Shown: positions 1 through 64,000 of the stretch, piece by piece | How the letters are laid out: the number at the start of each line of letters is the position of its first letter | How positions within the stretch are numbered: position 1 is the first letter of the stretch | Sequence record: PZ452602.1 | Length of the DNA: 64,000 nt | Origin: a phage | Reading direction: 5' to 3' (one strand) | Made by a program: the position numbers and the translations under genes | Notes under the pieces: model-generated | The model's database searches: none | Told to the model about the DNA's origin: nothing | Seen by the model: the letters and a program-made list of their open reading frames with translations, nothing else

Positions 1-171
1 GCCAAGTTCTTCATCACAATTAAAGAGTTTACCAGGAGAAATAAATTTCTCATCTTGGATCATTTTTAAAATATGTTCTAACGGAAGATTATATTTCTGA
101 GCAAAATAAGGAAGGCCTGATTGCCAGCTTAAACATACTCCATCAATATCAGTTAAAATAGTAGGCTTCAT
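1..171 (-). CDS. HAD-superfamily phosphatase-like protein, N-terminal fragment (gene continues beyond window start)
   Basis: Minus-strand ATG at 171 overlaps stop of the upstream ORF (ATGA); translation MKPTILTDIDGVCLSW carries HAD motif I (DxDGV). Not in ORF track because truncated. Confidence 0.45.
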   Translation of the reverse strand, partial: MKPTILTDIDGVCLSWQSGLPYFAQKYNLPLEHILKMIQDEKFISPGKLFNCDEELG

Positions 172-632
172 AGAGAGTCTCTTAATAGGTTTAACACATC
201 AATAAATTCAGCTTCGGTTAGTATTGTATCATCTTTTGTTAGACCACTAGCCATGCTGTGCTTCAAAACTTTTCCTTTCGAGGCTTGTAATGCATCACGA
301 AAGCCCTTGTTTTGAATCGCTGCTTCAAAATATGCATTTGTGTATAATTCTTTCCACGCCGGGGAGTATCTTGAAAACGGAACTCCAAGCCAGAAGAGGG
401 TCCCACGGTCTTGAGCTCTAGCATAAGACCTTCCAGCTTGTTGAGCGGCAAGCCCGGATAACCCAAATATACGACGTTGTTGTTCAACATTTTTCACCTT
501 GCATCCTTGGAGGAATCCTTCAAGACCTCCAAATTGAATACCATCCATAACGAAAGGCCATTGGGCGAAATTACTTAATGCACATGATGGCCACCTAAAA
601 TTGCTTCTAATCTCTAACTCAGACATTTTCAA
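168..632 (-). CDS. NADAR/YbiA-like protein (154 aa), 30.3-like position
   Basis: Track ORF; segment LSNFAQWPFVMDG...EGFLQGCK resembles the SNF-x-WP...DG...E-x-FQ-x-K core I recall for E. coli YbiA/NADAR; by memory only. Confidence 0.55.
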   Translation of the reverse strand: MKMSELEIRSNFRWPSCALSNFAQWPFVMDGIQFGGLEGFLQGCKVKNVEQQRRIFGLSGLAAQQAGRSYARAQDRGTLFWLGVPFSRYSPAWKELYTNAYFEAAIQNKGFRDALQASKGKVLKHSMASGLTKDDTILTEAEFIDVLNLLRDSL

Positions 633-825
633 TGCTTATAATTTCAACATCAGCCCAATGACCATAGCAAGGAAGACGAAATTCAACTGGCCAGTTAGGG
701 TCCTTTTCTAATATAATAGACTCAACTTGTGATTCTTCATGTTCATCAGTATATGGATTTTTATCTGTTACTTTATATGTGACCTTAATGTACTGAATTC
801 CAAAAATCTTATTAATTATATTCAT
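619..825 (-). CDS. hypothetical protein (68 aa)
   Basis: Track ORF collinear with minus-strand operon; overlapping stop/start with neighbours; no motif recognised. Confidence 0.45.
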   Translation of the reverse strand: MNIINKIFGIQYIKVTYKVTDKNPYTDEHEESQVESIILEKDPNWPVEFRLPCYGHWADVEIISIENV

Positions 826-1019
826 ACTAATTCCTTTAATCCGTAGATAGGAGATAATTCATCACCCATACGAAGGTCTTCATTTCCATCTACCCAGGAA
901 ACAATATAAGCCTCTTTTATTTGAATACTACTCCATTTAAATGGAGGTAGAACCTTAGAAATTAATCCAGGTATACCAACTCCCTTTAATTCAACGGTTT
1001 GACCTAAAAAGAATTTCAT
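822..1019 (-). CDS. hypothetical protein (65 aa)
   Basis: Track ORF, ATGA-type overlap with neighbours. Confidence 0.45.
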   Translation of the reverse strand: MKFFLGQTVELKGVGIPGLISKVLPPFKWSSIQIKEAYIVSWVDGNEDLRMGDELSPIYGLKELV

Positions 1020-1306
1020 TAGAACCTCATCTGAAAACCGTGCGATTTAACATTACCGCCGCCAATATCAGAAATGTTAATTTCACGCGCAATTGAAGGG
1101 TCAATGTCAATTTCGCCATTAAGTTTAATGATAGACAAAGTATCACGCCCATTTACTGTACGGAACTCTAAAGGGCAGACTACATTAACGTAGTTTTTAA
1201 TCGATTCACTGGTAGGTTGCAAATGAGCAGGAAGGTCTTTAGTCGCCTTAGAGAAAACCACTTCACAGAAATTTTTGCGGGTATCAAAATAAGTAGTCAT
1301 AAACAT
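1019..1306 (-). CDS. hypothetical protein (95 aa)
   Basis: Track ORF preceded by RBS GAGGAAAA and an upstream UUCG hairpin. Confidence 0.5.
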   Translation of the reverse strand: MFMTTYFDTRKNFCEVVFSKATKDLPAHLQPTSESIKNYVNVVCPLEFRTVNGRDTLSIIKLNGEIDIDPSIAREINISDIGGGNVKSHGFQMRF

Positions 1307-1346
1307 AGTATTTTCCTCAGTAAGGGGCCGAAGCCCCTGTTTTATT

Positions 1347-1712
1347 TTAAATATTAAATTCGTTAAGAACTACATCAAAGATTGCTTCAAGATGCTCAGG
1401 TTTAGCTCTGTTACTCAGAATATGACGAATCCAAGTTTTAACCAAAAGCTTGCGATTAGCACCATTCCAGCAAGGATGAGTCCCTAAATCACGTTGACGA
1501 AAATCATCATCCAGAGCGATTTTGAAGTTTGAACCTTCCATTGTGATTGAAACCGTGATTCCATTTTCAAATCGCATATAAACGTAATTAGGAGTCATAT
1601 ACTGCTCAATTTCGCATACTGATCCATTTTGATGTTTCCAAAGGCAAATAGTATCAATAGAACCTGCAATACAATTAGAAACATATTTACGTTCAAAATT
1701 GATGTAGTTCAT
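1347..1712 (-). CDS. hypothetical protein (121 aa)
   Basis: Track ORF in collinear minus-strand block. Confidence 0.5.
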   Translation of the reverse strand: MNYINFERKYVSNCIAGSIDTICLWKHQNGSVCEIEQYMTPNYVYMRFENGITVSITMEGSNFKIALDDDFRQRDLGTHPCWNGANRKLLVKTWIRHILSNRAKPEHLEAIFDVVLNEFNI

Positions 1713-1780
1713 TTTTATTCTCCAAGATGTTTAATTGCGGTACAGGTATATAATATCATATCCTGTACCAAAGTAAACAA

Positions 1781-2113
1781 TTATTTTACTACTTTCCAGT
1801 GCTTCATGTCAAGTTTACCGACTTTTTTCATCTTCTCAATTAAGCGTTCGGCACGTTGGCGAGCTGTAACATAATACCATTCGCCTAATTCATTTTGTTC
1901 AATTTTTCCAACGATTACTGTATTCAATTCATAAATCCAACCGGTAAAGAAATTATGAACTTGAATTGTAAAGGTGAAATCTGTTCCCATACCTTCTGTT
2001 GTTTCTACTTCAATAATATCACCTTCAACTGCCATTAAGAACCACATAGTTTCATCATATTTACCATTGAAGCATTTAGTTTTAACTGCAGCGTTCAGAT
2101 TAATCGTTTTCAT
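1781..2113 (-). CDS. hypothetical protein (110 aa)
   Basis: Track ORF; RBS AAGGAG upstream; early promoter at 2140-2170. Confidence 0.55.
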   Translation of the reverse strand: MKTINLNAAVKTKCFNGKYDETMWFLMAVEGDIIEVETTEGMGTDFTFTIQVHNFFTGWIYELNTVIVGKIEQNELGEWYYVTARQRAERLIEKMKKVGKLDMKHWKVVK

Positions 2114-2139
2114 TTTATTCTCCTTTGTTTGTGTAAGAT

Positions 2140-2170
2140 AATACTATCACAAAGGAGCTATACTGTAAAC
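2140..2170 (-). promoter_or_regulatory. T4-type early promoter (-35 GTTTAC, -10 TAGTAT-like)
   Basis: Minus-strand GTTTAC at 2165-2170, 17-nt spacer, A/T-rich -10; same architecture as about 17 other sites in the window. Confidence 0.5.
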
Positions 2171-2187
2171 AACTTTATGCAATCTTT

Positions 2188-2218
2188 GGAAAATAAAAAA
2201 GGACTCCCGAAGGAGTCC
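2188..2218 (-). terminator. Intrinsic terminator (GGACUCC-UUCG-GGAGUCC hairpin plus U-run)
   Basis: Perfect 7-bp stem with UUCG loop followed on the minus strand by UUUUUUAUUUU, just after the stop of the 2224-2400 ORF. Confidence 0.6.
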
Positions 2219-2223
2219 TCAAC

Positions 2224-2400
2224 TTATGCTTTCTGCTTACCAAAACGAGAAGCATCATCTCGAAGAACCGCACGTGCTCGGCGCATGATCTTCTCAACAG
2301 TTTGATTGATACGAGAGTTCGACCCACGCTTGTAGCCAGCGCGTTTAGAATCACCAACTTTCTTTTCAACTGCTTTCTTTGCTTTAGCTTGTTTTGCCAT
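2224..2400 (-). CDS. small basic protein (58 aa; MAKQAKAKKAVEKK...)
   Basis: Track ORF 2224-2442 trimmed to the internal ATG at 2400; lysine/arginine-rich; followed by a terminator. Confidence 0.4.
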   Translation of the reverse strand: MAKQAKAKKAVEKKVGDSKRAGYKRGSNSRINQTVEKIMRRARAVLRDDASRFGKQKA

Positions 2401-2644
2401 TATAAATTCTCTTTTAAATGAAAATGCAGGACTTATTGGCATTGCCTGCGAAAGCCCTCAAAGGGGTACTTAGGTTTTGAATATTTACCGACAGGATAAC
2501 CATAAACCCGTCATCATTCACATTCAAGAGGTACACCATAAAACTGCCGGGGTCTTAAAACTATAATGATTCGCAAATCATTAATCAGACAGTTCGATGG
2601 CTCCTCGATTTTAGCTCACACTAAGGCAGTGAATCTCCAATAAA

Positions 2645-2893
2645 TTACTTCAGTGTTACCACAAAGTGACGAACTGCTTTTCGTGCAGCAGAAGCCAGAG
2701 GCTTAGCATACTTAAGTTCATCTTTTTCCTGAAGCTCAGCGGCTAATGCAGTTTGAGCAGGATTCAGATGTTTGAAATAACGCAGGATTTCAAGAGCTTC
2801 GGCTTCAACATCAATAGAAGCGCCATAGTTTTCGTGACCATTATTCCATGCGTTTCGTTGCAGTTCAAGAGCGTGTTGTAATTGTTTAATCAT
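2645..2893 (-). CDS. rIII: rIII lysis-inhibition accessory protein (82 aa)
   Basis: Length and sequence (MIKQLQHALELQRNAWNNGHENYG...) match recalled T4 rIII; lies between 30.x block and gene 31 as in T4. Confidence 0.8.
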   Translation of the reverse strand: MIKQLQHALELQRNAWNNGHENYGASIDVEAEALEILRYFKHLNPAQTALAAELQEKDELKYAKPLASAARKAVRHFVVTLK

Positions 2894-3032
2894 TTAAAAA
2901 TTCTCGTTAGAGATTAAAACTCGGTAGTCACGTTCTTCTGAATTTCATCTTCTTTCGACAGATCTCTCAGTTGTAGACTACCACATAGAATTGTTCGGTT
3001 AACTTATTATTCCGACACCCAATTCATATTAT

Positions 3033-3040
3033 TATTTATA
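3033..3040 (-). promoter_or_regulatory. Candidate late promoter TATAAATA
   Basis: Exact TATAAATA on minus strand about 140 nt upstream of rIII start; long leader makes assignment uncertain. Confidence 0.3.
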
Positions 3041-3376
3041 TCACTTATAAAGACACGGAATAGCTTTATAGTGACAGGTAACGAATTTTTGTTTAATTTC
3101 TTTTGGCTGCTTAAGACCCAGAGCTACAAAAGGATGCGGAACATTTCGAATTTGACCAACTGGAAGAGAAGTCAAATCACCAACTTCGCAGAAACCTTCA
3201 GGAACATCAGGACCGACAGAGTGAACTACACACAGTTCAGGAACTTCACCTTGAACACGTTTACCGATAATAAGTCCTGATTCTGTAACTTCTTCATCAC
3301 CGGCTTGTGCAGGTTCAGAAACTAAAATAACATATTCACCGACAGCACGAATTGGTAGCTGTTGTACTTCAGACAT
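3041..3376 (-). CDS. 31: gp31 co-chaperonin (GroES-like, 111 aa)
   Basis: 111 aa, sequence and position between rIII and cd match recalled T4 gp31. Confidence 0.85.
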
Positions 3377-3432
3377 CGTTTTTCCTTTTTGTTAACAGAT
3401 GAATTAATAATAACAAATAATTCTTAAAGCAT

Positions 3433-3741
3433 TTATTTACCAATAAATTGGAGTAAATGCTCAACTTTCATACCATTAACGGAAATCAATTTGTCAATAG
3501 AAAAACCTCGCCATGCACCAAGCTCAACATCAAATACTGGAATCATGTCAGTAGATTCTTTCCGAGTAGATTCAGTCAATTTGCCAGTTTGCATGGTTGG
3601 CATAAAGTCCGCGTCGCGAGTACCTTTCATAACACGAATAGTACCATCAGACTTTTCAAAAACTACGTTTGAAACACCCATGGACAATTTAGTTTTCAAA
3701 ATTTCACGAATTGCTACTTTTTGTTCAGTCGTCAGTTTCAT
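3433..3741 (-). CDS. hypothetical protein (102 aa), 31.1-like position
   Basis: Track ORF. Confidence 0.55.
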   Translation of the reverse strand: MKLTTEQKVAIREILKTKLSMGVSNVVFEKSDGTIRVMKGTRDADFMPTMQTGKLTESTRKESTDMIPVFDVELGAWRGFSIDKLISVNGMKVEHLLQFIGK

Positions 3742-3978
3742 TTATTTACCTATCACAGTTTTAATATGAGTTGTTCCACGTTCTTTAAGAGTGGAAAGCA
3801 ATTTTTGGCATTTTTCTAAATCAGATTTCCAACTATACGGTCTATCAATACAAACCCAGTTTGACTTATAATACTGCTTCCATTTAGAGAAAAAATACTT
3901 CTTATACTCTACAGCAAATGAAATGTTCTCGTTGGAATAAGAACTAATTGCAGTGAGTTGTACCAAACGAAATTTCAT
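3742..3978 (-). CDS. hypothetical protein (78 aa), 31.2-like position
   Basis: Track ORF, start overlaps cd stop. Confidence 0.5.
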   Translation of the reverse strand: MKFRLVQLTAISSYSNENISFAVEYKKYFFSKWKQYYKSNWVCIDRPYSWKSDLEKCQKLLSTLKERGTTHIKTVIGK

Positions 3979-4559
3979 TATTCACCACAGAATTCGTTGA
4001 TATTTTCCCAGTTTAACTTATTCAAGTTTTTCTTAGGAACATTAAACACTTCAATACCTGCATTTCGCAGAATATCATCCCAGCCAGGTTTATTTTTATC
4101 GTATGTTTCACAATAAACCAGCTTTTTAATACCAGATTGAGCTATCGCTTTTGCACAATCTGGACAAGGAGAAAGTGTTACATACATAGTAGCACCTTCA
4201 ATTGAAGAACCATTTCGTGCAGCAAACAAAATTGCATTTAGCTCAGCATGAATTTCATTTTTAGACGACCATTCAGAGTGAGCGCCGCGATGTTCTTTCG
4301 CCAAGACAAAACGATCAGTTGAACCAAATGATACACATTCAGGCTTATGACCTTGAATGATAGTATGTTTAGGTTTATTTAGCAACCAACCTTGCTCAGC
4401 AGCATAATCACAACAGTTCACACCCCCTGCGGGGGAACCATTATACCCAGTAGAAATAATACGTCCATTCTTTTCAATTACTGCTCCTACCTTCCAGGAG
4501 CAACATTTGGATTCTTGTGATACTAAATATGCAATTTGAAGTACTGTACTCGCTTTCAT
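3978..4559 (-). CDS. cd: dCMP deaminase
   Basis: Zinc-binding deaminase signatures HAELNAI and PCPDCAKAI; 193 aa as in T4 Cd. Confidence 0.9.
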   Translation of the reverse strand: MKASTVLQIAYLVSQESKCCSWKVGAVIEKNGRIISTGYNGSPAGGVNCCDYAAEQGWLLNKPKHTIIQGHKPECVSFGSTDRFVLAKEHRGAHSEWSSKNEIHAELNAILFAARNGSSIEGATMYVTLSPCPDCAKAIAQSGIKKLVYCETYDKNKPGWDDILRNAGIEVFNVPKKNLNKLNWENINEFCGE

Positions 4560-4894
4560 TTCATAATCACCAGATAAGCAGATTTAGCAGTTTCAACACG
4601 ATAAATTTCGTGACGAAGTTTAGTTATACTTTTAATAACAGAACTAATTATATTCTGCCCATCTTTAAAGCGGTTTTTCTTATCAATAAAAACTGCGCCA
4701 ACCATCTTTTTGTGAAGCTCAACTGGATACTTCGTCACAATAATAGCATCATACACAGAAGGATGAATACTATTCACCAGAGTATCATTCATTAAAGTTA
4801 TTCTAATGAACTGTGCTGTTTCAGAATCAAGCGCTCTATGATCGCCAGTATCATTTTCAAGACAATTATCAATTATATCAGTTAAATTCATCAT
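4556..4894 (-). CDS. hypothetical protein (112 aa)
   Basis: Track ORF; ATGA overlap with cd. Confidence 0.5.
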   Translation of the reverse strand: MMNLTDIIDNCLENDTGDHRALDSETAQFIRITLMNDTLVNSIHPSVYDAIIVTKYPVELHKKMVGAVFIDKKNRFKDGQNIISSVIKSITKLRHEIYRVETAKSAYLVIMK

Positions 4895-5130
4895 AGTACG
4901 CCATACACCCTTTGTGCTTCAACTAATCCATCAAAATCCAGTTTAAGATGCGATATTTGATCGCCATCACCTGGATTCACAATTACTAATACCGAACGAG
5001 GAGTTTCAGTAATAACACGAACCGATGTTTCAGGAAATCGTTCAGAAACCTTATTTACTAATTCCTGTGCAAATAGTTTAACTTTTTCTTGGAATTCTTT
5101 AACAGTAATTGGTTTTTCACTTAGTAGCAT
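4891..5130 (-). CDS. hypothetical protein (79 aa)
   Basis: Track ORF. Confidence 0.5.
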   Translation of the reverse strand: MLLSEKPITVKEFQEKVKLFAQELVNKVSERFPETSVRVITETPRSVLVIVNPGDGDQISHLKLDFDGLVEAQRVYGVL

Positions 5131-5651
5131 GTTGATCCAAGCTCCTTACTTTCAACGTTTTTAACTAATTTGACAGAAACTAATTCAGCATCTTGAGTAA
5201 TCATTACCGGGCCTTCTTCATATTCTTCAAGATATTCTAGAGCTTTCTTTTTAGCTTCTTCCTTCGTATCAGTTTGAGCATAGATATAGAACATACAACC
5301 AGTAATACCTACTACTTTCCACTTAATTTCTTTATCAGTTTTAATTTCAAATTTACTTACAGAATCATCTTTTTGAACTTCTTCGAAAAAAGAATATTCT
5401 AACATATAAGCAATTGAAAATAGCGGGCTAACTTTATAGGATTCACCCATTACATCAACAGCTTTATACCAACAATCATCAATTTCGCGTTTAATGCTAA
5501 TAACATTTTTCGCAGGATCTATTTTTACTTTAAATGAATTTTCCCCAATAAACTGGGCAATTCGTTTATTAGCCCCGCAAGTTTCATTAAAAATATCTTT
5601 ATATCCAGCTTTAAAGCGATAAACCTTATCTTCTTCAAACCATTCGCTCAT
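5121..5651 (-). CDS. hypothetical protein (176 aa)
   Basis: Track ORF; early promoter at 5679-5711 upstream. Confidence 0.55.
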   Translation of the reverse strand: MSEWFEEDKVYRFKAGYKDIFNETCGANKRIAQFIGENSFKVKIDPAKNVISIKREIDDCWYKAVDVMGESYKVSPLFSIAYMLEYSFFEEVQKDDSVSKFEIKTDKEIKWKVVGITGCMFYIYAQTDTKEEAKKKALEYLEEYEEGPVMITQDAELVSVKLVKNVESKELGSTCY

Positions 5652-5678
5652 TTCAATTTCCTCATTTGTTTTGGTAGA

Positions 5679-5711
5679 GCTATAATATCACAACTCTACC
5701 GTAAAGTAAAC
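5679..5711 (-). promoter_or_regulatory. T4-type early promoter
   Basis: Minus-strand GTTTAC (5706-5711), 17 nt, TATTAT; -10 flanked by inverted repeat GGTAGAG/CTCTACC. Confidence 0.5.
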
Positions 5712-5713
5712 TA

Positions 5714-5989
5714 TTAAATTGCTTTGAATTCTGATGTCTGTGATTCAAAGCGAATATCGCCTTTGATGACTAGCTCAGCATCAAGACCGAATACGACAAT
5801 GATATGCGCGGAACCTGGATACAGCGTAATTGCAATAGAATCCACTTGGTCTGGAAGCAAAGCGTTCAATACATGAGTCACTTGAGCATGGATTCGAAGT
5901 TCAGCTGCATTATCAAGCTTTTCAAACATGTTATTAGCGATAATTTGGCTAAACACTACTTCTACGATTTTAGAGTAAGTCGGAAACAT
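5714..5989 (-). CDS. hypothetical protein (91 aa)
   Basis: Track ORF. Confidence 0.5.
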   Translation of the reverse strand: MFPTYSKIVEVVFSQIIANNMFEKLDNAAELRIHAQVTHVLNALLPDQVDSIAITLYPGSAHIIVVFGLDAELVIKGDIRFESQTSEFKAI

Positions 5990-5991
5990 AT

Positions 5992-6192
5992 TTACCTCAC
6001 ATAATTTTCTTCAAGCCAATCAATAACATCCAAAGCGTTATCAAAAGTTGAACCATCTACTCTGTCTTCTGTTTCATAATCAAGAACATCTAAGCCTACT
6101 CTTCCATCAACAATAGGCCATAAACAAAATAGATATTTCTTTTCTTTTTCAATTTTATCACAAAGATGATAAATCTTTTCTAGGTTATTCAT
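5992..6192 (-). CDS. hypothetical protein (66 aa)
   Basis: Track ORF. Confidence 0.45.
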   Translation of the reverse strand: MNNLEKIYHLCDKIEKEKKYLFCLWPIVDGRVGLDVLDYETEDRVDGSTFDNALDVIDWLEENYVR

Positions 6193-6231
6193 AAGTTTTC
6201 CATGGTAAAGGCAGTTTAGTTTTCTTTACTA

Positions 6232-6380
6232 CTAGTTCAACATCAGATTCTTTTCTCTTAATTTAAGACATTCCTCCCATGCTCTATTTTCACTAGTAAA
6301 TACACAAAATTGCCCATTACTAGTACCAACTAAACCGCTATTTACAATAACAATAGCCCAAGTTTCATGGTGCAAAGCCA

Positions 6381-6381
<1 letters not shown>
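6232..6381 (-). CDS. small ORF (49 aa) between pseT and downstream genes
   Basis: Hand-translated: ATG at 6381 overlaps pseT stop (TAATG); MALHHETWAIVIVNSGLVGTSNGQFCVFTSENRAWEECLKLREKNLMLN; below the 60-aa track cutoff. Confidence 0.3.
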
Positions 6382-7581
<1,200 letters not shown>

Positions 7582-7585
<4 letters not shown>

Positions 7586-7812
7586 TTATTTTTCTCAACC
7601 AATGATTGAATATAATCATGCAGGTCTTTAGATGCTTTACCCCACTTATTTTGATATTCATTTTTGAGATTAGCACGTGATTGAGCTAATAAAACATCAT
7701 TAGTTGGAGGTAAAGATTCTAATCGTTGAATCTGGCGACCATAAATCATCGCTGCCATCTCGGATTCATAAATCAATCCTTTGAGATGTTCAAATTGATG
7801 CCATGAAATCAT
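7582..7812 (-). CDS. hypothetical protein (76 aa)
   Basis: Track ORF. Confidence 0.5.
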
Positions 7813-8108
7813 TTACATTTATCCTCTTTTAGCTCTTGACGATAATAACATATCATAGTTTTTTGGTCATGTACATATCGTTTTACATCATTAAGCCAAA
7901 TACGAAATTCCTGAGAATCTTCAAATGGCATACCAACCCAAGCTTTACCATCAATAACTTTAACTTGCCAAGATAATTTAGCTTCGTCATATGACTTTAT
8001 TTGTACAGGCCAATTAGGATGAACTGTTTCTTTCTTTACTTCTAGAGGCTTTGTAGAACAACCAACTAGAAGACCAATAGATAATATTACTGCTGATAGT
8101 TTAATCAT
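7809..8108 (-). CDS. putative lipoprotein (99 aa)
   Basis: N-terminal signal peptide with lipobox LVGC (MIKLSAVILSIGLLVGCS). Confidence 0.55.
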   Translation of the reverse strand: MIKLSAVILSIGLLVGCSTKPLEVKKETVHPNWPVQIKSYDEAKLSWQVKVIDGKAWVGMPFEDSQEFRIWLNDVKRYVHDQKTMICYYRQELKEDKCK

Positions 8109-8458
8109 TTAGAAAGGTCCTGGATGTCTTCTGCGAACTTGTTGAAGGAGTTGTTGATTTGTTTTTCAACCAATCCTGGCTTATGAGCCACCACATCCGC
8201 CTTCTTTGCGTCTTTGCGCAGTTTTTCATTTTCACGCTCAATAGCAGCAATTGCCTCACGATTTTTATTATTCATCGCATCAATATAATTATACTGAATT
8301 CGCAAATTATCTAATGCTAAAGCGTTTTCATTGGCCGTTTTTGTAATTTCAGTAACCGATGTTTCTAATCTTTCTACCTTATTTTTTAAAATAATAGATG
8401 TTCCGCCAAATGCTATTACAAGTAATAGCAATCCAACTGTAAAATTACTTACATGCAT
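8105..8458 (-). CDS. membrane-anchored protein (117 aa)
   Basis: N-terminal hydrophobic helix (VGLLLLVIAFGGTSIIL) followed by helical, charged region. Confidence 0.5.
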   Translation of the reverse strand: MHVSNFTVGLLLLVIAFGGTSIILKNKVERLETSVTEITKTANENALALDNLRIQYNYIDAMNNKNREAIAAIERENEKLRKDAKKADVVAHKPGLVEKQINNSFNKFAEDIQDLSK

Positions 8459-8955
8459 AAAGTTTTAATAACCTCTATAATATCGTCTTGAGAAAGACCG
8501 TTAATTAAAATATGATGTTCAGCTGGAGATTTAGAAATTTTAAAGCATGCCTCAACATCTTCTGCCATATCCGATGCACTACGATTTGGATTACTAATAC
8601 CAAGGCGGTGTTTTCCCGTCAAAGGATTAACGATGATATAGCATTTGCAGCTATTGATATGAACATTGGGTTGAGTCTGATTAATGAACACTTCACAATC
8701 ATACTTAGCGAGTTGATTTTCTAAAAAGACTTTCATCTCTTCAACCGCATCAGGAAGCATATCACGGGCTTGCTCAAGACGACGATTTCGATATTCTTTA
8801 ATGGTCGTTTTCCGCTTGACTTGCTTAGCTAAATCTTTCTTAAGATCGGTGATATATCCAACTCGACGATTTCCTTTGAATACAGAAATCCCATCTGTAG
8901 TATCACCGTATGCTTCAACGACCATTTCAGTAGTAATAAGTTGTAAATCCATCAT
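8449..8955 (-). CDS. alc: Alc, inhibitor of host transcription elongation
   Basis: About 167 aa, position between pseT block and rnlA and sequence MDLQLITTEMVVEAYGD match recalled T4 Alc; two adjacent ATGs, true start may be 8952. Confidence 0.75.
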   Translation of the reverse strand: MMDLQLITTEMVVEAYGDTTDGISVFKGNRRVGYITDLKKDLAKQVKRKTTIKEYRNRRLEQARDMLPDAVEEMKVFLENQLAKYDCEVFINQTQPNVHINSCKCYIIVNPLTGKHRLGISNPNRSASDMAEDVEACFKISKSPAEHHILINGLSQDDIIEVIKTLCM

Positions 8956-8982
8956 AAAGTCCTCATGTTATGTCAGTAAGAC

Positions 8983-9013
8983 TACTGTAACACAACACGA
9001 GGGACTTGTAAAC
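8983..9013 (-). promoter_or_regulatory. T4-type early promoter upstream of alc
   Basis: Minus-strand GTTTAC at 9008-9013, 17-18 nt spacer, TACAGT -10. Confidence 0.4.
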
Positions 9014-9016
9014 AGC

Positions 9017-10604
<1,588 letters not shown>

Positions 10605-10631
10605 AATAAAATGGGCCTTGCGGCCCACTCC

Positions 10632-11810
10632 TTAAAAATATTTTTTAAAACTCATCATAACTTTATCATCAACATCATTATCAATCTGTGCAACAAGGTA
10701 AGATGACAGTTCTACTTCTTGCGGTGCAGATTGAACATTATCAGAATTAAGATATTCACGAATCCAAGGATATGGATGTTTAACCGGAGCATCGGTAATT
10801 GGGCATGGAAGACCGCACTGTTTCATACGAGATACAGTTAAGTAATCAATAAAGCTCCACATGCTATTTGTATTTAATCCAGGAACATCGCCATCTTTAA
10901 ATAAATGAACTGCCCAATCTTTTTCTTGGCGGTTAACTTCCATGAAAATATCAACTGCTTCTTGTTCACACTCTTGAGCAATTTTAACCCATTCATTGCC
11001 ATCAATGCCAAGCTGAAGTTGACGAATAATATATTGGGTGCCCTTGAGGTGGAGCTGTTCATCGCGTGCAATGAACTTCATAATCTTGGCATTACCTTCC
11101 ATGATTTCCATGTTCTTATGGAAGTTAAAGGTACATGCGAAAGATACATAAAAACGAATAGCTTCCAATGCGTTGATTACATGCAAACAGAGGTAAAGAG
11201 ATTTCATTAGCTCACGCTTCCAATATGTCTCATGCTCAATAGCATCTTCAATAACGTCTTCGTCTGCATTAATTTCTTTTTGGTATTCGATATCAGCTTT
11301 AGCGTTTTCCCAATAACGAGTTTTAATCAGAACATCATCATAATAACGTCCAATGGATTCAGCACGTTTCATAATAGCTTCATCTAATACAATTTCATCA
11401 AATACCTTCGATGGATCAGTATAAAGATTTCGCATGATATGAGTATATGAACGACTGTGAATAGTTTCACTAAAAGTCCATGTAGCAACCCATGTATCAA
11501 GGCTTGGGTCTGAAATTAATGACATAAGTACAGCAGATGGCGCGCGACCCTGAATGCTATCTAAAAGTGATTGATACTTCAAGTTGTTAGTAAAAATATT
11601 TTGCTGATACTGAGGAAGCTTATTAAACTGTGCAGCATCCATCATCAAGTTTACTTCTTCAGGACGCCAGAAAAATGATAATTGCTTTTCGGTTAAATCT
11701 TCAAAAACTTTATGACGTTGAATATCATAACGCGCAATACCAAGACCTGAACCAAAAAACATAGGTTCTTTTAAAACATCAACTGGATTTGTATTAAAAA
11801 CTGTAGACAT
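10632..11810 (-). CDS. nrdB: ribonucleotide reductase small subunit
   Basis: Di-iron ExxH motifs (SETIHSRSY, ARDEQLHL); continuous ORF of about 392 aa from MSTVFNT, i.e. no intron. Confidence 0.9.
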   Translation of the reverse strand: MSTVFNTNPVDVLKEPMFFGSGLGIARYDIQRHKVFEDLTEKQLSFFWRPEEVNLMMDAAQFNKLPQYQQNIFTNNLKYQSLLDSIQGRAPSAVLMSLISDPSLDTWVATWTFSETIHSRSYTHIMRNLYTDPSKVFDEIVLDEAIMKRAESIGRYYDDVLIKTRYWENAKADIEYQKEINADEDVIEDAIEHETYWKRELMKSLYLCLHVINALEAIRFYVSFACTFNFHKNMEIMEGNAKIMKFIARDEQLHLKGTQYIIRQLQLGIDGNEWVKIAQECEQEAVDIFMEVNRQEKDWAVHLFKDGDVPGLNTNSMWSFIDYLTVSRMKQCGLPCPITDAPVKHPYPWIREYLNSDNVQSAPQEVELSSYLVAQIDNDVDDKVMMSFKKYF

Positions 11811-12541
11811 TAATTTTTCCTCTTTAAAATTCTGCCGCGTTTCCAACCTGGCGGTATAATATCATCTTTACCTATAAGCGTGCATTCACTTCCATTATTA
11901 ATCCATTTCTTACCACGGATTCCTTTATAATCTCTTGGTTGTATTTTGTCAAACTTTGCATCAAGTTGATATGCCCATCTAAATCCATAGGCATATTGAA
12001 ATTTGCCCTCAGCGCAATATTTGATATTTGACCCGTTTCCATTAACTGACCTGGACGCTGCCGCAATAGAGTGAAAGGTTTCTATGAAATCCCCATCTAA
12101 TGAGAATTTATGTATTTCGATAGATGGGCATGCATACCTATTCACGTTTGATACATGTTGTTTAGTTTCGTTTTTATGATGCTTGCCTAACATTCCTCTA
12201 GGATGAGGATTATTTTTCCAATATTTCTTAAAGAAATCAGAATTAGCTTTAGCAAATAATTTTCTGTGCAAGCTATACAATCTGTTATTAATTCTATTAC
12301 CAGCTTTATCTGTTGCCATTAACGTTAACGCAGAGGCAAGCCCAAAATGGCCTTCATTTATCTTACATAGTAATAGATGCGCTATAAAATGTTCTCTAGC
12401 TGTTAATTCAACTAAATTTTCTTTATCATCAGAACCTCCCATGCATTTAGGGACTATATGATGTGTCTCTTTATATTCGGATAAAGGTTCCCGAGCCTGA
12501 GCTCGGGAAATTAGGTCGTTATAGATTTTTTGATAATTCAT
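11810..12541 (-). CDS. mobE: free-standing HNH endonuclease (mobE-like, 243 aa)
   Basis: HNH motif HHIVPKCMGGSDDKENLVELTAREHFIAH; basic C-terminal tail; nested between nrdA and nrdB with 1-nt start/stop overlaps on both sides. Confidence 0.75.
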   Translation of the reverse strand: MNYQKIYNDLISRAQAREPLSEYKETHHIVPKCMGGSDDKENLVELTAREHFIAHLLLCKINEGHFGLASALTLMATDKAGNRINNRLYSLHRKLFAKANSDFFKKYWKNNPHPRGMLGKHHKNETKQHVSNVNRYACPSIEIHKFSLDGDFIETFHSIAAASRSVNGNGSNIKYCAEGKFQYAYGFRWAYQLDAKFDKIQPRDYKGIRGKKWINNGSECTLIGKDDIIPPGWKRGRILKRKN

Positions 12542-14805
12542 TACAATTTACACGCTGCACAATCGTCGGCTTTAGGAGTTTCGATTTCATAATCATCAGT
12601 ACCAGAACCATCGCGGGTATTATGATAATAGAAATTTTTAATGCCATAATACCATCCGTATAGCATATCATCAATCATTATTGACATTGGAACCTTTCCT
12701 TTTGGAAAAATCTGCGGGTCATAGTATGTATTCGCTGAAGCTGATTGACATACCCATTTCAGCATAATAGCTACCTGCGTAAGATAAGGTTTATTACCTT
12801 TCTTAGCTAATTTCCATGTATAATCATAGAGGTCTATGTTATGCTCAATATTGGGCACGACTTGATTAAAGGAGCCCTCTTTTGATTCTTTAACAGAGAC
12901 TGGTCCACGTGGAGGCTCGATACCGTTTGTACTGTTAGAAACTTGGGAAGATGACTCACATGGCATAAGTGCTGATAATGTGCTATTACGGATGCCAAAG
13001 AGCTTAAGGTCTTCCCGCAGCGACGACCAGTCACAAACGTATTTTGGAGCTGCGATTTGGTCAATCTTTTTATTGTACCAGTCGATAGGTAATTCGCCTC
13101 GAGACCAACGAGTGTCTGAATAATATTCACAAGGTCCTTTTTCTTTGGCGAGCTTAATGGATGCTTTAATGAGTCCATACTGTAATCTCTCAAATAGTTC
13201 ATGTGTTAAATCGTTAGCATCTTCATAAGAAGCAAAGTTACTTGCCAGCCAAGCTGCATAGTTAGTAACACCTACACCGAGGTTACGACGCTTTTTAGCT
13301 TTTTCTGCTTCATGAACTGGATATCCTTGGTAATCCAAAAGATTATCAAGAGCACGAACTTGGACTTCTGCCAATTCATTAATTTTATCTTGGTCTTGCC
13401 AGTCAAAATTATCCAGTACGAATGCAGAGAGAGTACACAATCCAATTTCAGCATCAGGACTATTCACATCATTTGTTGGAATAGCAATTTCACAGCACAA
13501 GTTACTCTGACGAATAGGTGCCTTTTCACGAATAAACGGAGTATAGTTATTCGTATTATCAATGAACTGCACATAAATCCTTGCTGTTCCTGAACGTTCA
13601 GTCATGAGCAATTCAAATAGTTCACGGGCTTTAATACGCTTTTTACGAATATTAGGGTCTTTTTCTGCTGCTTCGTATAATTCACGGAAACGGTCTTGGT
13701 CTTTAAAATAAGAATAATACAGCTCTCCACCCATTTCATGTGGACTGAACAAAGTAATGTAATCGTTCTTTCCGAATCGTTCCATCATCAAATCATTCAG
13801 CTGAACGCCATAATCCATATGACGAATGCGGTTTTCTTCTACGCCTTTGTTATTTTTCAAAACGAGAAGATTTTCAACTTCCAAATGCCAAATAGGATAA
13901 TAAGCAGTAGCAGCGCCGCCACGAATTCCACCCTGTGAACATGATTTAACTGCAGTCTGAAAATGTTTCCAAAAAGGAATAACACCAGTATGGCGTACTT
14001 CACCCATGCCAATCTTAGAACCTTCGGCACGAATCATACCAACGTTAATACCAATTCCAGCACGTTTGGAGATATATTCAACAATTGAAGCGGAAGCCTT
14101 ATTGATAGACTTTAATGAATCACCTGCCTCAATAACAACGCATGAACTAAACTGTCGAGTCGGAGTACGGCAACCAGCCATAATAGGAGTTGGCAATGAA
14201 ATCTGTCGAGTAGATACTGCTTCATAAAAACGAATAACGTGTTTTAATCTATCAACAGGTTCATCTTGATGCAATGCCATTCCAATAGTCATAAATGCAA
14301 ACTGTGGAGTTTCATAAATTTGACCGGTGGTTTTATCTTTAACTAGATATTTTTCTTTTAATTGCATCGCCCCGGAATAAGTAAATTCCATATCCCGCTC
14401 GTGCTTAATTTTTGATTCTAAAAATGTAATTTCTTCTGCTGAATATTTTGACAATAATTCAGGGTCGTATTTACCTTCATTTACGCAATAAGAAATATGG
14501 TCAATAAATGAACGTGGTTCATATTGTCCGTAAACATGCTTACGAAGAGCGAACATTAAACAACGTGCAGCTACATATTGATAATCAGGCTCTTCAACCG
14601 AAATAGAATTCGCAGCAGCCTTAATGACAATAGTCTGAATATCATCAGTTGTCATTCCATCACGGAGATAAGATTTAATATTTTCATATAATTCATAAGG
14701 ATCTACTGATGTTCCTTCAGCTGCCCAAGATAAAACTTTAATAATTTTTTGTGGGTCAAAGCTCTGAGAAACACCACTACTTTTGATAACATTAATTAAT
14801 TGCAT
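12541..14805 (-). CDS. nrdA: ribonucleotide reductase large subunit
   Basis: 754 aa; active-site NLCCEI motif and conserved C-terminal CxxC-type tail. Confidence 0.92.
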   Translation of the reverse strand: MQLINVIKSSGVSQSFDPQKIIKVLSWAAEGTSVDPYELYENIKSYLRDGMTTDDIQTIVIKAAANSISVEEPDYQYVAARCLMFALRKHVYGQYEPRSFIDHISYCVNEGKYDPELLSKYSAEEITFLESKIKHERDMEFTYSGAMQLKEKYLVKDKTTGQIYETPQFAFMTIGMALHQDEPVDRLKHVIRFYEAVSTRQISLPTPIMAGCRTPTRQFSSCVVIEAGDSLKSINKASASIVEYISKRAGIGINVGMIRAEGSKIGMGEVRHTGVIPFWKHFQTAVKSCSQGGIRGGAATAYYPIWHLEVENLLVLKNNKGVEENRIRHMDYGVQLNDLMMERFGKNDYITLFSPHEMGGELYYSYFKDQDRFRELYEAAEKDPNIRKKRIKARELFELLMTERSGTARIYVQFIDNTNNYTPFIREKAPIRQSNLCCEIAIPTNDVNSPDAEIGLCTLSAFVLDNFDWQDQDKINELAEVQVRALDNLLDYQGYPVHEAEKAKKRRNLGVGVTNYAAWLASNFASYEDANDLTHELFERLQYGLIKASIKLAKEKGPCEYYSDTRWSRGELPIDWYNKKIDQIAAPKYVCDWSSLREDLKLFGIRNSTLSALMPCESSSQVSNSTNGIEPPRGPVSVKESKEGSFNQVVPNIEHNIDLYDYTWKLAKKGNKPYLTQVAIMLKWVCQSASANTYYDPQIFPKGKVPMSIMIDDMLYGWYYGIKNFYYHNTRDGSGTDDYEIETPKADDCAACKL

Positions 14806-15062
14806 AAGTCCTCAACTTGAAAATCGTCTTTAAACAATCGGTTAACTATATGAGCTATTATATCACCATGACACGGCTTTGGTTTACATGTGCATCCTAG
14901 CCTCATTCCACGTAAAGGCTCTAAATGTGCTTTAGTTATTTCTCCGGATTTAATTCGACGTATAAAATCTTTTTTTGAATAATTCAATGGCAGCCTCCCG
15001 GCTGCCAGCATCTTTACCGACGTAATTTCCCCAAAATGTACCACGGTGAATATTAACATCAA
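14796..15062 (-). CDS. hypothetical protein (88 aa)
   Basis: Track ORF between td and nrdA. Confidence 0.5.
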   Translation of the reverse strand: MMLIFTVVHFGEITSVKMLAAGRLPLNYSKKDFIRRIKSGEITKAHLEPLRGMRLGCTCKPKPCHGDIIAHIVNRLFKDDFQVEDLCN

Positions 15063-15076
15063 AGTCGGATTTATAT

Positions 15077-15352
15077 TTATTCACTACCCGGCATAGACGG
15101 CCCGCGCGGTTGTAGGTGTTCATATTGTTCTTCCGTTAAAACAGTAATATCGTAGTAACAGTCAGAAGAAGTTTTAACTGTGGAAATTTTATTATCAAAA
15201 TACTCACGAGTCATTTTATGAGTATAGTATTTTTTACCATAAATGGTAATAGGCTGTTCTGGTCCTGGAACTTCTAACTCGCTTGGGTTAGGAAGTGTAA
15301 AAAGAACAACGCCAGAAGTATCTTTAAATCGTAAAATCATACATCCTCGCAA
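15077..15352 (-). CDS. hypothetical protein (91 aa)
   Basis: Track ORF between td and nrdA. Confidence 0.5.
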
Positions 15353-15360
15353 TAATAAAA

Positions 15361-16221
15361 TTACACCGCCATTTTTCCTTTAATTGGCAGATGAGATACA
15401 TAGTTGTTAAGAACAAAATTATGAGGCTTTGCAAATTGACTCAACCAAAATACCTGCGATTCTGTGTCCCATTCATCAAATTCATCTGGAAATTTTAATT
15501 GTAATTCGCATAAATCCATAGGTTCACGACGTAAAATTTCTTTACATTGTTCTACGTGATTCATATAGATATGAGTATTACCACCAGAAAATATCAAATC
15601 TCCAGGAATAAGATTACACATTTTAGCTACAATATGAACTAACGTAGCATATGATGCAATATTAAATGGAAGACCGAGGAAAACATCTACCGAACGTTGA
15701 TACCACTGCAAATCTAAATAGCCATTACGCACATTAAACTGATAGAACATATGACAAGGCGGTAATGCCATATATTTAAGTTCAGCTGGATTCCACGCAG
15801 AAACAATTTGACGCCTATCATTTGGCAGTTTTTTAATACGATCAACAACTTCTATAATTTGGTCTACACCGCCAAAATCACGCCACTGTTTTCCATAAAT
15901 TGGACCAAGTTCACCGCTATGATATCCTAAATCTTTTGCCTGATTTTCGTAATTTTCATCCCAGACTGTTTTACCTTGGATTAACGAATCGTGTTGAATT
16001 AATCGTAAATCATTGACATTTGTGCTTCCTGATAAAAACCATATTAGCTCAGCAATGCATGCATTCCAGGCGAGCTTTTTAGTTGTTACTGCAGGAAAGC
16101 CTTTAGTTAAATCCCAACGCAATTTAGTACCGAACAGAGCAATTGTTCCTGTGCCTGTGCGATCATCGGTTTCATAGCCATTTTCAAAAATGTCTTTAAT
16201 TAAATCTTGGTATTGTTTCAT
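15361..16221 (-). CDS. td: thymidylate synthase
   Basis: 286 aa; active-site [10 protein letters not shown]; continuous ORF, no intron. Confidence 0.92.
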
Positions 16222-16266
16222 TTAGTACCTTATATAAATTATAATACATTTTATGAAGCTAAATAA

Positions 16267-17463
<1,197 letters not shown>

Positions 17464-17474
17464 ATTATCTCCTA

Positions 17475-17807
17475 TTAAAAAGGATCAGGAACATATCCGC
17501 TAGCTTTAATCATTTTAATTAACGTTAACATTCCTTTGTTAACTGCTCGTGAGATTTCATCAAAAACTTCATCACTAAAAAGTTCTAACACGCCCTTCTG
17601 AACTTTTAATTTACAGCCAACAATTTCTTCATCGCCTATAGTAAATTCATTACCACCAATTCCACCGAAAAACTTAATTACACCAGTTAACTGTCTTCCA
17701 CGAGAATATGGGTCGTGTGATAAAGTAATATGAGTCACCCCGGGTACAGTTTTAAATTGGCAGCGAATATTTACTTGTGAAATTCCAGTTACATGAATGT
17801 CAGACAT
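17475..17807 (-). CDS. hypothetical protein (110 aa)
   Basis: Track ORF. Confidence 0.5.
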   Translation of the reverse strand: MSDIHVTGISQVNIRCQFKTVPGVTHITLSHDPYSRGRQLTGVIKFFGGIGGNEFTIGDEEIVGCKLKVQKGVLELFSDEVFDEISRAVNKGMLTLIKMIKASGYVPDPF

Positions 17808-17817
17808 AATATTTTCC

Positions 17818-18060
17818 TCAAATAGACTTTTTCACAATTTTCCAATCAGCTTTAAACTGATCAACGTCAGAATGATAAATCCAGAATCCTGCGCTTTCTC
17901 CATCCTCATAAAGAGGGCATCTATCACATTCATCTTCCCATCCCATATCACGCAAAAGATGTTCAGCTTTTTCAACAAGTTCAGAATCTTTACCGATGAT
18001 ATTAAAATACCATTTACCTTTAACTTCCGAATCTTTGATGCTCTGACGTTGTAATCTCAT
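17818..18060 (-). CDS. hypothetical protein (80 aa)
   Basis: Track ORF. Confidence 0.5.
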   Translation of the reverse strand: MRLQRQSIKDSEVKGKWYFNIIGKDSELVEKAEHLLRDMGWEDECDRCPLYEDGESAGFWIYHSDVDQFKADWKIVKKSI

Positions 18061-18168
18061 TTTATTCTCCTTAGCAAGCTTTAATCAAAAGATATAAACA
18101 GACCAACATAACTGCTGCCATAATATAAGGTGCGAACATTTTCTTTTCTCCATTAGTTTTGATAGGGT

Positions 18169-18199
18169 AATAGTATCACACTACTACCCTTCTGTAAAC
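18169..18199 (-). promoter_or_regulatory. T4-type early promoter
   Basis: GTTTAC at 18194-18199 (minus), 17-18 nt spacer, TACTAT; inverted repeat around -10. Confidence 0.45.
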
Positions 18200-18579
18200 T
18201 ACTTTTTGAAAGTTTTTCGCAAAAGTTCAATGATTTCATCTACATTGTTTTCGTCAACAATGCAGTGAATTTTTGTTACGCCAGAAACCTTGTCTTTGAC
18301 TTCATCTTCTTCAGAAGTCGGTTCTTTATACTCACGAAAACAATGAAATTCATCTTCGCAAATTTCTAAAAGTCTATCTTTGAGGTAAAAATGCTTTCCA
18401 TTTGCGCATTCAATGTGTTTTACTGCTTTATATCCATTAGCGACGGAAACTTCTTTAACTTCAAACCATCCGCCATTATCTCGAATAGCTTTAACGATTG
18501 ATGAATTAGAACGTGGGCTATAATTAATAAATGTATCAATAAGTCTTGGAACAAGTTCATACTTTTTGCCAATATACAT
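18199..18579 (-). CDS. hypothetical protein (126 aa)
   Basis: Track ORF. Confidence 0.5.
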   Translation of the reverse strand: MYIGKKYELVPRLIDTFINYSPRSNSSIVKAIRDNGGWFEVKEVSVANGYKAVKHIECANGKHFYLKDRLLEICEDEFHCFREYKEPTSEEDEVKDKVSGVTKIHCIVDENNVDEIIELLRKTFKK

Positions 18580-18622
18580 TACGTTTCCTCATTTTGATAG
18601 GGGCTTGATAGCCCCTTGATAA

Positions 18623-18850
18623 TTATTGTTCAATCAGTCCCATGTAAAATTCTGCGTCTTCGGCATCCATGCCATCACAATATTCATTAGCCATAAAGCG
18701 GGTGAGGTCTTCAAGAGGACCTTCAACAACAATTTGAATACTCCAAAATTTAGAATCTTGCACACTTGTGATACTAAGTTCAGGATAACGATTACGAATA
18801 ATCTCTTCAATATATTCAAAATCAACAATGTCAATATCAACTTTAGCCAT
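18623..18850 (-). CDS. hypothetical acidic protein (75 aa)
   Basis: Track ORF trimmed to ATG at 18850 with RBS AGAGGAAA; the longer track start would overlap the promoter at 18892-18923. Confidence 0.5.
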
Positions 18851-18891
18851 ATTATTTTCCTCTTTAATCATCAGCAGTATTGCCGATAGTT

Positions 18892-18923
18892 GTATAGTAC
18901 CATGGAAGGACAAGGATGTAAAC
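18892..18923 (-). promoter_or_regulatory. T4-type early promoter (PeSL-like cassette with terminator 18943-18973)
   Basis: Minus-strand AAAAATTTTTTT UP-like tract, GTTTAC (18918-18923), 17 nt, GTACTATAC. Confidence 0.55.
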
Positions 18924-18942
18924 CGTTTTGTGAAAAAAATTT

Positions 18943-18973
18943 TTGAAATAAAAAGGGGACCTCTAGGGTCCCC
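18943..18973 (-). terminator. Intrinsic terminator downstream of gene 32
   Basis: 7-bp GC stem GGGGACC/GGTCCCC followed by UUUUUAUUU on minus strand. Confidence 0.6.
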
Positions 18974-18995
18974 AATTAATTAGTAATATAATCTA

Positions 18996-19904
18996 TTAAA
19001 GGTCATTCAAAAGGTCATCCAGGTCCGTGTCATCAGCACTAGATGAACTACCAGAGCTTGAGCTCATAAAATCATCTTCAGTTTTTGTATTGAAGTCATC
19101 AACATTGAATGCATCCAAATCATCAGCAACTTTATCAGCTTTCTTAGCAGCAGTTGCAGCGGCACCGCCCATCACAGCAGTTCCCATAACTTGACCGAAT
19201 TTAGTATTCAGTTCTTCAAACGATTTGAATTTATCTTTAGAAGTCATTTCAGAAAGGTCAACCATTTGTTCGAACAGTTCTTTCTGAAAAGATTCATCGT
19301 CAATGTTTGGAATCGCAGATTGATTCAGGAATTTAGATTCGTCGTAGTTACTAAATCCAGAAACTTGTTTAACTTTCAGTACAAAGTTAGCACCTTCCCA
19401 CGGACAAGTTACATCAACCGGAGTTTCACCCATTTCAACATCAACTGCAATCATTGCGTTGATTTTATCCCAGATTTTCTTACCGAAACGGTATTTAAAT
19501 ACTTTACCTTCATTTTCTGGAGCAGCTGGGTCTTTTACTACAAGAATGTTAGCCCAGTAAGAAGTTTTACGTTTAACAAGACTGTACTCTTTATTGTCAG
19601 TGTTGTACAAATCATTTTTACTGATGTACTGACATACTGGACAAGAATCGTAATCACCGTGGGTAGATGAGCAATTTTCGATATACCATTTACCGTTTTT
19701 CTTGAAACCGTGATTTACAAGAATTGCGAATGGTGCTTGTTCATCATTTTTAGACGGAAGAAAACGAATTACTGCTTGACCGTTACCCGCATTGTCGAGT
19801 TTCAGTTTCCACTCGCCTTTATCTTCAGAAGAAAAACCACCTTTATTTCCAGCCAATTTAGCCATTTGTGCAGCGAGTTCAGCAGTAGATTTACGTTTAA
19901 ACAT
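18996..19904 (-). CDS. 32: single-stranded DNA-binding protein gp32
   Basis: 301 aa; zinc site [14 protein letters not shown]; acidic C-terminus; sequence matches recalled T4 gp32. Confidence 0.93.
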
Positions 19905-19975
19905 TTTTATTTCCTTTTTAATTTAATTAACAGTTGGTGCTATGACGATGTATGACCTCATAGCTGGTCAGTGAG

Positions 19976-20006
19976 ATAATTATAATCTATTTATAATAAG
20001 CAATTA
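19976..20006 (-). promoter_or_regulatory. Composite promoter for gene 32: MotA-box middle promoter overlapping a late TATAAATA
   Basis: Minus-strand TTGCTTA (MotA box), 12 nt containing TATAAATA (19988-19995), then TATAAT. Confidence 0.5.
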
Positions 20007-20657
20007 ATACTTGCAAGATTTCACAGTTTCAATAAAAACACTTTTAGCTTTCTGTGAATCAATATTTAAAATTTTTCTATAAGCCTTTAACTTTATAGAA
20101 TAATTATTCCAGACTAAATTATCAGTCTGTTCATCATGTTTATCAATTATATTTAAAAACGAATCAAGCAAGATAAACGTCTCAAACGAAATTATATTCG
20201 ATTGAAGTAGTTTAAAAATATAACTTGATTGAACTTTTGGATTATACTCAAAGATTTCTTTAAAAGCAGAAACTTCAACTTTTTTACTAAAATAATAAAT
20301 GTTGCGAATATCTTCTTCAAACTTAAATTTAATTTGCTTTAAGCGTCCGATATATTCACGATAAAACACAAGTGCATCAGCGTCAGAGATGTCACCAATC
20401 CAAGCATCTTGGTTAGCAACCAAATTGCTTATAAAGATTAAAGCAAGTTCCTTTAATTTATATTTTTCTGATAACTTCTGGAAAAAATACTTATCCCTTC
20501 GCTTTTGATAAGCGGCATCAGACACCCGCATGCACCAATTATACTTAATAACATCATACTTTCCATTCATATGTTGTTTTATCATTAAGTATAATTTATA
20601 AACTGATTTACCATCAATGTATCTTTCACCACCAGCAGGCATGCGGAGTTTAATCAT
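20004..20657 (-). CDS. 59: helicase loader gp59
   Basis: 217 aa, sequence matches recalled T4 gp59. Confidence 0.88.
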   Translation of the reverse strand: MIKLRMPAGGERYIDGKSVYKLYLMIKQHMNGKYDVIKYNWCMRVSDAAYQKRRDKYFFQKLSEKYKLKELALIFISNLVANQDAWIGDISDADALVFYREYIGRLKQIKFKFEEDIRNIYYFSKKVEVSAFKEIFEYNPKVQSSYIFKLLQSNIISFETFILLDSFLNIIDKHDEQTDNLVWNNYSIKLKAYRKILNIDSQKAKSVFIETVKSCKY

Positions 20658-20992
20658 AGCAGAAAATCTAATGTATTAGTTTTTTCACAACGAACAACAG
20701 AAGGACGTAAAAGATTTTCGTCAATAGCTTCTGACTGAATTTTTTCAATTATACCCGAAGGAATAAATTTAGCAAATTGAGTTTCAGGAATAGAGTTTTC
20801 TTCCAAGAATGCTGTCGTAGCTTCAAGATAACTCATTCCAAACTCTTCTACCATTTTTTCAATAATAAATCCATTTTCTTGACGATCAAGAAGCTTTGCT
20901 ATTTCATCCTTTTCTTTTTTGATTGAAAGTTCTTTTTCTGAAAGACCGGTCTCATCGACCGGACGAATATCATTTAGAGAAAACTGTGTCAT
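20654..20992 (-). CDS. 33: late transcription co-activator gp33
   Basis: 112 aa from MTQFSLNDIR; position between 59 and dsbA. Confidence 0.75.
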   Translation of the reverse strand: MTQFSLNDIRPVDETGLSEKELSIKKEKDEIAKLLDRQENGFIIEKMVEEFGMSYLEATTAFLEENSIPETQFAKFIPSGIIEKIQSEAIDENLLRPSVVRCEKTNTLDFLL

Positions 20993-21239
20993 AAAGTTCA
21001 ACTACCTCTTCAGTTTCAGCTTCAAACACATCACGGTTATCTTTATGATACAAAGCTAACAGACGATTAAACATCTTGCCATCAACACCAAGTTCATCTT
21101 TGGCACGAATTCGAATATCTTTAATCAGTTCATTATAACCGGAAATTTTCAGTTTATGATCAGATGCTTCTTTAATAAATTTAGCCAAGTCTTCGCCATG
21201 GATAGCTTCATCAAATTCAACCATTTCTTTTTTAGCCAT
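20970..21239 (-). CDS. dsbA: dsDNA-binding protein DsbA
   Basis: 89 aa; position and sequence consistent with T4 DsbA. Confidence 0.7.
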   Translation of the reverse strand: MAKKEMVEFDEAIHGEDLAKFIKEASDHKLKISGYNELIKDIRIRAKDELGVDGKMFNRLLALYHKDNRDVFEAETEEVVELYDTVFSK

Positions 21240-21247
21240 TATTCACC

Positions 21248-22165
21248 TCAAAATTCATTAATGCTATTAGTTAATTTAGAAAGACCCGCTTTTACAAAAT
21301 ATGAATAAATTTTGCCACGCGGTGGTAATTTATATGAATTATAGTAATTCACAATGTTTGAAGCAATATTATCAGGAATATAATCAAAATCAATTAGAAC
21401 TAAATTTTCTTTATAACGATTATATTCAGATTCTGTGAGAAGCACCTTAGCTTGCTCACGGTCATTAGCAATAGCTTCAACGATTGAAGTTTTCATTGAA
21501 GGAGTTCGTTCACCTTCAACTTTGGTAAACCAAAAGTCAGATCGTACTTTAACTGAAGCAACGTTATCCTTTTTGTCGCCTTTAAGGATTTTAGTCATGC
21601 AATCAATTTCAGCAGAACCGCTTTTAATTTTAACCCATTTCTTATGCATCGGTGACCATTGCTTAACATTTGGGTATTTGTGAAGCTGTGTAAAGTCACC
21701 ATCCGACGAAATGATTAAAATCTTATGTCCTTCTAAAGAGAACTTTTTAACAAGAACAGCAATATGGTCATCTGCTTCATACTTATCAATATCCATAACA
21801 ATGTATGGCATATAAGCTTTCAATTCATCTATAACTTTATGGCTGGATTCAAAATAACCTTCCCAGTCCCAAGTAGATTCTTCTCGTGCTTTTCCACGGT
21901 TTTTCTTGTAATAATACGCAAAATCACGACGCCAGTATCCAGATTTCGCGTTATCAATACACAGTACAATTTTAGTGTATCCAAGCGTTTTTGCTTTTTT
22001 GACATTAAACTTAATTGAGTTCAATATCAAATGACGAACCATTGATAAATTAATTTTTTCTTTATCTGGGAAGTTTACCAAAGCAGTTGAAAGCGCAATT
22101 TGACTAAAGTCAATAAAGCAAATTCCTTCTTTGTAATCTTCATCCAGCATCATTTCTAAATCCAT
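21248..22165 (-). CDS. rnh: RNase H / 5'-3' flap exonuclease
   Basis: 305 aa from MDLEMMLDEDY matches recalled T4 RNase H; track ORF trimmed. Confidence 0.88.
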   Translation of the reverse strand: MDLEMMLDEDYKEGICFIDFSQIALSTALVNFPDKEKINLSMVRHLILNSIKFNVKKAKTLGYTKIVLCIDNAKSGYWRRDFAYYYKKNRGKAREESTWDWEGYFESSHKVIDELKAYMPYIVMDIDKYEADDHIAVLVKKFSLEGHKILIISSDGDFTQLHKYPNVKQWSPMHKKWVKIKSGSAEIDCMTKILKGDKKDNVASVKVRSDFWFTKVEGERTPSMKTSIVEAIANDREQAKVLLTESEYNRYKENLVLIDFDYIPDNIASNIVNYYNSYKLPPRGKIYSYFVKAGLSKLTNSINEF

Positions 22166-22193
22166 ATGAACCTCGTTCAATTAGTGAGATTTC

Positions 22194-22224
22194 TATTATA
22201 TACCATCCAAATCTTAAAGTAAAC
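22194..22224 (-). promoter_or_regulatory. T4-type early promoter for rnh, divergent from the gene 34 late promoter
   Basis: Minus-strand GTTTAC (22219-22224), spacer, TATAAT. Confidence 0.45.
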
Positions 22225-22227
22225 AAG

Positions 22228-22235
22228 TATAAATA
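22228..22235 (+). promoter_or_regulatory. late promoter TATAAATA for gene 34
   Basis: Exact TATAAATA 35 nt upstream of gene 34 ATG. Confidence 0.7.
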
Positions 22236-22269
22236 CTTATTATTGAAAACACAATAGGAGCCCGGGAGA

Positions 22270-25200
22270 ATGGCCGAGATTAAAAGAAAGTTCAGAGCAG
22301 AAGACGGTCTGGACGCAGGTGGCGATAAAATAATCAACGTAGCTTTAGCTGATCGTACCGTAGGAACTGACGGTGTTAACGTTGATTACTTAATTCAAGA
22401 AAACACAGTTCAACAATATGATCCAACTCGTGGATATTTAAAAGATTTTGTAATCATTTATGATAACCGCTTTTGGGCTGCTATAAATGATATTCCAAAA
22501 CCGGCAGGAGCTTTTAATAGCGGGCGCTGGAGAGCATTACGTACAGACGCAAACTGGATTACGGTTTCATCTGGTTCATATCAATTAAAATCCGGTGAAG
22601 CTATTTCGGTTAATACTGCAACTGGAAATGACATCACGTTTACTTTACCATCTTCTCCAATTGATGGAGATACTATCGTTCTCCAAGATATTGGAGGAAA
22701 ACCTGGAGTTAACCAAGTTTTAATTGTAGCTCCAGTACAAAGTATTGTAAACTTTAGAGGTGAACAAGTACGTTCAGTACTAATGACTCATCCAAAGTCA
22801 CAGCTAGTTTTAATTTTTAGTAATCGTCTGTGGCAAATGTATGTTGCTGATTATAGTAGAGAAGCTATAGTTGTAACACCAGCGAATACTTATCAAGCGC
22901 AATCCAACGATTTTATCGTGCGTAGATTTACTTCTGCCGCACCGATAAATATTAAACTTCCAAGATTTGCTAATCATGGAGATATTATTAATTTCGTCGA
23001 TTTAGATAAACTAAATCCACTTTATCATACAATTGTTACTACATACGATGAAACGACTTCAGTACAAGAAGTTGGAACTCATTCCATTGAAGGCCGTACA
23101 TCGATTGACGGTTTCTTGATGTTTGATGATAATGAGAAATTGTGGAGATTGTTTGACGGGGATAGTAAAGCGCGTTTACGCATTATAACGACTAATTCTA
23201 ATATTCGTCCAAACGAAGAAGTTATGGTATTTGGTGCGAATAACGGAACAACCCAAACAATTGAGCTTCAGCTTCCAACTAATATTTCTGTTGGTGATAC
23301 TGTTAAAATTTCCATGAATTACATGAGAAAAGGACAAACAGTTAAAATCAAAGCTGCCGGTGAAGATAAAATTGCTTCTTCAGTTCAATTACTGCAATTC
23401 CCAAAACGCTCAGAATATCCGCCTGAAGCTGAATGGGTTACAGTCCAAGAATTAGTTTTTAACGGTGAAACTAATTATGTTCCAGTTTTACAACTTGCTT
23501 ATATTGAAGATTCTGATGGAAAATATTGGGTTGTACAGCAAAACGTTCCAACTGTCGAAAGAGTAGATTCTTTAAATGATTCTACTAGAGCAAGATTAGG
23601 CGTAATTGCTTTAGCTACACAAGCTCAAGCTAACGTCGATTTAGAAAATTCTCCACAAAAAGAATTAGCAATTACTCCAGAAACATTAGCTAACCGTACT
23701 GCTACTGAAACTCGTAGAGGTATTGCAAGAATAGCAACTACTGCTCAAGTGAATCAGAACACCACATTCTCTTTTGCTGATGACCTTATCATCACTCCTA
23801 AAAAGCTGAATGAAAGAACTGCTACAGAAACTCGCAGAGGTGTCGCAGAAATTGCTACGCAGCAAGAAACTAATACAGGTACTGATGATACTACAATCAT
23901 TACTCCTAAAAAGCTTCAAGCTCGTCAAGGTTCTGAATCATTATCCGGTATTGTAACTTTTGTATCTACTGCAAGTGCTACTCCAGCTTCTAGCCGTGAA
24001 TTAAATGGTACGAATGTTTATAATAAAAACACTAATAATTTAGTTGTTTCACCTAAAGCTTTGGATCAGTATAAAGCTACTCCAACACAGCAAGGTGCAG
24101 TAATTTTAGCAGTTGAAAGTGAAGTAATTGCTGGACAAAGTCAGCAAGGATGGGCAAATGCTGTTGTAACGCCAGAAACGTTACATAAAAAGACATCAAC
24201 TGATGGAAGAATTGGTTTAATTGAAATTGCTACGCAAAGTGAAGTTAATACAGGAACTGATTATACTCGTGCAGTCACTCCTAAAACTTTAAATGACCGT
24301 AGAGCAACTGAAAGTTTAAGTGGTATAGCTGAAATTGCTACACAAGTTGAATTCGACGCAGGCGTCGACGATACTCGTATCTCTACACCCTTAAAAATTA
24401 AAACCAGATTTAATAGTACTGATCGTACTTCTGTTGTTGCTCTATCTGGATTAGTTGAATCAGGAACTCTCTGGGACCATTATACACTTAATATTCTTGA
24501 AGCAAATGAGACACAGCGTGGTACACTTCGTGTAGCTACACAAGTTGAAGCTGCTGCAGGAACATTAGATAATGTTTTAATAACTCCTAAAAAGCTTTTA
24601 GGTACTAAATCTACCGAATCACAAGAAGGTGTTATTAAAGTTGCAACTCAGTCTGAAACTGTGACTGGAGCATCAGCAAATACTGCTGTATCTCCAAAAA
24701 ATTTAAAATGGATTGTGCAGAGTGAACCTACCTGGGCAGCTACTACTGCGGTAAGAGGTTTTGTTAAAACTTCATCTGGTTCAATTACGTTCGTTGGTAA
24801 TGATACAGTCGGTTCTACCCAAGATTTAGAACTGTATGAGAAAAATAGCTATGCAATATCACCATATGAATTAAACCGTGTATTAGCAAATTATTTACCG
24901 TTAAAAGCAAAAGCTGCAGATAGTAATTTATTGGATGGTCTAGATTCATCTCAGTTCATTCGTAGGGATATTGCACAGACGGTTAATGGTTCACTAACCT
25001 TAACCCAACAAACGAATCTGAGTGCCCCTCTTGTATCATCTAGTACTGCTGCGTTTGGTGGTTCAGTTTCGGCAAATAGTACATTAACTATTTCTAATAC
25101 TGGAACGGCAACTCGTCTGATTTTTGAGAAAGGACCTCAAACTGGAACTAACCCAGCGCAGACGATGACTATCAGAGTTTGGGGAAATCAGTTTGGTGGT

Positions 25201-26139
25201 GGGTCAGATACAACACGTTCTACTGTATTTGAAGTTGGTGATGAAACATCTAATCACTTTTATTCTCAACGTAATAAAGCTGGTAATATTACGTTTAGCA
25301 TTAATGGTACTGTGATGCCAATAAATGTTAACGCTTCCGGTTCATTGAATGCGAATGGCGTAGCAACATTTGGTAGTTCAGTTACAGCCAATGGTGAATT
25401 CATTAGCAAGTCTGCAAATGCTTTCAGAGCAATAAACGGTGATTATGGATTCTTTATCAGGAATGATGGCGGCAGCACATATTTTATGCTTACTGCATCT
25501 GGTGATCAGACCGGTGGATTTAATGGATTACGTCCATTATCAATTAATAATCAATCCGGTCAAGTCACAATTGGTGAAAGCTTAATCATTGCCAAAGGTG
25601 CTACTATAAATTCAGGCGGTTTAACTGTTAACTCGAGAATTCGTTCTCAGGGTACTAAAACATCTGATTTATATACCCGTGCGCCAACATCTGATACTGT
25701 AGGATTCTGGTCAATAGATATTAACGATTCAGCCACTTATAACCAGTTCCCAGGTTATTTTAAAATGGTTGAAAAAACTAACGAAGTGACTGGACTTCCG
25801 TACTTAGAACGTGGCGAAGAAGTTAAATCTCCTGGTACACTGACACAGTTTGGTAACACACTTGATTCGCTTTACCAAGATTGGATTACTTATCCAACGA
25901 CACCAGAAGCGCGTACCACTCGCTGGACACGTACATGGCAGAAAACCAAAAACTCTTGGTCAAGTTTTGTTCAGGTATTTGACGGAGGTAACCCTCCTCA
26001 ACCATCTGATATCGGTGCTTTACCATCTGATAATGCTACAATGGGGAATCTTACTATTCGTGATTTCTTGCGAATTGGTAATGTTCGCATTGTTCCTGAC
26101 CCAGTGAATAAAACGGTTAAATTTGAATGGGTTGAATAA
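22270..26139 (+). CDS. 34: long tail fibre proximal subunit gp34
   Basis: 1289 aa; repetitive fibrous motifs (ETRRGIARIAT, RRGVAEIAT, GLIEIATQ); RBS AGGAG. Confidence 0.93.
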   Translation: MAEIKRKFRAEDGLDAGGDKIINVALADRTVGTDGVNVDYLIQENTVQQYDPTRGYLKDFVIIYDNRFWAAINDIPKPAGAFNSGRWRALRTDANWITVSSGSYQLKSGEAISVNTATGNDITFTLPSSPIDGDTIVLQDIGGKPGVNQVLIVAPVQSIVNFRGEQVRSVLMTHPKSQLVLIFSNRLWQMYVADYSREAIVVTPANTYQAQSNDFIVRRFTSAAPINIKLPRFANHGDIINFVDLDKLNPLYHTIVTTYDETTSVQEVGTHSIEGRTSIDGFLMFDDNEKLWRLFDGDSKARLRIITTNSNIRPNEEVMVFGANNGTTQTIELQLPTNISVGDTVKISMNYMRKGQTVKIKAAGEDKIASSVQLLQFPKRSEYPPEAEWVTVQELVFNGETNYVPVLQLAYIEDSDGKYWVVQQNVPTVERVDSLNDSTRARLGVIALATQAQANVDLENSPQKELAITPETLANRTATETRRGIARIATTAQVNQNTTFSFADDLIITPKKLNERTATETRRGVAEIATQQETNTGTDDTTIITPKKLQARQGSESLSGIVTFVSTASATPASSRELNGTNVYNKNTNNLVVSPKALDQYKATPTQQGAVILAVESEVIAGQSQQGWANAVVTPETLHKKTSTDGRIGLIEIATQSEVNTGTDYTRAVTPKTLNDRRATESLSGIAEIATQVEFDAGVDDTRISTPLKIKTRFNSTDRTSVVALSGLVESGTLWDHYTLNILEANETQRGTLRVATQVEAAAGTLDNVLITPKKLLGTKSTESQEGVIKVATQSETVTGASANTAVSPKNLKWIVQSEPTWAATTAVRGFVKTSSGSITFVGNDTVGSTQDLELYEKNSYAISPYELNRVLANYLPLKAKAADSNLLDGLDSSQFIRRDIAQTVNGSLTLTQQTNLSAPLVSSSTAAFGGSVSANSTLTISNTGTATRLIFEKGPQTGTNPAQTMTIRVWGNQFGGGSDTTRSTVFEVGDETSNHFYSQRNKAGNITFSINGTVMPINVNASGSLNANGVATFGSSVTANGEFISKSANAFRAINGDYGFFIRNDGGSTYFMLTASGDQTGGFNGLRPLSINNQSGQVTIGESLIIAKGATINSGGLTVNSRIRSQGTKTSDLYTRAPTSDTVGFWSIDINDSATYNQFPGYFKMVEKTNEVTGLPYLERGEEVKSPGTLTQFGNTLDSLYQDWITYPTTPEARTTRWTRTWQKTKNSWSSFVQVFDGGNPPQPSDIGALPSDNATMGNLTIRDFLRIGNVRIVPDPVNKTVKFEWVE

Positions 26140-26147
26140 GAGGTATT

Positions 26148-27263
26148 ATGGAAAAATTTATGGCAGAGTTTGGACAAGGATATGTCCAAACGCCATTTTT
26201 ATCGGAAAGCAATTCAGTAAGATATAAAATAAGCATAGCGGGTTCTTGCCCGCTTTCTACAGCAGGACCATACGTTAAATTTCAGGATAATCCTGTCGGA
26301 AGTCAAACATTTAGCGCAGGACTTCATTTAAGAGTTTTTGACCCTTCCACCGGAGCATTAGTTGATAGTAAGTCATATGCTTTTTCGACTTCAAATGATA
26401 CAACATCTGCTGCTTTTGTTAGTTTCATGAATTCTTTGACGAATAATCGAATTGTTGCTATATTAACTAACGGAAAGGTTAATTTTCCTCCTGAAGTAGT
26501 ATCTTGGTTAAGAACCGCCGGAACGTCTGCTTTTCCATCTGATTCTATATTGTCAAGATTTGACGTATCATATGCTGCCTTTTATACTTCTTCTAAAAGA
26601 GCTATTGCATTAGAACATGTTAAACTGAGTAATAGAAAAAGCACAGATGATTATCAAACTATTTTAGATGTTGTATTTGACAGTTTAGAAGACGTTGGAG
26701 CTACCGGGTTTCCAAGAAGAACGTATGAAAGCGTTGAGCAATTCATGTCAGCGGTTGGTGGAACTAATAACGAAATTGCGCGTCTACCAACTTCAGCTAC
26801 TATAAGTAAATTATCTGATTATAATTTAATTCCTGGCGATGTTCTTTATCTTAAAGCTCAGTTATATGCTGATGCCGATTTACTTGCTCTTGGAACTACA
26901 AATATATCTATCCGTTTTTATAATGCATCAAATGGATATATTTCCTCGACACAAGCTGAATTTACCGGACAAGCTGGGTCATGGGAATTAAAGGAAGATT
27001 ATGTAGTTGTTCCAGAAAATGCAGTAGGATTTACGATATATGCACAAAGAACTGCTAAAGCTGGCCAAGGTGGCATGAGAAATTTAAGCTTTTCTGAAGT
27101 ATCAAGAAATGGCGGAATTTCAAAACCTGCTGAATTTGGCGTCAACGGTATTCGTGTTAATTATATCTGTGAATCTGCTTCACCTCCAGATATAATGGTA
27201 CTTCCTACACAAGCATCGTCTAAAACTGGTAAAGTGTTTGGACAAGAATTTAGAGAAGTTTAA
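26148..27263 (+). CDS. 35: long tail fibre hinge connector gp35
   Basis: 371 aa, immediately downstream of 34. Confidence 0.85.
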   Translation: MEKFMAEFGQGYVQTPFLSESNSVRYKISIAGSCPLSTAGPYVKFQDNPVGSQTFSAGLHLRVFDPSTGALVDSKSYAFSTSNDTTSAAFVSFMNSLTNNRIVAILTNGKVNFPPEVVSWLRTAGTSAFPSDSILSRFDVSYAAFYTSSKRAIALEHVKLSNRKSTDDYQTILDVVFDSLEDVGATGFPRRTYESVEQFMSAVGGTNNEIARLPTSATISKLSDYNLIPGDVLYLKAQLYADADLLALGTTNISIRFYNASNGYISSTQAEFTGQAGSWELKEDYVVVPENAVGFTIYAQRTAKAGQGGMRNLSFSEVSRNGGISKPAEFGVNGIRVNYICESASPPDIMVLPTQASSKTGKVFGQEFREV

Positions 27264-27267
27264 ATTG

Positions 27268-27292
27268 AGGGAGCCTTCGGGTTCCCTTTTTC
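27268..27292 (+). terminator. Hairpin (UUCG loop) plus U-tract after gene 35
   Basis: GGGAGCC-UUCG-GGUUCCC followed by UUUUUCUUU. Confidence 0.45.
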
Positions 27293-27294
27293 TT

Positions 27295-27302
27295 TATAAA
27301 TA
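27295..27302 (+). promoter_or_regulatory. late promoter TATAAATA for genes 36-37
   Basis: Exact TATAAATA 24 nt upstream of gene 36 ATG. Confidence 0.7.
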
Positions 27303-27325
27303 CTATTAAAATAAAGGGGCATACA

Positions 27326-27982
27326 ATGGCTGATTTAAAAGTAGGTTCAACAACCGGAGGCTCTGTCATTTGGCATCAAGGAAATTTTCCATTGAATCCA
27401 GCCGGTGACGATGTACTCTATAAATCATTTAAAATATATTCAGAATATAATAAACCACAAGCTGCTGATAACGATTTCGTTTCTAAAGCTAATGGCGGTA
27501 CTTATTTAAATAAAGTAATTTTTAATAAAGGAATGACTGTTCCTGGCGCAGGGTCAGGTGATAATGGTATTTTTGCTGGTCCTGGTGATAGTGCCACGTA
27601 TGATACTACAAATATGGATATTGTTTCGTGGTATGGTATTGGTTTTAAATCATCACAAGGAACAGCAGGTAGAACTGTAGTAATTAACACACGAAATGGA
27701 GATATTAGCTCAAAGGGCGTAATTGAAGCATCACAAATCCGTGTAACTTCGTTATCACCAGTAAATAATTATGACCTTACGCGGAAAGATTATGTTGATG
27801 GAGCAATAAATATTGTTACAGCAAACGCAAACTCTAGGGTATTACGCTCTGGAGACACTATGACAGGAAATTTAACTGCGCCAAACCTTTTTTCACAGAA
27901 TCCTGCATCTCAACCCTCGCATGTTCCACGATTTGACCAAATTGTTATTAAGGATTCTGTTCAAGATTTCGGCTATTATTAA
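27326..27982 (+). CDS. 36: long tail fibre distal connector gp36
   Basis: 218 aa; position between 35 and 37. Confidence 0.85.
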   Translation: MADLKVGSTTGGSVIWHQGNFPLNPAGDDVLYKSFKIYSEYNKPQAADNDFVSKANGGTYLNKVIFNKGMTVPGAGSGDNGIFAGPGDSATYDTTNMDIVSWYGIGFKSSQGTAGRTVVINTRNGDISSKGVIEASQIRVTSLSPVNNYDLTRKDYVDGAINIVTANANSRVLRSGDTMTGNLTAPNLFSQNPASQPSHVPRFDQIVIKDSVQDFGYY

Positions 27983-27990
27983 GAGGACTT

Positions 27991-30900
27991 ATGGCTACTT
28001 TAAAACAAATACAATTTAAAAGAAGCAAAACTGCAGGAGCACGTCCTGCCGCTTCAGTATTAGCCGAAGGTGAATTGGCTATAAACTTAAAAGACCGTGT
28101 ACTTTTTACTAAAGATGACCAAGGAAATATTATTGATCTGGGTTTTGCTAAAGGCGGTAGTATTGACGGGAATGTTATTCATACAGGCAATTATAACCAA
28201 ACTGGCGATTATACTTTAAATGGCGTCTTCACTCAGACTGGTAATTTTAATTTAACTGGTATTGCTCGAGTAACTCGCGATATTATTGCCGCTGGGCAGA
28301 TTATGACTGAAGGCGGAGAACTTATTACAAAAAGTTCAGGTACAGCGCATGTTCGTTTTTTCGATAACAATAGTCGCGAACGCGGAATCATTTATGCCCC
28401 GGCTAATGATGGTTTAACTACACAAGTACTTAATATCAGGGTTCAAGACTACGCCGCTGGTAGCGAAAGCACTTATGCATTTTCAGGCAGTGGACTATTT
28501 ACTTCACCTGAAGTATCAGCATGGAAATCTATTTCGTCTCCACAAATTCTAACCAACAAAGTCATTACTAATAATAAATCTACGGGTGATTATGACATCT
28601 ATTCGATGGCAGACAATGTTCCATTGTCTGAAAGCACTACTGCTATTAATCATCTTCGTGTCATGCGTAATGCCGTTGGTTCTGGTATTTTCCATGAAGT
28701 TAAAGATAATGATGGAATAACTTGGTATGCAGGTGATGGACTTGACACCTATCTTTGGTCATTTACTTGGAGCGGCGGAATTAAATCAAGTCACTCAATT
28801 TCTATTGGTTTAACACCTGGTAATAAAGATTATTCAATATTAGGATCGTCTAGTATCGCTTTAGGAGATAATGATACTGGATTTAAATGGCATCAAGATG
28901 GATATTATTTTAGCGTTAATAATGGAACAAAAACGTTTTTATTTAGTCCTAGCGAAACAACTAGCCTAAGAAAATTTGTAGCTGGATATTCTACTAACGG
29001 AACCGATTTAACTACTCCTCCAACTGAAAATTATGCTCTTGCTACTGTCGTGACATATCACGATAATAACGCGTTTGGAGATGGTCAGACTCTTTTAGGA
29101 TATTATCAAGGCGGTAACTATCATCATTATTTCCGCGGCAAGGGTACTACAAACATTAATACTCACGGCGGTTTGTTAGTTACTCCTGGTAATATTGACG
29201 TTATTGGTGGTTCTGTTAATATTGATGGTCGTAATAATTCTTCTACGCTGATGTTTAGAGGTAACACAACAGGTAGTAGTTCTGTGGATAACATGACAAT
29301 TTCTGTGTGGGGTAATACATTTATTAATCCTAGCGAAGGTAATCGCAAAAATGTCATGGAAATTTCTGATGCAACTAGCTGGATGAGTTATATTCAACGA
29401 ACAACTGCAGGTAAAGTCGAATCGGTTATAAATGGCACCCAGATTGTTAATGAAAACTTGACAGTAGTAAAAAATGCTACATTTGACGGTACAATCAGCG
29501 CAGCCGGTGAAATCGCGACAAATGCTGTAAATGGTCTTCGCATTTGGAATGCAGATTATGGAGCCATTTTTAGACGTTCAGAAGGCAGTCTTCATATTAT
29601 TCCAACTGCTTACGGTGAAGGTAAACACGGCGATATCGGTCCACTTCGCCCGTTTAGTATGGCTTTAGATACTGGTAAAGTTACTATTCCAGATTTACAA
29701 TCAAGTTACAATACGTTCGCAGCAAATGGCTATATTAAATTTGTTGGTCATGGAGCTGGGGCTGGAGGTTATGACATTCAATATGCTCAAGCGGCTCCTA
29801 TTTTCCAGGAAATTGATGATGATGCTGTAAGCAAATATTATCCTATTGTTAAACAGAAGTTTTTAAACAGTAAAGCTGTTTGGTCTTTAGGTACTGAAAT
29901 TAATTCAGGTACATTCGTTATTCATCATCTGAAAGAAGATGGATCACAGGGCCATACATCAAGATTTAATGCTGATGGTACAGTTAATTTCCCCGATAAC
30001 GTTCAGGTCGGCGGCGGTGAAGCTACTATTGCTCGCAATGGTAATATTTTCTCAGATATTTGGAAATCGTTTACTTCTGCGGGAGACACTACAAATATTC
30101 GTGATGCAATAGCTACTCGTGTTGCCAAAGAAGGCGATACGATGACCGGTAGGTTGACTTTATCTGCTGGAAATGATGCCCTTGTTTTAACTGCGGGCGC
30201 TGGCGCTTCATCGCACATCCGTAGTGATGTAGGTGGTACAAATAATTGGTATATAGGCAAAGGCGGCGGCGACAATGGTCTAGGTTTTTACAGTTACATT
30301 ACACAAGGCGGTGTATACATAACAAATAACGGCGAAATAGCGCTTTCTCCTCAAGGACAAGGAACATTTAATTTTAATAGAGACCGCCTTCATATAAACG
30401 GTACACAATGGACTGCGCACCAGGGTGGTGGCTGGGGAAACCAATGGAATCAAGAAGCTCCGATATTTATAGATTTTGGTAATGTTGGTAATGATAGTTA
30501 TTATCCTATTATTAAAGGAAAATCTGGTATTACTAATGAAGGATACATATCTGGCGTTGATTTTGGTATGCGACGCATTACTAATAACTGGGCGCAAGGT
30601 ATTATTCGTGTAGGTAACCAGGAAAATGGTTCTGATCCACAAGCTATCTATGAATTTCATCACAATGGAGTTCTGCATGTTCCTAACATGGTTAAAACTG
30701 GAGCAAGATTATCAGCTGGCGGTGGTGACCCGGTGTGGCAAGGCGCATGCGTTGTTATTGGTGATAATGATACTGGATTAGTTCATGGTGGTGATGGACG
30801 AATTAATATGGTTGCAAATGGAGTTCATATTGCTTCGTGGTCTTCATCTTATCATTCTCATCCAGGCCTTTGGGATTCAAACGGAGCTTTGTGGACAGAA

Positions 30901-31320
30901 GTTGGCAAAGCAATTATTTCTCATGGTCATTTAGTTCAGGCGAATGACAGCTATTCAACGTTTGTCCGTGATGTTTATGTCCGCTCTGATATTCGTGTTA
31001 AAAAAGACCTCGTTAAATTTGAAAATGCTTCTGAGAAGCTTTCTAAAATTAACGGTTACACTTATATGCAGAAGCGAGGCCTAGATGAAGAAGGCAATCA
31101 GAAATGGGAACCTAACGCCGGTTTGATAGCTCAAGAAGTTCAAGCTATTTTGCCTGAATTAGTTGAAGGTGACCCTGATGGCGAAGCTTTACTTCGTTTG
31201 AACTATAACGGTGTAATTGGTTTAAATACAGCTGCAATCAATGAGCATACTGCAGAAATTGCGGAACTTAAATCAGAAATTGAAGAACTTAAAGCATTAG
31301 TTAAATCATTGTTAAAATAA
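27991..31320 (+). CDS. 37: long tail fibre distal subunit gp37 with C-terminal intramolecular-chaperone-like domain
   Basis: 1109 aa; C-terminal about 110 aa (DIRVKKDL...[10 protein letters not shown]...[15 protein letters not shown]...coiled coil) resembles auto-cleaved chaperone domains of other phage fibres. Confidence 0.9.
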
Positions 31321-31324
31321 TAAG

Positions 31325-31340
31325 AGGGGCTTCGGCCCCT
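31325..31340 (+). other. Stable RNA hairpin AGGGGC-UUCG-GCCCCU between genes 37 and 38
   Basis: Perfect stem with UUCG tetraloop, not followed by a U-tract; lies just 5' of the gene 38 RBS. Confidence 0.5.
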
Positions 31341-31351
31341 TGGAGGTTTAT

Positions 31352-32128
31352 ATGGCAGTAACAGGACCGTGGGTAGGATCGTCTGCAGTAGTTAATACAG
31401 GACAAAATTGGATGTCCAGCGCGGCCCAACGATTAAGAATGGGTACTCCATTTTGGATGAGTAATATGATAGGTCGATCTGTTGAAGTAATTCATACACT
31501 TGGAGCAGATCATAACTTCAATGGTCAATGGTTCCGAGATAGATGTTTTGAGGCAGGTAGTGCACCTATAGTGTTTAATATCACTGGAGATTTAGTATCA
31601 TATTCTAAAGATGTTCCTTTATTCTTCATGTATGGAGATACACCGAATGAATATGTTCAGTTGAATATACACGGCGTAACGATGTATGGACGTGGCGGTA
31701 ATGGCGGTAGCAATAGTCCTGGTTCAGCTGGAGGTCATTGTATTCAAAACGATATTGGTGGGAGACTAAGAATTAATAATGGTGGAGCTATTGCTGGAGG
31801 TGGCGGCGGTGGCGGCGGCGGATATTATTCTCCTTTTTCACAAATGAGATTGACTTTTGGAGGTGGCGGCGGGCGTCCGTTTGGCGCACCGGGCGGATCT
31901 ATTGATATGCAATCAGGAGCAACTGCTGGTACTATTTCTGCGCCTGGCGCAGGGTCTGTGAACGGTATCTATAGCGGCGGTGGCGGTGGCGAAGTTGGCT
32001 CCGCAGGAGGTAGATGTAATATTCGTGGTCAAGGATCTGAATACGATGGCGGAGCTGCTGGTTATGCCGTCATAGGGTCTACACCGACATGGCAAAACGT
32101 TGGAGCAATATATGGTCCAAGAGTATAA
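31352..32128 (+). CDS. 38: T2-type receptor-recognising adhesin gp38 with glycine-rich motifs
   Basis: Protein from [11 protein letters not shown] with poly-Gly islands (GGGGGGGGG, GGGGG, GGGGG); RBS GGAGG 5 nt upstream of ATG at 31352; the track start at 31340 is a TTG. Confidence 0.85.
31796..31822 (+). repeat. GGN triplet repeat encoding a 9-residue glycine run in gp38
   Basis: ggaggtggcggcggtggcggcggcgga; GC-rich in an AT-rich genome. Confidence 0.7.
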
Positions 32129-32158
32129 TTTGAATAAATATCCTTAAAAGGAGGGTCT

Positions 32159-32815
32159 ATGGCAGCACCTAGAATATCATTTTCGCCCTCTGATATTCTG
32201 TTGGGTGTTCTAGATCGCTTGTTCAAAGATAACGCTACCGGGAAAGTTCTTGCTTCCCGGGTAGCTGTCGTAATTCTTTTATTTATGATGGCGATTGTTT
32301 GGTATAGGGGAGATAGTTTCTTTGAGTACTATAAGCAATCAAAGTATGAAACATACAGTGAAATTATTGAAAAGGAAAGAAATGCACGCTTTGAATCTGT
32401 CGCCCTGGAACAACTCCAGATAGTTCATATATCATCTGAGGCAGACTTTAGTGCGGTGTATTCTTTCCGCCCTAAAAACTTAAACTATTTTGTTGATATT
32501 ATAGCATACGAAGGAAGATTACCTTCAACAATAACTGAAAAATCACTTGGAGGATATCCTGTTGATAAAACTATGGATGAATATACAGTTCATTTAAATG
32601 GACGTCATTATTATTCCAACTCAAAATTTGCTTTTTTACCAACTAAAAAGCCTACTCCCGAAATAAACTACATGTACAGTTGTCCATATTTTAATTTGGA
32701 TAATATCTATGCTGGAACGATAACCATGTACTGGTATAGAAATGATCATATAAGTAATGACCGCCTTGAATCAATATGTGCTCAGGCGGCCAGAATATTA
32801 GGAAGGGCTAAATAA
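32159..32815 (+). CDS. t: holin t
   Basis: 218 aa; sequence MAAPRISFSPSDIL... with a single N-terminal TM matches recalled T4 holin T. Confidence 0.9.
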   Translation: MAAPRISFSPSDILLGVLDRLFKDNATGKVLASRVAVVILLFMMAIVWYRGDSFFEYYKQSKYETYSEIIEKERNARFESVALEQLQIVHISSEADFSAVYSFRPKNLNYFVDIIAYEGRLPSTITEKSLGGYPVDKTMDEYTVHLNGRHYYSNSKFAFLPTKKPTPEINYMYSCPYFNLDNIYAGTITMYWYRNDHISNDRLESICAQAARILGRAK

Positions 32816-33088
32816 TTATTTGTTCGTATACATCTCTAGATATCGATATACACCCTCAAAACCCTCGTTGAATTCGTCGATGAGGGTTTTCTTATCTTCT
32901 TGGGTTAATTCAGAAACAATTTTACGGAATGAATTCTGATTTAATTTTCTACCTTCATGCGTTACTCCAATCTCATTTAGAAATGCAATAAAATTAGCAC
33001 GATTCTCAACAATATCTTCTCTGGAAAATTTAATCAAAATAGACGCAACAGTAATAATTTCACGAACTGTATCAATGTTTTTATTCAT
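32816..33088 (-). CDS. asiA: anti-sigma70 factor AsiA
   Basis: 90 aa, MNKNIDTVREIITVASILIKFSRED... matches recalled T4 AsiA. Confidence 0.88.
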   Translation of the reverse strand: MNKNIDTVREIITVASILIKFSREDIVENRANFIAFLNEIGVTHEGRKLNQNSFRKIVSELTQEDKKTLIDEFNEGFEGVYRYLEMYTNK

Positions 33089-33249
33089 TAACTATACCAC
33101 TCAATTAGTTGACTTTGTTATAATATCATCAGACGCTTGATTTGTAAACTGGTCTGTGTTATTTTCTTCAAAAATTTTTTCTACGAATTCCTTGAACGAC
33201 TCGCGTTCCTGAGCTGCATTATGCTCGATTACCTTTTCAAGATTATGAC

Positions 33250-33528
33250 TCATTCGAAATAATCTTCAATTTCGTAATCATGGACGTAAATCATTATAGT
33301 TTTTAATATATCATCAATACTTTTTCCTGGAGTTGGAATTACGTAAAAATATCCTGCTTTTGAGAGGTCTTTATAAGTTCCAACCAAGAAATCATTATTC
33401 TCGAGATGTAATTCTTCAACTAATTCATTAACAATTGAATGGTATAAATTTGGTAGAAACTTATATAGCTTTTCTAGAATATCAATTTTGATTGTATATT
33501 GAACCACAGATTGAGAATCAATAATCAT
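33250..33528 (-). CDS. hypothetical protein, 92 aa, Arn-like by size and position
   Basis: 92 aa acidic protein directly after asiA as T4 Arn; assignment by position/length only. Confidence 0.55.
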   Translation of the reverse strand: MIIDSQSVVQYTIKIDILEKLYKFLPNLYHSIVNELVEELHLENNDFLVGTYKDLSKAGYFYVIPTPGKSIDDILKTIMIYVHDYEIEDYFE

Positions 33529-33611
33529 AGACCTTCCCCTTATGTTTCTGTTTGCGATTAGATTCTTTAAACGCTTTCTTCTTATCTTTATGGACAGAAG
33601 CTTTATTAAAA

Positions 33612-33830
33612 TTATGTTTTGCGACTAAATTGTTCATAATTCTGAATTACCTCTCTTAAACATTTGCATGTGAATGAAAACTTTTTAGCTACACCACATT
33701 CAAATATATGTTCTCTTAAATCACGTGTGTCAGTATATCCCATCTCAACGATAAAATGCCGTATTAGATTTTTATCTTTATCATTGAGAGAATTAAAATA
33801 GTCAGATTTTGAATTAATTTCCCTGGCCAA
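33612..33830 (-). CDS. hypothetical protein (72 aa)
   Basis: Track ORF. Confidence 0.45.
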   Translation of the reverse strand: MAREINSKSDYFNSLNDKDKNLIRHFIVEMGYTDTRDLREHIFECGVAKKFSFTCKCLREVIQNYEQFSRKT

Positions 33831-34110
33831 ATTGAATCACCTTCAGTTGACGTTTTAGCTCTTTTATCATTTCTTCGTTCATCGCAATATAAAGATCGCG
33901 TAAAGCAGGTTTTAGCATGTCATTTATTATAGAACTAAATGGGCATACATAATCTTTTCCTACAAGCTTTTTGGTGAATTCCATATCACAGAACTTAAAT
34001 CCCGGCTCATTGGTATAAATTCCCCAATTAGTTGACATCATTTTATTAGCATATTCCAGTGCCTGGATTTGATTCATAATTCCATCAATTTGAAACTTTT
34101 TAATATTCAT
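33814..34110 (-). CDS. hypothetical protein (98 aa)
   Basis: Track ORF. Confidence 0.5.
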   Translation of the reverse strand: MNIKKFQIDGIMNQIQALEYANKMMSTNWGIYTNEPGFKFCDMEFTKKLVGKDYVCPFSSIINDMLKPALRDLYIAMNEEMIKELKRQLKVIQFGQGN

Positions 34111-34571
34111 TAGTAAAGGTCCTCAGAGTAAAGTTCTTTTTCACTACCACCACGTTCAATACGTACTTGTCCAGCGTAAGTTGCAATAATCATTGCTTCT
34201 TCACGTGTCCAATAATTACTATATTGGTCAATAAACCCCTGGTCATCATCACAAACTTGCTGAGTCACTAATTGAGGTTTAACTATATCTAAAACTGCTG
34301 CCATATCTTTAGAATAATGACGAGCACCTGGAATAATAAGAGTTCGTCCATCTTTTAATTTAAAACGGTTGGCTGCGCAAACAATCCGTCGTTGATACTT
34401 TTGGTTTTCATCCCAGTATGCAGACTGCCAACAGATTTCAGGAACTTCTTTTAGAATATCTTCTTCTGTGCATTTATAACCATGCGCTTTAAATTTTTCA
34501 GCAAGACTTTCTGGAGTTTCACGAGATAAAGGAACATTCAGCATTTTTAAACGATTGATAAATGGGTTCAT
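34110..34571 (-). CDS. hypothetical protein (153 aa)
   Basis: Track ORF. Confidence 0.5.
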
Positions 34572-34897
34572 TTAAACCATCCTTTAATACGTTGCCACAA
34601 AGTTTTCTGTTGAGCTTTGTTAACACCAATTGAGCGAATAACTGGTTGAGATTCCTGGAATTCTTTATAATCAGCAAGGTAAATTTCGTAAGCTGCATTT
34701 GTAAATGAACTTATCGCTGCCATAAAATTATTGCGAATACCTACTGGAGCATCTTTACTTTCACGAATAATCATGTATTTACCAGTCTTAATCTTTACGA
34801 TAGTTCCAAGATAAGCTCCATGATACCAGATGTCCCAACCCTCTTGAGTAGGTTCTGCACAACGACGAAGTTCATTAACAATTTCTAACTTGTTCAT
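34568..34897 (-). CDS. hypothetical protein (109 aa)
   Basis: Track ORF. Confidence 0.5.
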
Positions 34898-34907
34898 TAT
34901 TTATTCC

Positions 34908-35543
34908 TCACAGTTCAGATGCTACAGCGATTACTGCTTCAATGTTTTCTGCCGAGCGTTTAATGTCAAGATACACATTACCGTTTTTAGCGATTTTACA
35001 TGACATTCCGATGTCAGTAAATTTCTGAATATGATGTTCCATCATTTTATATCCAAAAATTCGCATATTTCCATTGTTGTTAATTTCAAAATTACGAATT
35101 CCGTGAGTGCGTTTTTCTAAAATAGCGAGATAGTTACTGCGATAAGTTTCGACCTTTTTAAGAACAAATCCATTTTCATCTAAAAGTTTTAACATGAGGT
35201 CTTTATCTTCTTCCATATCGGAAGTAATCTCACGGGCTTTACGAGTTGCTCGCTTTTTCAGCAGTTCTGGAGCATTTTCCTGCGCGTATAAAGTTGCTGC
35301 ATTTGAAATAATATCCTGAGCTTCACCTGTAATGATTAATCCATCACCAGATTTCTCCACCAGGCCTTTTTTGATTAATACCCCAATATTACTATTAACT
35401 ACTGCGTTACCTAAATCTGGATGCACCTCACGAACTTCTGCAGCTGTAATGAAATCTTTCTTAGCAATAGTAATTAAAATCGCAGCAGTTTTTTCATTCA
35501 GAACATCGTTAGAAGCTTTGATGATGTAAGTTACTTTAGACAT
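34908..35543 (-). CDS. motA: middle-transcription activator MotA
   Basis: 211 aa, sequence MSKVTYIIKASNDVLNEKTAAILITIAKKDF matches recalled T4 MotA. Confidence 0.9.
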   Translation of the reverse strand: MSKVTYIIKASNDVLNEKTAAILITIAKKDFITAAEVREVHPDLGNAVVNSNIGVLIKKGLVEKSGDGLIITGEAQDIISNAATLYAQENAPELLKKRATRKAREITSDMEEDKDLMLKLLDENGFVLKKVETYRSNYLAILEKRTHGIRNFEINNNGNMRIFGYKMMEHHIQKFTDIGMSCKIAKNGNVYLDIKRSAENIEAVIAVASEL

Positions 35544-35582
35544 TTTCTAATCTCCGTAATTCTGTATCAGTAGTTGATAGTT

Positions 35583-35614
35583 GTATAGTACCACAGTATG
35601 CTTTGGTTGTAAAC
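35583..35614 (-). promoter_or_regulatory. T4-type early promoter for motA (PeSL-like cassette with terminator 35631-35663)
   Basis: Minus-strand GTTTAC (35609-35614), 17 nt, GTACTATAC; leader ends in GGAG RBS. Confidence 0.55.
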
Positions 35615-35630
35615 CATTTTGTGAAAAAAT

Positions 35631-35663
35631 TTTAAAATAAAAAGGGAGAGCCTCGGCTCTCCC
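35631..35663 (-). terminator. Intrinsic terminator
   Basis: GGGAGAGCC/GGCTCTCCC stem followed by U-tract on minus strand. Confidence 0.6.
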
Positions 35664-35668
35664 TAAAA

Positions 35669-35818
35669 TTACTGCATGACTGTGATAACTGTCATGATAA
35701 CACGTTGAATTCCGAACGCAAGAAGACCTCCTGCTACAGCTGGAACAACGCCTAAACCCGCTAGTAAAATGCTACCAGATACTAAGGCCGCACTCGTGAT
35801 ACCGATGAATGGACTCAT
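35669..35818 (-). CDS. small hydrophobic protein (49 aa)
   Basis: Hand-translated; ATG overlaps gene 52 stop (ATGA); MSPFIGITSAALVSGSILLAGLGVVPAVAGGLLAFGIQRVIMTVITVMQ; below track cutoff. Confidence 0.4.
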   Translation of the reverse strand: MSPFIGITSAALVSGSILLAGLGVVPAVAGGLLAFGIQRVIMTVITVMQ

Positions 35819-37143
35819 TTGATTTCCTCTAAATCTTTGGTGTATTCGGTAACTACATCAGTAGTTTTCCAATATTCGTTTTCTTCTTTTTTAGCTTTAG
35901 CTTCTTCAGCAAGTTTCTTCGCTTCATCGGAAGTCATATGAAAAATATTCATTCCAACTAGTTTATCAACATAAGAAGAATACATATCGATTTTCGAAAG
36001 TTCTTCGGTCAGTTCTTTACGAGTTTTACCCTGTACAACAATTTCACCTGAAATTACTTTCTTAATGAAATGTGCTTTGGCAAAGGCTAAACGAAAAGCT
36101 GATTCAGTTTCTTTGATTTTGTTATCAATTCGTTTTTGGACATAAGTTTTACGAACTTCAACAAAGTCTTTAATTAAATCAACTACGTTATCGTAAACTT
36201 GTAGTTTTCCTTTCTCATTAATAACCGTAATATTCTGGGAACGACGCTCAATCAACCCGAAGTCTTTCATAATTTTTGCATGGCGTTCTTCTTCATTATC
36301 GCTCAAAGAATATTCTTTACGGAATTTAACTTTGAATCCAAAACCATGCTCACCACAAGCATCATCCCATGTAATGAAGCCTTTATCTTCAAGTGGGTCT
36401 AAGATTTTACTCACATAAGTTTCACGATCATACTTATACGGAATCTCAGTGATATGCATTTGAGTTCGTGAAGTAAACTTGTATGTTCCACGAATTTCAT
36501 ATTGACCGTCAATCTCAACGACTTCACCACGAAATTCTGGGAATTCTACCTTCGGTTTAGTTACTTTCTTTCCTTGAAGAGCTTGTAATACAGCTTTCTT
36601 GACAGAAGAAACACTATGAGGAAGAATGTAAGTTGCATAACCAGTTGCAATACCGGAAACACCATTAAGAAGAACAGTAGGAATAATAGGCAAATAGAAA
36701 GCAGGCGGAATGTGTTCTTTATCTTGATGTACCGGAGCATATTCAGTATCTTTATATACGTTATAGAAATTTTTACTTACACGAGCAAAAATATAACGAC
36801 TTGCTGCTGCTTTTTGAACGGTACGAGAACCAAAGTTTCCTTGACCATCTAACAGAGGAAAGTTATTGTTCCAAGTGTTAGCCATCAAAGCACCTGCGTC
36901 TTGTGCAGAGTTTTCGCCATGGTGATATCCAAGGTCCGCTACACCACCTGCAATAGAAGCAAGTTTGTGAAACTTATCTTTATTTCCTCGTGCCAAATCA
37001 AGAGCTCGAGCAATAACAAATCGTTGAACTGGCTTAAATCCGTCAATCATATTTGGGATAGCACGATTTTCAACCGTGTACATAGCATAAGCCAATGCTT
37101 CATTATCAATGATACTTTTTAAATCGCGATTATTCAGTTGCAT
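35815..37143 (-). CDS. 52: topoisomerase II medium subunit gp52
   Basis: 442 aa, GyrA-like cleavage core; matches recalled T4 gp52. Confidence 0.92.
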   Translation of the reverse strand: MQLNNRDLKSIIDNEALAYAMYTVENRAIPNMIDGFKPVQRFVIARALDLARGNKDKFHKLASIAGGVADLGYHHGENSAQDAGALMANTWNNNFPLLDGQGNFGSRTVQKAAASRYIFARVSKNFYNVYKDTEYAPVHQDKEHIPPAFYLPIIPTVLLNGVSGIATGYATYILPHSVSSVKKAVLQALQGKKVTKPKVEFPEFRGEVVEIDGQYEIRGTYKFTSRTQMHITEIPYKYDRETYVSKILDPLEDKGFITWDDACGEHGFGFKVKFRKEYSLSDNEEERHAKIMKDFGLIERRSQNITVINEKGKLQVYDNVVDLIKDFVEVRKTYVQKRIDNKIKETESAFRLAFAKAHFIKKVISGEIVVQGKTRKELTEELSKIDMYSSYVDKLVGMNIFHMTSDEAKKLAEEAKAKKEENEYWKTTDVVTEYTKDLEEIK

Positions 37144-37280
37144 AAATTTACCATACTAGTGAATGTAGTGCCATAATAACATCAGAAATGAAAAGCACGA
37201 CTTGAATTAATCCGAACATTATTCCGTAATATAACACTATCAATAAAATAACAAGGGTTAATGAATAGCCCAAGATTTTC

Positions 37281-37436
37281 TTAATCATTTTTTGAACCGA
37301 TACAAGCGAATAATGATAAAACTGCTAATGTCCCTTGAGCTGTTGACTGCAAAAATACTGAAGTTTCTCCAGTTATTATTGTTCCGGCGAATGAAAAGGA
37401 CCAACAGAAAAAGGCTATACCATTAACAAATTTCAT
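37281..37436 (-). CDS. ac: small membrane protein (51 aa), ac-like
   Basis: Hand-translated MKFVNGIAFFCWSFSFAGTIITGETSVFLQSTAQGTLAVLSLFACIGSKND; size and position between 52 and stp as T4 ac. Confidence 0.5.
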   Translation of the reverse strand: MKFVNGIAFFCWSFSFAGTIITGETSVFLQSTAQGTLAVLSLFACIGSKND

Positions 37437-37446
37437 ATTTTCCTCA

Positions 37447-37524
37447 TTAGCGTCCGAAGACGCCTTTAGTTTTAAAATTATTACGATAGAACTGCATCAC
37501 ATGTTCGTTATGGAAATTACTCAT
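37447..37524 (-). CDS. stp: Stp peptide (25 aa)
   Basis: Hand-translated [25 protein letters not shown], near-identical to recalled T4 Stp; ATG overlaps ndd stop by 1 nt. Confidence 0.75.
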
Positions 37525-37982
37525 TAATATGCCTGCAAAACGAATTTAAAGTTATCAGCCAACATACGGTTCATTTCTTCAAGTGTTTGATACTCAGAAT
37601 GATGATTACGAGTAAACGCTAAAGCTAACTGACCTTTACCAAATCCCGTCGTCAGAGGTTTCATCTTAGAAGCAGGCAGATAAAATACTGTGTATGCCAT
37701 ATTGTTATTTGCAATAGTACGCGCAAGCTGAGACCGGCGTTGACGAATATGACTTAGAACTGCGCTGAATCCTTGCTTAGAACGCTGATTACCAACATAA
37801 AATCGTGCAGACACACATGGATTACTAAATGGACGACCATCTAATTTGCTCACTAAAAAGTAAAATCCAGGTTTAGATAAAATGTCTTTATGTGGAGTTC
37901 CCAAAAACCACTCACCGCCCTTGATTGTACCAATAACAGTAGCGCCTGCATTATTCAGATCAGTAACAGTCATATATTTCAT
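37524..37982 (-). CDS. ndd: nucleoid disruption protein Ndd
   Basis: 152 aa from [18 protein letters not shown] matches recalled T4 Ndd; track ORF trimmed. Confidence 0.8.
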
Positions 37983-38040
37983 ATTAATTTCCTCTAAATT
38001 ATTTTCTACTCCAAGGCCGCATGAATACGCGGCCATTAAA

Positions 38041-38256
38041 TTAATCGTCGCAGTCGACGCTCAATTCCCAAAACTCTTCTACGGTATAAGTTTCAGTATC
38101 ATTTTCAATACAGAAACGTTCATTACTGTTATTTGCTAAAGTAGCGTTAACTGTCGGTTTCTCGCTAGTGCTCTTAAGAGGTGAAATACGAATTAACTGA
38201 TCACCGTTATCTAAACAGAAAATTTCACCAACTTTTACATCTTTAAAACTTTTCAT
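38041..38256 (-). CDS. hypothetical protein (71 aa)
   Basis: Track ORF. Confidence 0.45.
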
Positions 38257-38371
38257 AATTCACCTCAAGGAGTATAAAATCCAAATGCAGTTGTTGACCA
38301 TCCCATCCAATATGGAAAATTTGCACCAATGTAAAACATAAGAATATAAAACCAAATGTTTAGTAAATTCA

Positions 38372-38590
38372 TTATTTTACACCATTCCAAATTGTTTCAA
38401 CCACAGATTTTAAACCATTTTGATGAATATCAATTCCGACTACTGTCATCAAATAGATTCCAACTACAACTGAACCCAAGGCAAAAATTAGCATGAAAAT
38501 GAATAAAGCCGGAAAAATATTATCGAAAAACCATTCAATAAATGTAAAAGCACTGCGTTTACGCTTCATATTTTCCTCACATAAATCCAA
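38372..38590 (-). CDS. small membrane protein
   Basis: Two predicted TM helices; start uncertain. Confidence 0.4.
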   Translation of the reverse strand: MDLCEENMKRKRSAFTFIEWFFDNIFPALFIFMLIFALGSVVVGIYLMTVVGIDIHQNGLKSVVETIWNGVK

Positions 38591-38825
38591 AGTAAACGTT
38601 TAATACATCAATCATTAAAACGATTGGGAATATACTCAAAACTATTAGTATTATAACTACATTCCATATAGCTTTAACAATCTTTTTCATTTTCTGTTCC
38701 TCCGTAGTTGATAGGGTAATAGTACCACGGAAGAACAGTCTTGTAAACAACTTTTTTAAAAATATTCGTAATAAATGTGAATACCAACTACTACCGCTGA
38801 AACCTGTGCAACCCACCACGCACAA
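38577..38825 (-). CDS. small membrane protein (true product probably the C-terminal 37 aa from MKKIVKAIW)
   Basis: Hydrophobic stretch VVIILIVLSIFPIVLMI; promoter 38717-38748 lies inside the long form. Confidence 0.35.
   Translation of the reverse strand: MCVVGCTGFSGSSWYSHLLRIFLKKLFTRLFFRGTITLSTTEEQKMKKIVKAIWNVVIILIVLSIFPIVLMIDVLNVYFGFM
38717..38748 (-). promoter_or_regulatory. T4-type early promoter
   Basis: GTTTAC (38743-38748), 17 nt, GTACTAT; leader CTATCAACTACGGAGGA shared with promoter at 39223-39254. Confidence 0.5.
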
Positions 38826-38933
38826 GCAATAAGTACAGAATTCAAAATTTTCATAATAACCTCATTACAAAAGTAAATGTTAAACAAATTACTGGAATAC
38901 TAATTAACCAAACAAAACACCACCACAGTGAAC

Positions 38934-39197
38934 TCATAGTTCAATCTCAGCGATTTTCATTTCATTACTATTAATAGCCGCTTTAAGACTATCTGAAAGA
39001 ATTACATTCCAATGGTCATTCATATGACCATTAACTAAACGTGTAATTTCTTCAGGAGTTGAAAAATAAGGCGTATCAGACTCCCAATGCGATAGTCCCA
39101 AGCGAGTATAAATCATACCTTCATCATCGCTAGAATATTCAACTGACACAAACTCATCAGTTATTTTATGTTTAGCGTAATAAAATTTAAATTTCAT
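38934..39197 (-). CDS. hypothetical protein (87 aa)
   Basis: Track ORF with GGAGGAG RBS and its own early promoter. Confidence 0.5.
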   Translation of the reverse strand: MKFKFYYAKHKITDEFVSVEYSSDDEGMIYTRLGLSHWESDTPYFSTPEEITRLVNGHMNDHWNVILSDSLKAAINSNEMKIAEIEL

Positions 39198-39222
39198 TTT
39201 TACTCCTCCGTAGTTGATAAGG

Positions 39223-39254
39223 TAATAGTACCACAGTCCTTGTGGTATGTAAAC
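39223..39254 (-). promoter_or_regulatory. T4-type early promoter
   Basis: GTTTAC (39249-39254), 17 nt, GTACTAT; near-identical to 38717-38748. Confidence 0.5.
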
Positions 39255-39270
39255 CGTTTTGTGAAAATTT

Positions 39271-39828
39271 TTAAATGGAAAGATACCATCCGTTGTAGTT
39301 GCTTTTTCTTACAACCTTACGAAGGTCTTCTCTATCACCGATGAACTTCGGAGTGTACTGGATGACACCTGGGTGAATTTCTTTAGTGTTGAATATAATT
39401 ATACAGTCAGCGACTTGATGATTTAGAATGGGCCCTAGATTTATTCCAGAACCGTATGGATACTCTCCGCTGTATCCTGTCGTTACTGAAATCCATCGAG
39501 AGTCAGTTTGGTGTGTTTTAACTTCTACCCGAAGCCCGCAGTATTTTGGATGTGCTAAAACATCCCATGCATATGTATACGGATCATCGACGTCTTCTTG
39601 ACCTTTGTTAACATACCCGCTTAGCCAATCTGCTACAAAAAATTCTGCGTACACAGCGATACGACATCTTTCAATAACTTCTGCTTTATCCTGGTTCGGG
39701 TTTTGTTTTAAAGAGTATCTTGCTGTATCAGCAATTTTGACCTTCATTTCACTAGTCAAGTCACTGTTCGATAGGGTAAATGTCGGAATCTGAAATAGTC
39801 TCTGTAAACCCGGATTCGTTTTCTGCAT
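39271..39828 (-). CDS. hypothetical protein, 185 aa, endonuclease IV (denB)-like by size and position
   Basis: 185 aa between ndd and rIIB as T4 DenB; sequence not independently recognised. Confidence 0.55.
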   Translation of the reverse strand: MQKTNPGLQRLFQIPTFTLSNSDLTSEMKVKIADTARYSLKQNPNQDKAEVIERCRIAVYAEFFVADWLSGYVNKGQEDVDDPYTYAWDVLAHPKYCGLRVEVKTHQTDSRWISVTTGYSGEYPYGSGINLGPILNHQVADCIIIFNTKEIHPGVIQYTPKFIGDREDLRKVVRKSNYNGWYLSI

Positions 39829-40090
39829 TTAGACTTTCCTTTTTACCGCTGAGATAGGCGTTATATACTTTAAGAGTGCCATAATAAATTCGGTCATTTT
39901 CATCTAAAGACTCGAGGTCAAGCTCATCGAGCTCCTTTTTATCCATGACTATAACATCATTACAGTAAAGAAACCCAAGTTTTTCGTGACCAAACTCAAA
40001 TTTATTACAGTACACAATATTAGCGTGATGATTTCCGTGCAGTTTAATCTCTTTTATGTCGGAATCACCGATATTCATACAATAAATCAT
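39761..40090 (-). CDS. hypothetical acidic protein (109 aa)
   Basis: Track ORF; 3' end overlaps the next ORF. Confidence 0.45.
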   Translation of the reverse strand: MIYCMNIGDSDIKEIKLHGNHHANIVYCNKFEFGHEKLGFLYCNDVIVMDKKELDELDLESLDENDRIYYGTLKVYNAYLSGKKESLNAENESGFTETISDSDIYPIEQ

Positions 40091-40106
40091 AATTTTTCCT
40101 TAAAAC

Positions 40107-40124
40107 AAAAGGGCCGAAGCCCTT
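40107..40124 (-). terminator. Intercistronic GC hairpin (GNRA/UUCG type) with weak U-tract
   Basis: AAGGGC-UUCG-GCCCUU on minus strand. Confidence 0.4.
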
Positions 40125-40128
40125 TATT

Positions 40129-40323
40129 TTACTTGAATTGTGCAATTCTTTTCTCTAAACAATCTGCATAAGATTTCATTGAGATAAACTGTGAAAGCAG
40201 TAATTCTTGCTCAACTGCACTAACCGTTAGAAACTTTGCGCTTTCTAAAAATTTGCTCAGTGCATTAATTTTGAGCATTAATTGATCGTATTCTTCTTTT
40301 ACTCGTGCTTGATAACCTAACAT
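40129..40323 (-). CDS. hypothetical coiled-coil protein (64 aa)
   Basis: Track ORF. Confidence 0.45.
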   Translation of the reverse strand: MLGYQARVKEEYDQLMLKINALSKFLESAKFLTVSAVEQELLLSQFISMKSYADCLEKRIAQFK

Positions 40324-40351
40324 AATTTTCCTTAGTTAAGGGCCGAAGCCC

Positions 40352-41290
40352 TTATTTAAATTGTTCAGTAACGTCTTCAACTACTTCGTATTGGCAGGTA
40401 CGCATTTTAGCGTCGTTGTAATCAATCGGAATTGATACTACATCGCGAGGATGAACTTTAACTTTTACAACTCGGCTGGTTGAACCACCGAAGTGACGAA
40501 TATAAGATTTAGAACACACATGCAGACCACGAGAACAAGTTTGTGTATCATCGTCATTCACACGAGTACGCGGCATTTTAACTACTTTACCAGGACTGTT
40601 ATCAAAGGTATTTGAGTGACAGTCAAAGTAATTGCTGCGAACTACTTTCCAAGCATAGAAGTAACCATCTTCTGTAATTTCAATATCGTTTGCTACCAAG
40701 AAATCAAAAAGTCGAGATACCGCTTTCTGGCTTGGGTTTTCCAGCAGATTTTCCAAGAACGGAAAATAAAATTCAAAGTTTTCGCCTTTTTCCATCGAAT
40801 CAAGAATACGATCAACCAAACCAGACCGCAATTCAATATTTTGATAGAATAAGCTTCCACCTTCAATTCGAACATCGCCGGAAATATATTTTTCAACAGC
40901 GCGACGAACATTAATTTTTTGTGCCGCTTCTTCCAGCTTATCCGCTACAAGCAGATTGAGAATTTCCTGGAAGTTTGAATGAGTATTAGGTGTTGCATTA
41001 TAAGTTACACCATCGACAGTAATCGAAATGAATTTTTTAGATGCATTCCAAATAATGTCAGATTTAGTAACTGGAGCAATAACTGCATCGCTATTAACTT
41101 TAACTGTAATATCACCGCTAATAGTAACTTTAGAGCGTTTAGCTTCTTCAGCATTTTTCAAAACACGACGGATTGTATCAACCGATACACCTTGCCAATC
41201 AGCCAATTCCTGCTGAGTATAATTACCGCTTGAATACAGTTTAACAATTTCAGCTTGTTCGTTTTTGGTCAGGCATTTAATATTGTACAT
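40352..41290 (-). CDS. rIIB: rIIB membrane-associated protein
   Basis: 312 aa, sequence and position before rIIA match recalled T4 rIIB. Confidence 0.88.
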   Translation of the reverse strand: MYNIKCLTKNEQAEIVKLYSSGNYTQQELADWQGVSVDTIRRVLKNAEEAKRSKVTISGDITVKVNSDAVIAPVTKSDIIWNASKKFISITVDGVTYNATPNTHSNFQEILNLLVADKLEEAAQKINVRRAVEKYISGDVRIEGGSLFYQNIELRSGLVDRILDSMEKGENFEFYFPFLENLLENPSQKAVSRLFDFLVANDIEITEDGYFYAWKVVRSNYFDCHSNTFDNSPGKVVKMPRTRVNDDDTQTCSRGLHVCSKSYIRHFGGSTSRVVKVKVHPRDVVSIPIDYNDAKMRTCQYEVVEDVTEQFK

Positions 41291-41301
41291 AATTTTCCTT
41301 A

Positions 41302-43479
41302 TTAGGCCGCAAGGGCCTTCATAGTTTTAGCGATTTGGGAAACTTCATCATCACTTAAAGAGTTGCGATATCCGATGAAGTCGGAAACAATACGGAATTT
41401 CTTGGTAAACTCAGCAACCATTTTATCACTGTTTTTTGAAGCATTATTTGATAATACATCAAAAAGATTAGTTACTGTCCAGATATCATGACCGATGGTA
41501 TCTTTTCCACCATTAAAATATACACCGCGCAATGAACTAACTATATTAGCGAGTCGTGTATATTCTTCAGAAACTTCATCTGTACTGAAGTACTTCATCA
41601 TAAAATCTAGCTCAGGATACTTGATAATTTTATCAATATATCGTTGAGCTGAACTTGAATAACCTACATACTTATCATAATCTACATCATCAAAAGCATC
41701 TATATATAAATCACGCAAAGCTTCAAAAATACATTGGCACTGACCGAGTTCTTTTACCTTTTTCTGTAAAAGCGGACGAATAACATAAAATTCATTAATG
41801 CCAATAAGATTAGCCATACGAATCAAAATATTCATAGATGGATGACAAAGAGATGTAGTACCATCCATAGAGAAAATATCAGAACGATGCATATACGCTA
41901 CATAACCAGTAATTTCATCTGCTTCTGACGTAAGTGTAAATAGTTCCTCTTTTTCCCATCGCCCATCTTTAATTTCAAATTTAAATGCTGTAGCAGCTTT
42001 AGGACGAGGAGCTTTACTTTTAACTACCTTTGGAATATAGCTTTTAACTAAAGTTTCAATTTCTGACAAATAATGAATGTTAACTTCATCACTTTCAAAC
42101 ATTGCCATAATATCAGGTAGTAAATCAATCTGCGATTCTACTTCCGGATTAATAAACAGAAGACGCTCATTGTGATGAATATTCAAAGTGTTATTAAATT
42201 CACTATCATCTAACGCGTGTGCTAATCCACGGACAATATTAACACGATTTTTAATATTATCAATAACGATATTAATTTTTGTTGTATTAATACCAAACAG
42301 ACGATAACTTGATGCAACGGCTGAAGTTTCATGACTTTGCTTAATGCGTTTCAGTCGAGGGTCAAGATTTACTTCATACACCACGCCTGCATTACATAAC
42401 TTACTGTCAGGTTCAAACATGCTCTGCATCTTTTTATATGACAGATTTTTAGTCGTGAATTTGACTGAATTACTAATCATATAATCTCGAGCAGAATACC
42501 CCATCTTCATCAATTCACGATATGTGTGACGGGGAGATGTAGATTCTTTAAATCGTTTTACATCTTCATTAAATGCTTTCTCACTAAGCTCTTTAACTCG
42601 TTCAATAATATTTTTACGAGTACGATCATCCAATGAAAGAGCTTCACGTGATGGAGCAATATCAAGTGAACCCATTGGAAACTTAATGTAATTCACTTCA
42701 TTGCGAATGCTTAGCCAATTACGGTCTCTAATAACACCATCGATAGGATAAACAATACCGCCATAGATAGCATATAATCCACCACGATCAGGCCAGTATC
42801 TTTCTGGATTTACACCGTAATAATCATCAAAATCCGGAAAATAATCAATTTCACGGTCAAGACCATTAATAATAGCCAAATCTTTGAACGGTCGCATGAT
42901 ATAAGAAACTTCATAAGCAAAGTTTCTAAAGTCTTTTTCTTCAACTGGAACTACGATTTCAATACCAGTTTTATCATCTGGACCCATTTCTTTTACGAAT
43001 GTAGGTTTAATCTGTGGACCATCACCATCCATGTAAGCTACATAACCACGAATTTTACCTTTATGATACGAAGTAATACTAAACGTATCAGTATAACTAA
43101 ACGGAGATTTAGAACCTAAACCAAATCCGCCAATGAAATCGTTAGATTCAGCCTTAGATGAACTGAAGTATGAATTATACAAACCAGGAGAATTATCATC
43201 ACCCTGAATATCAAAATCACTCATACCCGGACCAAAATCTCGGCAAACAAATCGTGGATCTAAACGTCCAGGAACTTGAATGATAAATTTTTCAGGATTT
43301 CTATTGAGAGCATGGGCATCAATCATGTTGGTAATCAATTCACGAACAACTGCGCGAATCTTGTTTGTATACAAATCAGATGACAGAATTTTAAATACTT
43401 TAGGAGATGCTGTGATGCTAAATGCTTTTGATTTAGAACCATTACCAAGAATTGTTTCTTTTTCAGTGGTGATAATCAT
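41302..43479 (-). CDS. rIIA: rIIA protein
   Basis: 725 aa; GHKL-like ATPase N-terminus; matches recalled T4 rIIA. Confidence 0.92.
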
Positions 43480-43489
43480 AATTTCCTCA

Positions 43490-43693
43490 TTAATTCATAT
43501 TACGCTTAATAACTTCAGCAACTTCTAGTAGTTCGTCTTTAGTTGCGGTGTCGGATTGAATTTTATCTCTAATATCTTTAAAGCGGTTTTTAAATTCTTC
43601 GGCTTCTCCCATATCGAAAAAGCGTTGAATGATTCTATATTCTCGATGAACTGCTTTATCAAAAAGTTCTAAATTTACTTTATATGATTTCAT
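43490..43693 (-). CDS. hypothetical protein (67 aa), rIIA.1-like
   Basis: Track ORF with own early promoter. Confidence 0.55.
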
Positions 43694-43718
43694 TCCAATA
43701 TCCTCATTTGCCCAATTA

Positions 43719-43748
43719 ATTATACCACATCCTTGTGGTAAAGTAAAC
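43719..43748 (-). promoter_or_regulatory. T4-type early promoter (rII operon)
   Basis: GTTTAC (43743-43748) overlapping gene 39 stop, 17 nt, GTATAAT. Confidence 0.55.
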
Positions 43749-45565
43749 TACTGGCTCATCCATTCTTTACGAAGGTCAGCATTATCTCCCATGAGCATTT
43801 CAAAAAGCTCTTTCCAGTTCTCAGGAAGTTTAACAACATCATATACTGGATTTTGAATCATCTCACGATATTCAGATTTTTCCAAAGAGCCAAGTCCCTT
43901 AATATAACGGATGCTATGTTTAGGTAGAGCATCTTTAGCACTCTCATATTCAGCGACTGTATAAAACCATTCTTGTTTTTTACCGACCTGAGCGATGATT
44001 ACAGGAGTTTTGACAAAGCGAATTCGTCCTTGCTCAAACAGTTCTGGCCAATTACTAAAAAATCCAAGAAGAGAAGGATAAATGCTTCCTAAACCATCAT
44101 GGTCAGCATCGGTCATAATAGCAATATTATGATAATTCAAGTTTTCAGCTTTTTCACCAAGAACTAATCCAGTGATTGCGCAAATATCAAATAGTTCTTT
44201 GTTTTTAAGCATATCGGCATATGACATACCCCAGCTATTAAGAACTTTACCGCGCAATGGATAACCACCATGAAGTTCTTTATCACGAACATCAATAAGA
44301 TATCCGATAGCAGAATCACCCTCAGTCAAGAAAAGAGTAGTATCAGCATCTTTACCACAAAGATTCGCTTTAATATGTTTATGAACCTTAGCTTTAGAAG
44401 CCTTTTTAGCTGCTTTAGTTTCTGCTGCTTTTTCTGCCGCTAATTTACGAGCCAAGGCAGCTTCAATAATTGGCATTAAAATTGCTTCATTGTTTAAAAT
44501 AGCGCGTGAAATCTTTTTAGCATCAAGTTGAATATGACTACGAATTTCACCAAATGGAGAAGTCAAACGCTCTTTAGTTTGAGAATCAAATCGCATGTTT
44601 TTCATATCACGAACAAACATAACGATAGTCAAACATTCTTTAACACGTGCTTTAGTTACATCAATTTTGAACTTACGTTTGATTTGTGGAATAAGGTCTT
44701 CACAAATATCATCCATAACACAGTCAATGTGATGGCCACCATTCTTAGTATGAATATTATTGACGTACGTCAACTGACGAAAACCATCCGGTGAACGACC
44801 AACCGCAATAGAACAATTTTCTTGTTCTTGAACGATAGCATGTTCATCATACTGTCGTGCGTATTTCTTAAAATTGCCCTGAACCTTTTTACCATTAAAG
44901 GTAAATTGAATATCAGGATAAACAACAGCAAGTGTCTGGAGACGATCTAATGTAATGTCAAGATAAACTTGGGACAGCTCATTAGTTTCAAATGACATAA
45001 AATCAGGAATGAAAGTAACACGAGTTCCTTTCCATTTTCCAGGAATATCTTCCCATGATTTATTTTCCATGCCATTTGAACAACGAACTACAATATTATT
45101 TTGACCATCACCAGTTTCACCAACAAACATCACAGAAAAAATGTTTGTCAAACTAGAACCAACACCGTTCATACCGCCAGTGACGCGTTCTTTATCATCA
45201 CCGAAGTTACCACCTGCTTTTGGAATAGTCCATGCGGCAACAGGACCAGGAATTTCTTCACCGGTAGGTGTTTTAACCATCGCTTGTGGAATACCGCGAC
45301 CGTTATCTTCAACTGTTACTTGATTGTTTTTAATAGTAACATTAATTTTATTTGCGAATTTAAACTTAGTACGAATACCTTCATCTACTGAGTTATCGAT
45401 AATTTCATCAATAAGCTTAACAAGACCAGGTACATACTGAACACTTTCCCATTTACCAAACAGAAAGCGCTCATGCATTTCATTAGCAGAAGAGCCAATA
45501 TACATGCCGCTACGCTTTTTGATATGTTCAATATCGCTCAGAATTTTAATTTCATTCTTAATCAT
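43748..45565 (-). CDS. 39: topoisomerase II large subunit gp39, unsplit
   Basis: About 605 aa continuous ORF with GHKL ATPase (EDNGRGIP) and TOPRIM (LTEGDSA) motifs; contains both the gp39 and gp60 portions in one frame. Confidence 0.9.
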   Translation of the reverse strand: MIKNEIKILSDIEHIKKRSGMYIGSSANEMHERFLFGKWESVQYVPGLVKLIDEIIDNSVDEGIRTKFKFANKINVTIKNNQVTVEDNGRGIPQAMVKTPTGEEIPGPVAAWTIPKAGGNFGDDKERVTGGMNGVGSSLTNIFSVMFVGETGDGQNNIVVRCSNGMENKSWEDIPGKWKGTRVTFIPDFMSFETNELSQVYLDITLDRLQTLAVVYPDIQFTFNGKKVQGNFKKYARQYDEHAIVQEQENCSIAVGRSPDGFRQLTYVNNIHTKNGGHHIDCVMDDICEDLIPQIKRKFKIDVTKARVKECLTIVMFVRDMKNMRFDSQTKERLTSPFGEIRSHIQLDAKKISRAILNNEAILMPIIEAALARKLAAEKAAETKAAKKASKAKVHKHIKANLCGKDADTTLFLTEGDSAIGYLIDVRDKELHGGYPLRGKVLNSWGMSYADMLKNKELFDICAITGLVLGEKAENLNYHNIAIMTDADHDGLGSIYPSLLGFFSNWPELFEQGRIRFVKTPVIIAQVGKKQEWFYTVAEYESAKDALPKHSIRYIKGLGSLEKSEYREMIQNPVYDVVKLPENWKELFEMLMGDNADLRKEWMSQ

Positions 45566-45634
45566 CACTTATCCTCGTTTGGTTTCGGGAATATTATACT
45601 CCGGTAATCATAAAGCTAAAGGCCCGAAGGCCTT

Positions 45635-45904
45635 TTATTTAAAACGGATAGTCGAATCTTTGAAGAATAGACCAGAACATACTGTTCCTTCTACTTTCTG
45701 CCCGGTAGGTCCAACAGCACGAAATCCAGTATGTTGGAAATCATTTTCAGAACAACCGAACCAATTATATCCAGTGATTTCAATATTAGTAAAACCACTT
45801 GAAGACAAAACTTTGGTTGCATTATCAGCATCAGTACATCCTACTAAAGACACTGCTAATACTAATGCTGCAATAGAACGATTAATATATTTCATAATTT
45901 TCAC
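45635..45904 (-). CDS. putative lipoprotein (89 aa)
   Basis: Signal peptide with lipobox LVGC. Confidence 0.55.
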   Translation of the reverse strand: MKIMKYINRSIAALVLAVSLVGCTDADNATKVLSSSGFTNIEITGYNWFGCSENDFQHTGFRAVGPTGQKVEGTVCSGLFFKDSTIRFK

Positions 45905-46272
45905 TTAAATTTAATGGCTTGAAGAAGACTAATAATTCTCAAGCGACTTCTTTCATCTTTAACTGTAAAAGAAAGAGGGTCACCAGATTTCATAGTAATA
46001 GTACATTCAAAATCAAAATCTTCGGAAACTTCTTTGAAGAAGTCAAATTCTTCATCATAAATTAGAACATTACTCTGACAACTATGAAGAATTTTTCCAT
46101 CATTTCCAGATGCTGTACTAATCATTGTAACATTATGACCTTTCATATCTTCAATGATAAATTCACTAGTCAATATTACAGCATTAATAGAACTATTCCT
46201 ATTACTAGCAGAAAGTAGATATTTCTGTTCTTCACCTTCACGAATGCAATATTTCTTACCGATTTTAAACAT
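45901..46272 (-). CDS. hypothetical protein (123 aa)
   Basis: Track ORF. Confidence 0.5.
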   Translation of the reverse strand: MFKIGKKYCIREGEEQKYLLSASNRNSSINAVILTSEFIIEDMKGHNVTMISTASGNDGKILHSCQSNVLIYDEEFDFFKEVSEDFDFECTITMKSGDPLSFTVKDERSRLRIISLLQAIKFK

Positions 46273-46274
46273 AA

Positions 46275-46451
46275 TTACCCTTTAAGTAAGTCGTAAAAAC
46301 CACCATTCACATGCTTAGGAGCAGAAGGCCGACGAGTAGACAAACGATGACATTTAGGGCAAACATCATTTTCTCGTTCAGAAATCTTTTTAATTTTTTC
46401 ATATTCATGCCCGCAATCTTCGGATTGGCATTTATAATCATACATTGGCAT
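46275..46451 (-). CDS. zinc-ribbon micro-protein (58 aa)
   Basis: Hand-translated MPMYDYKCQSEDCGHEYEKIKKISERENDVCPKCHRLSTRRPSAPKHVNGGFYDLLKG; two CxxC pairs; stop overlaps next ORF start. Confidence 0.45.
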   Translation of the reverse strand: MPMYDYKCQSEDCGHEYEKIKKISERENDVCPKCHRLSTRRPSAPKHVNGGFYDLLKG

Positions 46452-46453
46452 AA

Positions 46454-46879
46454 TTATTCCTTAAAGTGTGCTTTCAGCATTTGATACAAGGACCATGCCT
46501 GTTCATTATTTTCAATAGTAACTTTCATGACAGGAAATTCTGTGAAATCTTCTATTTGTTCTTGCTCTTTCTCTTCCTGCTCTTGCTCTTCAGCTGCCTG
46601 ATATGGATTTTCCACTTCATCAAAGAACTCGGCTTCGTTAGTAGAGAGCCAGATAAAGTTTTCGTCAAGGATATCACCATGTGTTGCATATCCAATTGTG
46701 CCAGTAAATGACATAATTTTAGTAGGACGACCAAGATGGTCAACATCTAAAATTTTAAAAGGATGCATACCTAAACGTCGTGCATAAATTCCGTTATCAG
46801 TATGGTCTTTAATAAAAGCTTCTTGAGCTTGTTTATTTTTAAATTGATACCATTTATTAACTTCAAATTTAATAGCCAT
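46454..46879 (-). CDS. hypothetical acidic protein (141 aa), goF-like by size and position
   Basis: Track ORF. Confidence 0.5.
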
Positions 46880-47094
46880 TAATAAATTTCCTTCCAGTAA
46901 GTTGTGCCATCTTCAGTAATTTCACGAAATACACCGTAAATTGGTTGTTTATCACCAACCTTTTCATACACATAAACCGAAGTCAAGTGAGTAAACTTAA
47001 CGGTATGTTCCTTTTGAACCACTACCAAATCTGGATCAAATAATACATCTTCAAATTCGTCATTAGTGCAATTCTGAACAATTTTACGTTTCAT
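46879..47094 (-). CDS. hypothetical protein (71 aa), cef-like by size and position
   Basis: Track ORF. Confidence 0.5.
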
Positions 47095-47107
47095 TACAAT
47101 TTCCTCA

Positions 47108-47389
47108 TTAATTAAACATTGGAGCGATACGTTTCAGAAGAGTAGCAGCACCTTTAGCGAATTTTACATCATGAAAAACAGTTTCTTCTTCTGTAACAAC
47201 TCGAACTTTAATATTTTCACAATCCCAATTTTTACGAACAATCTTCAAAAGCTGCAGTAAATCTTTACATTCAGCAATATCGATAACACATCCACGAGAA
47301 TCTTCCATTATCGCACGATAACCGTAAGCCATACCATAATCGTTAAAAGATTGCTCGATGATAATTAAGTTTTCCATTTTATTCTCCAA
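47108..47389 (-). CDS. hypothetical protein (93 aa)
   Basis: Track ORF. Confidence 0.5.
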   Translation of the reverse strand: MENKMENLIIIEQSFNDYGMAYGYRAIMEDSRGCVIDIAECKDLLQLLKIVRKNWDCENIKVRVVTEEETVFHDVKFAKGAATLLKRIAPMFN

Positions 47390-47473
47390 GTTGTTTTCTG
47401 TATCAGTAGTTGATATTGATATAGTACCATAATCAACTACTGATGTATATAGTTTTATGAAAAAATTTAAACT

Positions 47474-47965
47474 TTATGCATAGCGAGCTTTGCTGTAGTG
47501 TTTAATCCAACTTTCAGGAATGACTTTGTATGTTCCTAAAAATACCGTGTTGTACAGCTTAACACCGTCTTCTACCCACTGATCGGTAATGTATGCGCAC
47601 ATAGCACGAGTACGGTTAACAACCCCTTCCTCACCTTCAGTAAATTCAAACTCATAAGGAGCAACGAACTTGATAGCTTGACCGAGTTTCCACTTAAAAT
47701 CTACACCTACATGCGAAGTATCAATCGTTTCAATTCCTTTAGCGGGAACAGCTTTCAAAAACGCAGGCTCAAGAAATTTCCATCGAACATAACCAAACTG
47801 AGGTTTAGACATTCCATCTTTAGGAATGATACGCACTTTTACTTCAGAATCTTCATCTTTAACACCATGTTTAAGCTGAATGCTTACAACTTCAACCAAT
47901 TTTCCTGCTGCCTTAGAACGGGATTTATCAGATACACGAGCAATTTCACCGATATTAATATTCAT
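47474..47965 (-). CDS. hypothetical protein (163 aa), paralogue of 48039-48539
   Basis: Shares C-terminal motif DQWVEDGVKLYN with neighbour. Confidence 0.55.
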   Translation of the reverse strand: MNINIGEIARVSDKSRSKAAGKLVEVVSIQLKHGVKDEDSEVKVRIIPKDGMSKPQFGYVRWKFLEPAFLKAVPAKGIETIDTSHVGVDFKWKLGQAIKFVAPYEFEFTEGEEGVVNRTRAMCAYITDQWVEDGVKLYNTVFLGTYKVIPESWIKHYSKARYA

Positions 47966-48009
47966 AATTATCTCTCACTTGTTAAAAAGATTTTATACTC
48001 CGCAGGACC

Positions 48010-48039
48010 ATTATACTCTGGTCCCAAGAGTTTGTAAAC
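48010..48039 (-). promoter_or_regulatory. T4-type early promoter
   Basis: GTTTAC (48034-48039), 17 nt, GTATAAT. Confidence 0.55.
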
Positions 48040-48539
48040 TAGCTTACACGAACATTAATCACTGCGCTGCGAGGAACTACGGAGTACTCTCCAGCATGAA
48101 CTACATTAAGAAGTTCAACGCCATCTTCAATCCACTGGTCAGTTACCCAACCGCCAATCGGATTCGCGAATGGACGACGAATATAAACTGCCTTACACAA
48201 CAAATCAGTCGGGTCTTCAATTTTTTCAACTGGCGTTACATACATAGAAACTAAATCCATATCAATATGGGATTTTTCTTGTTCTTCTTTTTCAATTTCT
48301 GTCAATAAATTGAAATCTTCTTCATAGATGATGAATGATGATACCCTTCCATAATAGTTTCTAATTTCCATGTACACTGTACCAATGAGAATTCCGCTAT
48401 TAACACTAATAACAGTAAAAGGATATCCGCCAGTTGTACCAAGAAGTTCCCAAAACTTGCTATCAGTCGTATTCGACATTGTCTGGAAATCAATGTCAGA
48501 TGGTTTTTTCATTTGATACGTAGTATTAATTTTAATCAT
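48039..48539 (-). CDS. hypothetical protein (166 aa), paralogue of 47474-47965
   Basis: Shares motif DQWIEDGVELLN with neighbour. Confidence 0.55.
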   Translation of the reverse strand: MIKINTTYQMKKPSDIDFQTMSNTTDSKFWELLGTTGGYPFTVISVNSGILIGTVYMEIRNYYGRVSSFIIYEEDFNLLTEIEKEEQEKSHIDMDLVSMYVTPVEKIEDPTDLLCKAVYIRRPFANPIGGWVTDQWIEDGVELLNVVHAGEYSVVPRSAVINVRVS

Positions 48540-48549
48540 AATTTTCTCT

Positions 48550-49092
48550 TTAGTCTAAGGTAATAAAGCCTTTTAGTTCGGCATGAGATTTGCGGAACAT
48601 TACTTGATGCCCGCCAACGATAACTTGGTCATCTGGTACTTCGTATACAGCAAGATAAAATCCTTTCGAAGCTAATTCTTCACGCTCTTCTCGTGTGAAC
48701 CATCTCATCATATCATATTCGCTAGCGAAAGCAAAATGATAAAGAGCTATAAACCATCCGGGAATATAATGATCTACGCCTACATATTCTTCTTTCTCAA
48801 AGTTAGTATTAATTGCTATATTAGCATTTTTAACTAATAATTTGTCTTCGTGCGGAAGAGGAATTCTTTTATTATCATTACTATGATGCATAAAATTAGG
48901 TCTGTCATAACCTACGTGTAATAACCACTCTTCGCTCCATGAATCTATTATACTCCTGTATGGCGTTATTTGAACACAAAGATCTCGACGTATTGTTATA
49001 GCATCTTCATAATTAAGAATACTAAACGATGATTCAACTCGATAAATTTTCATTTTATTATCCTCAGTAGCTATGGTGTTATAATACCACAA
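48550..49092 (-). CDS. hypothetical protein (180 aa)
   Basis: Track ORF. Confidence 0.5.
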   Translation of the reverse strand: MWYYNTIATEDNKMKIYRVESSFSILNYEDAITIRRDLCVQITPYRSIIDSWSEEWLLHVGYDRPNFMHHSNDNKRIPLPHEDKLLVKNANIAINTNFEKEEYVGVDHYIPGWFIALYHFAFASEYDMMRWFTREEREELASKGFYLAVYEVPDDQVIVGGHQVMFRKSHAELKGFITLD

Positions 49093-49110
49093 CTAACCGA
49101 GGAAGTAAAC
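49081..49110 (-). promoter_or_regulatory. T4-type early promoter
   Basis: GTTTAC (49105-49110), 17 nt, GTATTAT. Confidence 0.5.
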
Positions 49111-49116
49111 AACTTT

Positions 49117-49800
49117 TTATCGTTTAGTTGGAAGAGATAGAGGATCGCATTCTTCCTCTGATGGAGCGTCTTCAAGACCCATAGCATAGCGCAAAGCATA
49201 CTTCATCATCAGGATGTCTTTCGCACAGTCATGAATAGAATCATGTGCAACGAATCCATCTAAAGTTCCCTTTGGAAGAGGACATGTGGTCATATCACGA
49301 ACAAGTAGAAGTGCTTCAATTCTGGTACGAATATCACGCTGATTCCAGAATTTACACGGTTCTAACTTAAATGTATCAAGCTCATTCTCGGAAACGCCAT
49401 TAAGACGTTGAATATCGCGAATGAGATCGACTAAAATTGGAAAATCAAACGACATTCCACGGCACCAGCCTTGAGATTTCCAAGGATCGATATTATGTGC
49501 ATTGATGTAATCGTTGAATTTTGCAATACCATCAATGGTGCTTACATCTTCATCGGATGGTGCAATATTTTTTCGAGCTTCAGGAGACTGATTTTTCCAC
49601 CATTCGATAGTGCTTTTAGTAAAAAGACGATGTCCTTTTTGGCTTTTTAAATCAAATTTGATTTTAATGCCACGTGAAACTAATTCATCAAATGTTTCAA
49701 CAACTTCTGGGTTAGGGTCAAAGGCAATAACAGCCAAATCAATAACAGCTGCTTTTTCACCGCTTCCCATTGTTTCAAAATCTATAATAAAATCAAACAT
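49117..49800 (-). CDS. dexA: exonuclease A (DEDD 3'-5' exonuclease)
   Basis: 227 aa; N-terminal DFETMG exonuclease motif; matches recalled T4 DexA. Confidence 0.82.
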   Translation of the reverse strand: MFDFIIDFETMGSGEKAAVIDLAVIAFDPNPEVVETFDELVSRGIKIKFDLKSQKGHRLFTKSTIEWWKNQSPEARKNIAPSDEDVSTIDGIAKFNDYINAHNIDPWKSQGWCRGMSFDFPILVDLIRDIQRLNGVSENELDTFKLEPCKFWNQRDIRTRIEALLLVRDMTTCPLPKGTLDGFVAHDSIHDCAKDILMMKYALRYAMGLEDAPSEEECDPLSLPTKR

Positions 49801-50057
49801 TAAATTTTCCTCGCTAAATCACGAATTTGACCTACAGTATAGTCTTGAATATAAACTTTATTAATAGGCTCATCAATAAATTTTGCCATAGATTCAATAT
49901 CTTTTTGTATCTCTTCAAGACTGTATACTATCTTTGAAGCTTTTTCGCGAATAGTAACATTATCAGGTCCTGGATTTTCTTGAATGACAGCTTTAACATT
50001 TGTCATAAGAGATTTAAACTGGTACCAACTCAACTCAATCATTAATAATCGCCTCAT
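49800..50057 (-). CDS. hypothetical protein (85 aa), paralogue of next ORF
   Basis: LEEIQKDI and DYTVGQI shared with 50035-50295 product. Confidence 0.5.
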   Translation of the reverse strand: MRRLLMIELSWYQFKSLMTNVKAVIQENPGPDNVTIREKASKIVYSLEEIQKDIESMAKFIDEPINKVYIQDYTVGQIRDLARKI

Positions 50058-50295
50058 AAAGATAGCTAATTTCGCCTAAAACGTAATCATTGATTGTAAC
50101 AGTTTTCACTTCACCACAAAAGAATTCTAACGCAATTAAATCTCGTTCAATTTCTTCTAATTGAAGCATCAACTTACTAGATTCAATTTTTACAGTTTCA
50201 CGATTTTTACCATGAGCAATTTCATAAATTTCGCTAACTTTATCCTGAAGAAGATAAAACTGATCTTTAGTTATTTCCACGAATAGCTTCCTCAA
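50035..50295 (-). CDS. hypothetical protein (86 aa), paralogue of previous ORF
   Basis: LEEIERDL and DYVLGEI. Confidence 0.5.
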   Translation of the reverse strand: MRKLFVEITKDQFYLLQDKVSEIYEIAHGKNRETVKIESSKLMLQLEEIERDLIALEFFCGEVKTVTINDYVLGEISYLYEAIIND

Positions 50296-50527
50296 ATTTA
50301 ATTAGTAATTTACAGACACTTTCATCTAGTGTAATTACCGTATCTGTATTACTGTGATATGATTGTTTTTCAATTCGTTTAATTGCTAATATAGTATCAC
50401 TTATAAGATAAAGCTTATGAAGGAGCTCAGCTCCTGTTACCATAACATTAAGATTATCTTGCTTATTAGTATGCTTCCTTATACCATCTATTAGACGATT
50501 TAAATATTTTGAATTGATGTTAATCAT
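50267..50527 (-). CDS. hypothetical protein (86 aa)
   Basis: Track ORF. Confidence 0.45.
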   Translation of the reverse strand: MININSKYLNRLIDGIRKHTNKQDNLNVMVTGAELLHKLYLISDTILAIKRIEKQSYHSNTDTVITLDESVCKLLIKFEEAIRGNN

Positions 50528-50533
50528 ATAGCC

Positions 50534-51853
50534 TCACACATAAAACACATCATAACGACCACGGGTAACACCAACATAAAGAAGTTGTTGGGCCAATTCA
50601 GCATCTGCATAATGAATACAAGGCGTATAAATGAAAGCACGGTCTACAGACATACCCTGAGCTTTATGGAATGTTGATGCAGGAAGTGCTTTCACTTTAC
50701 TAAACTGTGATTTAGCATCCCAAAAATCACTCCACGGAGCTTTTCCGCCTTTGTTCCAATTTTTATAAGTTTCTGCCGTTTTACCTAAAAATAGGTTAAA
50801 CTTATATAGCTCTTCATCAGATGAAATTATTTTAATCTTTTCACGATAATATTCATCATCGCCGTAAGTTTCTACTGTTAAATCCCAATGACGAATTAAG
50901 TATTCTCCAGGAACACCACGAGCTTTAACAAACGTCGATGTATACTCTGCTTCTATAATACGAACTAATTGTCCGTTATTAAAAATAATTTCTGACACAG
51001 GCTTTCCATCAATTTTATATGTTTTAATTAATGGTTCCTGCATTACAATAATTTCACCTACAATAAAATCTTTATCAGTTTCAAAAATCTTTTTACGAAT
51101 AATGCTATTTAACTTGTCAACAGATTTATTCGTAAATGCCATTACGCGATTTTCAAACAAATCATCTAATGATTTTACGATTGAAAAATAATTTACCATA
51201 AAATCGCGTAAAGCGGTATCACCAGTAAATCCACGTACTCCATGCCCGTCAACAACTTTATCATAAATCCACTTACCGTTGCGAACATCAGTAGCTACAT
51301 CAATAATAGGAGCATTACTACGTTTAACTTCAGTAAGTTCACACTGATAAAAATCTTTGTGTGTAAAGAATGGACTGATATAAGCAGTATTTTCTCCTGG
51401 ATCAACAGGTCTAATTTGCTTATTATCACCTATTCCAATTATAGTACACCACGGCGGGATAGTTGAAAGCAGAATTTTAAATAGCTTTCTATCATACATT
51501 GACACTTCGTCGCAGATTAATACCCTGCATTTGGCTAAATCTGGTACTTCTTTTTGTTCAAAAAGAACGTTTTCTTCATATGTTACCGGGTTAATTTTAA
51601 GAATGCTGTGAATAGTACTCGCTTCTTTCCCTGATAGTTTTGAAAGAATCTTTTTAGCTGCATGAGTAGGAGCTGCTAAAATAATACCAGTTTCACCCGT
51701 AGATATTAAAGCTTCAATGATGAATTTAGTAAGAGTAGTCTTACCGGTACCAGCAGGTCCATTAATAGTTACATGATGTTTCTTTTCTTTAATAGCCTTC
51801 ATAACAATGTTAAAGGCATTTTTCTGGCCTTCGGTCAAATCATCAAATGTCAT
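50534..51853 (-). CDS. dda: Dda SF1 DNA helicase
   Basis: 439 aa; Walker A GPAGTGKTT; matches recalled T4 Dda. Confidence 0.9.
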   Translation of the reverse strand: MTFDDLTEGQKNAFNIVMKAIKEKKHHVTINGPAGTGKTTLTKFIIEALISTGETGIILAAPTHAAKKILSKLSGKEASTIHSILKINPVTYEENVLFEQKEVPDLAKCRVLICDEVSMYDRKLFKILLSTIPPWCTIIGIGDNKQIRPVDPGENTAYISPFFTHKDFYQCELTEVKRSNAPIIDVATDVRNGKWIYDKVVDGHGVRGFTGDTALRDFMVNYFSIVKSLDDLFENRVMAFTNKSVDKLNSIIRKKIFETDKDFIVGEIIVMQEPLIKTYKIDGKPVSEIIFNNGQLVRIIEAEYTSTFVKARGVPGEYLIRHWDLTVETYGDDEYYREKIKIISSDEELYKFNLFLGKTAETYKNWNKGGKAPWSDFWDAKSQFSKVKALPASTFHKAQGMSVDRAFIYTPCIHYADAELAQQLLYVGVTRGRYDVFYV

Positions 51854-52161
51854 CGGAAAGTCCCTGCAATTGGAATACTAACAATACGCCCAGTATCTAA
51901 AATTCGCTGATATAATCTTTGTGTGTCTACGTCAGGCTTAACATGTTTAACTTCTATTTTATTAAACCAAAACTTGCGTGGAGTCTCAACTAATCTTGGA
52001 ATTCCCTTACCTAAAGCTAATCGATACTGCTCTTTAAGAGTAGTAAATACTTTATCAGCAATATTCCATTCAAAAAATACAGCAGGACGATGTTCATCAA
52101 GCGGAACTGGCGCCGTAAATCCGTCTTTGTCTCGGTAAACTATCGCATATACATAAACCAT
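51850..52161 (-). CDS. hypothetical protein (103 aa)
   Basis: Track ORF, ATGA overlap with dda. Confidence 0.5.
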   Translation of the reverse strand: MVYVYAIVYRDKDGFTAPVPLDEHRPAVFFEWNIADKVFTTLKEQYRLALGKGIPRLVETPRKFWFNKIEVKHVKPDVDTQRLYQRILDTGRIVSIPIAGTFR

Positions 52162-52162
52162 A

Positions 52163-52909
52163 TTATCCTCGGATAAGTTTAAAAATTGAACAATTCAGCG
52201 GATATCCTCTTTTCAGTTTAAGTTTATCAATAAAAGACAAGTTTTGATACCGCTCTACACCTTGAATAATTTTATCACACATATCATATTGCATTTCTGC
52301 TTCTGACAACTTTTTCACAGTTTTCCAATCCGAGCCTTTAAGAAGAACGTTCAATTTAACAACTTCAGCGCCTTCTGCTATACGAGAACCATCAATACGA
52401 GCTTTAAGTGCTATAATTCTTAGCTTAATGTCAGAGGTCTGTTTTGATTTAGAAAGCTGAGAAATGTGTTCAATTCGGTTTTCACGTTTTTTCTGTATAG
52501 CTTTAATTTGATTATAAGTCTTTTTGATTTTAGCCCATTTCTTTTCATCTAAATTTAGTTTATGAACTTTTTTCGCAGATGAACGACCAATTCGCAAAGC
52601 AAACAAATCACGTTTTTCAATTAACTCCTCTAAAGTATAATCAGAACGAAATGTATTATACTTTTTCTTTACTGCAATAACATTCCCTTTAATGTATCCA
52701 ACGTTATTATCAAAACGTTCTAATGATAGTTTCTCTCCTTCAATACGATTATCAAAAGGTTCTCCCGAGTAAGCGCAAACTTTCTGATCTAAAATGTTCT
52801 TAATGTAATTGAAGTCTAAGTTAAAATCTTTAGAACGTCTTTTTGCAGATGCCTGAGTATGCTCTAAACGACGTTTAATTTTACGAATTTGATTATTAGA
52901 CAGTTTCAT
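52163..52909 (-). CDS. hypothetical basic protein (248 aa), srd-like by position
   Basis: Track ORF between dda and modA. Confidence 0.5.
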   Translation of the reverse strand: MKLSNNQIRKIKRRLEHTQASAKRRSKDFNLDFNYIKNILDQKVCAYSGEPFDNRIEGEKLSLERFDNNVGYIKGNVIAVKKKYNTFRSDYTLEELIEKRDLFALRIGRSSAKKVHKLNLDEKKWAKIKKTYNQIKAIQKKRENRIEHISQLSKSKQTSDIKLRIIALKARIDGSRIAEGAEVVKLNVLLKGSDWKTVKKLSEAEMQYDMCDKIIQGVERYQNLSFIDKLKLKRGYPLNCSIFKLIRG

Positions 52910-52946
52910 ATTTTTCTCACATCTTACGGACGGTTAACTACTTATA

Positions 52947-52975
52947 CTATAACATTTTTACTTTAACTTGTAAAC
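52947..52975 (-). promoter_or_regulatory. T4-type early promoter
   Basis: GTTTAC (52970-52975), 17 nt, TATAGT. Confidence 0.45.
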
Positions 52976-53032
52976 AACTTTATGTAAAAATGCTTTAAAA
53001 ATTTCATGGTATAATGAATCTAAGTCCTTCCA

Positions 53033-53635
53033 TTATAGATTAAATCCTTCAAAATCAAGAGTATAGATAGTGTATGTTGAATACTTTTTGTACTCATATC
53101 TATCTGCAATTCTAAATACACTTCCAGCTGGTATCATTACTTCTTGTTCATCTGAAACTAATTCCATATTACGATAGCGATGACTATCCGGAAACTTAAA
53201 GTTTGGATTGTATTCTTTACAGCGTAGAGCTTTTATAGCATACTCCTGGAAATTGAATACCATAGGAGCTTTGAATTCAAAAATAACTTGTGTGTTATAC
53301 TCTAAACCGGAAGCAAAATGTAGAGCTATATTTTTATCATATGAAGCTGATACGACTTTATCAAATGTAATAATATCAATTCCTTGATTTAACACCTGCT
53401 TAGTCTCAGCTGGAACACCTCTCCAAAGAGGTTTATCGTTTGGAACCAAACGATATTTGATTATTTCATTTAACCAAGTATGGTCATCTGGTTTGTTGGT
53501 AATACAATGAATTAAAAGTTCAATTTCAGATAAATTAAACCCTTCAGAAAGTAATTCTTCACGAATAGAAGCACGCACCGATGCATCCATTGATTTTATT
53601 TTAAAATCTTTTAGTTGCATTACTGAGTATTTCAT
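53033..53635 (-). CDS. modA: ADP-ribosyltransferase ModA
   Basis: 200 aa; R...S...EQE arrangement (WRGV, SASYD, DEQEVMIP) typical of mono-ADP-ribosyltransferases; paralogous to next gene. Confidence 0.72.
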   Translation of the reverse strand: MKYSVMQLKDFKIKSMDASVRASIREELLSEGFNLSEIELLIHCITNKPDDHTWLNEIIKYRLVPNDKPLWRGVPAETKQVLNQGIDIITFDKVVSASYDKNIALHFASGLEYNTQVIFEFKAPMVFNFQEYAIKALRCKEYNPNFKFPDSHRYRNMELVSDEQEVMIPAGSVFRIADRYEYKKYSTYTIYTLDFEGFNL

Positions 53636-54255
53636 TCAACTACCTCAATATCATAAACTTTAAATGTTCCAAATGAATCGTGTAATTTTTCTTTTGAAAT
53701 AGAAGTTATTTTATACTTTCCAATTGGAATCATCCATTCTTGTTCATGTACAATCATCATTAAGTTATCAGTACGCTCTGAATCTAATCCATCAGTGTCT
53801 TCATACGTGTACTTAAACTCAGTATTAGGAGAAGAAAGTATAATATCGCTGATATGGTCAGAGTAATTAAAAGCTTTATCAGTTTTTAAACGAAGTATTG
53901 TTTCAGTGAAATATTCAGCATAAGAAAAAGAACACGCTGTATGCAAACTAGTAGTAAATGAATCTACCCTGTTAGTTGAAAACACTTCTCCAACTTGTAA
54001 ATCTTTAATAAGTTCTTTTGTCGATTTTGATATACCACGATATAACTGATAAGGCGATTTAGTTAAATGCTTTTTAATGATTTTATTCAATTGCCGATGA
54101 AGAGCTTCATTCTTTTTAGCTTCCATACATTGCCAAAGAACAGACTGCTCAAAGTCAGTAAATTTTTCACAGACTTTTTTATACATATCATATTGAAAAT
54201 CAACGCTTTCAGCTTTTATAGATAACTGTTCAACATCTGCAGGATTAATAATCAT
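53632..54255 (-). CDS. modB: ADP-ribosyltransferase ModB
   Basis: 207 aa; YRGIS...HEQEWMIP motif; tandem paralogue of modA. Confidence 0.72.
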   Translation of the reverse strand: MIINPADVEQLSIKAESVDFQYDMYKKVCEKFTDFEQSVLWQCMEAKKNEALHRQLNKIIKKHLTKSPYQLYRGISKSTKELIKDLQVGEVFSTNRVDSFTTSLHTACSFSYAEYFTETILRLKTDKAFNYSDHISDIILSSPNTEFKYTYEDTDGLDSERTDNLMMIVHEQEWMIPIGKYKITSISKEKLHDSFGTFKVYDIEVVE

Positions 54256-54271
54256 GATAGCCTCCGTATAC

Positions 54272-54301
54272 TTCAGAAGCTATCATATCATCGTTAGAAA
54301 G
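54272..54301 (-). promoter_or_regulatory. T4-type early promoter for modB-modA
   Basis: GTTTAC (54296-54301), spacer, TATGAT. Confidence 0.45.
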
Positions 54302-54322
54302 GAAAGTAAACAACTTTTTAAA

Positions 54323-54505
54323 TTATTTTGCCCAGGGAGCCCAAGGCGGAGGGTCAAGATGGTATGAAGCCAGTTCTTCTAGAAGAGCATCTGGGGCTTC
54401 AATTCCATAATTCTGTAATACTATACGGTATTCTTTCTTATAATCACTAGAATCATTCTGGATATTCGTAGAATGATTATCTTCTAACATCTCAAATAAA
54501 TCCAT
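54323..54505 (-). CDS. hypothetical protein (60 aa)
   Basis: Track ORF. Confidence 0.4.
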   Translation of the reverse strand: MDLFEMLEDNHSTNIQNDSSDYKKEYRIVLQNYGIEAPDALLEELASYHLDPPPWAPWAK

Positions 54506-54513
54506 ACTAATTC

Positions 54514-54984
54514 CTAGCGATAAAAACCAAATTGACGATTAGTTTCAATGATCTTTCTTTCTTCTTCGGACATTCTCCAGCGTAGTCCAACATCAAAATG
54601 AGCCCAGACCATCCTAACAAATGCATTTATATCTTTAATATCTTCAATAATGAATGTTTTACTTTTAGAAGGTTGACTCGCTAATTTAACTTTATCGTCT
54701 TCAAACATGTCAAAAAGACCATATTCATGAGCTCTTTTATAGCCTTTAATAGTTAAAGCTTCAGAAGAAGAAAATGGTGAATCTGTATTCTGCAAAATAT
54801 CTTCAGTACGCTTTATAATTAGAATAACATTTTCTGGATATTTTCTTTCTTTTATATCTTTAATTAAAATATCTGGATTTTCTGCTAAAGGAATAATTAA
54901 TGAGCACTTTTTATCAAGTGTATTTACTGATTTACCTTCTTTAGACATAAATTCTATTGAATATAATTTTGCTACTTCAATCAT
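54514..54984 (-). CDS. hypothetical protein (156 aa)
   Basis: Track ORF. Confidence 0.5.
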
Positions 54985-55141
54985 GTGATTTCCTTTTGCC
55001 TACTAATGGACCGTCAGGAATTTTATTTTCCTGGATATACTTCTCATTTTCTTCCATCATTTTACTGCCAATTTTAAGAAGCAAATCCAATGCTTCATTT
55101 GCTTTATCCTTAGCCTCTTCTAACGTCATGTTCTTGTTCAT
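54982..55141 (-). CDS. small ORF (52 aa)
   Basis: Hand-translated [54 protein letters not shown]; ATGA overlaps at both ends; below track cutoff. Confidence 0.3.
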
Positions 55142-55341
55142 GATTTATCACCATAGATGTCTCTCATCAATTTAAGTGCTGAGCGTTCTAATTTCTTTTC
55201 TTTCTCAGCACTAATCATTGATTTCATCCATTCTTCCGATTCGTTCTGCATTTCTTTATTTGCCTGTTCAACCCAACCATCATCAATATACATTGAGTTT
55301 GGTCTATTGAACCATTCAAGCATTTTCTTCAGAACTTTCAT
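55138..55341 (-). CDS. hypothetical protein (67 aa)
   Basis: Track ORF. Confidence 0.45.
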
Positions 55342-55813
55342 TTGTTTTACCTAAAACGATAGTATGGACACCGTCAAATTCATGAATTTTTAGCAAATTT
55401 GGATTTAAATTATTCCATAAAGAGGTAATAAAATATGATAGCGCACTTTCGTCCGTAATTATAAATTTATTTCCCTTATCAATTTTCCAGTCATATATTG
55501 AATCATATGAATAGAAGGATAACGGTTTATTATTATAGTATGCTTCAGCAACATCAATATAGTTAGATTTAGTAAATGCTTGAATTGCCATAAATGGAGA
55601 ATTTTGTACAGTTTCAATAATTCCGATCTTTTTAAGTTTTATTTCAACATCTTCTGGAACTGGCATTGAAATAAAATCTTCTACTAGATACATGTCATTG
55701 TCATATCTTTTATCAATCATTACTGCTACTGTAATTGGAACATCCTTGACAAACGCCATACTAATACTATTGATAGACATTTCAAATAAAATCGCTTCCA
55801 TAATTTTCCTCAA
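55316..55813 (-). CDS. hypothetical protein (165 aa)
   Basis: Track ORF. Confidence 0.5.
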
Positions 55814-56151
55814 TCACAAGATGTAGATGAACAACCAGAATCACAAGAACTTCCACATGAATCGCCCGTCAATACATGAACAGGAACATTAGTATCATAT
55901 GAATCAGAACTAGACTGTGTATTCTGTGCATTAGATGATGTAGTAGGTACTGACCAGCGCCAAGGATTTTTATAATATTCTTGGGCTTCTTCATAAGTCA
56001 TAGTAACTGCTTCTACTGTTCCATCTCCCATATAAACATACTCAACTACAGTTAAAGGAAGGTAGTCATTTGAAATAGGAACTACACCTTCTCCAGGAGT
56101 CGTAGAGAAAAAATCTGTAAAGAAACTTTTAAACCAATTAAAGATAAACAT
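55810..56151 (-). CDS. hypothetical protein with Cys/Ser-rich C-terminal tail (113 aa)
   Basis: C-terminus [17 protein letters not shown]. Confidence 0.5.
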
Positions 56152-56357
56152 TACAAAAAGCCTCTCTTAAATTCGACTTGCTTCTCGCCATAATCATATC
56201 GAATCTCTGCATTAAATTCGACAGAACCATCTGCGTACATCATAAATGAATGCACAACAACTTCTGTAGACCATGGCTGTAGTTCATATTTCTTCATTAC
56301 ATGTCGTGAAATGATAATATCTAAATCTTCATTTGGTTTAATCCAGCGATTTAACAT
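56151..56357 (-). CDS. hypothetical protein (68 aa)
   Basis: Track ORF with early promoter 56373-56403. Confidence 0.5.
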   Translation of the reverse strand: MLNRWIKPNEDLDIIISRHVMKKYELQPWSTEVVVHSFMMYADGSVEFNAEIRYDYGEKQVEFKRGFL

Positions 56358-56372
56358 AGTGCTCTCCTCTAT

Positions 56373-56403
56373 AAGATAATTCTATTATACCATACTCATT
56401 TTG
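56373..56403 (-). promoter_or_regulatory. T4-type early promoter
   Basis: GTTTAC (56398-56403), spacer, GTATAAT. Confidence 0.5.
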
Positions 56404-56453
56404 GAAAGTAAACCATTTAAATGAAAAAAGGACTCCCGAAGGAGTCCTTGAAT

Positions 56454-56699
56454 TTATTCACCAGTTACTTTCCACAAATCTTCGTTTGCAGTAATCCATT
56501 CAGTACGTTGATTTTCTTCATATACTGTAGAATATGCTGCTTTTTCTGAAGGGAATATCTGGTAATGAGCACCAGAAATTTTGTGAACGTCAGAATAAAG
56601 AGGGAAAGCTACAGAAATTTCCTTTCCTTCAATTTTCTTATTTCCATCTAATTTCTGCTCAAATGTTTTGATATTAACATAACCGCGAGTACTAGCCAT
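56454..56699 (-). CDS. soc: small outer capsid protein Soc
   Basis: 81 aa, MASTRGYVNIKTFEQKLDGNKKIEGKEISVAFPLY near-identical to recalled T4 Soc. Confidence 0.88.
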   Translation of the reverse strand: MASTRGYVNIKTFEQKLDGNKKIEGKEISVAFPLYSDVHKISGAHYQIFPSEKAAYSTVYEENQRTEWITANEDLWKVTGE

Positions 56700-56730
56700 G
56701 TAATTCTCCTTTTATTTAAATTACATGATT

Positions 56731-56738
56731 ATTTATAA
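56731..56738 (-). promoter_or_regulatory. late promoter TATAAATA for soc
   Basis: Exact TATAAATA on minus strand about 32 nt upstream of soc ATG. Confidence 0.65.
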
Positions 56739-56782
56739 TAAATTCTCGCGGCTTTTAAGTCGTCGTTTATTTAAACGAGCTA

Positions 56783-57301
56783 TTAATAGCCTCGATCTTG
56801 ACGAGCGAAGTTTTCGGCATTTTTCAGATAATAAAGTTTAAAGATTTCTTCAGCTGACATTCCAAGAGCAATGAATTTATTCATGAAAAAGTGAAATTGG
56901 TCAATTAGTTCAAATTTAATTTCAAGTTGATCTTCAGGAGATAAATCTTGAATTTTCTTGGATTGCATTTCAGAATAACGTTTCTTCCAAGGTTTCCATA
57001 CAGCAGAAGCTTCTTTTTCACCATTACTCATACCACCAAGAGAAGTATATAGCTCGCGAGTTTCATCTGCGATATAATCGTCTTGGTTTCGCAACCAAGC
57101 AAGAACTTCTCCTGCAGTTTCAAGTGAATCAGGATGACGATTTGTTTCTGGTTTATCATTAGCCAAACGAATCTGTAAATGCCGCTGCATGTCAAGCATA
57201 ACCTGCAATGGGTCAATACTGTGCATAATATACTCAGCATATGCACGATTTGCTTTATCAACACCTTCGATCAAATGAGCACATTCATTAAAGTGAGCCA
57301 T
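56783..57301 (-). CDS. 56: dCTPase/dUTPase gp56
   Basis: 172 aa from MAHFNECAHLIEG as recalled for T4 gp56; the track start is a TTG extension. Confidence 0.85.
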   Translation of the reverse strand: MAHFNECAHLIEGVDKANRAYAEYIMHSIDPLQVMLDMQRHLQIRLANDKPETNRHPDSLETAGEVLAWLRNQDDYIADETRELYTSLGGMSNGEKEASAVWKPWKKRYSEMQSKKIQDLSPEDQLEIKFELIDQFHFFMNKFIALGMSAEEIFKLYYLKNAENFARQDRGY

Positions 57302-57361
57302 TATTTTTCCTTTCAATTCATTAATAAGTTAAATAATTATATCATTTGAGTATGTAAGCAA

Positions 57362-58701
<1,340 letters not shown>

Positions 58702-58724
58702 TATATCATCCTCAGCAATTTATT

Positions 58725-58755
58725 TTATAATACCATAACAAGCTGAGAAAGTAAA
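58725..58755 (-). promoter_or_regulatory. T4-type early promoter
   Basis: GTTTAC (58750-58755), spacer, GTATTAT. Confidence 0.5.
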
Positions 58756-58791
58756 CAAATTTATGATAAATATTAATTTAAAGGAGGACAT

Positions 58792-58992
58792 ATGGTACAA
58801 AAATTAATGGCACTTGTTAATGCCATAAAAGGTAATAAGAAACGTATAGCTTTTACTATTTCTGCTATGGTAGGAATTTTACTCTGGAACTTTATTTTAT
58901 CACCTGTTGCAATTGCACATGGTATTAATATTCCAGTAGTTACTCTTGATACATTCGTAGATTTAGCATTTGCTTTAGTTGGGTTAATTTAA
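58792..58992 (+). CDS. small membrane protein (66 aa), opposite strand to surrounding genes
   Basis: Strong RBS GGAGGA 5 nt before ATG; two hydrophobic helices; stop overlaps gene 61 stop convergently. Confidence 0.45.
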   Translation: MVQKLMALVNAIKGNKKRIAFTISAMVGILLWNFILSPVAIAHGINIPVVTLDTFVDLAFALVGLI

Positions 58993-60017
58993 ATCTTGGC
59001 ATATTTAGATAGCCGCATTTTAGCCATCAACCCCTGTGCAATATTATTTTTCATATATTCCATAATTTGTTCAGGGGTTGCACCTTCCTTTCTAATCATA
59101 TCATTAACATCTTTTGATTTCCAGGGAGATTTATCCCAAAACATAACCCTTTCTCCTGCATCAACTAATTTAGTCATTCGCTTAATAGTGTCAGGATGAC
59201 GAGGTTCATTATCTAAAACCCACACACGTCTATCTTTAAATGGAACAACTTCTAGGTCTAATTGACCACCCGTAATAGCTATACCATTTTCAATAAAAAG
59301 TGAATCTATAGGTCCTTCTAGAACATATACATCACCATCTTTAACTCGTTCGACTCCATAGATTTTTGTTGCTTCAGGATAAGCTTTGATGGTGATATAT
59401 TTTTGGGGAGCATCTTTCTTTAATGCACGTCCTTGAAAAGACTCAGCTTTTCCATTAGCATTATAAATTGGAATAACAAGACGAGGCTCAGGTATTTCCT
59501 TTTTATATGTTCCCGGTGCTATGCTATTAACTAATTTAGGCCATTCGGTTGTAAACCAAAGATATTTCCATTTATCCTTTGGAATACAACGAGCTTTTAC
59601 GTATTTTATAATTGGATGGTCTTCCGCCAGTTTATCTAATCTAACACATGACGGAAGAGATTTAATTATTTTCTTTTCAGGTTGTTTAGGAAGTTCTTTA
59701 GGTTTTTCTACTGGACGACTTTTACCTTTTTCTTTTCTTATTTCAAAGATATACTCACGATATAAATCAGGTTCAAACTCCTTTAAATATATTCCGATTG
59801 GCGCATGATAGTTACAGTTATAACAATGAATATTTCCTTCATTATTATCACCATAATACCATCCACGAGCTTTATTCTGGTCGGTTTTTGAATCTCCGCA
59901 AACAGGGCATCTAAACCGTAATTTAAAAGTTGAACTATTATTTACTTGTGTGAATTTAGGTAAATGGGCTAATGCACGATACGCAAACTCATTATCAATC
60001 CAAGGTATTGATGACAT
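58989..60017 (-). CDS. 61: DNA primase gp61
   Basis: 342 aa; zinc ribbon CPVCGDS...CYNC; matches recalled T4 primase. Confidence 0.92.
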   Translation of the reverse strand: MSSIPWIDNEFAYRALAHLPKFTQVNNSSTFKLRFRCPVCGDSKTDQNKARGWYYGDNNEGNIHCYNCNYHAPIGIYLKEFEPDLYREYIFEIRKEKGKSRPVEKPKELPKQPEKKIIKSLPSCVRLDKLAEDHPIIKYVKARCIPKDKWKYLWFTTEWPKLVNSIAPGTYKKEIPEPRLVIPIYNANGKAESFQGRALKKDAPQKYITIKAYPEATKIYGVERVKDGDVYVLEGPIDSLFIENGIAITGGQLDLEVVPFKDRRVWVLDNEPRHPDTIKRMTKLVDAGERVMFWDKSPWKSKDVNDMIRKEGATPEQIMEYMKNNIAQGLMAKMRLSKYAKI

Positions 60018-60019
60018 TT

Positions 60020-60184
60020 TTACTCTTCTTTTTCTTTAGATTCCTCTTTTTTCTTTTTAGGAATCTGTTCAGGACCTTTATTTACTACAGCACCTGATGT
60101 TGTTCCAGTAGAGATATTTTCAGGATTACCACCTGAATCTCCAGCAACCATATCTTCTTTAATAAATTCTTTATATGTTTTCAT
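60020..60184 (-). CDS. small hydrophilic ORF (54 aa)
   Basis: Hand-translated MKTYKEFIKEDMVAGDSGGNPENISTGTTSGAVVNKGPEQIPKKKKEESKEKEE; ends 2 nt before gene 61 ATG. Confidence 0.35.
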   Translation of the reverse strand: MKTYKEFIKEDMVAGDSGGNPENISTGTTSGAVVNKGPEQIPKKKKEESKEKEE

Positions 60185-60185
60185 A

Positions 60186-60542
60186 TTAACCTCTATTCAT
60201 AAAAGCATTAAAAATTTGGTCATCAATAGATGGCGCAGTAATATTTTCTGCATCATTTAGCAAATCATTAATTTCATCGGATAGCATAACGCATGTACCT
60301 TTATTTCCTGTAATTGTTACTGCGCAATTACGAACGTTTTCTTTATTAAATTTTAGGTTAATATTTTCGTAATGAAAATCCTTTAATGCTGAATATATTT
60401 TTAAAATAAAATTGTCTTTTACTACAATAAACCCAACCTCACTATTAAAACGTGGTTCATGGAAACTGTAATAAACCTTTTCATCTATAAAATCGTATGA
60501 AATTTTTTCCATTTTTAAATATGAAAATTCAGAACTATACAT
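60186..60542 (-). CDS. hypothetical protein (118 aa), 61.2-like position
   Basis: Track ORF between sp and gene 61. Confidence 0.5.
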   Translation of the reverse strand: MYSSEFSYLKMEKISYDFIDEKVYYSFHEPRFNSEVGFIVVKDNFILKIYSALKDFHYENINLKFNKENVRNCAVTITGNKGTCVMLSDEINDLLNDAENITAPSIDDQIFNAFMNRG

Positions 60543-60554
60543 ACTAACCTCTAA

Positions 60555-60848
60555 TTACTCACCTACCACTTCAGCGATGATATTTTTATTATTAAAGTTT
60601 TTATCGCAATACAGAACATAATTATACTGCATTACACCACCAGACTTAAGTTGTTTTTGCACTTCAGCTTTCATTTTAGGACGATCGCGCTCAACAATAT
60701 TCATAATATCCGCTTCAATTTGAGTTTCAACTTCAGTCTGATCTGCAGTCATAGACCATTCACACAAGTCTTTATCATATCCTGCCATAGCAGGTTGAGC
60801 AGCACAAGAAGCCAAAGTAAAAATTGTAGCAAAAATAAATTTTTTCAT
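60555..60848 (-). CDS. sp: Spackle periplasmic protein (superinfection exclusion)
   Basis: 97 aa with N-terminal signal peptide (MKKFIFATIFTLASCAAQPAMA); matches recalled T4 Sp. Confidence 0.75.
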   Translation of the reverse strand: MKKFIFATIFTLASCAAQPAMAGYDKDLCEWSMTADQTEVETQIEADIMNIVERDRPKMKAEVQKQLKSGGVMQYNYVLYCDKNFNNKNIIAEVVGE

Positions 60849-60875
60849 GATAATCTCCTCAGTAGTTTATGTTTA

Positions 60876-60906
60876 TATAGTATCTCAATTTCCAACAAAA
60901 GTAAAC
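60876..60906 (-). promoter_or_regulatory. T4-type early promoter for sp
   Basis: GTTTAC (60901-60906), spacer, TACTAT. Confidence 0.5.
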
Positions 60907-60908
60907 AG

Positions 60909-61166
60909 CTATTTTAAAACTTCTGCATAATCACATGTTACAAAATGTTTCTCTAGCTTAACGATCTTACGAAAATGCCTTTTACACTGACGAATCTGCC
61001 TCTTCGTAGGACGTACAACAAACTTAATAAATTCCACTCGACCAAATGGAGGGCTTTCTTCTGCTGGAATATCTAACACCAATTCCCATGTATCCGCAAT
61101 AAGTGCTTTGAATTGAGTATTTTTCCTGACGTTATACGGAGTAGGTTTAAATAAAACAATATGCAT
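60909..61166 (-). CDS. hypothetical basic protein (85 aa)
   Basis: Track ORF. Confidence 0.5.
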   Translation of the reverse strand: MHIVLFKPTPYNVRKNTQFKALIADTWELVLDIPAEESPPFGRVEFIKFVVRPTKRQIRQCKRHFRKIVKLEKHFVTCDYAEVLK

Positions 61167-61167
61167 A

Positions 61168-61350
61168 TTATCCTCGGTAATCTACTTCACATACTTTCTT
61201 GTCATCAATGAAAGCTTTAACTAATGCTTTATTAACTTCAGCATATTGAGTAGTAGCCCATTGAACGTCATCTTTCATCATTGTGATTTCTTTAGTAAAC
61301 ATGCTTTCATTCTTAAACCACCCCATAAAAACTACCTTTACCAATTCCAT
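61168..61350 (-). CDS. dmd: Dmd, antitoxin against host RnlA/LsoA
   Basis: 60 aa MELVKVVFMGWFKNESMFTKEITMMKDDVQWATTQYAEVNKALVKAFIDDKKVCEVDYRG near-identical to recalled T4 Dmd. Confidence 0.85.
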   Translation of the reverse strand: MELVKVVFMGWFKNESMFTKEITMMKDDVQWATTQYAEVNKALVKAFIDDKKVCEVDYRG

Positions 61351-61377
61351 AACAATCTCCTCATTTAACCAACAAGA

Positions 61378-61408
61378 CTACTATACCATAGTCTTGTCAG
61401 TTTGTAAA
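61378..61408 (-). promoter_or_regulatory. T4-type early promoter for dmd
   Basis: GTTTAC (61403-61408), spacer, TATAGT; -10 flanked by inverted repeat CAAGACTAC/GTAGTCTTG. Confidence 0.5.
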
Positions 61409-62836
61409 CTAAAATTTTAATTCATTTGCCAAAGCATCTAACTGAGCTCGAGTGGATTCATTTCTTTGATAGCGATTCTGTTCAGCCTGAATCTGTTGTG
61501 AACCTGCTACTTCACTCACTTCGGTTGGAGTAGAATCTTGTTCAATTTCTACCCATTTTTGATTTCCTTTTTGAACACCCATCAAAAACTTATTCCACTT
61601 ATTCTTATCACCATATCGTGATTTGATTTGCTTAATAAGTTGTTGTTCAGCAGCTGCTAACTCCTCGGTTTCAATGACCGCAAGCATAAAATCAGCTGTT
61701 GCTGGAAGACCAGCAGATTCTGCAATATCGCTCATGTTAACATCGGAAGAGTCCCAAGCTTGTTTACCGACCTGTGCTGCAGTCCAAAGAACAGTTTCGG
61801 TTTCAACAGCCAGAGCACGCAATTCCTCTGCGATAGCTTTAACAGTTGTGTAACTATTTTCTGAATAAACTCTAATGCGGCAAGATTTACAAATACCTAG
61901 ATAGTCGACAATAATGATTGTTGGAACAAAATTCTTTTTGAGCTTTAATTCATTTAAAAGTGATCGAAATGTATTAGCGTCTGCTCCACCAGTAGGATAT
62001 TGCTTAACGATTAAACGACCAAGGGTAGATTTCTCACGCCATTTTTCCATTTTTCCTTTATACTCGGCGTAAGAAATATGTCCATCATCAATATCGTCAA
62101 GAGAAACATCGAGCATATTAGCATCAATACGTTTAGCGCAGACTTCTTCTGCCATTTCCATGGAGATATAAAGAACGTTATGACCAAGCTGCAAATAATC
62201 TGCTGCTAATGAACACAATCCTAATGATTTACCAACGTTAACGCCAGCCATTAAAACGTTCAGTGTTCCAGTTTCAGCTCCGCCTTTCGTAATTTTGTTT
62301 AGAATTCTGAGTTTAAATGGAACTTTACGAGCTTTATTCATATAAGATAGCCAGCGTGCTTCGTAGTCATCCATCCAATCATGACCAACGTAGCTATCAA
62401 ATGAAATTGATAATGCTTGACGCATGATGTCAGGAATAGCACCAACATCCGGCATTTTCTTATTTCGTTTTTCCGGAGGAAGCTCAGCATTAGTTTGAAT
62501 TTCGATTATTTTAGACGTAGCATTAAACATCGCCCTTTGCTGAACATATTTTTCTGTTTCTTTTACTAACCAGCTGTGGTCTTCCGGAGAATCAGCTAGT
62601 TTTGAAATAAGTGTTTTTACACCAGAATATTCTGTTTCAGTAAATGAACTATTTTCTAATGCAACATTTAACGCATTAATAGATGGAACGCTATGGTACT
62701 CGTTAACATGAGATTTAATTAATTTGAACGTATTTTTAGCTGGACCACTTTCAAAATATTCTGAATCCATATATGGCCAAACTTTTGAAAAATAAGCTTG
62801 ATCAAATATGAGATGAGAAAGAATAATTTCTACCAC
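61409..62836 (-). CDS. 41: replicative DNA helicase gp41 (DnaB-like)
   Basis: 475 aa; Walker A GVNVGKS; apparent GTG start with GGAG RBS. Confidence 0.92.
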   Translation of the reverse strand: MVEIILSHLIFDQAYFSKVWPYMDSEYFESGPAKNTFKLIKSHVNEYHSVPSINALNVALENSSFTETEYSGVKTLISKLADSPEDHSWLVKETEKYVQQRAMFNATSKIIEIQTNAELPPEKRNKKMPDVGAIPDIMRQALSISFDSYVGHDWMDDYEARWLSYMNKARKVPFKLRILNKITKGGAETGTLNVLMAGVNVGKSLGLCSLAADYLQLGHNVLYISMEMAEEVCAKRIDANMLDVSLDDIDDGHISYAEYKGKMEKWREKSTLGRLIVKQYPTGGADANTFRSLLNELKLKKNFVPTIIIVDYLGICKSCRIRVYSENSYTTVKAIAEELRALAVETETVLWTAAQVGKQAWDSSDVNMSDIAESAGLPATADFMLAVIETEELAAAEQQLIKQIKSRYGDKNKWNKFLMGVQKGNQKWVEIEQDSTPTEVSEVAGSQQIQAEQNRYQRNESTRAQLDALANELKF

Positions 62837-62845
62837 ACTTACTCC

Positions 62846-63190
62846 TTAAAAGAATTTAAACTTTTTCTTTGACCTTTTATTAAATGCATCTTGTAGTTGC
62901 ATTGTAATACATTTTTCTACATGAGGAGCTAACTCAGCTTTTCTTTCTTGGTCAAGAACAGCAAAGTCCATTACGACTTTTCCATCAACCCAATCTAATT
63001 TTGTCACATACACAATGTGTGTAGAACCATCTTCTAGTTTAATGACAATCTCCTGGATAACATTTTCCATGGCAGATTTAATTATCTTAAGAGATTCATT
63101 AAAAAGACGTTCTTTTCTTTCTTCTTCCCCCTCCGAAGAGGGGGATTCATCGATAATTTCTAGATCTAAATCTAAATCATCTTTATTCAT
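62846..63190 (-). CDS. hypothetical acidic protein, gene 40-like by position
   Basis: Track ORF trimmed to ATG at 63190 (track start is GTG at 63208); overlaps uvsX 3' end by 8 nt. Confidence 0.5.
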   Translation of the reverse strand: MNKDDLDLDLEIIDESPSSEGEEERKERLFNESLKIIKSAMENVIQEIVIKLEDGSTHIVYVTKLDWVDGKVVMDFAVLDQERKAELAPHVEKCITMQLQDAFNKRSKKKFKFF

Positions 63191-64000
63191 TAAATTCTTC
63201 CATATCACTTAACTGCTCGAGGTCAGTTTCTAAATCAGCAGCTGATTTACTTTTACTTTCTGGAGATTTAAATTTTTCAACCTTTGAGTTAATCAATTCA
63301 TCAACTTCAGCTTCAACAATTTCATTACTATCAATAGCACCTAACTGATAAGCACGTTTAATAGCATCTCGGAATGGTTGATGCTTAAATAAAGGACCCC
63401 AGAATGTGACGCAGTTGGTATCTTTTGCACGCCAAGATTTTTCTTCGCGAATCATCTCACCGGTTTCTTCATCAAGAAATTCACGAGCATACCAACCATT
63501 TTTAGGTTTTACCACGAATCCTAATTCTAGAGCCATATCTAACAATCCAGAATAAGGATCGATACCGCCGTCAAATTTAACATCAATAAAGAATTTACTT
63601 TTTTCTTTAACGGTACGAGATTTTTCTACATTTAGAACAAATTGATACCCTTGAAGATCAGAACCATCTTTAATCTGACGTTTACCGATAATGAATACGG
63701 TATCAGCCGAATACATTACGCCTGTACCACCTGTCATCACGGTTTTACTAAACATTTCAATTGTTTCAATTGTATGGTTAACCGCAACGCATGGAATATT
63801 TTTAATGCTAAAGTAAGGAGTAACAATACGGAATAATGACTTCAGTGATTTAGCACGAGTCATATCTGCCACAGATTTTTCATTCAAGGCATCTTCCGTT
63901 TCTTTCTTAGAAGCCATATTACCGATTGAGTCGATGAATACAATGACTTTTTCACCGCGCTCAATAGCTTCAAGCTGGTTCACCATATCAATTTTCAGCT
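63183..64000 (-). CDS. uvsX: UvsX recombinase (RecA-like), C-terminal about 272 codons; 5' end beyond window
   Basis: RecA-fold core and acidic C-terminus ...DLEQLSDMEEFNE; reading frame is open to the window edge. Confidence 0.85.
   Translation of the reverse strand, partial: LKIDMVNQLEAIERGEKVIVFIDSIGNMASKKETEDALNEKSVADMTRAKSLKSLFRIVTPYFSIKNIPCVAVNHTIETIEMFSKTVMTGGTGVMYSADTVFIIGKRQIKDGSDLQGYQFVLNVEKSRTVKEKSKFFIDVKFDGGIDPYSGLLDMALELGFVVKPKNGWYAREFLDEETGEMIREEKSWRAKDTNCVTFWGPLFKHQPFRDAIKRAYQLGAIDSNEIVEAEVDELINSKVEKFKSPESKSKSAADLETDLEQLSDMEEFNE

Follow-up and report, generated by a model that had tools for sequence, protein, structure and literature searches.

Gene 30.3 of bacteriophage T4 was recently given the name adfN, which stands for 'anti-DarT factor NADAR' (Johannesman et al., Nat Commun 2025, PMC11825919). 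Deletion of adfN makes T4 sensitive to DarTG1, and resistance to DarTG1 among T-even phages tracks full-length adfN alleles (PMC11825919). RB69, which carries a frameshifted allele without the last 15 residues, is DarTG1-sensitive; it can be rescued by ectopic adfN, and the substitutions E36A and K43A weaken this rescue (PMC11825919). Purified AdfN strips ADP-ribose from DarT1-modified DNA (PMC11825919), and the T4 protein hydrolyses guanosine-ADP-ribose and not thymidine-ADP-ribose (PMC11125620). Full effectiveness of AdfN is seen only during T-even infection, and AdfN is no substitute for DarG1 in uninfected cells (PMC11825919, PMC11125620). Phage NADARs have a histidine where YbiA has a glutamate and the DarG1-type enzymes an aspartate (PMC11125620). 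The methods of that paper give the T4 gp30.3 construct as residues 1-208, as against a maximum of 154 codons in the open reading frame; the construct length probably reflects a tag or a typing error.

The role of adfN was also apparent in HIDEN-SEQ, a transposon screen of T4, in which insertions in 30.3 were lost on DarTG1 (log2FC -7.25) and insertions in 30.4 were mildly depleted (log2FC -1.79, adjusted p 0.014; bioRxiv 10.1101/2025.11.20.689424). Since the end of 30.4 overlaps the start of adfN by 8 nt, the depletion of 30.4 insertions is likely a polar effect on adfN.

Here we analysed a phage locus at which 30.3 is followed by 30.2, a gene with a HAD signature. An initial annotation, made from the sequence, had proposed that the two products act together in removing and processing ADP-ribose adducts. 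We conclude with considerable confidence that 30.3 encodes AdfN, a DNA glycohydrolase that counters DarTG1, and that 30.2 encodes an independent HAD-fold phosphatase that is a mere neighbour. Activity and phenotype in this conclusion come from the T4 literature; identity, fold and motif conservation come from the present analysis.

Results

A compact T4-like gene run at the start of the window

The window, by which we mean the whole 64,000-nucleotide stretch of phage DNA analysed (record PZ452602.1), starts with the DNA of a T4-like phage (Tequatrovirus). In a megablast search with its first 3 kb, RB27 was the best match at 99.4% identity; 945 phage records matched, 468 of them with at least 80% query coverage. 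Every gene of this 3 kb lies on the minus strand and the order is that of T4 (30.2, 30.3, 30.4 ... 30.9, rIII, 31, 31.1, 31.2, cd). The window opens within the early-gene run cd-31-rIII-30.9...30.3-30.2-30.1-30 of such a phage. The features at its edge are collected in Table 1.

Table 1. Features at the start of the window (positions in the window; minus strand throughout)
Feature	Position	Strand	Basis or remark
Gene 30.3 (adfN), predicted 152-aa NADAR-family DNA ADP-ribosylglycohydrolase	171..626, stop codon 168..170	(-)	T4 gp30.3 identity, PF08010, fold
Gene 30.2, 5' end, 57 codons; predicted HAD-superfamily hydrolase with motif I D8-x-D10-G-V	1..171	(-)	Remainder beyond window edge
ATGA overlap of 30.3 stop codon and 30.2 start codon	168..171	(-)	Direct sequence reading
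8-nt overlap of 30.4 end and adfN ATG	619..626	(-)	Sequence, ORF list, AR1 annotation
30.3', 75-aa ORF inside 30.3 in another frame	263..490	(-)	T4T record: internal translation, different reading frame
Gene 30.4	619..825	(-)	Upstream neighbour of adfN

The initial annotation had correctly recognised two open reading frames joined by an ATGA overlap, and had the order wrong: it placed the HAD gene upstream, and 30.2 lies downstream of 30.3. Both frames are on the minus strand. Overlaps of this kind are frequent here. An ATGA junction is also found at 822..825, between 30.5 and 30.4, several more are present in the AR1 annotation, and overlaps of 1, 4 or 8 nt join most genes of this run.

A scan for promoters and terminators yielded sites no more common than in shuffled sequence and was set aside. 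On the transcribed (minus) strand, a G+C-rich hairpin with a UUCG tetraloop occupies 1323..1338, between 30.7 and 30.6. A second G+C-rich UUCG hairpin on the same strand, at 2199..2220, is followed by a T-run and lies just downstream of a 72-aa open reading frame (2224..2442) that corresponds to 30.9 by gene order.

Most phage records that match window positions 1..3000 label both 30.3 and 30.2 as hypothetical, and unrelated feature names ('putative baseplate hub', 'DprA-like') occur at some of the matching records. For 30.3, database annotation is behind the AdfN papers.

Gene 30.3 belongs to the NADAR superfamily

The program-made list of open reading frames gives 30.3 as 168..632, a 154-aa frame that begins with TTG. 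This is the length on which the initial annotation relied, and it holds for the TTG start at 632; in T4 and AR1 the annotated gene begins with the ATG that here lies at 626, which yields a protein of 152 aa (MSELEIR...) and agrees with the published residue numbering of E36 and K43. The protein, in which ALSNFAQWPFVMDGIQFGGLEGFLQGCK is found, is identical to T4 gp30.3 at 151 of 152 positions, the sole difference being I125M, two residues from H123.

In a Pfam scan, the protein matched PF08010 (Phage_30_3) with an E-value of 2.3e-70, and gave no direct match to the Pfam NADAR family PF08719 even at E <= 1. With such an E-value for PF08010, and 945 phage records matching the DNA, chance can be dismissed as the source of the observation. 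A single-sequence phmmer search of the PDB likewise returned nothing meaningful for the 30.3 or the 30.2 protein. As the NADAR scan and the single-sequence search were both empty, we turned to profiles of the family and to predicted structures. PF08719 was matched by 23 of 61 gp30.3 relatives (best E-value 1.5e-7), and a profile of the gp30.3 family matched E. coli YbiA (E 0.006) over the SNF...E...Q..K core. The NADAR assignment made in the initial annotation thus failed formally as a direct PF08719 match and held up transitively and by structure. In the absence of a direct match, placement in the superfamily rests on PF08010, on these intermediates and on the fold.

The residues implicated in catalysis, whose absence would have spoken against the assignment, are present. 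Across the 61 relatives E36 and H123 do not vary, and K43 is conserved in at least 90%; E36 and K43 align with the corresponding Glu and Lys of YbiA. An AF2 model of the protein was of high quality (pLDDT 93.2, pTM 0.88) and places H123 at the end of the strand formed by residues 120-122. The C-terminal helix (residues 138-151), which is missing in RB69, is intact. In a Foldseek search of the PDB, the only high-probability matches of the model were three solved NADAR structures: YbiA (2b3w), PnNADAR (8bau) and GlNADAR (8bat), with YbiA at the top (E 3.4e-5, TM 0.68). Thus, the NADAR/YbiA-like core noted initially is borne out by fold and profiles, as it had been in print for the 99%-identical T4 protein, and gene 30.3 belongs to the NADAR superfamily, in the phage gp30.3/AdfN clade.

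The rank of YbiA among the structural matches is one of the points that would favour another substrate. Arguing from gene context, Iyer et al. (2022) made a case for soluble substrates, and until 2023 such proposals were current for phage NADARs: the enzyme would mainly hydrolyse soluble ADP-ribose derivatives or intermediates of the riboflavin pathway, with de-ADP-ribosylation of DNA as a side activity. The failure of AdfN to replace DarG1 in uninfected cells could be read in the same way. We regard this explanation as very unlikely, since both the removal of ADP-ribose from DNA and the counter-defence against DarTG1 have direct support from biochemistry and from genetics, HIDEN-SEQ included (PMC11825919, PMC11125620). 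The role against DarT that was put forward from the sequence of the present locus is the one published for T4 30.3 in these same papers.

Gene 30.2 encodes a HAD-fold protein

The window holds 57 residues of gp30.2, all 57 identical to T4, out of a full length of 278-279 aa in relatives; MKPTILTDIDGV is found in this N-terminal part. Motif I is the only HAD motif within the window, and it was from motif I that the gene had been assigned to the HAD superfamily. The assignment proved sound. In an alignment of 45 gp30.2 relatives, motifs I-IV are conserved: there is no variation at D8, D10, G11, K132, D150 or D151, and T96, the residue of motif II, is kept in at least 90%. The structural model, confident over residues 1-200, shows a HAD Rossmann-like core with a cap domain and matches known HAD folds. 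The tail beyond about residue 200 (to 279) is of variable length, aromatic- and proline-rich and predicted to be disordered (pLDDT <50), and is absent from many relatives.

Profile searches were less informative. Full-length gp30.2 (AR1 and T4-type) had no match in Pfam at E <= 1. Weak Pfam matches were present among the 45 relatives, to PF00702 in 10 and to NT5C in 7, and in PHROGs gp30.2 matched just families of unknown function and, weakly, a polynucleotide kinase. The gp30.2 family profile matched the deoxyribonucleotidase structure 2jao at a marginal E-value of 0.015, and fold comparison gave TM-scores of 0.63-0.70 on the target. These results indicate that gp30.2 is a genuine HAD-fold protein; by sequence and modelled fold combined, its closest relatives appear to be the 5'(3')-deoxyribonucleotidases. 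A literature search on 'gp30.2' found no papers.

The adjacency of 30.3 and 30.2 is not a conserved module

The pairing proposed initially amounts to a two-enzyme module in which the NADAR protein frees ADP-ribose from DNA, the HAD protein processes the product and translational coupling synchronises the two. Such a module would be in keeping with the apparent dependence of AdfN on some T-even factor. In the T4 transposon screen, however, where we confirmed the identity of the DarTG1 data sheet, insertions in 30.2 were neutral on DarTG1 (log2FC -0.12, p 0.61, 71 sites) whereas those in 30.3 vanished (bioRxiv 10.1101/2025.11.20.689424). Since 30.2 insertions were neutral, gp30.2 was ruled out as a necessary T-even cofactor of AdfN. 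The rescue of RB69 by ectopic adfN alone also argues against the module, though RB69 may have a 30.2 of its own.

Gene order was a second line of evidence. Both genes are widespread in Straboviridae, where 30.3 and 30.2 co-occur (in 1511 and 1440 phage records, the counts per genus being nearly the same). Of the 77 loci seeded with gp30.2, 37 had a gp30.3 homologue upstream, on the same strand and no more than 4 kb away, some of them in distant Acinetobacter- or Aeromonas-type phages. In the other 40 loci gp30.3 was not near. Seeding viral contigs with gp30.3 gave a gp30.2 within 4 kb in 23 of the 81 loci scanned, and in phage vB_ECC_MY742 a distance of about 120 kb separates the two. Co-occurrence at the level of the genome was accordingly ruled out as a sign of linkage, as two genes this widespread can sit that far from each other. 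The adjacency of NADAR and HAD genes is not a conserved module.

The ATGA overlap remains as a real feature that the module would explain. Since overlapping junctions are routine in this run, it carries little weight, and it was ruled out as a sign of partnership because similar junctions join most genes of the run. Moreover, we know of no chemistry that needs a phosphatase after guanine de-ADP-ribosylation. The module is largely refuted as to the necessity of 30.2, and we hold it to be highly improbable as a whole. The idea that the HAD enzyme acts on what the NADAR enzyme releases did not survive: 30.2 is neutral on DarTG1, the adjacency is not conserved and ATGA overlaps are commonplace.

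A different neighbour is far more constant. In 71 of the 77 viral loci, gp30.2 is followed directly by the ATP-dependent DNA ligase gene 30 in the same orientation, so that the linkage of gp30.2 to the ligase gene is far tighter than its linkage to adfN (71/77 against 37/77). This opens the possibility that gp30.2 is tied functionally to the ligase or to nucleotide metabolism, as a phosphatase of nucleotides or DNA ends, and that its adjacency to adfN is incidental. A gene order shared by members of a single virus family is, however, weak evidence of a common function; moreover, 30.2 is non-essential, insertions being found at 72 of 72 sites in the T4 transposon data, and its comparison between M9 and LB revealed no phenotype (log2FC -0.10). 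We therefore offer the tie to gene 30 tentatively, as a reading that has some chance of being right. Insertions in 30.2 were also neutral on DarTG2 (log2FC 0.00). What can be said is that gp30.2 is a conserved, predicted HAD phosphatase encoded beside a DNA ligase gene, with no phenotype in the DarTG1, DarTG2 or M9 screens.

A more specific proposal, which we consider doubtful, is that gp30.2 is an NT5C-like HAD phosphatase, catalytically intact, that has the DNA ligase gene rather than adfN as its conserved partner across Straboviridae, in a role undescribed so far. If this were true, the role might be, for example, control of the nucleotide pool, removal of a nucleotide alarm signal or healing of ends before ligation. 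A weaker variant would have gp30.2 contribute redundantly to the T-even specificity of AdfN.

Discussion

The reading that we prefer, an AdfN glycohydrolase with an unrelated phosphatase gene next to it, would work as follows in this phage. AdfN, a small protein of the NADAR fold, would cleave the N-glycosidic bond that links ADP-ribose to guanine in DNA, with E36, K43 and H123, the histidine typical of the phage clade, as the putative catalytic residues. By doing so, it would erase the marks that host DarT1 places on replicating phage DNA and would permit growth of the phage on DarTG1 hosts. Genes 30.3 and 30.2 would lie side by side in a compact early transcription unit, and their products would act independently; gp30.2 is predicted to be a HAD-fold phosphatase that has a C1 cap and an intact catalytic site, nearest to the 5'(3')-deoxyribonucleotidases.

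The function of AdfN in this phage is one that we infer from T4 on the strength of near-identity of sequence, and we likewise infer the independence of 30.2 from adfN. Since the gene is full-length and both the catalytic residues and the C-terminal helix are intact, the phage is predicted to resist DarTG1. The neutrality of 30.2 in one screen leaves room for a contribution of gp30.2 that may be redundant or specific to certain conditions.

Papers of 2024-2025 had already reported, for the same gene, that a phage NADAR removes ADP-ribose from DNA and so opposes DarT, and the locus adds no new biology in this respect. The practical value of the analysis lies in annotation: adfN, which is mostly 'hypothetical' in databases, is present at full length in this phage.

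Comparison with known systems

Gene 30.2 has its closest described counterparts in the NT5C family, represented by mouse and human cdN (2jao, 4yih) and the Staphylococcus epidermidis protein 3bwv. It shares with them the HAD core, the helical C1 cap and the DxDGV form of motif I; it differs in that its profile scores to the family are only marginal and in having an additional C-terminal tail, variable and disordered, that is about 80 aa long.

Among NADAR proteins, E. coli YbiA (2b3w, PF08719) is the best fold match of AdfN and shares the SNF...E...Q..K core in the profile match. Identity between the two is 17%, AdfN does not match PF08719 directly, and the last strand of YbiA has a Glu; a role in the hydrolysis of riboflavin intermediates has been described for YbiA (Iyer et al. 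2022). The NADAR domain of Geobacter lovleyi DarG1 (8bat) and the Phytophthora NADAR (8bau) are about 14-15% identical to AdfN and have in common with it the fold and the Glu/Lys catalytic pair; all hydrolyse guanine-ADP-ribose, an activity measured for AdfN on the T4 protein. DarG1 has an Asp in the last strand, whereas the phage clade has a His. Furthermore, DarG1 is encoded beside its own toxin, whereas AdfN is an orphan that does not protect uninfected cells.

By far the closest system is AdfN of T4 itself. The locus and the neighbouring genes are the same, E36, K43 and H123 are shared, the C-terminal helix is intact in both and identity is 151/152. The one departure is the conservative substitution I125M, and proteins identical to that of the present phage are found in phages teqskov and PaulHMueller.

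Follow-up and report, generated by a model that had tools for sequence, protein, structure and literature searches.

An RB3-type mobE homing endonuclease gene with a predicted target at the nrdA-nrdB junction of a T4-like phage with intronless td and nrdB

Introduction

In the 64-kb stretch of phage DNA analysed here (the window), an HNH endonuclease gene lies between the ribonucleotide reductase genes nrdA and nrdB, and a segment of the adjacent NrdB differs from its T4 counterpart. Which enzyme does this gene encode, where would it cut, and is the divergent NrdB segment a target altered to withstand cleavage, as a sequence-only reading of the window had suggested? The reference for such questions is T4 MobE, for which nicking and homing have been shown experimentally, with the nick at nrdB nt 122-126 and with T2, a mobE-less recipient, being experimentally MobE-sensitive (PMC2790892). 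The explanation that we prefer, with a probability of about 0.8, is that the window carries an RB3-type mobE homing endonuclease gene with a predicted target at the nrdA-nrdB junction, that the variable NrdB block is unrelated to it, and that td and nrdB are intronless.

Results

The window is from a Tequatrovirus (T4-like phage), and a 5.6-kb region around the gene matched more than 20 annotated phage genomes in one piece, at 94-97% identity and with conserved gene order (Table 1). Both td and nrdB were continuous open reading frames, as had been noted from the letters alone, and both were uninterrupted at the points where relatives carry group I introns, namely after td nt 549 in T4 (between 15673 and 15672 in the window, a point recovered by splicing T4 td) and after nrdB nt 676 in T4 and RB3 (between 11135 and 11134; exon 1 of RB3 nrdB is 676 nt). 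With its true start at the ATG at 11810 (MSTVFN...), the window NrdB was colinear with T2 NrdB and with the spliced T4 and RB3 proteins. The intron-borne endonuclease genes of T4 were likewise absent, as claimed: tblastn and blastn searches across the 64-kb window returned zero matches to I-TevI, I-TevIII, the td intron or the nrdB intron. A crude regex search of the window for other HNH or GIY-YIG homing endonuclease genes found none, although Seg-type genes could escape it. The intronless state of td and nrdB is common to most relatives. Among about 690 records matching the nrdB region, I-TevI was found in 216, the nrdB intron in 129, a T4/T6-type mobE in 71 and an RB3-type mobE in 55-59. 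An IMG/VR survey with NrdB returned only 34 dereplicated loci, mostly distant, and close relatives were taken one at a time from an annotated phage collection.

In the neighbouring nrdA.1, alignment with T4, T2 and JLBYU24 revealed an apparent frameshift at a run of seven A (14970-14976), compared with six in the relatives; deleting one A from this run brings back a 108-aa nrdA.1 open reading frame.

Table 1. Features of the nrdB-td region and their positions in the window
Feature	Position	Strand	Details
td (thymidylate synthase)	15361..16221	-	286 aa, intronless; ORF list
nrdA.2	15077-15352	-	DUF5496 (Pfam)
nrdA.1	14796-15123	-	DUF4326 (Pfam)
nrdA (RNR large subunit)	12541..14805	-	754 aa
Free-standing HNH homing endonuclease gene, by sequence an RB3-type mobE allele	11810..12541	-	243 aa; PHROG 655, E = 1e-57
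HNH catalytic head, codons 1-55	12377..12541	-	Pairwise DNA alignments; invariant columns; AF2 model
Hairpin UUCCCGAGC-UCAG-GCUCGGGAA then CCUUUAU	12488..12509	-	27 nt past the HNH AUG
DNA-binding tail, codons 56-243	11813..12376	-	No relation to T4/T6 MobE; Pfam, alignment, AF2
Candidate nrdB promoter (CGCTTAT, 12 nt, TATTAT)	11853..11880	-	Within the HNH ORF, at its 3' end; weak consensus match
Region equivalent to that of the T4 MobE nick site, nrdB nt 114-131	11680..11697	-	Alignments; nick position from PMC2790892
Hypervariable NrdB block	11199..11330	-	nrdB nt about 481-612; allele A of at least five
nrdB (RNR small subunit)	10632..11810	-	392 aa, intronless

The 243-aa reading frame and the one-base overlaps (TAATG) that had been described on its two sides were both present, with ...AAATTGTAATGAATTAT... 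where it meets nrdA (overlap at 12541) and ...AAAAATTAATGTCTACA... where it meets nrdB (overlap at 11810). The nrdA stop, TAA followed by an in-frame TGA, overlaps the HNH ATG (TAATGA), which implies translational coupling; T4 has the same UAAUGA arrangement at nrdA/mobE (PMC2988022). PHROG 655 carries the label 'homing endonuclease', and the C-terminal 188 aa of the protein were at least 95% identical in about 55 records, including RB3, RB5 and RB7 'mobE' and AY262130.2 'MobE', identity being 99.5% for RB3 and 100% for G28 and ESh29. In RB3, G28, Sf23 and others, the genes with this tail (99.5-100% identical) are annotated as 'mobE' or 'homing endonuclease', the latter name being used for the equivalent gene in G28, Sf23, SH7, JLBYU24 and others. 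Having both the tail, at no less than 95% identity, and the same junction, the window gene is, as far as sequence can tell, an RB3-type allele of mobE. RB3 'MobE' itself (KM606994 RB3_226; AY262130.2) agrees with it in length (243 aa), locus and 1-nt overlaps. RB3 differs from the window in carrying an nrdB intron with an intact I-TevIII and a td intron with I-TevI, neither of which the window has, and in its NrdB block, which is allele E rather than allele A.

Homology with the T4/T6 mobE genes covered only the 3' end of nrdA and codons 1-55, the head being about 98% identical in nucleotides and about 95% identical in protein, and it broke off abruptly past His55. The catalytic residues of the HNH reading frame, on which its reading as a nuclease depended, were all present, with H27, H28, N42, H51 and H55 invariant in 40 homologues. 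The ββα-metal motif accordingly had its catalytic and metal-binding His and its structural Asn in place, while the Pfam HNH match (19.3 bits) stayed under the 21.4 cut-off. The AF2 model (pLDDT 89.5) placed strands at residues 25-28 and 43-46 and a helix at 48-61 in the order ββα. Its best fold match was I-HmuI of Bacillus phage SPO1 (PDB 1u3e; Foldseek E = 4e-3, probability 0.96), and searching solved structures by sequence yielded no more than a marginal hit, on a group II maturase HNH. Judged from its residues and predicted fold, the HNH catalytic head is intact.

The tail contained a NUMOD1 (aa 147-177, window 12011-12103; Pfam 25.9 bits against a cut-off of 22.8), a NUMOD3-like helix at about aa 117-131 and a C-terminal motif WINNG...IPPGWKRG. 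The NUMOD1 and the I-HmuI fold match point to a modular C-terminal DNA-binding region of the NUMOD type, and I-HmuI, like the window protein, starts with an HNH head at its N-terminus, after which comes an extended row of small DNA-binding modules; it differs in being an intron-encoded HNH nicking enzyme, whereas the window gene is free-standing, with about 10% identity and a global TM of 0.23-0.29. Over aa 68-191, the tail was 29% identical to T4 MobB, which is also an HNH protein of the 'Mob' family but lies at another locus, between α-gt genes, and for which no activity is reported (PMC2988022 Table 1). T6 MobE is 213 aa long and its T4 counterpart is split into mobE (141 aa) and nrdB.1 (83 aa); the T6 tail combines NUMOD3 motifs with a Cys-rich C-terminus, in contrast to the NUMOD1-containing, weakly MobB-like tail of the window protein. 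Homology did not extend over the full length as in a strict T4 MobE orthologue, and T6-type proteins covered only about 41% of the query. The earlier description of the gene as 'mobE-like' thus holds for its position and for codons 1-55, but not for the other 188 aa.

The gene also shares the layout of T4 MobE, lying between nrdA and nrdB with a start that overlaps the nrdA stop and a hairpin near its 5' end, so that T4/T6 MobE and the window have in common the locus, the UAAUGA coupling to nrdA, the internal hairpin and the first 55 codons. The hairpin had a fold of -16.7 kcal/mol (z = -3.0) and was identical in sequence to T4, where a weak intrinsic terminator of known function has been mapped within mobE (PMC2790892); by analogy, it is the likely counterpart of that terminator. 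A generic promoter and terminator scan found neither the hairpin, the T tract of which is too short for it, nor an nrdB promoter, and its predicted sites were no more numerous than in shuffled sequence. A rigid search for a MotA box and -10 pattern found no nrdB promoter either. The 3' region of T4 mobE contains a middle promoter (PMC2790892), and the nrdB promoter candidate in Table 1 is a weak guess made by analogy with it. The GAGG Shine-Dalgarno sequence of nrdB, 9 nt 5' of its ATG, also falls within the HNH reading frame, at its 3' end.

We then considered the NrdB segment, which had been thought to be different from T4 in a way that would fit a diverged, cleavage-resistant target region. 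The segment, ENAKADIEYQKEINADEDVIEDAIEHETYWKRE (aa 168-200, window 11211-11309, nrdB nt 502-600), lies inside the hypervariable block, and the alignment confirmed the difference, with T4 and T6 reading ENAKDMVEYYKDQGLILADKDVEQRAKRD, which is 4 aa shorter, and with sliding identity of 38-63% in the block and 90-100% on either side of it. The divergence applied to T4 and T6 but not to T2, which has a near-identical copy. If the segment were the HNH enzyme's own target, mutated to resist cleavage, its difference from T4 and T6 and its location in nrdB, the target gene of T4 MobE (PMC2790892), would be readily accommodated. However, allele A was also present in seven HNH-less genomes (T2, PST, RB51, SHBML-50-1, CM8, PE37 and Kha5h), five segment alleles occurred among nine genomes with this same HNH gene, and four of those five were found among twelve genomes with an empty junction. 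No position in nrdB separated the HNH-positive from the empty genomes. The published T4 MobE nick lies about 375 nt upstream of the segment, and nrdB nt 114-131 of the window match the T2-like 'sensitive' form (…GAAAAGCAATTATCA…), not the T4/T6 variant, so that the nick region lacks the variant sequence expected of a phage with a strict T4 MobE orthologue. Because of this allele distribution, the distance of about 375 nt and the T2-like nick site, the segment is, on genomic grounds, no resistance determinant for the HNH enzyme, and we regard the idea that it is the enzyme's own altered target as extremely improbable. The block, which corresponds in E. coli R2 to residues about 158-190 (alignment to 1piy), is a common fast-evolving surface patch that reassorts freely and is unrelated to the nuclease. 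A relation of the block to the I-TevIII site was considered and rejected.

To locate the target, we compared the sequence tracts linked to each type of gene. In T4/T6-type genomes (n = 9), a linked tract spanned nrdB nt 6-129, ending at the published nick, which gave the approach a positive control; this variant tract is missing from the window. In RB3-type genomes (n = 9, compared with 10 T2-like empty genomes), linkage was restricted to nrdB nt 4-6, the last 28 nt of nrdA and, more weakly, a single site roughly 120 nt from the end of nrdA, in a panel that is small (9, 9 and 10 genomes), picked from BLAST lists and phylogenetically non-independent. The last 28 nt of nrdA carry a 'KADDCAACKL' haplotype common to all genomes with an endonuclease gene at the nrdA-nrdB junction. 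Since this tail and the T4/T6 MobE tail are unrelated and linkage is confined to the last 28 nt of nrdA and nrdB codon 2, the predicted target of the RB3-type enzyme is most likely the nrdA-nrdB junction or its close vicinity, and not nrdB nt 122-126; the insertion of the gene itself would replace such a target. The short linkage could also reflect old insertions followed by recombination, or an enzyme cutting a site present in all genomes, as SegH and Hef are said to do in the 2005 work of Sandegren et al.

The same authors reportedly described free-standing phage endonucleases that cleave their own genome, a behaviour that bears on another possibility, in which the window enzyme, through the shared head, cuts where T4 MobE does and its own T2-like site is tolerated or otherwise spared. 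The head is indeed about 95% identical to that of T4/T6 MobE, but in modular HNH and GIY-YIG enzymes the DNA-binding tail normally sets site choice, and the window tail is unrelated to the T4/T6 one. In the proposal of Wilson and Edgell, who pooled RB3 with the mobE-containing phages, nt 114-131 are read by the HNH head (PMC2790892). RB3-type genomes nevertheless lack a linked tract toward nt 122-126 such as T4/T6-type genomes have, and the site in the window itself has the sensitive sequence of T2, which makes a target shared with T4 MobE unlikely.

The presence of the gene at this fixed locus was sporadic among close relatives. The nrdA-nrdB junction is empty (51 nt) in Kha5h, T2 and others, and in Kha5h it adjoins an nrdB 99% identical to that of the window, variable block included; such presence and absence among near-identical genomes argues for ongoing gain or loss. 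Between two sub-clades, dN/dS was about 0.1 for the HNH protein (0.07-0.12 for the tail), a value that represents essentially a single comparison of two clades, and the protein is under purifying selection. These observations bear on whether the gene might be inactive in homing and kept for the nrdB expression signals that it contains, or for phage-phage competition. Its reading frame does harbour a possible promoter as well as the ribosome-binding site of nrdB, with a terminator near its 5' end, an embedding that Wilson and Edgell argue selects against deletion (PMC2790892), and the short linkage is compatible with old insertions. However, a dN/dS of about 0.1 over the whole protein, tail included, indicates selection on the protein beyond the embedded DNA signals, and the gene differs in presence between the near-identical Kha5h and window genomes. 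We consider retention without homing quite improbable, and prefer an RB3-type homing endonuclease with a junction target.

The same junction is occupied in G8 (L037) and L028 by a large reading frame of 520-530 aa, unrelated to the window protein and with a weak, sub-threshold REase-like match (PF18741), which is probably the Hef of phage U5. Hef cleaves nrdB (PMC2988022).

Discussion

In the explanation that we prefer, the HNH gene would be expressed at a low level from nrdA transcripts, and in a mixed infection its protein would nick or cut the junction region of a co-infecting phage without the gene, whereupon recombinational repair would copy the gene, together with a few tens of flanking bases, into the recipient genome. 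An RB3-type mobE without td and nrdB introns is in itself ordinary, since dozens of annotated Tequatrovirus genomes already show it, and the gene content of the window fits the textbook view that homing elements are sporadic in T-even phages.

Linkage tracts recovered the known nick position of T4 MobE from genomes alone, and could be used to predict the targets of uncharacterised free-standing endonucleases. The published logo of 'mobE-containing' versus 'mobE-lacking' phages (PMC2790892) pools two alleles with unrelated DNA-binding domains, so that predictions of the T4 MobE target should not be carried over to RB3-type genes.

A broader reading, which we put forward only tentatively, is that T-even 'mobE' comprises at least two homing endonucleases with one shared head, unrelated tails and different targets. 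If so, the T4/T6 type would cut nrdB nt 122-126 and the RB3/window type the nrdA-nrdB junction, and the conserved nrdA 3' end and head would form an upstream homology arm for allele replacement. T4/T6-type phages should then convert RB3-type phages in mixed infection, since the window keeps a T2-like, T4-MobE-sensitive nrdB site, and the two alleles would compete for the locus.

Gene layout and intron state

The sequence-only reading had described td and nrdB as intronless and a 243-aa HNH gene as nested between nrdA and nrdB with 1-nt overlaps on both sides, and both observations were borne out. The 5.6-kb stretch matched more than 20 Tequatrovirus genomes in a single piece at 94-97% identity (JLBYU24, Sf23, Aplg8, G9062, SH7 and others), all with identical gene order and with the middle ORF labelled 'homing endonuclease'. 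One-base overlaps were evident at the nrdA/ORF junction (AAATTGTAATGAATTAT) and the ORF/nrdB junction (AAAAATTAATGTCTACA); the upstream TTG start given for nrdB in the ORF list is an artefact. The td intron of T4 follows nt 549 (exon ...CTTGGGT, then intron TAATTGAG), and no interruption occurs at the equivalent window position. The nrdB product aligned colinearly with the NrdB of T2 and with the spliced products of T4 and RB3, and searches of the 64-kb window with I-TevI and I-TevIII (tblastn) and with both introns (blastn) returned no match.

Features of the region in window coordinates
Feature	Position	Strand	Remarks
rnlA, denA, nrdB, 243-aa ORF, nrdA, nrdA.1, nrdA.2, td, small ORF, frd, gene 32	8-20 kb	minus	T4 order
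denA	10194-10628	minus	ORF list
nrdB	10632-11810	minus	392 aa; start codon ATG at 11810
Hypervariable block of nrdB	11199-11330	minus	nt ~481-612
HNH ORF	11810-12541	minus	243 aa
nrdA	12541-14805	minus	ORF list
Last 28 nt of nrdA	12541-12571	minus	
nrdA.1	14796-15123	minus	DUF4326; A7 run at 14970-14976
td	15361-16221	minus	continuous 286-aa ORF
Equivalent of T4 td intron point	15673/15672	minus	
td-frd ORF	16267-16638	minus	123 aa; PHROG 1928, unknown function

The window thymidylate synthase was identical to that of T4 at 254/286 residues (89%), a greater divergence than in nrdA or in the bulk of nrdB. Around the I-TevI homing site, 7 of 48 td positions departed from the exon junction of T4, and T2, a good I-TevI recipient, also showed 7 differences, partly at other positions. 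The td-frd ORF was present in T2, T6 and JLBYU24 (where it is wrongly labelled 'dihydrofolate reductase') and absent from T4, whose td and frd overlap. nrdA.1 was frameshifted at its A7 run, which is A6 in T4, T2 and JLBYU24, and deletion of one A restored a 108-aa ORF; the extra A is either a homopolymer sequencing error or genuine, marking a pseudogene or a site of slippage.

The junction ORF and its relation to T4 and T6 mobE

The HNH ORF matched PHROG 655 'homing endonuclease' (E = 1e-57), with NUMOD1 above the Pfam threshold (aa 147-177) and HNH slightly under it. A lack of catalytic residues, which the sequence-only reading would have counted against itself, is contradicted by the invariance of E25, H27, H28, P31, C33, G36, N42, E50, H51 and H55 in a 40-sequence alignment, by alignment of the motif with a group II intron maturase HNH, and by an AlphaFold model (pLDDT 89.5) that predicts a ββα core and, after it, a series of small modules of helical and β type, with the nicking homing endonuclease I-HmuI as best PDB match (E = 4e-3, probability 0.96). 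Between two sub-clades of this type, dN/dS was ~0.1 (tail 0.07-0.12), effectively one two-clade comparison; judged from these sequences, the protein is under constraint.

At this position T4 carries mobE (141 aa) and nrdB.1 (83 aa), T6 a single 213-aa MobE, and T2 a 51-nt spacer alone. T4 and T6 shared ~98% DNA identity with the window from the nrdA end through nt 165 of the ORF; similarity ended abruptly past His55. A 9-bp hairpin lies within this head (codons 1-55), 27 nt downstream of the AUG; in T4, Wilson and Edgell showed it to act as a weak terminator (PMC2790892). T4 and T6 MobE have NUMOD3 motifs and a Cys-rich end and no counterpart of the window's 188-aa tail, which was 29% identical to T4 MobB and shared at least 95% identity with its counterparts in 55 phage records, including RB3, RB5 and RB7 (gene annotated mobE) and AY262130.2 ('MobE'). 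Full-length homologues occupied the nrdA-nrdB junction of Salmonella phages STML-198 and CGG4-1 and Citrobacter phage CF1, and since their heads (65-72% identity) and tails (58-67%) have diverged similarly, sequence comparison indicates that the window (RB3) type is an old lineage that has diverged as a whole gene; recent recombination appears to explain the nearly identical heads of the T-even alleles. T4 mobE plus nrdB.1 (L001 5717-6417) correspond to the single T6 gene (L004 13585-14226), yet the middle parts (aa ~60-130) differ from one another, which makes the T4 version a third variant, split or frameshifted.

A hypervariable NrdB block unlinked to the endonuclease

The NrdB segment flagged earlier as unlike T4 (aa 168-200) did differ from both T4 and T6. 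It lies in a block where sliding identity between genomes, 90-100% elsewhere along nrdB, fell to 38-63%. The block has at least five deeply divergent alleles, of which a 23-genome panel showed five, with NrdB lengths of 388, 389 and 392 aa (379 aa in the distant loci L011 and L038).

Block alleles by junction occupant
Allele	With this HNH gene	Empty junction	T4/T6-type mobE
A	window, JLBYU24	T2, PST, RB51, SHBML-50-1, CM8, PE37, Kha5h, L005	
B	Sf23	none in panel	T4, T6
C	IME537, L009	L007, L036	
D	SH7, EC121	L008	
E	RB3, G28	L010	

The proposal that this segment is a cleavage-resistant target was not supported: allele A also occurs in empty genomes such as T2 and Kha5h, and the nine genomes that carry this HNH gene included all five alleles. 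The cleanest comparison is with Kha5h, whose junction is empty and whose nrdB matches the window at 99% identity across nt 1-700 with the block included. Block alleles reassorted independently of the junction occupant, and no nrdB position told HNH-positive from empty genomes. The block aligned with E. coli R2 residues ~158-190, a peripheral hairpin region between iron-ligand helices. Plausibly, this patch tolerates structural change, evolves fast and is reshuffled by recombination.

Probable target of the RB3-type enzyme

The T4 MobE nick in T2 nrdB falls at nt 122-126; phages with this gene show a variant sequence over nt 114-131 (PMC2790892), where the window is T2-like. Site-by-site association was compared among genomes of the T4/T6 type (n = 9), the window type (n = 9) and the T2-like empty type (n = 10), a small panel with statistics that ignore kinship. 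For the T4/T6 type (T4, T6, L051-L057), strongly associated sites spanned nrdB nt 6-129 and none lay beyond, so that the tract ended at the experimentally mapped nick. Both mobE types, in all genomes compared, carried the KADDCAACKL haplotype over the final 28 nt of nrdA, where seven positions showed fixed differences from the KAEDCSSCKL of T2-like empty genomes; one weaker associated site was located ~120 nt away from the end of nrdA. The distant empty genomes L005 and L010 had an nrdA end with AACK like mobE carriers, but their last codons differed. The simplest reading of these linkage patterns is that the RB3-type enzyme would break DNA at or very near the junction replaced by its own insertion; alternatively, the target may be a sequence that every genome shares, or the insertions may be old and their linkage eroded.

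Distribution and significance

Among ~690 records matching the nrdB region, most nrdA-nrdB junctions were empty; I-TevI was found in 216, the nrdB intron in 129, T4/T6-type mobE in 71 and window-type mobE in 55-59. A fourth occupant, a 520-530-aa ORF in phage G8 (L037 4409-6001) and L028 (4440-5999), showed weak REase_MTES_1575/DUF559 (restriction-endonuclease-like) similarity and is probably Hef of phage U5. IME537 carried an extra 'putative homing endonuclease' ORF (L043 1-341) upstream of a truncated nrdA annotation (331-1320); this suggests that nrdA has been invaded by a second endonuclease gene, an arrangement recalling Aeh1 mobE.

That this locus holds a mosaic of homing elements is well established (PMC2988022), and the element in the window, correctly observed in the sequence-only reading, is already catalogued; the specific mechanism proposed in that reading is refuted. 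The remaining interest is that the single name 'mobE' stands for two or more alleles whose DNA-binding tails are unrelated and whose targets probably differ, a point of which we found no statement in the literature covered (Sandegren et al. 2005 lies outside that coverage), and that population linkage alone may locate the targets of free-standing endonucleases.

Follow-up and report, generated by a model that had tools for sequence, protein, structure and literature searches.

Positions 18892-18973 of a 64,000-nucleotide stretch of phage DNA (sequence record PZ452602.1; the window, below, is this whole stretch at its full length) carry a terminator-like hairpin, an A/T tract and a promoter-like element on the minus strand, and similar arrangements recur between genes across the window. 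The site raises the question of what this repeated element is, whether its copies could serve as substrates for recombination among accessory genes, and what the inverted repeats that surround some of the -10 regions might do. A first, sequence-only reading had regarded the sites as early promoters combined with stem-loops, and its claims are taken up below where evidence bears on them.

On sequence evidence, the source phage is a T-even phage (Tequatrovirus): megablast of the window gave 95-98% identity to Shigella phage Sf25, Escherichia phage slur02, Yersinia phage PYps5T and others. In blastn comparison with T4, the window is collinear and in the same orientation, running from T4 128,140 across the 168,903/1 junction to 23,195. 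Absent from it, relative to T4, are the td and nrdB introns, segG, segF, mobE and the gene 60/mobA insertion, and about nine small ORFs are found beyond the T4 set. The base composition is 35% G+C, and an Rfam scan of the whole window detected no family at its gathering score. A related-locus search with Alc in viral contigs yielded only 6 loci, all near-identical and therefore useless for covariation, so eight genomes, annotated or unannotated, were used as relatives for comparison instead. The following genes serve as landmarks:

18996-19904, minus strand: gene 32
22270-32815, plus strand: tail-fibre genes 34-37
41302-43479, minus strand: rIIA

The flagged site between gene 32 and frd.3

The flagged site contains, in the direction of transcription, the following elements:

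18955..18973, minus strand: intrinsic terminator of gene 32, hairpin GGGGACC-CUAGA-GGUCCCC followed by a U-run; same stem and loop in T4
18945-18924, minus strand: A/T tract between the gene 32 terminator and GTTTAC
18894..18923, minus strand: early promoter of the frd.3 homologue, GTTTAC-N18-TACTAT with a TGG extended -10; T4 orthologue at 146875
18850, minus strand: ATG of the frd.3 homologue

The hairpin (18973-18955) is found directly 3' of the gene 32 stop codon, where the gp32 C-terminus reads ...DDLLNDL. In the promoter, GTTTAC (18923-18918) and TACTAT (18899-18894) are separated by an 18-nt spacer with TGG at its end. Hairpin, A/T tract, -35, -10 and leader are all the same in the T4 orthologue, but the spacer differs: between nearly identical flanks, it matches the T4 spacer at only 8/18 positions, and its sequence is similar to that of the spacer at 38748. 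(Sites are named here by the upper coordinate of the -35/-10 unit on the minus strand, 18923 standing for 18894..18923.) Existing annotation describes the arrangement in similar terms. In the record of Yersinia phage fPS-2, the orthologue of the flagged site is annotated as a 'terminator' and a 'predicted early promoter', and a paralogous copy in T4 is annotated as terminator, -35 and -10 of 'early promoter 54.4'. When the 96-nt flagged cassette was used as a blastn query, 2709 places were found in 553 phage records, about 5 per genome.

Early promoters of the T4 type on one strand

A scan for the generic TTGACA-N16-18-TATAAT consensus showed no enrichment over shuffles in the window (74 matches vs 77.5, 76 vs 75.6 and 76 vs 73.3). 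Because a generic sigma-70 consensus is uninformative in DNA of 35% G+C, a specific motif and a PWM were used instead. Exact GTTTAC-N16-19-TATAAT occurs 4 times (0.12 expected), and GTTTAC-N18-TAnnnT has 20 minus-strand matches and no plus-strand match, where first-order Markov simulations average 0.38 matches and reach 4 at most. The PWM, built from the GTTTAC-N18-TAnnnT sites and applied with a promoter cut-off of 20 or more, found 21 minus-strand sites scoring 20-46; everything else scored 11 or less, and the plus strand held none. These 21 comprise 19 N18 sites, the N17 site 1778, and 47450, whose -35 is degenerate (ATATAC). The motif search proposed in the sequence-only reading, run here within the window, has thus returned 20 matches where 0.38 were expected, and its count of at least 18 intergenic minus-strand sites with GTTTAC and a TATAAT-like hexamer stands, the PWM raising it to 21 with none on the other strand. 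One of the 20 regex matches, at 22752, was rejected as a promoter and is probably the one or so match to be expected by chance: it is antisense in gene 34 and has neither the A-tract nor TGn. It is also found in T4, at 151291, where it is kept because it is coding sequence, and it does not coincide with oriG (T4 152947).

The sites are built alike. GTTTAC(A/T) is exact at 20 of the 21, ATATAC at 47450 being the exception; 18 nt follow GTTTAC (equivalent to N17 after TTTACW) at 20 sites and 17 nt at one; and the extended -10 TGn is present at 18/21. Positions -40 to -44 are A-rich across the sites, the columns from -1 to -9, counted from the G of GTTTAC, are informative for A/T, and the UP-like tract has a mean pairwise identity of 0.40 compared with 0.25-0.27 further upstream. 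Between sites, the positions contacted by RNA polymerase are the most similar and the spacer is the least. All 21 are upstream of an ORF with a Shine-Dalgarno sequence (SD) and ATG on the same strand, with predicted 5' UTRs of 19-38 nt; the downstream genes include dmd, sp, mrh.2, modB, srd, motB.2, motB, rIIA.1, motA, asiA, rnh, frd.3, alc, 30.8 and 30.7. Besides the flagged site, the promoters, all on the minus strand, are:

61380..61409, minus: early promoter upstream of dmd; T4 orthologue 20612
60877..60906, minus: early promoter upstream of sp (spackle); T4 orthologue 20109
58727..58756, minus: early promoter upstream of a 186-aa ORF that T2 has and T4 lacks
56384..56413, minus: early promoter upstream of mrh.2; T4 orthologue 15288
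54282..54311, minus: early promoter upstream of modB
52946..52975, minus: early promoter upstream of srd, no hairpin; T4 orthologue 11851
49081..49110, minus: early promoter upstream of motB.2; T4 orthologue 8218
48010..48039, minus: early promoter upstream of motB; T4 orthologue 7215
47421..47450, minus: motA-type cassette with degenerate -35 (ATATAC), upstream of an 89-aa ORF
43719..43748, minus: early promoter upstream of rIIA.1; T4 orthologue 2458
39225..39254, minus: early promoter upstream of an 87-aa ORF missing in T4
38719..38748, minus: early promoter upstream of a small ndd.4-like ORF; T4 orthologue 166807
35585..35614, minus: early promoter upstream of motA; T4 orthologue 163673
33120..33149, minus: early promoter upstream of asiA, inside the asiA.1 ORF; T4 orthologue 161211
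22195..22224, minus: early promoter upstream of rnh (T4 Pe148.6); promoter and the flanks shown identical to T4 at 150763
18170..18199, minus: early promoter between frd.2 and frd.1; T4 orthologue 146143
8984..9013, minus: early promoter upstream of alc; T4 orthologue 136336
5682..5711, minus: early promoter, orthologue of T4 Pe133295, before an extra 176-aa ORF
2141..2170, minus: early promoter upstream of 30.8; T4 orthologue 130310
1750..1778, minus: early promoter upstream of 30.7, N17 by this count; T4 orthologue 129918

The early promoters of T4 (Pe) are reportedly the subject of work by Liebig & Rueger in 1989, Wilkens & Rueger in 1994/1996 and Miller et al. in 2003. For 19 sites of the window, the same motif is found at the orthologous T4 position (2458, 7215, 8218, 11851, 13186, 15288, 20109, 20612, 129918, 130310, 133331, 136336, 146143, 146875, 150763, 161211, 163673, 166807 and 167086). 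The T4 GenBank record calls the orthologue of 5711 'early promoter Pe133295', and for Pe148.6, the rnh promoter, primer extension detected activity 1 min after infection (PMC6024815). The published early consensus of T4 has GTTTAC at -36 to -31, an A-rich stretch at -40 to -44 and a G/T-rich one before the -10 (PMC1524935), and a review by Hinton describes T4 early promoters as UP/-35/TGn/-10 promoters and early genes as read from overlapping transcripts (PMC2988021). The window sites resemble T4 Pe in consensus (A-rich UP tract, GTTTAC, TGn, TAnnnT), in downstream genes and, at the 19 sites, in position; nothing essential differs, although some spacers and leaders do, and some sites drive ORFs that have been lost from T4. 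Middle (MotA-box) promoters are rejected as an identification, since GTTTAC stands at the -35 and a TGCTT box at -30 is lacking.

Because T4 orthology, annotation and the published consensus converge, the sites can be regarded as the early promoters of this phage, and the early sigma-70-type interpretation given in the sequence-only reading is upheld by the 19 orthologous sites, Pe133295, Pe148.6 and the fPS-2 annotation. Very probably, then, the 21 sites are early promoters (Pe) of a T-even phage, four of them joined to an upstream terminator as the composite called PeSL. At the level of sequence, their identity as promoters is established by orthology to mapped or annotated T4 promoters together with the statistics; promoter activity in this phage and termination efficiency are what we infer. 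Host sigma-70 RNA polymerase, still unmodified just after the DNA has been injected, would recognise very strong composite promoters, in each of which an A/T-rich UP-like tract precedes a -35 GTTTAC(A/T), and TGn extends a -10 TAnnnT (TTTACW-N17-hexamer in the sigma-70 convention). All share the orientation of the early genes (minus strand), and each would start a leader of 19-38 nt that ends in a GGAG/GAGG Shine-Dalgarno sequence. The site at 47450, with its degenerate -35, may be a weak promoter.

Upstream terminators and the PeSL composite

In addition to the gene 32 terminator, strong hairpins followed by U-runs are found upstream of these promoters at:

2199..2220, minus strand: UUCG-loop terminator upstream of the 30.8 promoter, with the same 18-nt core and U6 as 56428-56449
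35643..35664, minus strand: terminator hairpin GGGAGAGC-CGAG-GCUCUCCC, then a U-run, upstream of the motA promoter
56428..56449, minus strand: UUCG-loop terminator after soc, GGACUCC-UUCG-GGAGUCC followed by U6

A strong upstream terminator is thus present at only 4 of the 21 sites (2199-2220, 18955-18973, 35643-35664 and 56428-56449), and the other 17 have no strong upstream hairpin. The loop is UUCG in two of the four (2199-2220 and 56428-56449), CUAGA at 18955-18973 and CGAG at 35643-35664. Adjacent GC-rich UUCG hairpin terminators had been proposed with three examples; a terminator does adjoin the promoter in all three, but the UUCG loop is found only at 2140-2218. CTTCGG is enriched in the window (32 occurrences vs 13 expected). 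CUUCGG tetraloop hairpins of T4 are said to have been described by Tuerk et al. in 1988. Two terminators of the window, with their C(UUCG)G loops, are of this kind, whereas most of the promoters have no such hairpin alongside.

At the four sites, the intrinsic terminator of the upstream unit lies 25-35 nt ahead of the -35, giving a 'terminator + early promoter' cassette that corresponds to PeSL. This composite was defined in RB49/phi1 (Arbiol et al. 2010, PMC2839356) and was extended to PST/T4 and nt-1/KVP40, with TTTACW-N17-TAYWAT as the PST/T4 consensus (Comeau et al. 2014, PMC4122927). An example of PeSL exchange in the latter study is the ndd.4-ndd.6 region (ndd.4/ndd.5; PMC4122927), in which sites 38748 and 39254 of the window are located. 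The order of stem-loop, A/T tract, early promoter, SD and ATG is the same, and TTTACW-N17-TAYWAT fits; unlike in PeSL as published, a strong upstream stem-loop stands at only 4/21 sites, and the indels that separate this window from T4 show no significant association with the cassettes. The PeSL-like reading is supported and agrees with the one published for T4/PST in 2014 (PMC4122927), and the early promoter set and the PeSL idea are already known.

Similarity among cassettes and module exchange

When whole cassettes were compared, the median pairwise local score was 16, which reflects the promoter consensus only, and 15 of the 21 sites share nothing but functional promoter positions. The six others (35614, 18923, 47450, 39254, 38748 and 18199) form a sub-family whose members are alike over about 100-130 bp, with local scores of 31-54. 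Similarity beyond that of independent sigma70 promoters, as had been suggested for the sites in general, is therefore a property of this sub-family and not of most pairs. A near-identical leader had been described as often present; CTATCAACTACGGAGGA is found at two sites only (exactly at 38698-38714 and with 1 mismatch at 39204-39220), and its core ATCAACTAC in 4 leaders.

Between the window and T4, 12 indels or replacements were counted, homing endonucleases and introns excluded, and 4 of them adjoin a cassette (5711, 39254, 47450 and 58756). Since about one in five gene junctions carries a cassette, some 2.5 of the 12 would be expected there at random gene junctions, and the excess is not significant. 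The proposed match between cassette boundaries and gene-content breakpoints is accordingly seen at 4 of 12 differences from T4 but does not exceed chance, and on this window alone the cassettes do not emerge as preferred breakpoints. Three of the four cassette-adjacent differences (5711, 47450 and 58756) are plain ORF deletions in T4, and two leave an ORF remnant. The 176-aa ORF after 5711 has been removed from ATG to ATG, and the 186-aa ORF after 58756 was lost along with its promoter. The 89-aa ORF after 47450 is reduced in T4 to an 11-codon remnant behind an identical promoter core and leader. The difference at 39254 is more telling: of the 87-aa ORF, T4 retains only the final 8 codons, and these are joined at ATGAAAAT to a leader of a different, motA type, which is also found in another Tequatrovirus.

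This leader swap, together with the replaced spacer of the flagged site, points to module exchange within the sub-family, and exchange of spacer plus leader is evident from the sequences compared. The six cassettes would thus trade spacer and leader modules by recombination. As recombination substrates, the cassettes are weakly supported in this window, by the mosaic spacers and leaders of the six-member sub-family but not by the cassette-adjacent indels (4 of 12 vs about 2.5 expected). For the mini-circles that recombination between PeSL copies would give, these mosaics are indirect support only. A related motif at the T-even internal-protein (IP) loci, proposed to mediate shuffling, was reportedly described by Repoila et al. 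in EMBO J in 1994, a work cited in PMC2839356. It is similar in that a T4 early promoter and an AT-rich stem-loop make up its repeat of about 70 bp; it differs in being described for IP loci only, which lie outside this window.

Two other accounts of the repeated sites can be weighed against their reading as an early promoter family. Matches to sigma-70-like sequences could arise by chance in AT-rich DNA with no real family behind them, as the unenriched generic consensus would allow. This has a negligible probability given the 20 matches to GTTTAC-N18-TAnnnT where 0.38 were expected, the strand bias of 21 to 0, the bimodal PWM scores, the position of every site ahead of an ORF and the conservation of sites in T4. 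A promoter-carrying small mobile element (MITE-like or a homing target) that spread by transposition, rather than by promoter selection, would account for the 100-130 bp shared in the sub-family, the roughly 5 blastn-detectable copies per genome and the mosaic spacers and leaders. Yet terminal inverted repeats and target-site duplications were not found, the sites occupy the same orthologous positions in T4 (the T2 data covering the T4 1-25 kb segment only), 15/21 are alike only at functional promoter positions, and the sites are most alike at RNA polymerase contacts and least alike in the spacer, all of which makes such an element very unlikely. A family of early promoters of which six members exchange modules is the reading retained here.

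Predicted RNA hairpins spanning the -10 region

The sequence-only reading had placed the -10 inside inverted repeats at 5679-5711, 18169-18199 and 61378-61408. All three cases are confirmed, and the feature is much more general than was claimed. Hairpins in which the SD is strongly paired, as predicted, are found at six sites:

58709-58749, minus strand, site 58756: spacer CUCAGC pairs with GCUGAG of the SD
54253-54287, minus strand, site 54311 (modB): -10 UAUGAU and the next bases pair with SD and AUG
49061-49103, minus strand, site 49110 (motB.2): spacer CCUC pairs with SD GAGG
38694-38738, minus strand, site 38748: 15-bp hairpin, spacer pairs with ACGGAGGAACAG of the SD
8957-9007, minus strand, site 9013 (alc): spacer CCCUC pairs with SD GAGGAC
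2120-2157, minus strand, site 2170 (30.8): spacer CUCCUUUGUG pairs with SD AAGGAG

At six further sites, the 3' arm stops short of the SD:

61367-61402, minus strand, site 61409: hairpin encloses the -10
47997-48031, minus strand, site 48039: hairpin encloses the -10
47402-47444, minus strand, site 47450: hairpin
18161-18192, minus strand, site 18199: hairpin includes the -10
5673-5700, minus strand, site 5711: hairpin encloses the -10
1738-1770, minus strand, site 1778: hairpin encloses the -10

Folding covered the sense-strand sequence that begins at the first base of the spacer and ends 45 nt beyond the -10. Over the 21 sites, the mean z was -2.4, with 11 of them below -2, whereas random minus-strand windows had a mean z of -0.36 and the initiation regions of 61 genes without an early promoter one of -0.04 (sites vs controls, Mann-Whitney p ~1e-4). 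At least 5 bp are formed between sequence upstream of the predicted +1 and the transcribed leader at 15/21 sites. By MFE, 10 of the 21 have their SD paired with bases that lie upstream of the predicted +1 and belong mostly to the promoter spacer. The upstream region of each promoter also fits its own gene: duplex energy was -7.7 kcal/mol with the SD window of the same site and -5.6 kcal/mol with those of other sites (permutation p < 2e-4). The unpaired probability from SD to AUG in long vs short RNA was noisy, and MFE pair bookkeeping and duplex energies were used. Similar folds are present outside the window, as 13 further early promoters elsewhere in a related genome had a mean z of -2.17, with 6/13 below -2.

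Comparison among relatives gives some indication that the pairing is kept. At the motB.2 orthologue of RB69, a stem of different sequence is found, TTCTCCTCTGGTT...AACCAGAGGAGAA (z -8). The modB promoter hairpin is kept in four genera, with z of -3.1 to -6.1 in RB69, two Jiaodavirus and one Karamvirus. RNAalifold of seven modB promoters placed the helix mainly on invariant columns, with a shifted register in Jiaodavirus and 3 pairs showing double changes, and formal covariation is weak because there are only these three. Among stem substitutions between the window, T4 and T2, 12 keep pairing, all of them one-sided wobble changes valid on the sense strand only, and 4 break it, each located either at the end of a helix or within a weak outer one; this count excludes 18923, where the spacer has been replaced wholesale, and the exclusion was made after seeing the data.

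The repeats around the -10 might also act as DNA, in the form of cruciforms or palindromic protein sites involved, for example, in early-promoter shut-off, rather than as RNA hairpins. The arms are symmetrical around the -10 at 5711, 1778, 61409 and 18199, and the mechanism of early-promoter shut-off has been stated to be unknown (PMC3014915; PMC2988021). However, the arm sequences differ from site to site, so a common protein-binding site is not indicated, and folding of the sense strand yields more stable structures than folding of the antisense strand (MFE -14.0 vs -9.8, p = 5e-5; z -2.33 vs -1.52, p = 0.02). G-U pairs make up 15% of all pairs, the pair-keeping changes in the strong stems are of the sense-strand wobble type given above, and the 3' arm coincides with the SD or AUG at 6-10 sites. 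A role at the DNA level is thus considered improbable, though less so than either of the alternatives to the promoter family, and the repeats are treated below as RNA hairpins.

Possible functions of the hairpins and implications

As a tentative proposal that is more likely to be wrong than right, about half of T-even early promoters could be built inside an RNA hairpin, with the SD or AUG in its 3' arm at 6-10 of the 21 sites and the read-through RNA masked. The 5' arm would be the variable 18-nt spacer, sometimes the -10 itself, and the 3' arm the start of the leader. Such a hairpin would form in transcripts that start at early or middle promoters further upstream and continue across the site, and at 6-10 genes it would hide the ribosome-binding site (RBS) of this read-through RNA. 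The transcript of the promoter itself would start inside the hairpin and so stay open and translatable. The predicted spacer-SD pairing at these 6-10 sites suggests that translation would proceed only from the gene's own early transcript, and masking would tie the translation of modB, motB.2, alc, 30.8 and the ndd.4-like ORF to the 2-3 min in which early promoters fire. At 61409, 5711, 1778, 18199, 48039 and 47450, where the 3' arm falls short of the SD, the hairpin may stabilise or delimit the upstream RNA.

Promoter-embedded hairpins that mask the RBS have been demonstrated experimentally for T4 e, soc, 49 and I-TevI, with a late promoter (PMC3014915), and a 2010 review says of the genes known to be so regulated that every one is a late gene (PMC2988022). 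The similarity lies in a 5' arm in or upstream of the promoter, a 3' arm over the SD or AUG, and a long read-through RNA that is masked while the promoter's own transcript is without the 5' arm (here a prediction). The difference is that late promoters and late genes are concerned there, and early sigma-70 promoters and early genes here. By analogy, the early hairpins would work like the e/soc/49/I-TevI family, of which, as that family is defined, they are not members. Hairpins of early promoters that mask the RBS are possibly under-described, and the older T4 literature might hold a prior description.

For annotation, the analysis provides 21 early transcription starts and 4 terminators and flags accessory ORFs that have a promoter of their own. 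If the proposed masking is true, the rapid shut-off of early protein synthesis, which is unexplained, would have a simple cis-acting layer added to it. The masking would also account both for the hypervariability of promoter spacers and for their co-variation with the leaders, and it would limit how promoter cassettes can be swapped between genes.

Terminators, promoter-like motifs and the Pe133295 loop

Two UUCG terminators share an 18-nt core followed by six U residues (GGACTCC-TTCG-GGAGTCC-TTTTTT), and this core is identical despite a separation of 54 kb. Over the whole window, CTTCGG is enriched, with 32 occurrences vs 13 expected.

2199-2220, minus strand, UUCG terminator
56428-56449, minus strand, UUCG terminator with the same core

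A GTTTAC-N18-TACAAT motif at 22723-22752 (minus strand) lies antisense within the tail-fibre gene 34 and is kept in T4 at 151291. Both the A-tract and the TGn element of early promoters are missing there, and the motif is probably a chance match. The motif does not lie at oriG (T4 152947).

In the T4 GenBank record, a misc_feature at 133300-133313 is described as the inverted complement of the sequence reported before, correcting early promoter Pe133295. This segment corresponds to window positions 5682-5695, where inverted-repeat arms (GGTAGAG and CTCTACC) surround the -10 of the Pe133295 orthologue. The 14 nt of the misc_feature are exactly the hairpin loop, ttgtgaTATTATag, between these arms, and the loop was therefore flipped in the earlier T4 sequence, either as a hairpin sequencing artefact or through a true inversion.

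Gene content relative to T4

The T4-specific split of genes 39/60 with its 50-nt translational bypass is lacking in the window, where gp39 is undivided, and 60.1 and mobA of that T4 region are missing.

43748-45568, minus strand, gp39, one 606-aa ORF

The td and nrdB introns, segG, segF and mobE are likewise all missing from the window. The distal tail-fibre region at 28157-32134 (plus strand), comprising the C-terminal part of gp37 and the next ORFs, has no T4 match by blastn, consistent with a different adhesin module, for example of T2 type.

Small ORFs also lie behind early promoters.

38934-39197, minus strand, 87-aa ORF, missing in T4
47108-47389, minus strand, 89-aa ORF downstream of the degenerate promoter cassette 47450
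18071-18139, minus strand, 22-codon ORF with a good SD, downstream of promoter 18199, between frd.2 and frd.1

Only the final 8 codons of the 87-aa ORF (MKIAEIEL*) remain in T4, joined at ATGAAAAT to a leader resembling that of the motA promoter. The promoter core and leader of cassette 47450 are unaltered in T4, but all that is left of the 89-aa ORF there is a stretch of 11 codons that carries no annotation (T4 6518-6556). For the 22-codon ORF, T4 sequence is conserved through the first codons, and the T4 annotation has no gene there.

Apparent exchange around promoters and leaders

In the early promoter of the frd.3 homologue (18894-18923, minus strand), the 18-nt spacer is identical to that of T4 at only 8 of 18 positions, between nearly identical flanks, and resembles the spacer of the promoter at 38748. 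Promoter spacers look like exchangeable modules. In Tequatrovirus BCH953P2 (OZ035785.1), a promoter core and leader at 26987 (minus strand) are nearly identical to those of the alc promoter, with the same spacer and hairpin but a -10 of TATAGT vs TACAGT, and a different ORF starts directly after the SD of the alc-like leader. This site is a further example of gene-content change immediately downstream of a conserved promoter and leader.

Follow-up and report, generated by a model that had tools for sequence, protein, structure and literature searches.

In T-even phages, self-cleaving chaperone domains of gp37 and polyglycine adhesins of the gp38 type have been known from genetics since the 1980s and from structures since 2018. 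In the gp37-gp38 tip of phage S16 (PDB 6F45; Dunne et al. 2018), the chaperone comprises the last 113 residues of a trimeric gp37 and cuts itself off at DLNVS^SDRRIKK, uncovering the docking surface for gp38 (PMC7917993). A single gp38 is attached there by three tryptophans that dock onto, or insert in, the gp37 tip, and it carries a polyglycine sandwich, for which the crystal structure shows ten polyglycine-II helices (PMC6851490). For the GP38 family, PMC3157838 describes four hypervariable segments (HVS) along with five glycine-rich motifs. The chaperone belongs with the endosialidase and MYRF domains, whose catalytic pair is a Ser-Lys dyad with five-residue spacing (PMC3742443). Passages of PMC3157838 report that amber mutants in T6 gene 38 yield morphologically normal, non-adsorbing virions, and cite Drexler 1986 for proteolytic processing of T2 gp37. 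Phage T4 is organized differently: the tip that binds the receptor is formed by gp37's own C-terminal domain, and its gp38 is an unrelated assembly chaperone of very different sequence which is not present in the fibre (PMC6851490). The adhesin type of gp38 is the commoner of the two (PMC6851490).

The window analysed here is a stretch of 64,000 nucleotides of phage DNA (record PZ452602.1). With a probability of about 0.9, we take its genes 37 and 38 (Table 1) to encode the distal tip of the long tail fibre in a Tequatrovirus of T2/T6/S16 type, with a self-cleaving gp37 chaperone, a gp38 adhesin and Tsx as predicted receptor. None of the observations speaks against this reading. Such a tip module is ordinary, known biology and involves no new mechanism. 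Family membership of both proteins, conserved catalytic and docking residues, the gp38 fold, identity to phage RB27 and T6-type loops are established. Judged by sequence, the gp37 chaperone and gp38 are both textbook components identical to those of RB27, and the sole new element is the allele of the gp37 shaft. The module marks the phage as a T2/T6-type, not a T4-type, Tequatrovirus, and its main value lies in practical annotation.

The open reading frames agree exactly with the protein lengths and positions given in an initial annotation of this DNA. Gene 38 lies directly 3' of the chaperone-ending g37 (stop at 31320, ATG at 31352), and the order g34-g35-g36-g37-g38-t is that of the T6, T2, RB27 and FL23 records. 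T4 shares the genome positions of g37 and g38 as well as the proximal fibre genes g34, g35 and g36. A mechanical ORF call would start g38 at a TTG at 31340 and yield 262 residues; the 258-residue frame is the one annotated in RB27, 4E10 and FL23. The same initial annotation had proposed a T2-type arrangement with gp38 as receptor binder, for which adhesin-family matches, the modelled fold and the T2/T6 gene order all argue.

Table 1. Features of the fibre-tip module; positions refer to the window, residues to the respective protein.
Feature	Position	Strand	Basis
Gene 37 (g37)	27991-31320	+	ORF; product 1109 aa
g37 mature part (predicted), residues 1-998: distal half-fibre shaft and gp38 docking tip, ending ...FVRDVYVR998	27991..30984	+	ORF; S16 alignment
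Gp34_trimer-like domain in gp37, residues 449-556	29335..29658	+	Pfam PF21446, E 4.7e-8
Two His-x-His motifs, H955-S-H957 and H978-G-H980, just upstream of the gp37 tip	30853..30930	+	Motif scan
Intramolecular chaperone, Peptidase_S74 type, residues 999-1109 (111 aa)	30985..31317	+	PF13884 and 6F45_A matches
Heptad-repeat helix at chaperone end, about residues 1075-1109	31213-31317	+	Heptad pattern
C(UUCG)G tetraloop hairpin between g37 stop and g38 ribosome-binding site	31324..31341	+	Fold -13.8 kcal/mol, z-score -2.3
Gene 38 (g38)	31352-32128	+	ORF from ATG; product 258 aa; GGAGG ribosome-binding site at 31342-31346
g38 N-terminal attachment domain, residues 1-40, with W7, W20, W35	31352..31471	+	PF21721 Gp38_N, E 1.6e-22
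g38 beta-helix and polyglycine-sandwich specificity domain, residues 41-258	31472..32128	+	PF05268, E 1.3e-70
HVS1, gp38 approximately 120-126	31709-31729	+	
HVS2, gp38 approximately 158-169	31823-31858	+	
HVS3, gp38 approximately 183-208	31898-31975	+	
HVS4, gp38 approximately 221-232	32012-32047	+	

The Pfam matches of gp38 are solely to two adhesin families, PF05268 GP38 (238.1 bits, profile positions 1-218 of 218) and PF21721 Gp38_N (79.6 bits, positions 1-40 of 40), with a cut-off of 25 in both cases. Searched against PDB sequences, it matches gp38 of PP01 (9V85, E 6.9e-81) and of S16 (6F45_D, E 2.2e-53). Its AF2 model has a mean pLDDT of 88.3, rising above 90 over residues ~50-258, and a Foldseek comparison of this model with the PDB returned 9V85_C (E 7e-26, TM 0.88, rmsd 2.4 A) and 6F45_D (E 2e-21) with no significant match beyond these two. 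As modelled, the gp38 fold is a beta-helix plus polyglycine-II sandwich. The receptor-binding domain of PP01 gp38 is the best structural match and its beta-helix part is 99% identical, whereas its loops are only 0-25% identical and PP01 binds to OmpC of E. coli O157 (PMC12892980). Similarly, S16 differs in binding Salmonella OmpC, and its loops share 0-23% identity with those of the window. All five phages aligned (the window, RB27, T6, T2 and 4E10) share the presumed docking residues W7, W20 and W35; across 79 homologues W7 is invariant and W20 nearly so (at least 90%).

Variation among the 79 homologues is concentrated between the glycine motifs, where the initial annotation had expected host range to vary: neither HVS2 nor HVS4 contains an invariant column, and HVS3 contains G199 alone. 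The alignment of inter-glycine loops which it had suggested was carried out with M1, FL08 and FL18 as OmpA references in place of K3 and Ox2, and loop identities span 0 to 100% among the reference phages. From HVS1 to HVS4, identity is 100, 92, 81 and 100% to T6 and 100, 100, 88 and 92% to FL23; over HVS2-4 it is at most 31% to T2, M1, FL08, PP01 and S16. In HVS3-4, identity rises to 58-69% for Ac3 and FL18, whose loops are of another type. The loops of the window are of T6 type, neither T2-type nor M1-type (OmpA). Further, residues 113-258, which make up the specificity domain, share 95% identity with T6 and with FL23/FL44, and the entire gp38 is 93.8% identical to that of FL23 and 100% identical to that of RB27. 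Because the loops resemble those of T6 and FL23, which are Tsx-dependent phages, and are unlike those of T2, M1, FL08, PP01 and S16, we predict the E. coli nucleoside channel Tsx as the receptor. Dependence on Tsx is described for FL23 and FL44, in the case of FL23 on deletion mutants (PMC12032242). RB27, T6 and RB5 are grouped with T6-like, Tsx-recognising adhesins in PMC3157838, where the assignment of RB27 comes from a sentence of the text.

Given the same architecture, the phage might nevertheless use a receptor other than Tsx, or a further one besides it, for example OmpA or LPS as phage PST does. The specificity of gp38 can be shifted or broadened by a handful of point changes in HVS2 and HVS3. 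Between residues 113 and 258 the protein departs from T6 in 8 places; S163 in HVS2 is one of them, and HVS3 holds five (D185, A192, A197, A200, S208). Against this stand the identity of the protein to RB27 gp38, placed among Tsx users by the sentence just mentioned, the complete identity of HVS2 with that of the experimentally Tsx-dependent FL23, and the absence of the substitutions (T6 Q167R, M168I, G208I) with which PST has broadened a T6-type specificity. We therefore consider another receptor rather unlikely and keep Tsx as the predicted one.

The other half of the module is the C-terminus of gp37. The Pfam Peptidase_S74 match (PF13884, cut-off 22) covers residues 999-1058 of 1109 with 48.5 bits and E 1.1e-12. 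Residues 918-1109 align end to end with the C-terminus of S16 gp37 (6F45_A, E 3.5e-44), of which 918-998 correspond to the S16 tip; the chaperone fragment by itself retains E 7e-35. The chaperone is 100% identical in amino acids to that of RB27, 58% to that of S16 and 28-34% to that of T6, whose gp37 differs also in length (994 aa) and is 29% identical overall. Beyond the T-even group the similarity becomes distant (MYRF structures 7DC3, E 0.019, and 8JOV, E 0.044). The start motif S999-D-I-R-V-K1004 keeps the Ser-Lys dyad intact at five-residue spacing, and the same S-D-x-R-x-K is found in T6 and T2 gp37 as well as in the endosialidase/MYRF family (PF13884). In the alignments, S999 falls opposite the residue that directly follows the S16 cut, and opposite the MYRF motif, where structure 7DC3 carries Ala in its place. 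Self-cleavage of gp37 is most likely to occur between R998 and S999, since the S16 site DLNVS^SDRRIKK aligns with DVYVR^SDIRVKK; the P1 residue is Ser in S16 and Arg here. In the last ~35 residues, 8/10 a/d positions of a heptad pattern are hydrophobic, and a C-terminal helix is likewise present in endosialidase/MYRF domains. A single-sequence AF2 model of residues 985-1109 reaches a mean pLDDT of 51.2, with this helix as its only confident part. The segment of about 110 residues resembling a self-cleaving chaperone and including a coiled coil, which was noticed at the outset, was recovered as a domain of 111 residues from S999.

A probable course of tip assembly can be proposed by analogy with homologues. 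Synthesised as a precursor of 1109 residues, gp37 would trimerise with its last 111 residues, the Peptidase_S74 chaperone, nucleating and checking the folding of the fibre. After trimer folding, the S999/K1004 dyad would cleave R998-S999 and the chaperone would depart, uncovering a flat hydrophobic tip (...DVYVR). One copy of gp38 would then dock on this tip through W7, W20 and W35 of its N-terminal helical bundle. Its C-terminal half would form the polyglycine-II sandwich, where glycine runs serve as scaffold and HVS1-4 as the receptor-binding face; with T6-type loops, adsorption to Tsx is expected. Four of these points are carried over from homologues: the cleavage of gp37, the 3:1 ratio, the occurrence of gp38 in virions and the binding to Tsx. 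Endosialidase and MYRF domains also end trimeric beta-helical fibres. There, however, release simply finishes a tailspike, whereas here the released domain would uncover the docking site of a separate adhesin. The predicted receptor and the predicted mature end of gp37 (R998) may be useful for host-range prediction, phage-therapy cocktails and fibre engineering.

The C-terminal 111 residues might instead be kept as a structural cap, with gp38 being merely an assembly factor as in T4. In favour of this, the gp38 chaperone of T4 does not occur in virions, and T6-type gp38 still figures in some database entries as a "distal long tail fiber assembly catalyst". Yet the catalytic Ser-Lys motif is intact, and the homologous S16 domain (58% identical) autocleaves, its crystal containing gp38 on the cleaved tip (PMC7917993, PMC6851490). 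The T2 processing and T6 amber phenotype reported in the passages of PMC3157838 cited above point in the same direction. As the Pfam matches of gp38 include no T4-type chaperone and its sequence is unlike that of T4 gp38 (PMC6851490), we rejected a T4-type role for it and hold the retained cap to be very improbable. The preferred reading remains that of a cleaved gp37 with gp38 as the tip adhesin.

Glycine makes up 23.6% of gp38 and 33.6% of residues 116-258. The three poly-glycine islands of the initial annotation are confirmed as a count: exactly three runs reach five or more glycines (149-157, a G9 at nt 31796-31822; 170-174; 209-213). As an architecture, three is an undercount of the five motifs, or ten polyglycine-II helices, of the family. 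There are eight GG pairs besides the long runs, and glycine motifs lie around residues 113-119, 127-128, 144-157, 170-182, 209-220 and 233-237. Across the 79 homologues 44 columns are invariant, among them glycines 113-118, 127-128, 145-156, 170-181 and 199; because most of these columns are glycines of the runs, the runs are not due to chance. A slippage-prone contingency locus, with phase variation through the 27-nt GGN codon run at 31796-31822, was rejected as very improbable: this run is imperfect (GGA GGT GGC GGC GGT GGC GGC GGC GGA), in keeping with the mixed GGT/GGA/GGC/GGG glycine codons of the gene, run lengths and positions are invariant or nearly so among the 79 homologues, two crystal structures show the runs as structural polyglycine-II helices, and variation falls between them and not within.

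Comparison with other phage genomes points to a composite origin of the module. At its 5' end (27991-28975), the DNA is 98-100% identical to 4E10. For the following part (28976-31010), no match among 50,697 phage records exceeds 91.9% nucleotide identity at full coverage; vB_Eco_CP reaches 93.8% over 94% coverage. From 31012 to 32244, a tract that takes in the greater part of the chaperone, the whole of g38 and the beginning of t, not a single mismatch separates it from RB27 (KM607000.1), with which it also shares gene order and spacing. By these identities the module is a recombinational mosaic of a 4E10-like 5' third of g37, a divergent middle and an RB27-identical tract from ~31012. RB27 differs in the shaft, with a gp37 of 1104 residues against 1109 here and blocks of only 53-57% nucleotide identity (29426-29575 and 30176-30325). 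The nearest phage for the whole gp37 is 4E10 with 94.7% amino acid identity, followed by 87.5% for RB27, and an exact-sequence look-up in public assemblies and a gene collection did not find this gp37.

The RB27-identical tract has its left junction ~9 codons past the conserved cleavage motif. We tentatively suggest, while considering it doubtful, that the shaft (28976-31010) is an unsampled recombinant allele joined to a chaperone and adhesin cassette of RB27 type, with the SDxRxK region as the recombination joint. If so, the self-cleaving domain and its matching adhesin would move between fibres as one unit, and the SDxRxK region would form a third class of joint beside the already proposed His boxes and glycine motifs.

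Upstream of the junction, the gp37 tip (~930-998) is not that of RB27: amino acid identity is 78-94% per 50-residue bin over 901-1000, and nucleotide identity 79-92% over 30776-31075. For this reason, compatibility with the RB27-type gp38 is assumed from the conserved last ~10 residues of mature gp37. Nowhere does gp37 diverge more from RB27 and 4E10 than in the His-x-His region (79-82% nucleotide identity to both over 30626-30925), which falls partly inside a segment of gp37 (~951-962), carrying H955-S-H957, opposite which S16 gp37 has a 12-residue gap.

Between the two genes, the tetraloop hairpin is not a terminator of g37-to-g38 transcription, since no T-run follows it on the + strand. Consensus scans around the module gave 24 promoter-like sites against 20.5 in shuffled sequences and 6 terminator-like sites against 4.2, without enrichment in either case. 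Scanned over its full length against Rfam with gathering thresholds, the window gave no match, and ARAGORN found no tRNA.

Within the shaft, an apparent internal duplication (one copy ending in YYPIVKQK, the other running from APIFIDFGN to YYPIIKGK) was discarded, as self-BLAST detected no significant repeat at E below 1e-3. A relationship to another fibre protein is seen in the Gp34_trimer-like domain, which matches gp34 structures 4UXE, 5NXF and 9X3R at E about 1e-14. Residues 408-566 of gp37 align with 938-1101 of gp34 from the same window (36% identity, E 2e-19), and by this similarity the domain is a paralogue of the C-terminal region of that gp34.

On the basis of its sequence, the g37-g38 module belongs to the S16/T2/T6 group of long-tail-fibre tips and would work in the same way. 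The observation of the initial annotation is confirmed and its T2-type reading is supported. All sequence-testable defining features of both protein families (GP38 adhesin and Peptidase_S74 chaperone) were found; cleavage, location in the virion and receptor binding are predictions. The module is unlike that of T4, in which receptor binding falls to gp37 and the chaperone gp38 is unrelated (PMC6851490). The finding is textbook biology, and the parts highlighted by the annotation are identical in sequence to RB27.

The window is part of a Tequatrovirus (T-even) genome, and many genomes of this genus are ~96-97% identical to the flanking 20 kb. The start of g37 and the stop of g38 had been placed exactly. 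The true g38 start codon is ATG at 31352, with GGAGG shortly upstream at 31342-31346, and the same 258-aa frame is annotated in RB27, 4E10 and FL23. A mechanically assigned TTG start at 31340 sits within the intercistronic hairpin. Further downstream, the large topoisomerase subunit is encoded by a single ORF, which by its size appears to be the unsplit form of the gene; in T4 it is divided between genes 39 and 60. An unsplit gene would fit a Tequatrovirus backbone other than that of T4. Residues 58-127 of the hinge protein gp35 match Pfam PF15711 ILEI (interleukin-like EMT inducer / FAM3 fold; E 6.2e-9, 36.7 bits, cut-off 27).

Features of the locus (positions in the window)
Feature	Position	Size or property	Basis or remark
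g34	22270-26139	1289 aa	ORF list
gp34 residues 938-1101	25081-25572		paralogous to gp37 residues 408-566
g35	26148-27263		ORF list
C(UUCG)G tetraloop hairpin	27267-27288	-15.1 kcal/mol	directly past g35; T-run next
g36	27326-27982		ORF list; Pfam Phage_T4_gp36
g37	27991-31320	1109 aa	ORF list
gp37 residues 408-566	29212-29688		paralogous to gp34 residues 938-1101
gp37 residues 955-980	30853-30930		HSH and HGH motifs
C(UUCG)G tetraloop hairpin	31324-31341	-13.8 kcal/mol	g37-g38 spacer
g38	31352-32128	258 aa	ORF list
holin t	32159-32815		ORF list; Pfam Phage_holin_T
asiA, motA, g52	after holin t	opposite strand	ORF list
large topoisomerase subunit	43748-45568 (-)	606 aa	single ORF

The hairpin past g35 is terminator-like because a T-run comes after it. 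The window holds 32 copies of CTTCGG; the expectation from shuffled sequences is 13.1 +/- 3.6, and none of them reached 32. Stable CUUCGG hairpins were reportedly described in T4 intercistronic regions by Tuerk et al. in 1988, and the excess and the hairpins seen here fit them.

The chaperone-like C-terminus proposed for gp37 is confirmed by a match of residues 999-1058 to Pfam PF13884 (Peptidase_S74, "chaperone of endosialidase"; E 1.1e-12, 48.5 bits, cut-off 22) and by alignment of residues 918-1109, with no large gap, to the C-terminal part of Salmonella phage S16 gp37 that was used as a construct (PDB 6F45, E 3.5e-44; E 7e-35 for the last 120 residues alone). In S16 gp37, the intramolecular chaperone comprises the last 113 residues, and autocleavage between both serines of DLNVS^SDRRIKK uncovers the gp38 docking surface (PMC7917993). 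The sequence DVYVR^SDIRVKK aligns with this site, and therefore a cut between R998 and S999 is predicted, which would yield a mature protein of 998 aa and a released fragment of 111 aa. The catalytic dyad of Peptidase_S74 consists of Ser and Lys five residues on (PMC3742443); its counterparts are S999 and K1004. The same motif is present in gp37 of T6 and T2, whose chaperones are only ~30% identical to that of the window, and a 1986 report described T2 gp37 as proteolytically processed (Drexler et al., J Mol Biol 191:267, as cited in PMC3157838). The coiled coil expected to follow fits the last ~35 residues, which show a heptad pattern (hydrophobic at 8/10 a/d positions) and form the only confident helix in an otherwise poor single-sequence AF2 model of the chaperone.

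The adhesin itself matches PF05268 (GP38 adhesin, 1.3e-70) and PF21721 (Gp38_N, 1.6e-22), as well as both solved gp38 structures, PP01 9V85 (E 6.9e-81) and S16 6F45_D (E 2.2e-53). Its AF2 model, built with 79 homologues, has mean pLDDT of 88.3 and exceeds 90 from residue ~50 on; low confidence is confined to the N-terminal attachment domain, whose ordering requires gp37. In a Foldseek search of PDB, the model retrieved 9V85_C (TM 0.88, rmsd 2.4 A) and 6F45_D (E 2e-21), and beyond gp38 of PP01 and S16 all other matches had E >3. Three tryptophans of gp38 plug into the gp37 tip (PMC6851490), and they are present as W7, W20 and W35. Glycine makes up 33.6% of residues 116-258, with runs of at least five residues at 149-157, 170-174 and 209-213 and eight more GG pairs. 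The three glycine islands of the initial annotation thus exist as long runs, but undercount the published architecture of five glycine-rich motifs with four hypervariable segments (PMC3157838) or, by the crystal structure, of ten polyglycine-II helices (PMC6851490). Variation was anticipated between the islands, and the alignment of 79 homologues bears this out: invariant columns are mostly these glycines, whereas the intervening segments are variable.

Identity (%) of gp38 hypervariable segments (HVS1-4, loops between glycine motifs) in the window to those of reference phages
Phage	Receptor	HVS1	HVS2	HVS3	HVS4
T6	Tsx	100	92	81	100
FL23	Tsx	100	100	88	92
T2	FadL/OmpF	43	0	15	8
M1	OmpA	100	17	31	25
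FL08	OmpA	14	17	23	8
PP01	OmpC	14	0	19	25
S16	OmpC	14	0	23	8

The loop alignment suggested by the annotation groups gp38 with T6 and FL23 among these references. Ac3 and FL18 (OmpA) represent a different loop type, with HVS1 in common, 58-69% identity in HVS3-4 and only 17-25% in HVS2. The whole protein is 100% identical to gp38 of RB27, which PMC3157838 places among phages with T6-like adhesins, all said there to recognise Tsx on E. coli; FL23 and FL44 are tsx-dependent (PMC12032242). None of the three substitutions that broaden the range of PST (T6 Q167R, M168I, G208I) is present. Identity to RB27, T6/FL23-like loops and lack of PST substitutions together lead us to predict Tsx as the receptor. 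Since a few loop changes can matter, further receptors retain a small probability.

None of 50,697 phage records matches the module closely over its full length (4E10 comes first with 93.6% nucleotide identity), and the exact gp37 protein has no record in the public gene collection (amino acid identity 94.7% to 4E10, 87.5% to RB27, 35% to T2, 29% to T6). Positions 27991-28975 are 98-100% identical to 4E10 in 150-nt bins. The following part, 28976-31010, diverges from all records (best full-coverage match vB_EcoM_F1, 91.9%; vB_Eco_CP, 93.8% over 94% coverage), and 31012-32244 has zero mismatches to RB27. The left edge of this last tract lies ~9 codons past that for S999, whose first base is 30985. 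Exchange at conserved motifs has been described for the g37-g38 locus (Tetart et al. 1998, as cited in PMC3157838); the mosaic is of this described type, and only the allele is new.

Within gp37, the segment paralogous to gp34 (36% identity, E 2e-19) is shared with the C-terminal trimerisation region of that protein and also matches Pfam Gp34_trimer. The two His-x-His motifs, HSH and HGH, lie in the most divergent stretch, right before the tip; S16 gp37 lacks a 12-residue segment holding the first of them. They may equal the "His boxes" or metal sites of other T-even gp37 proteins.

One entry of the public collection, P0072 (303 aa, labelled E. coli), is a chimeric ORF: its residues 1-155 correspond to the N-terminus of gp38 with the first glycine motifs, and these are joined to a gp37-like tip and Peptidase_S74 chaperone (...NDVYIRSDRRLKIN...). 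Either assembly or recombination produced an artefact, or the ORF reflects a real illegitimate exchange in the poly-Gly-coding run.
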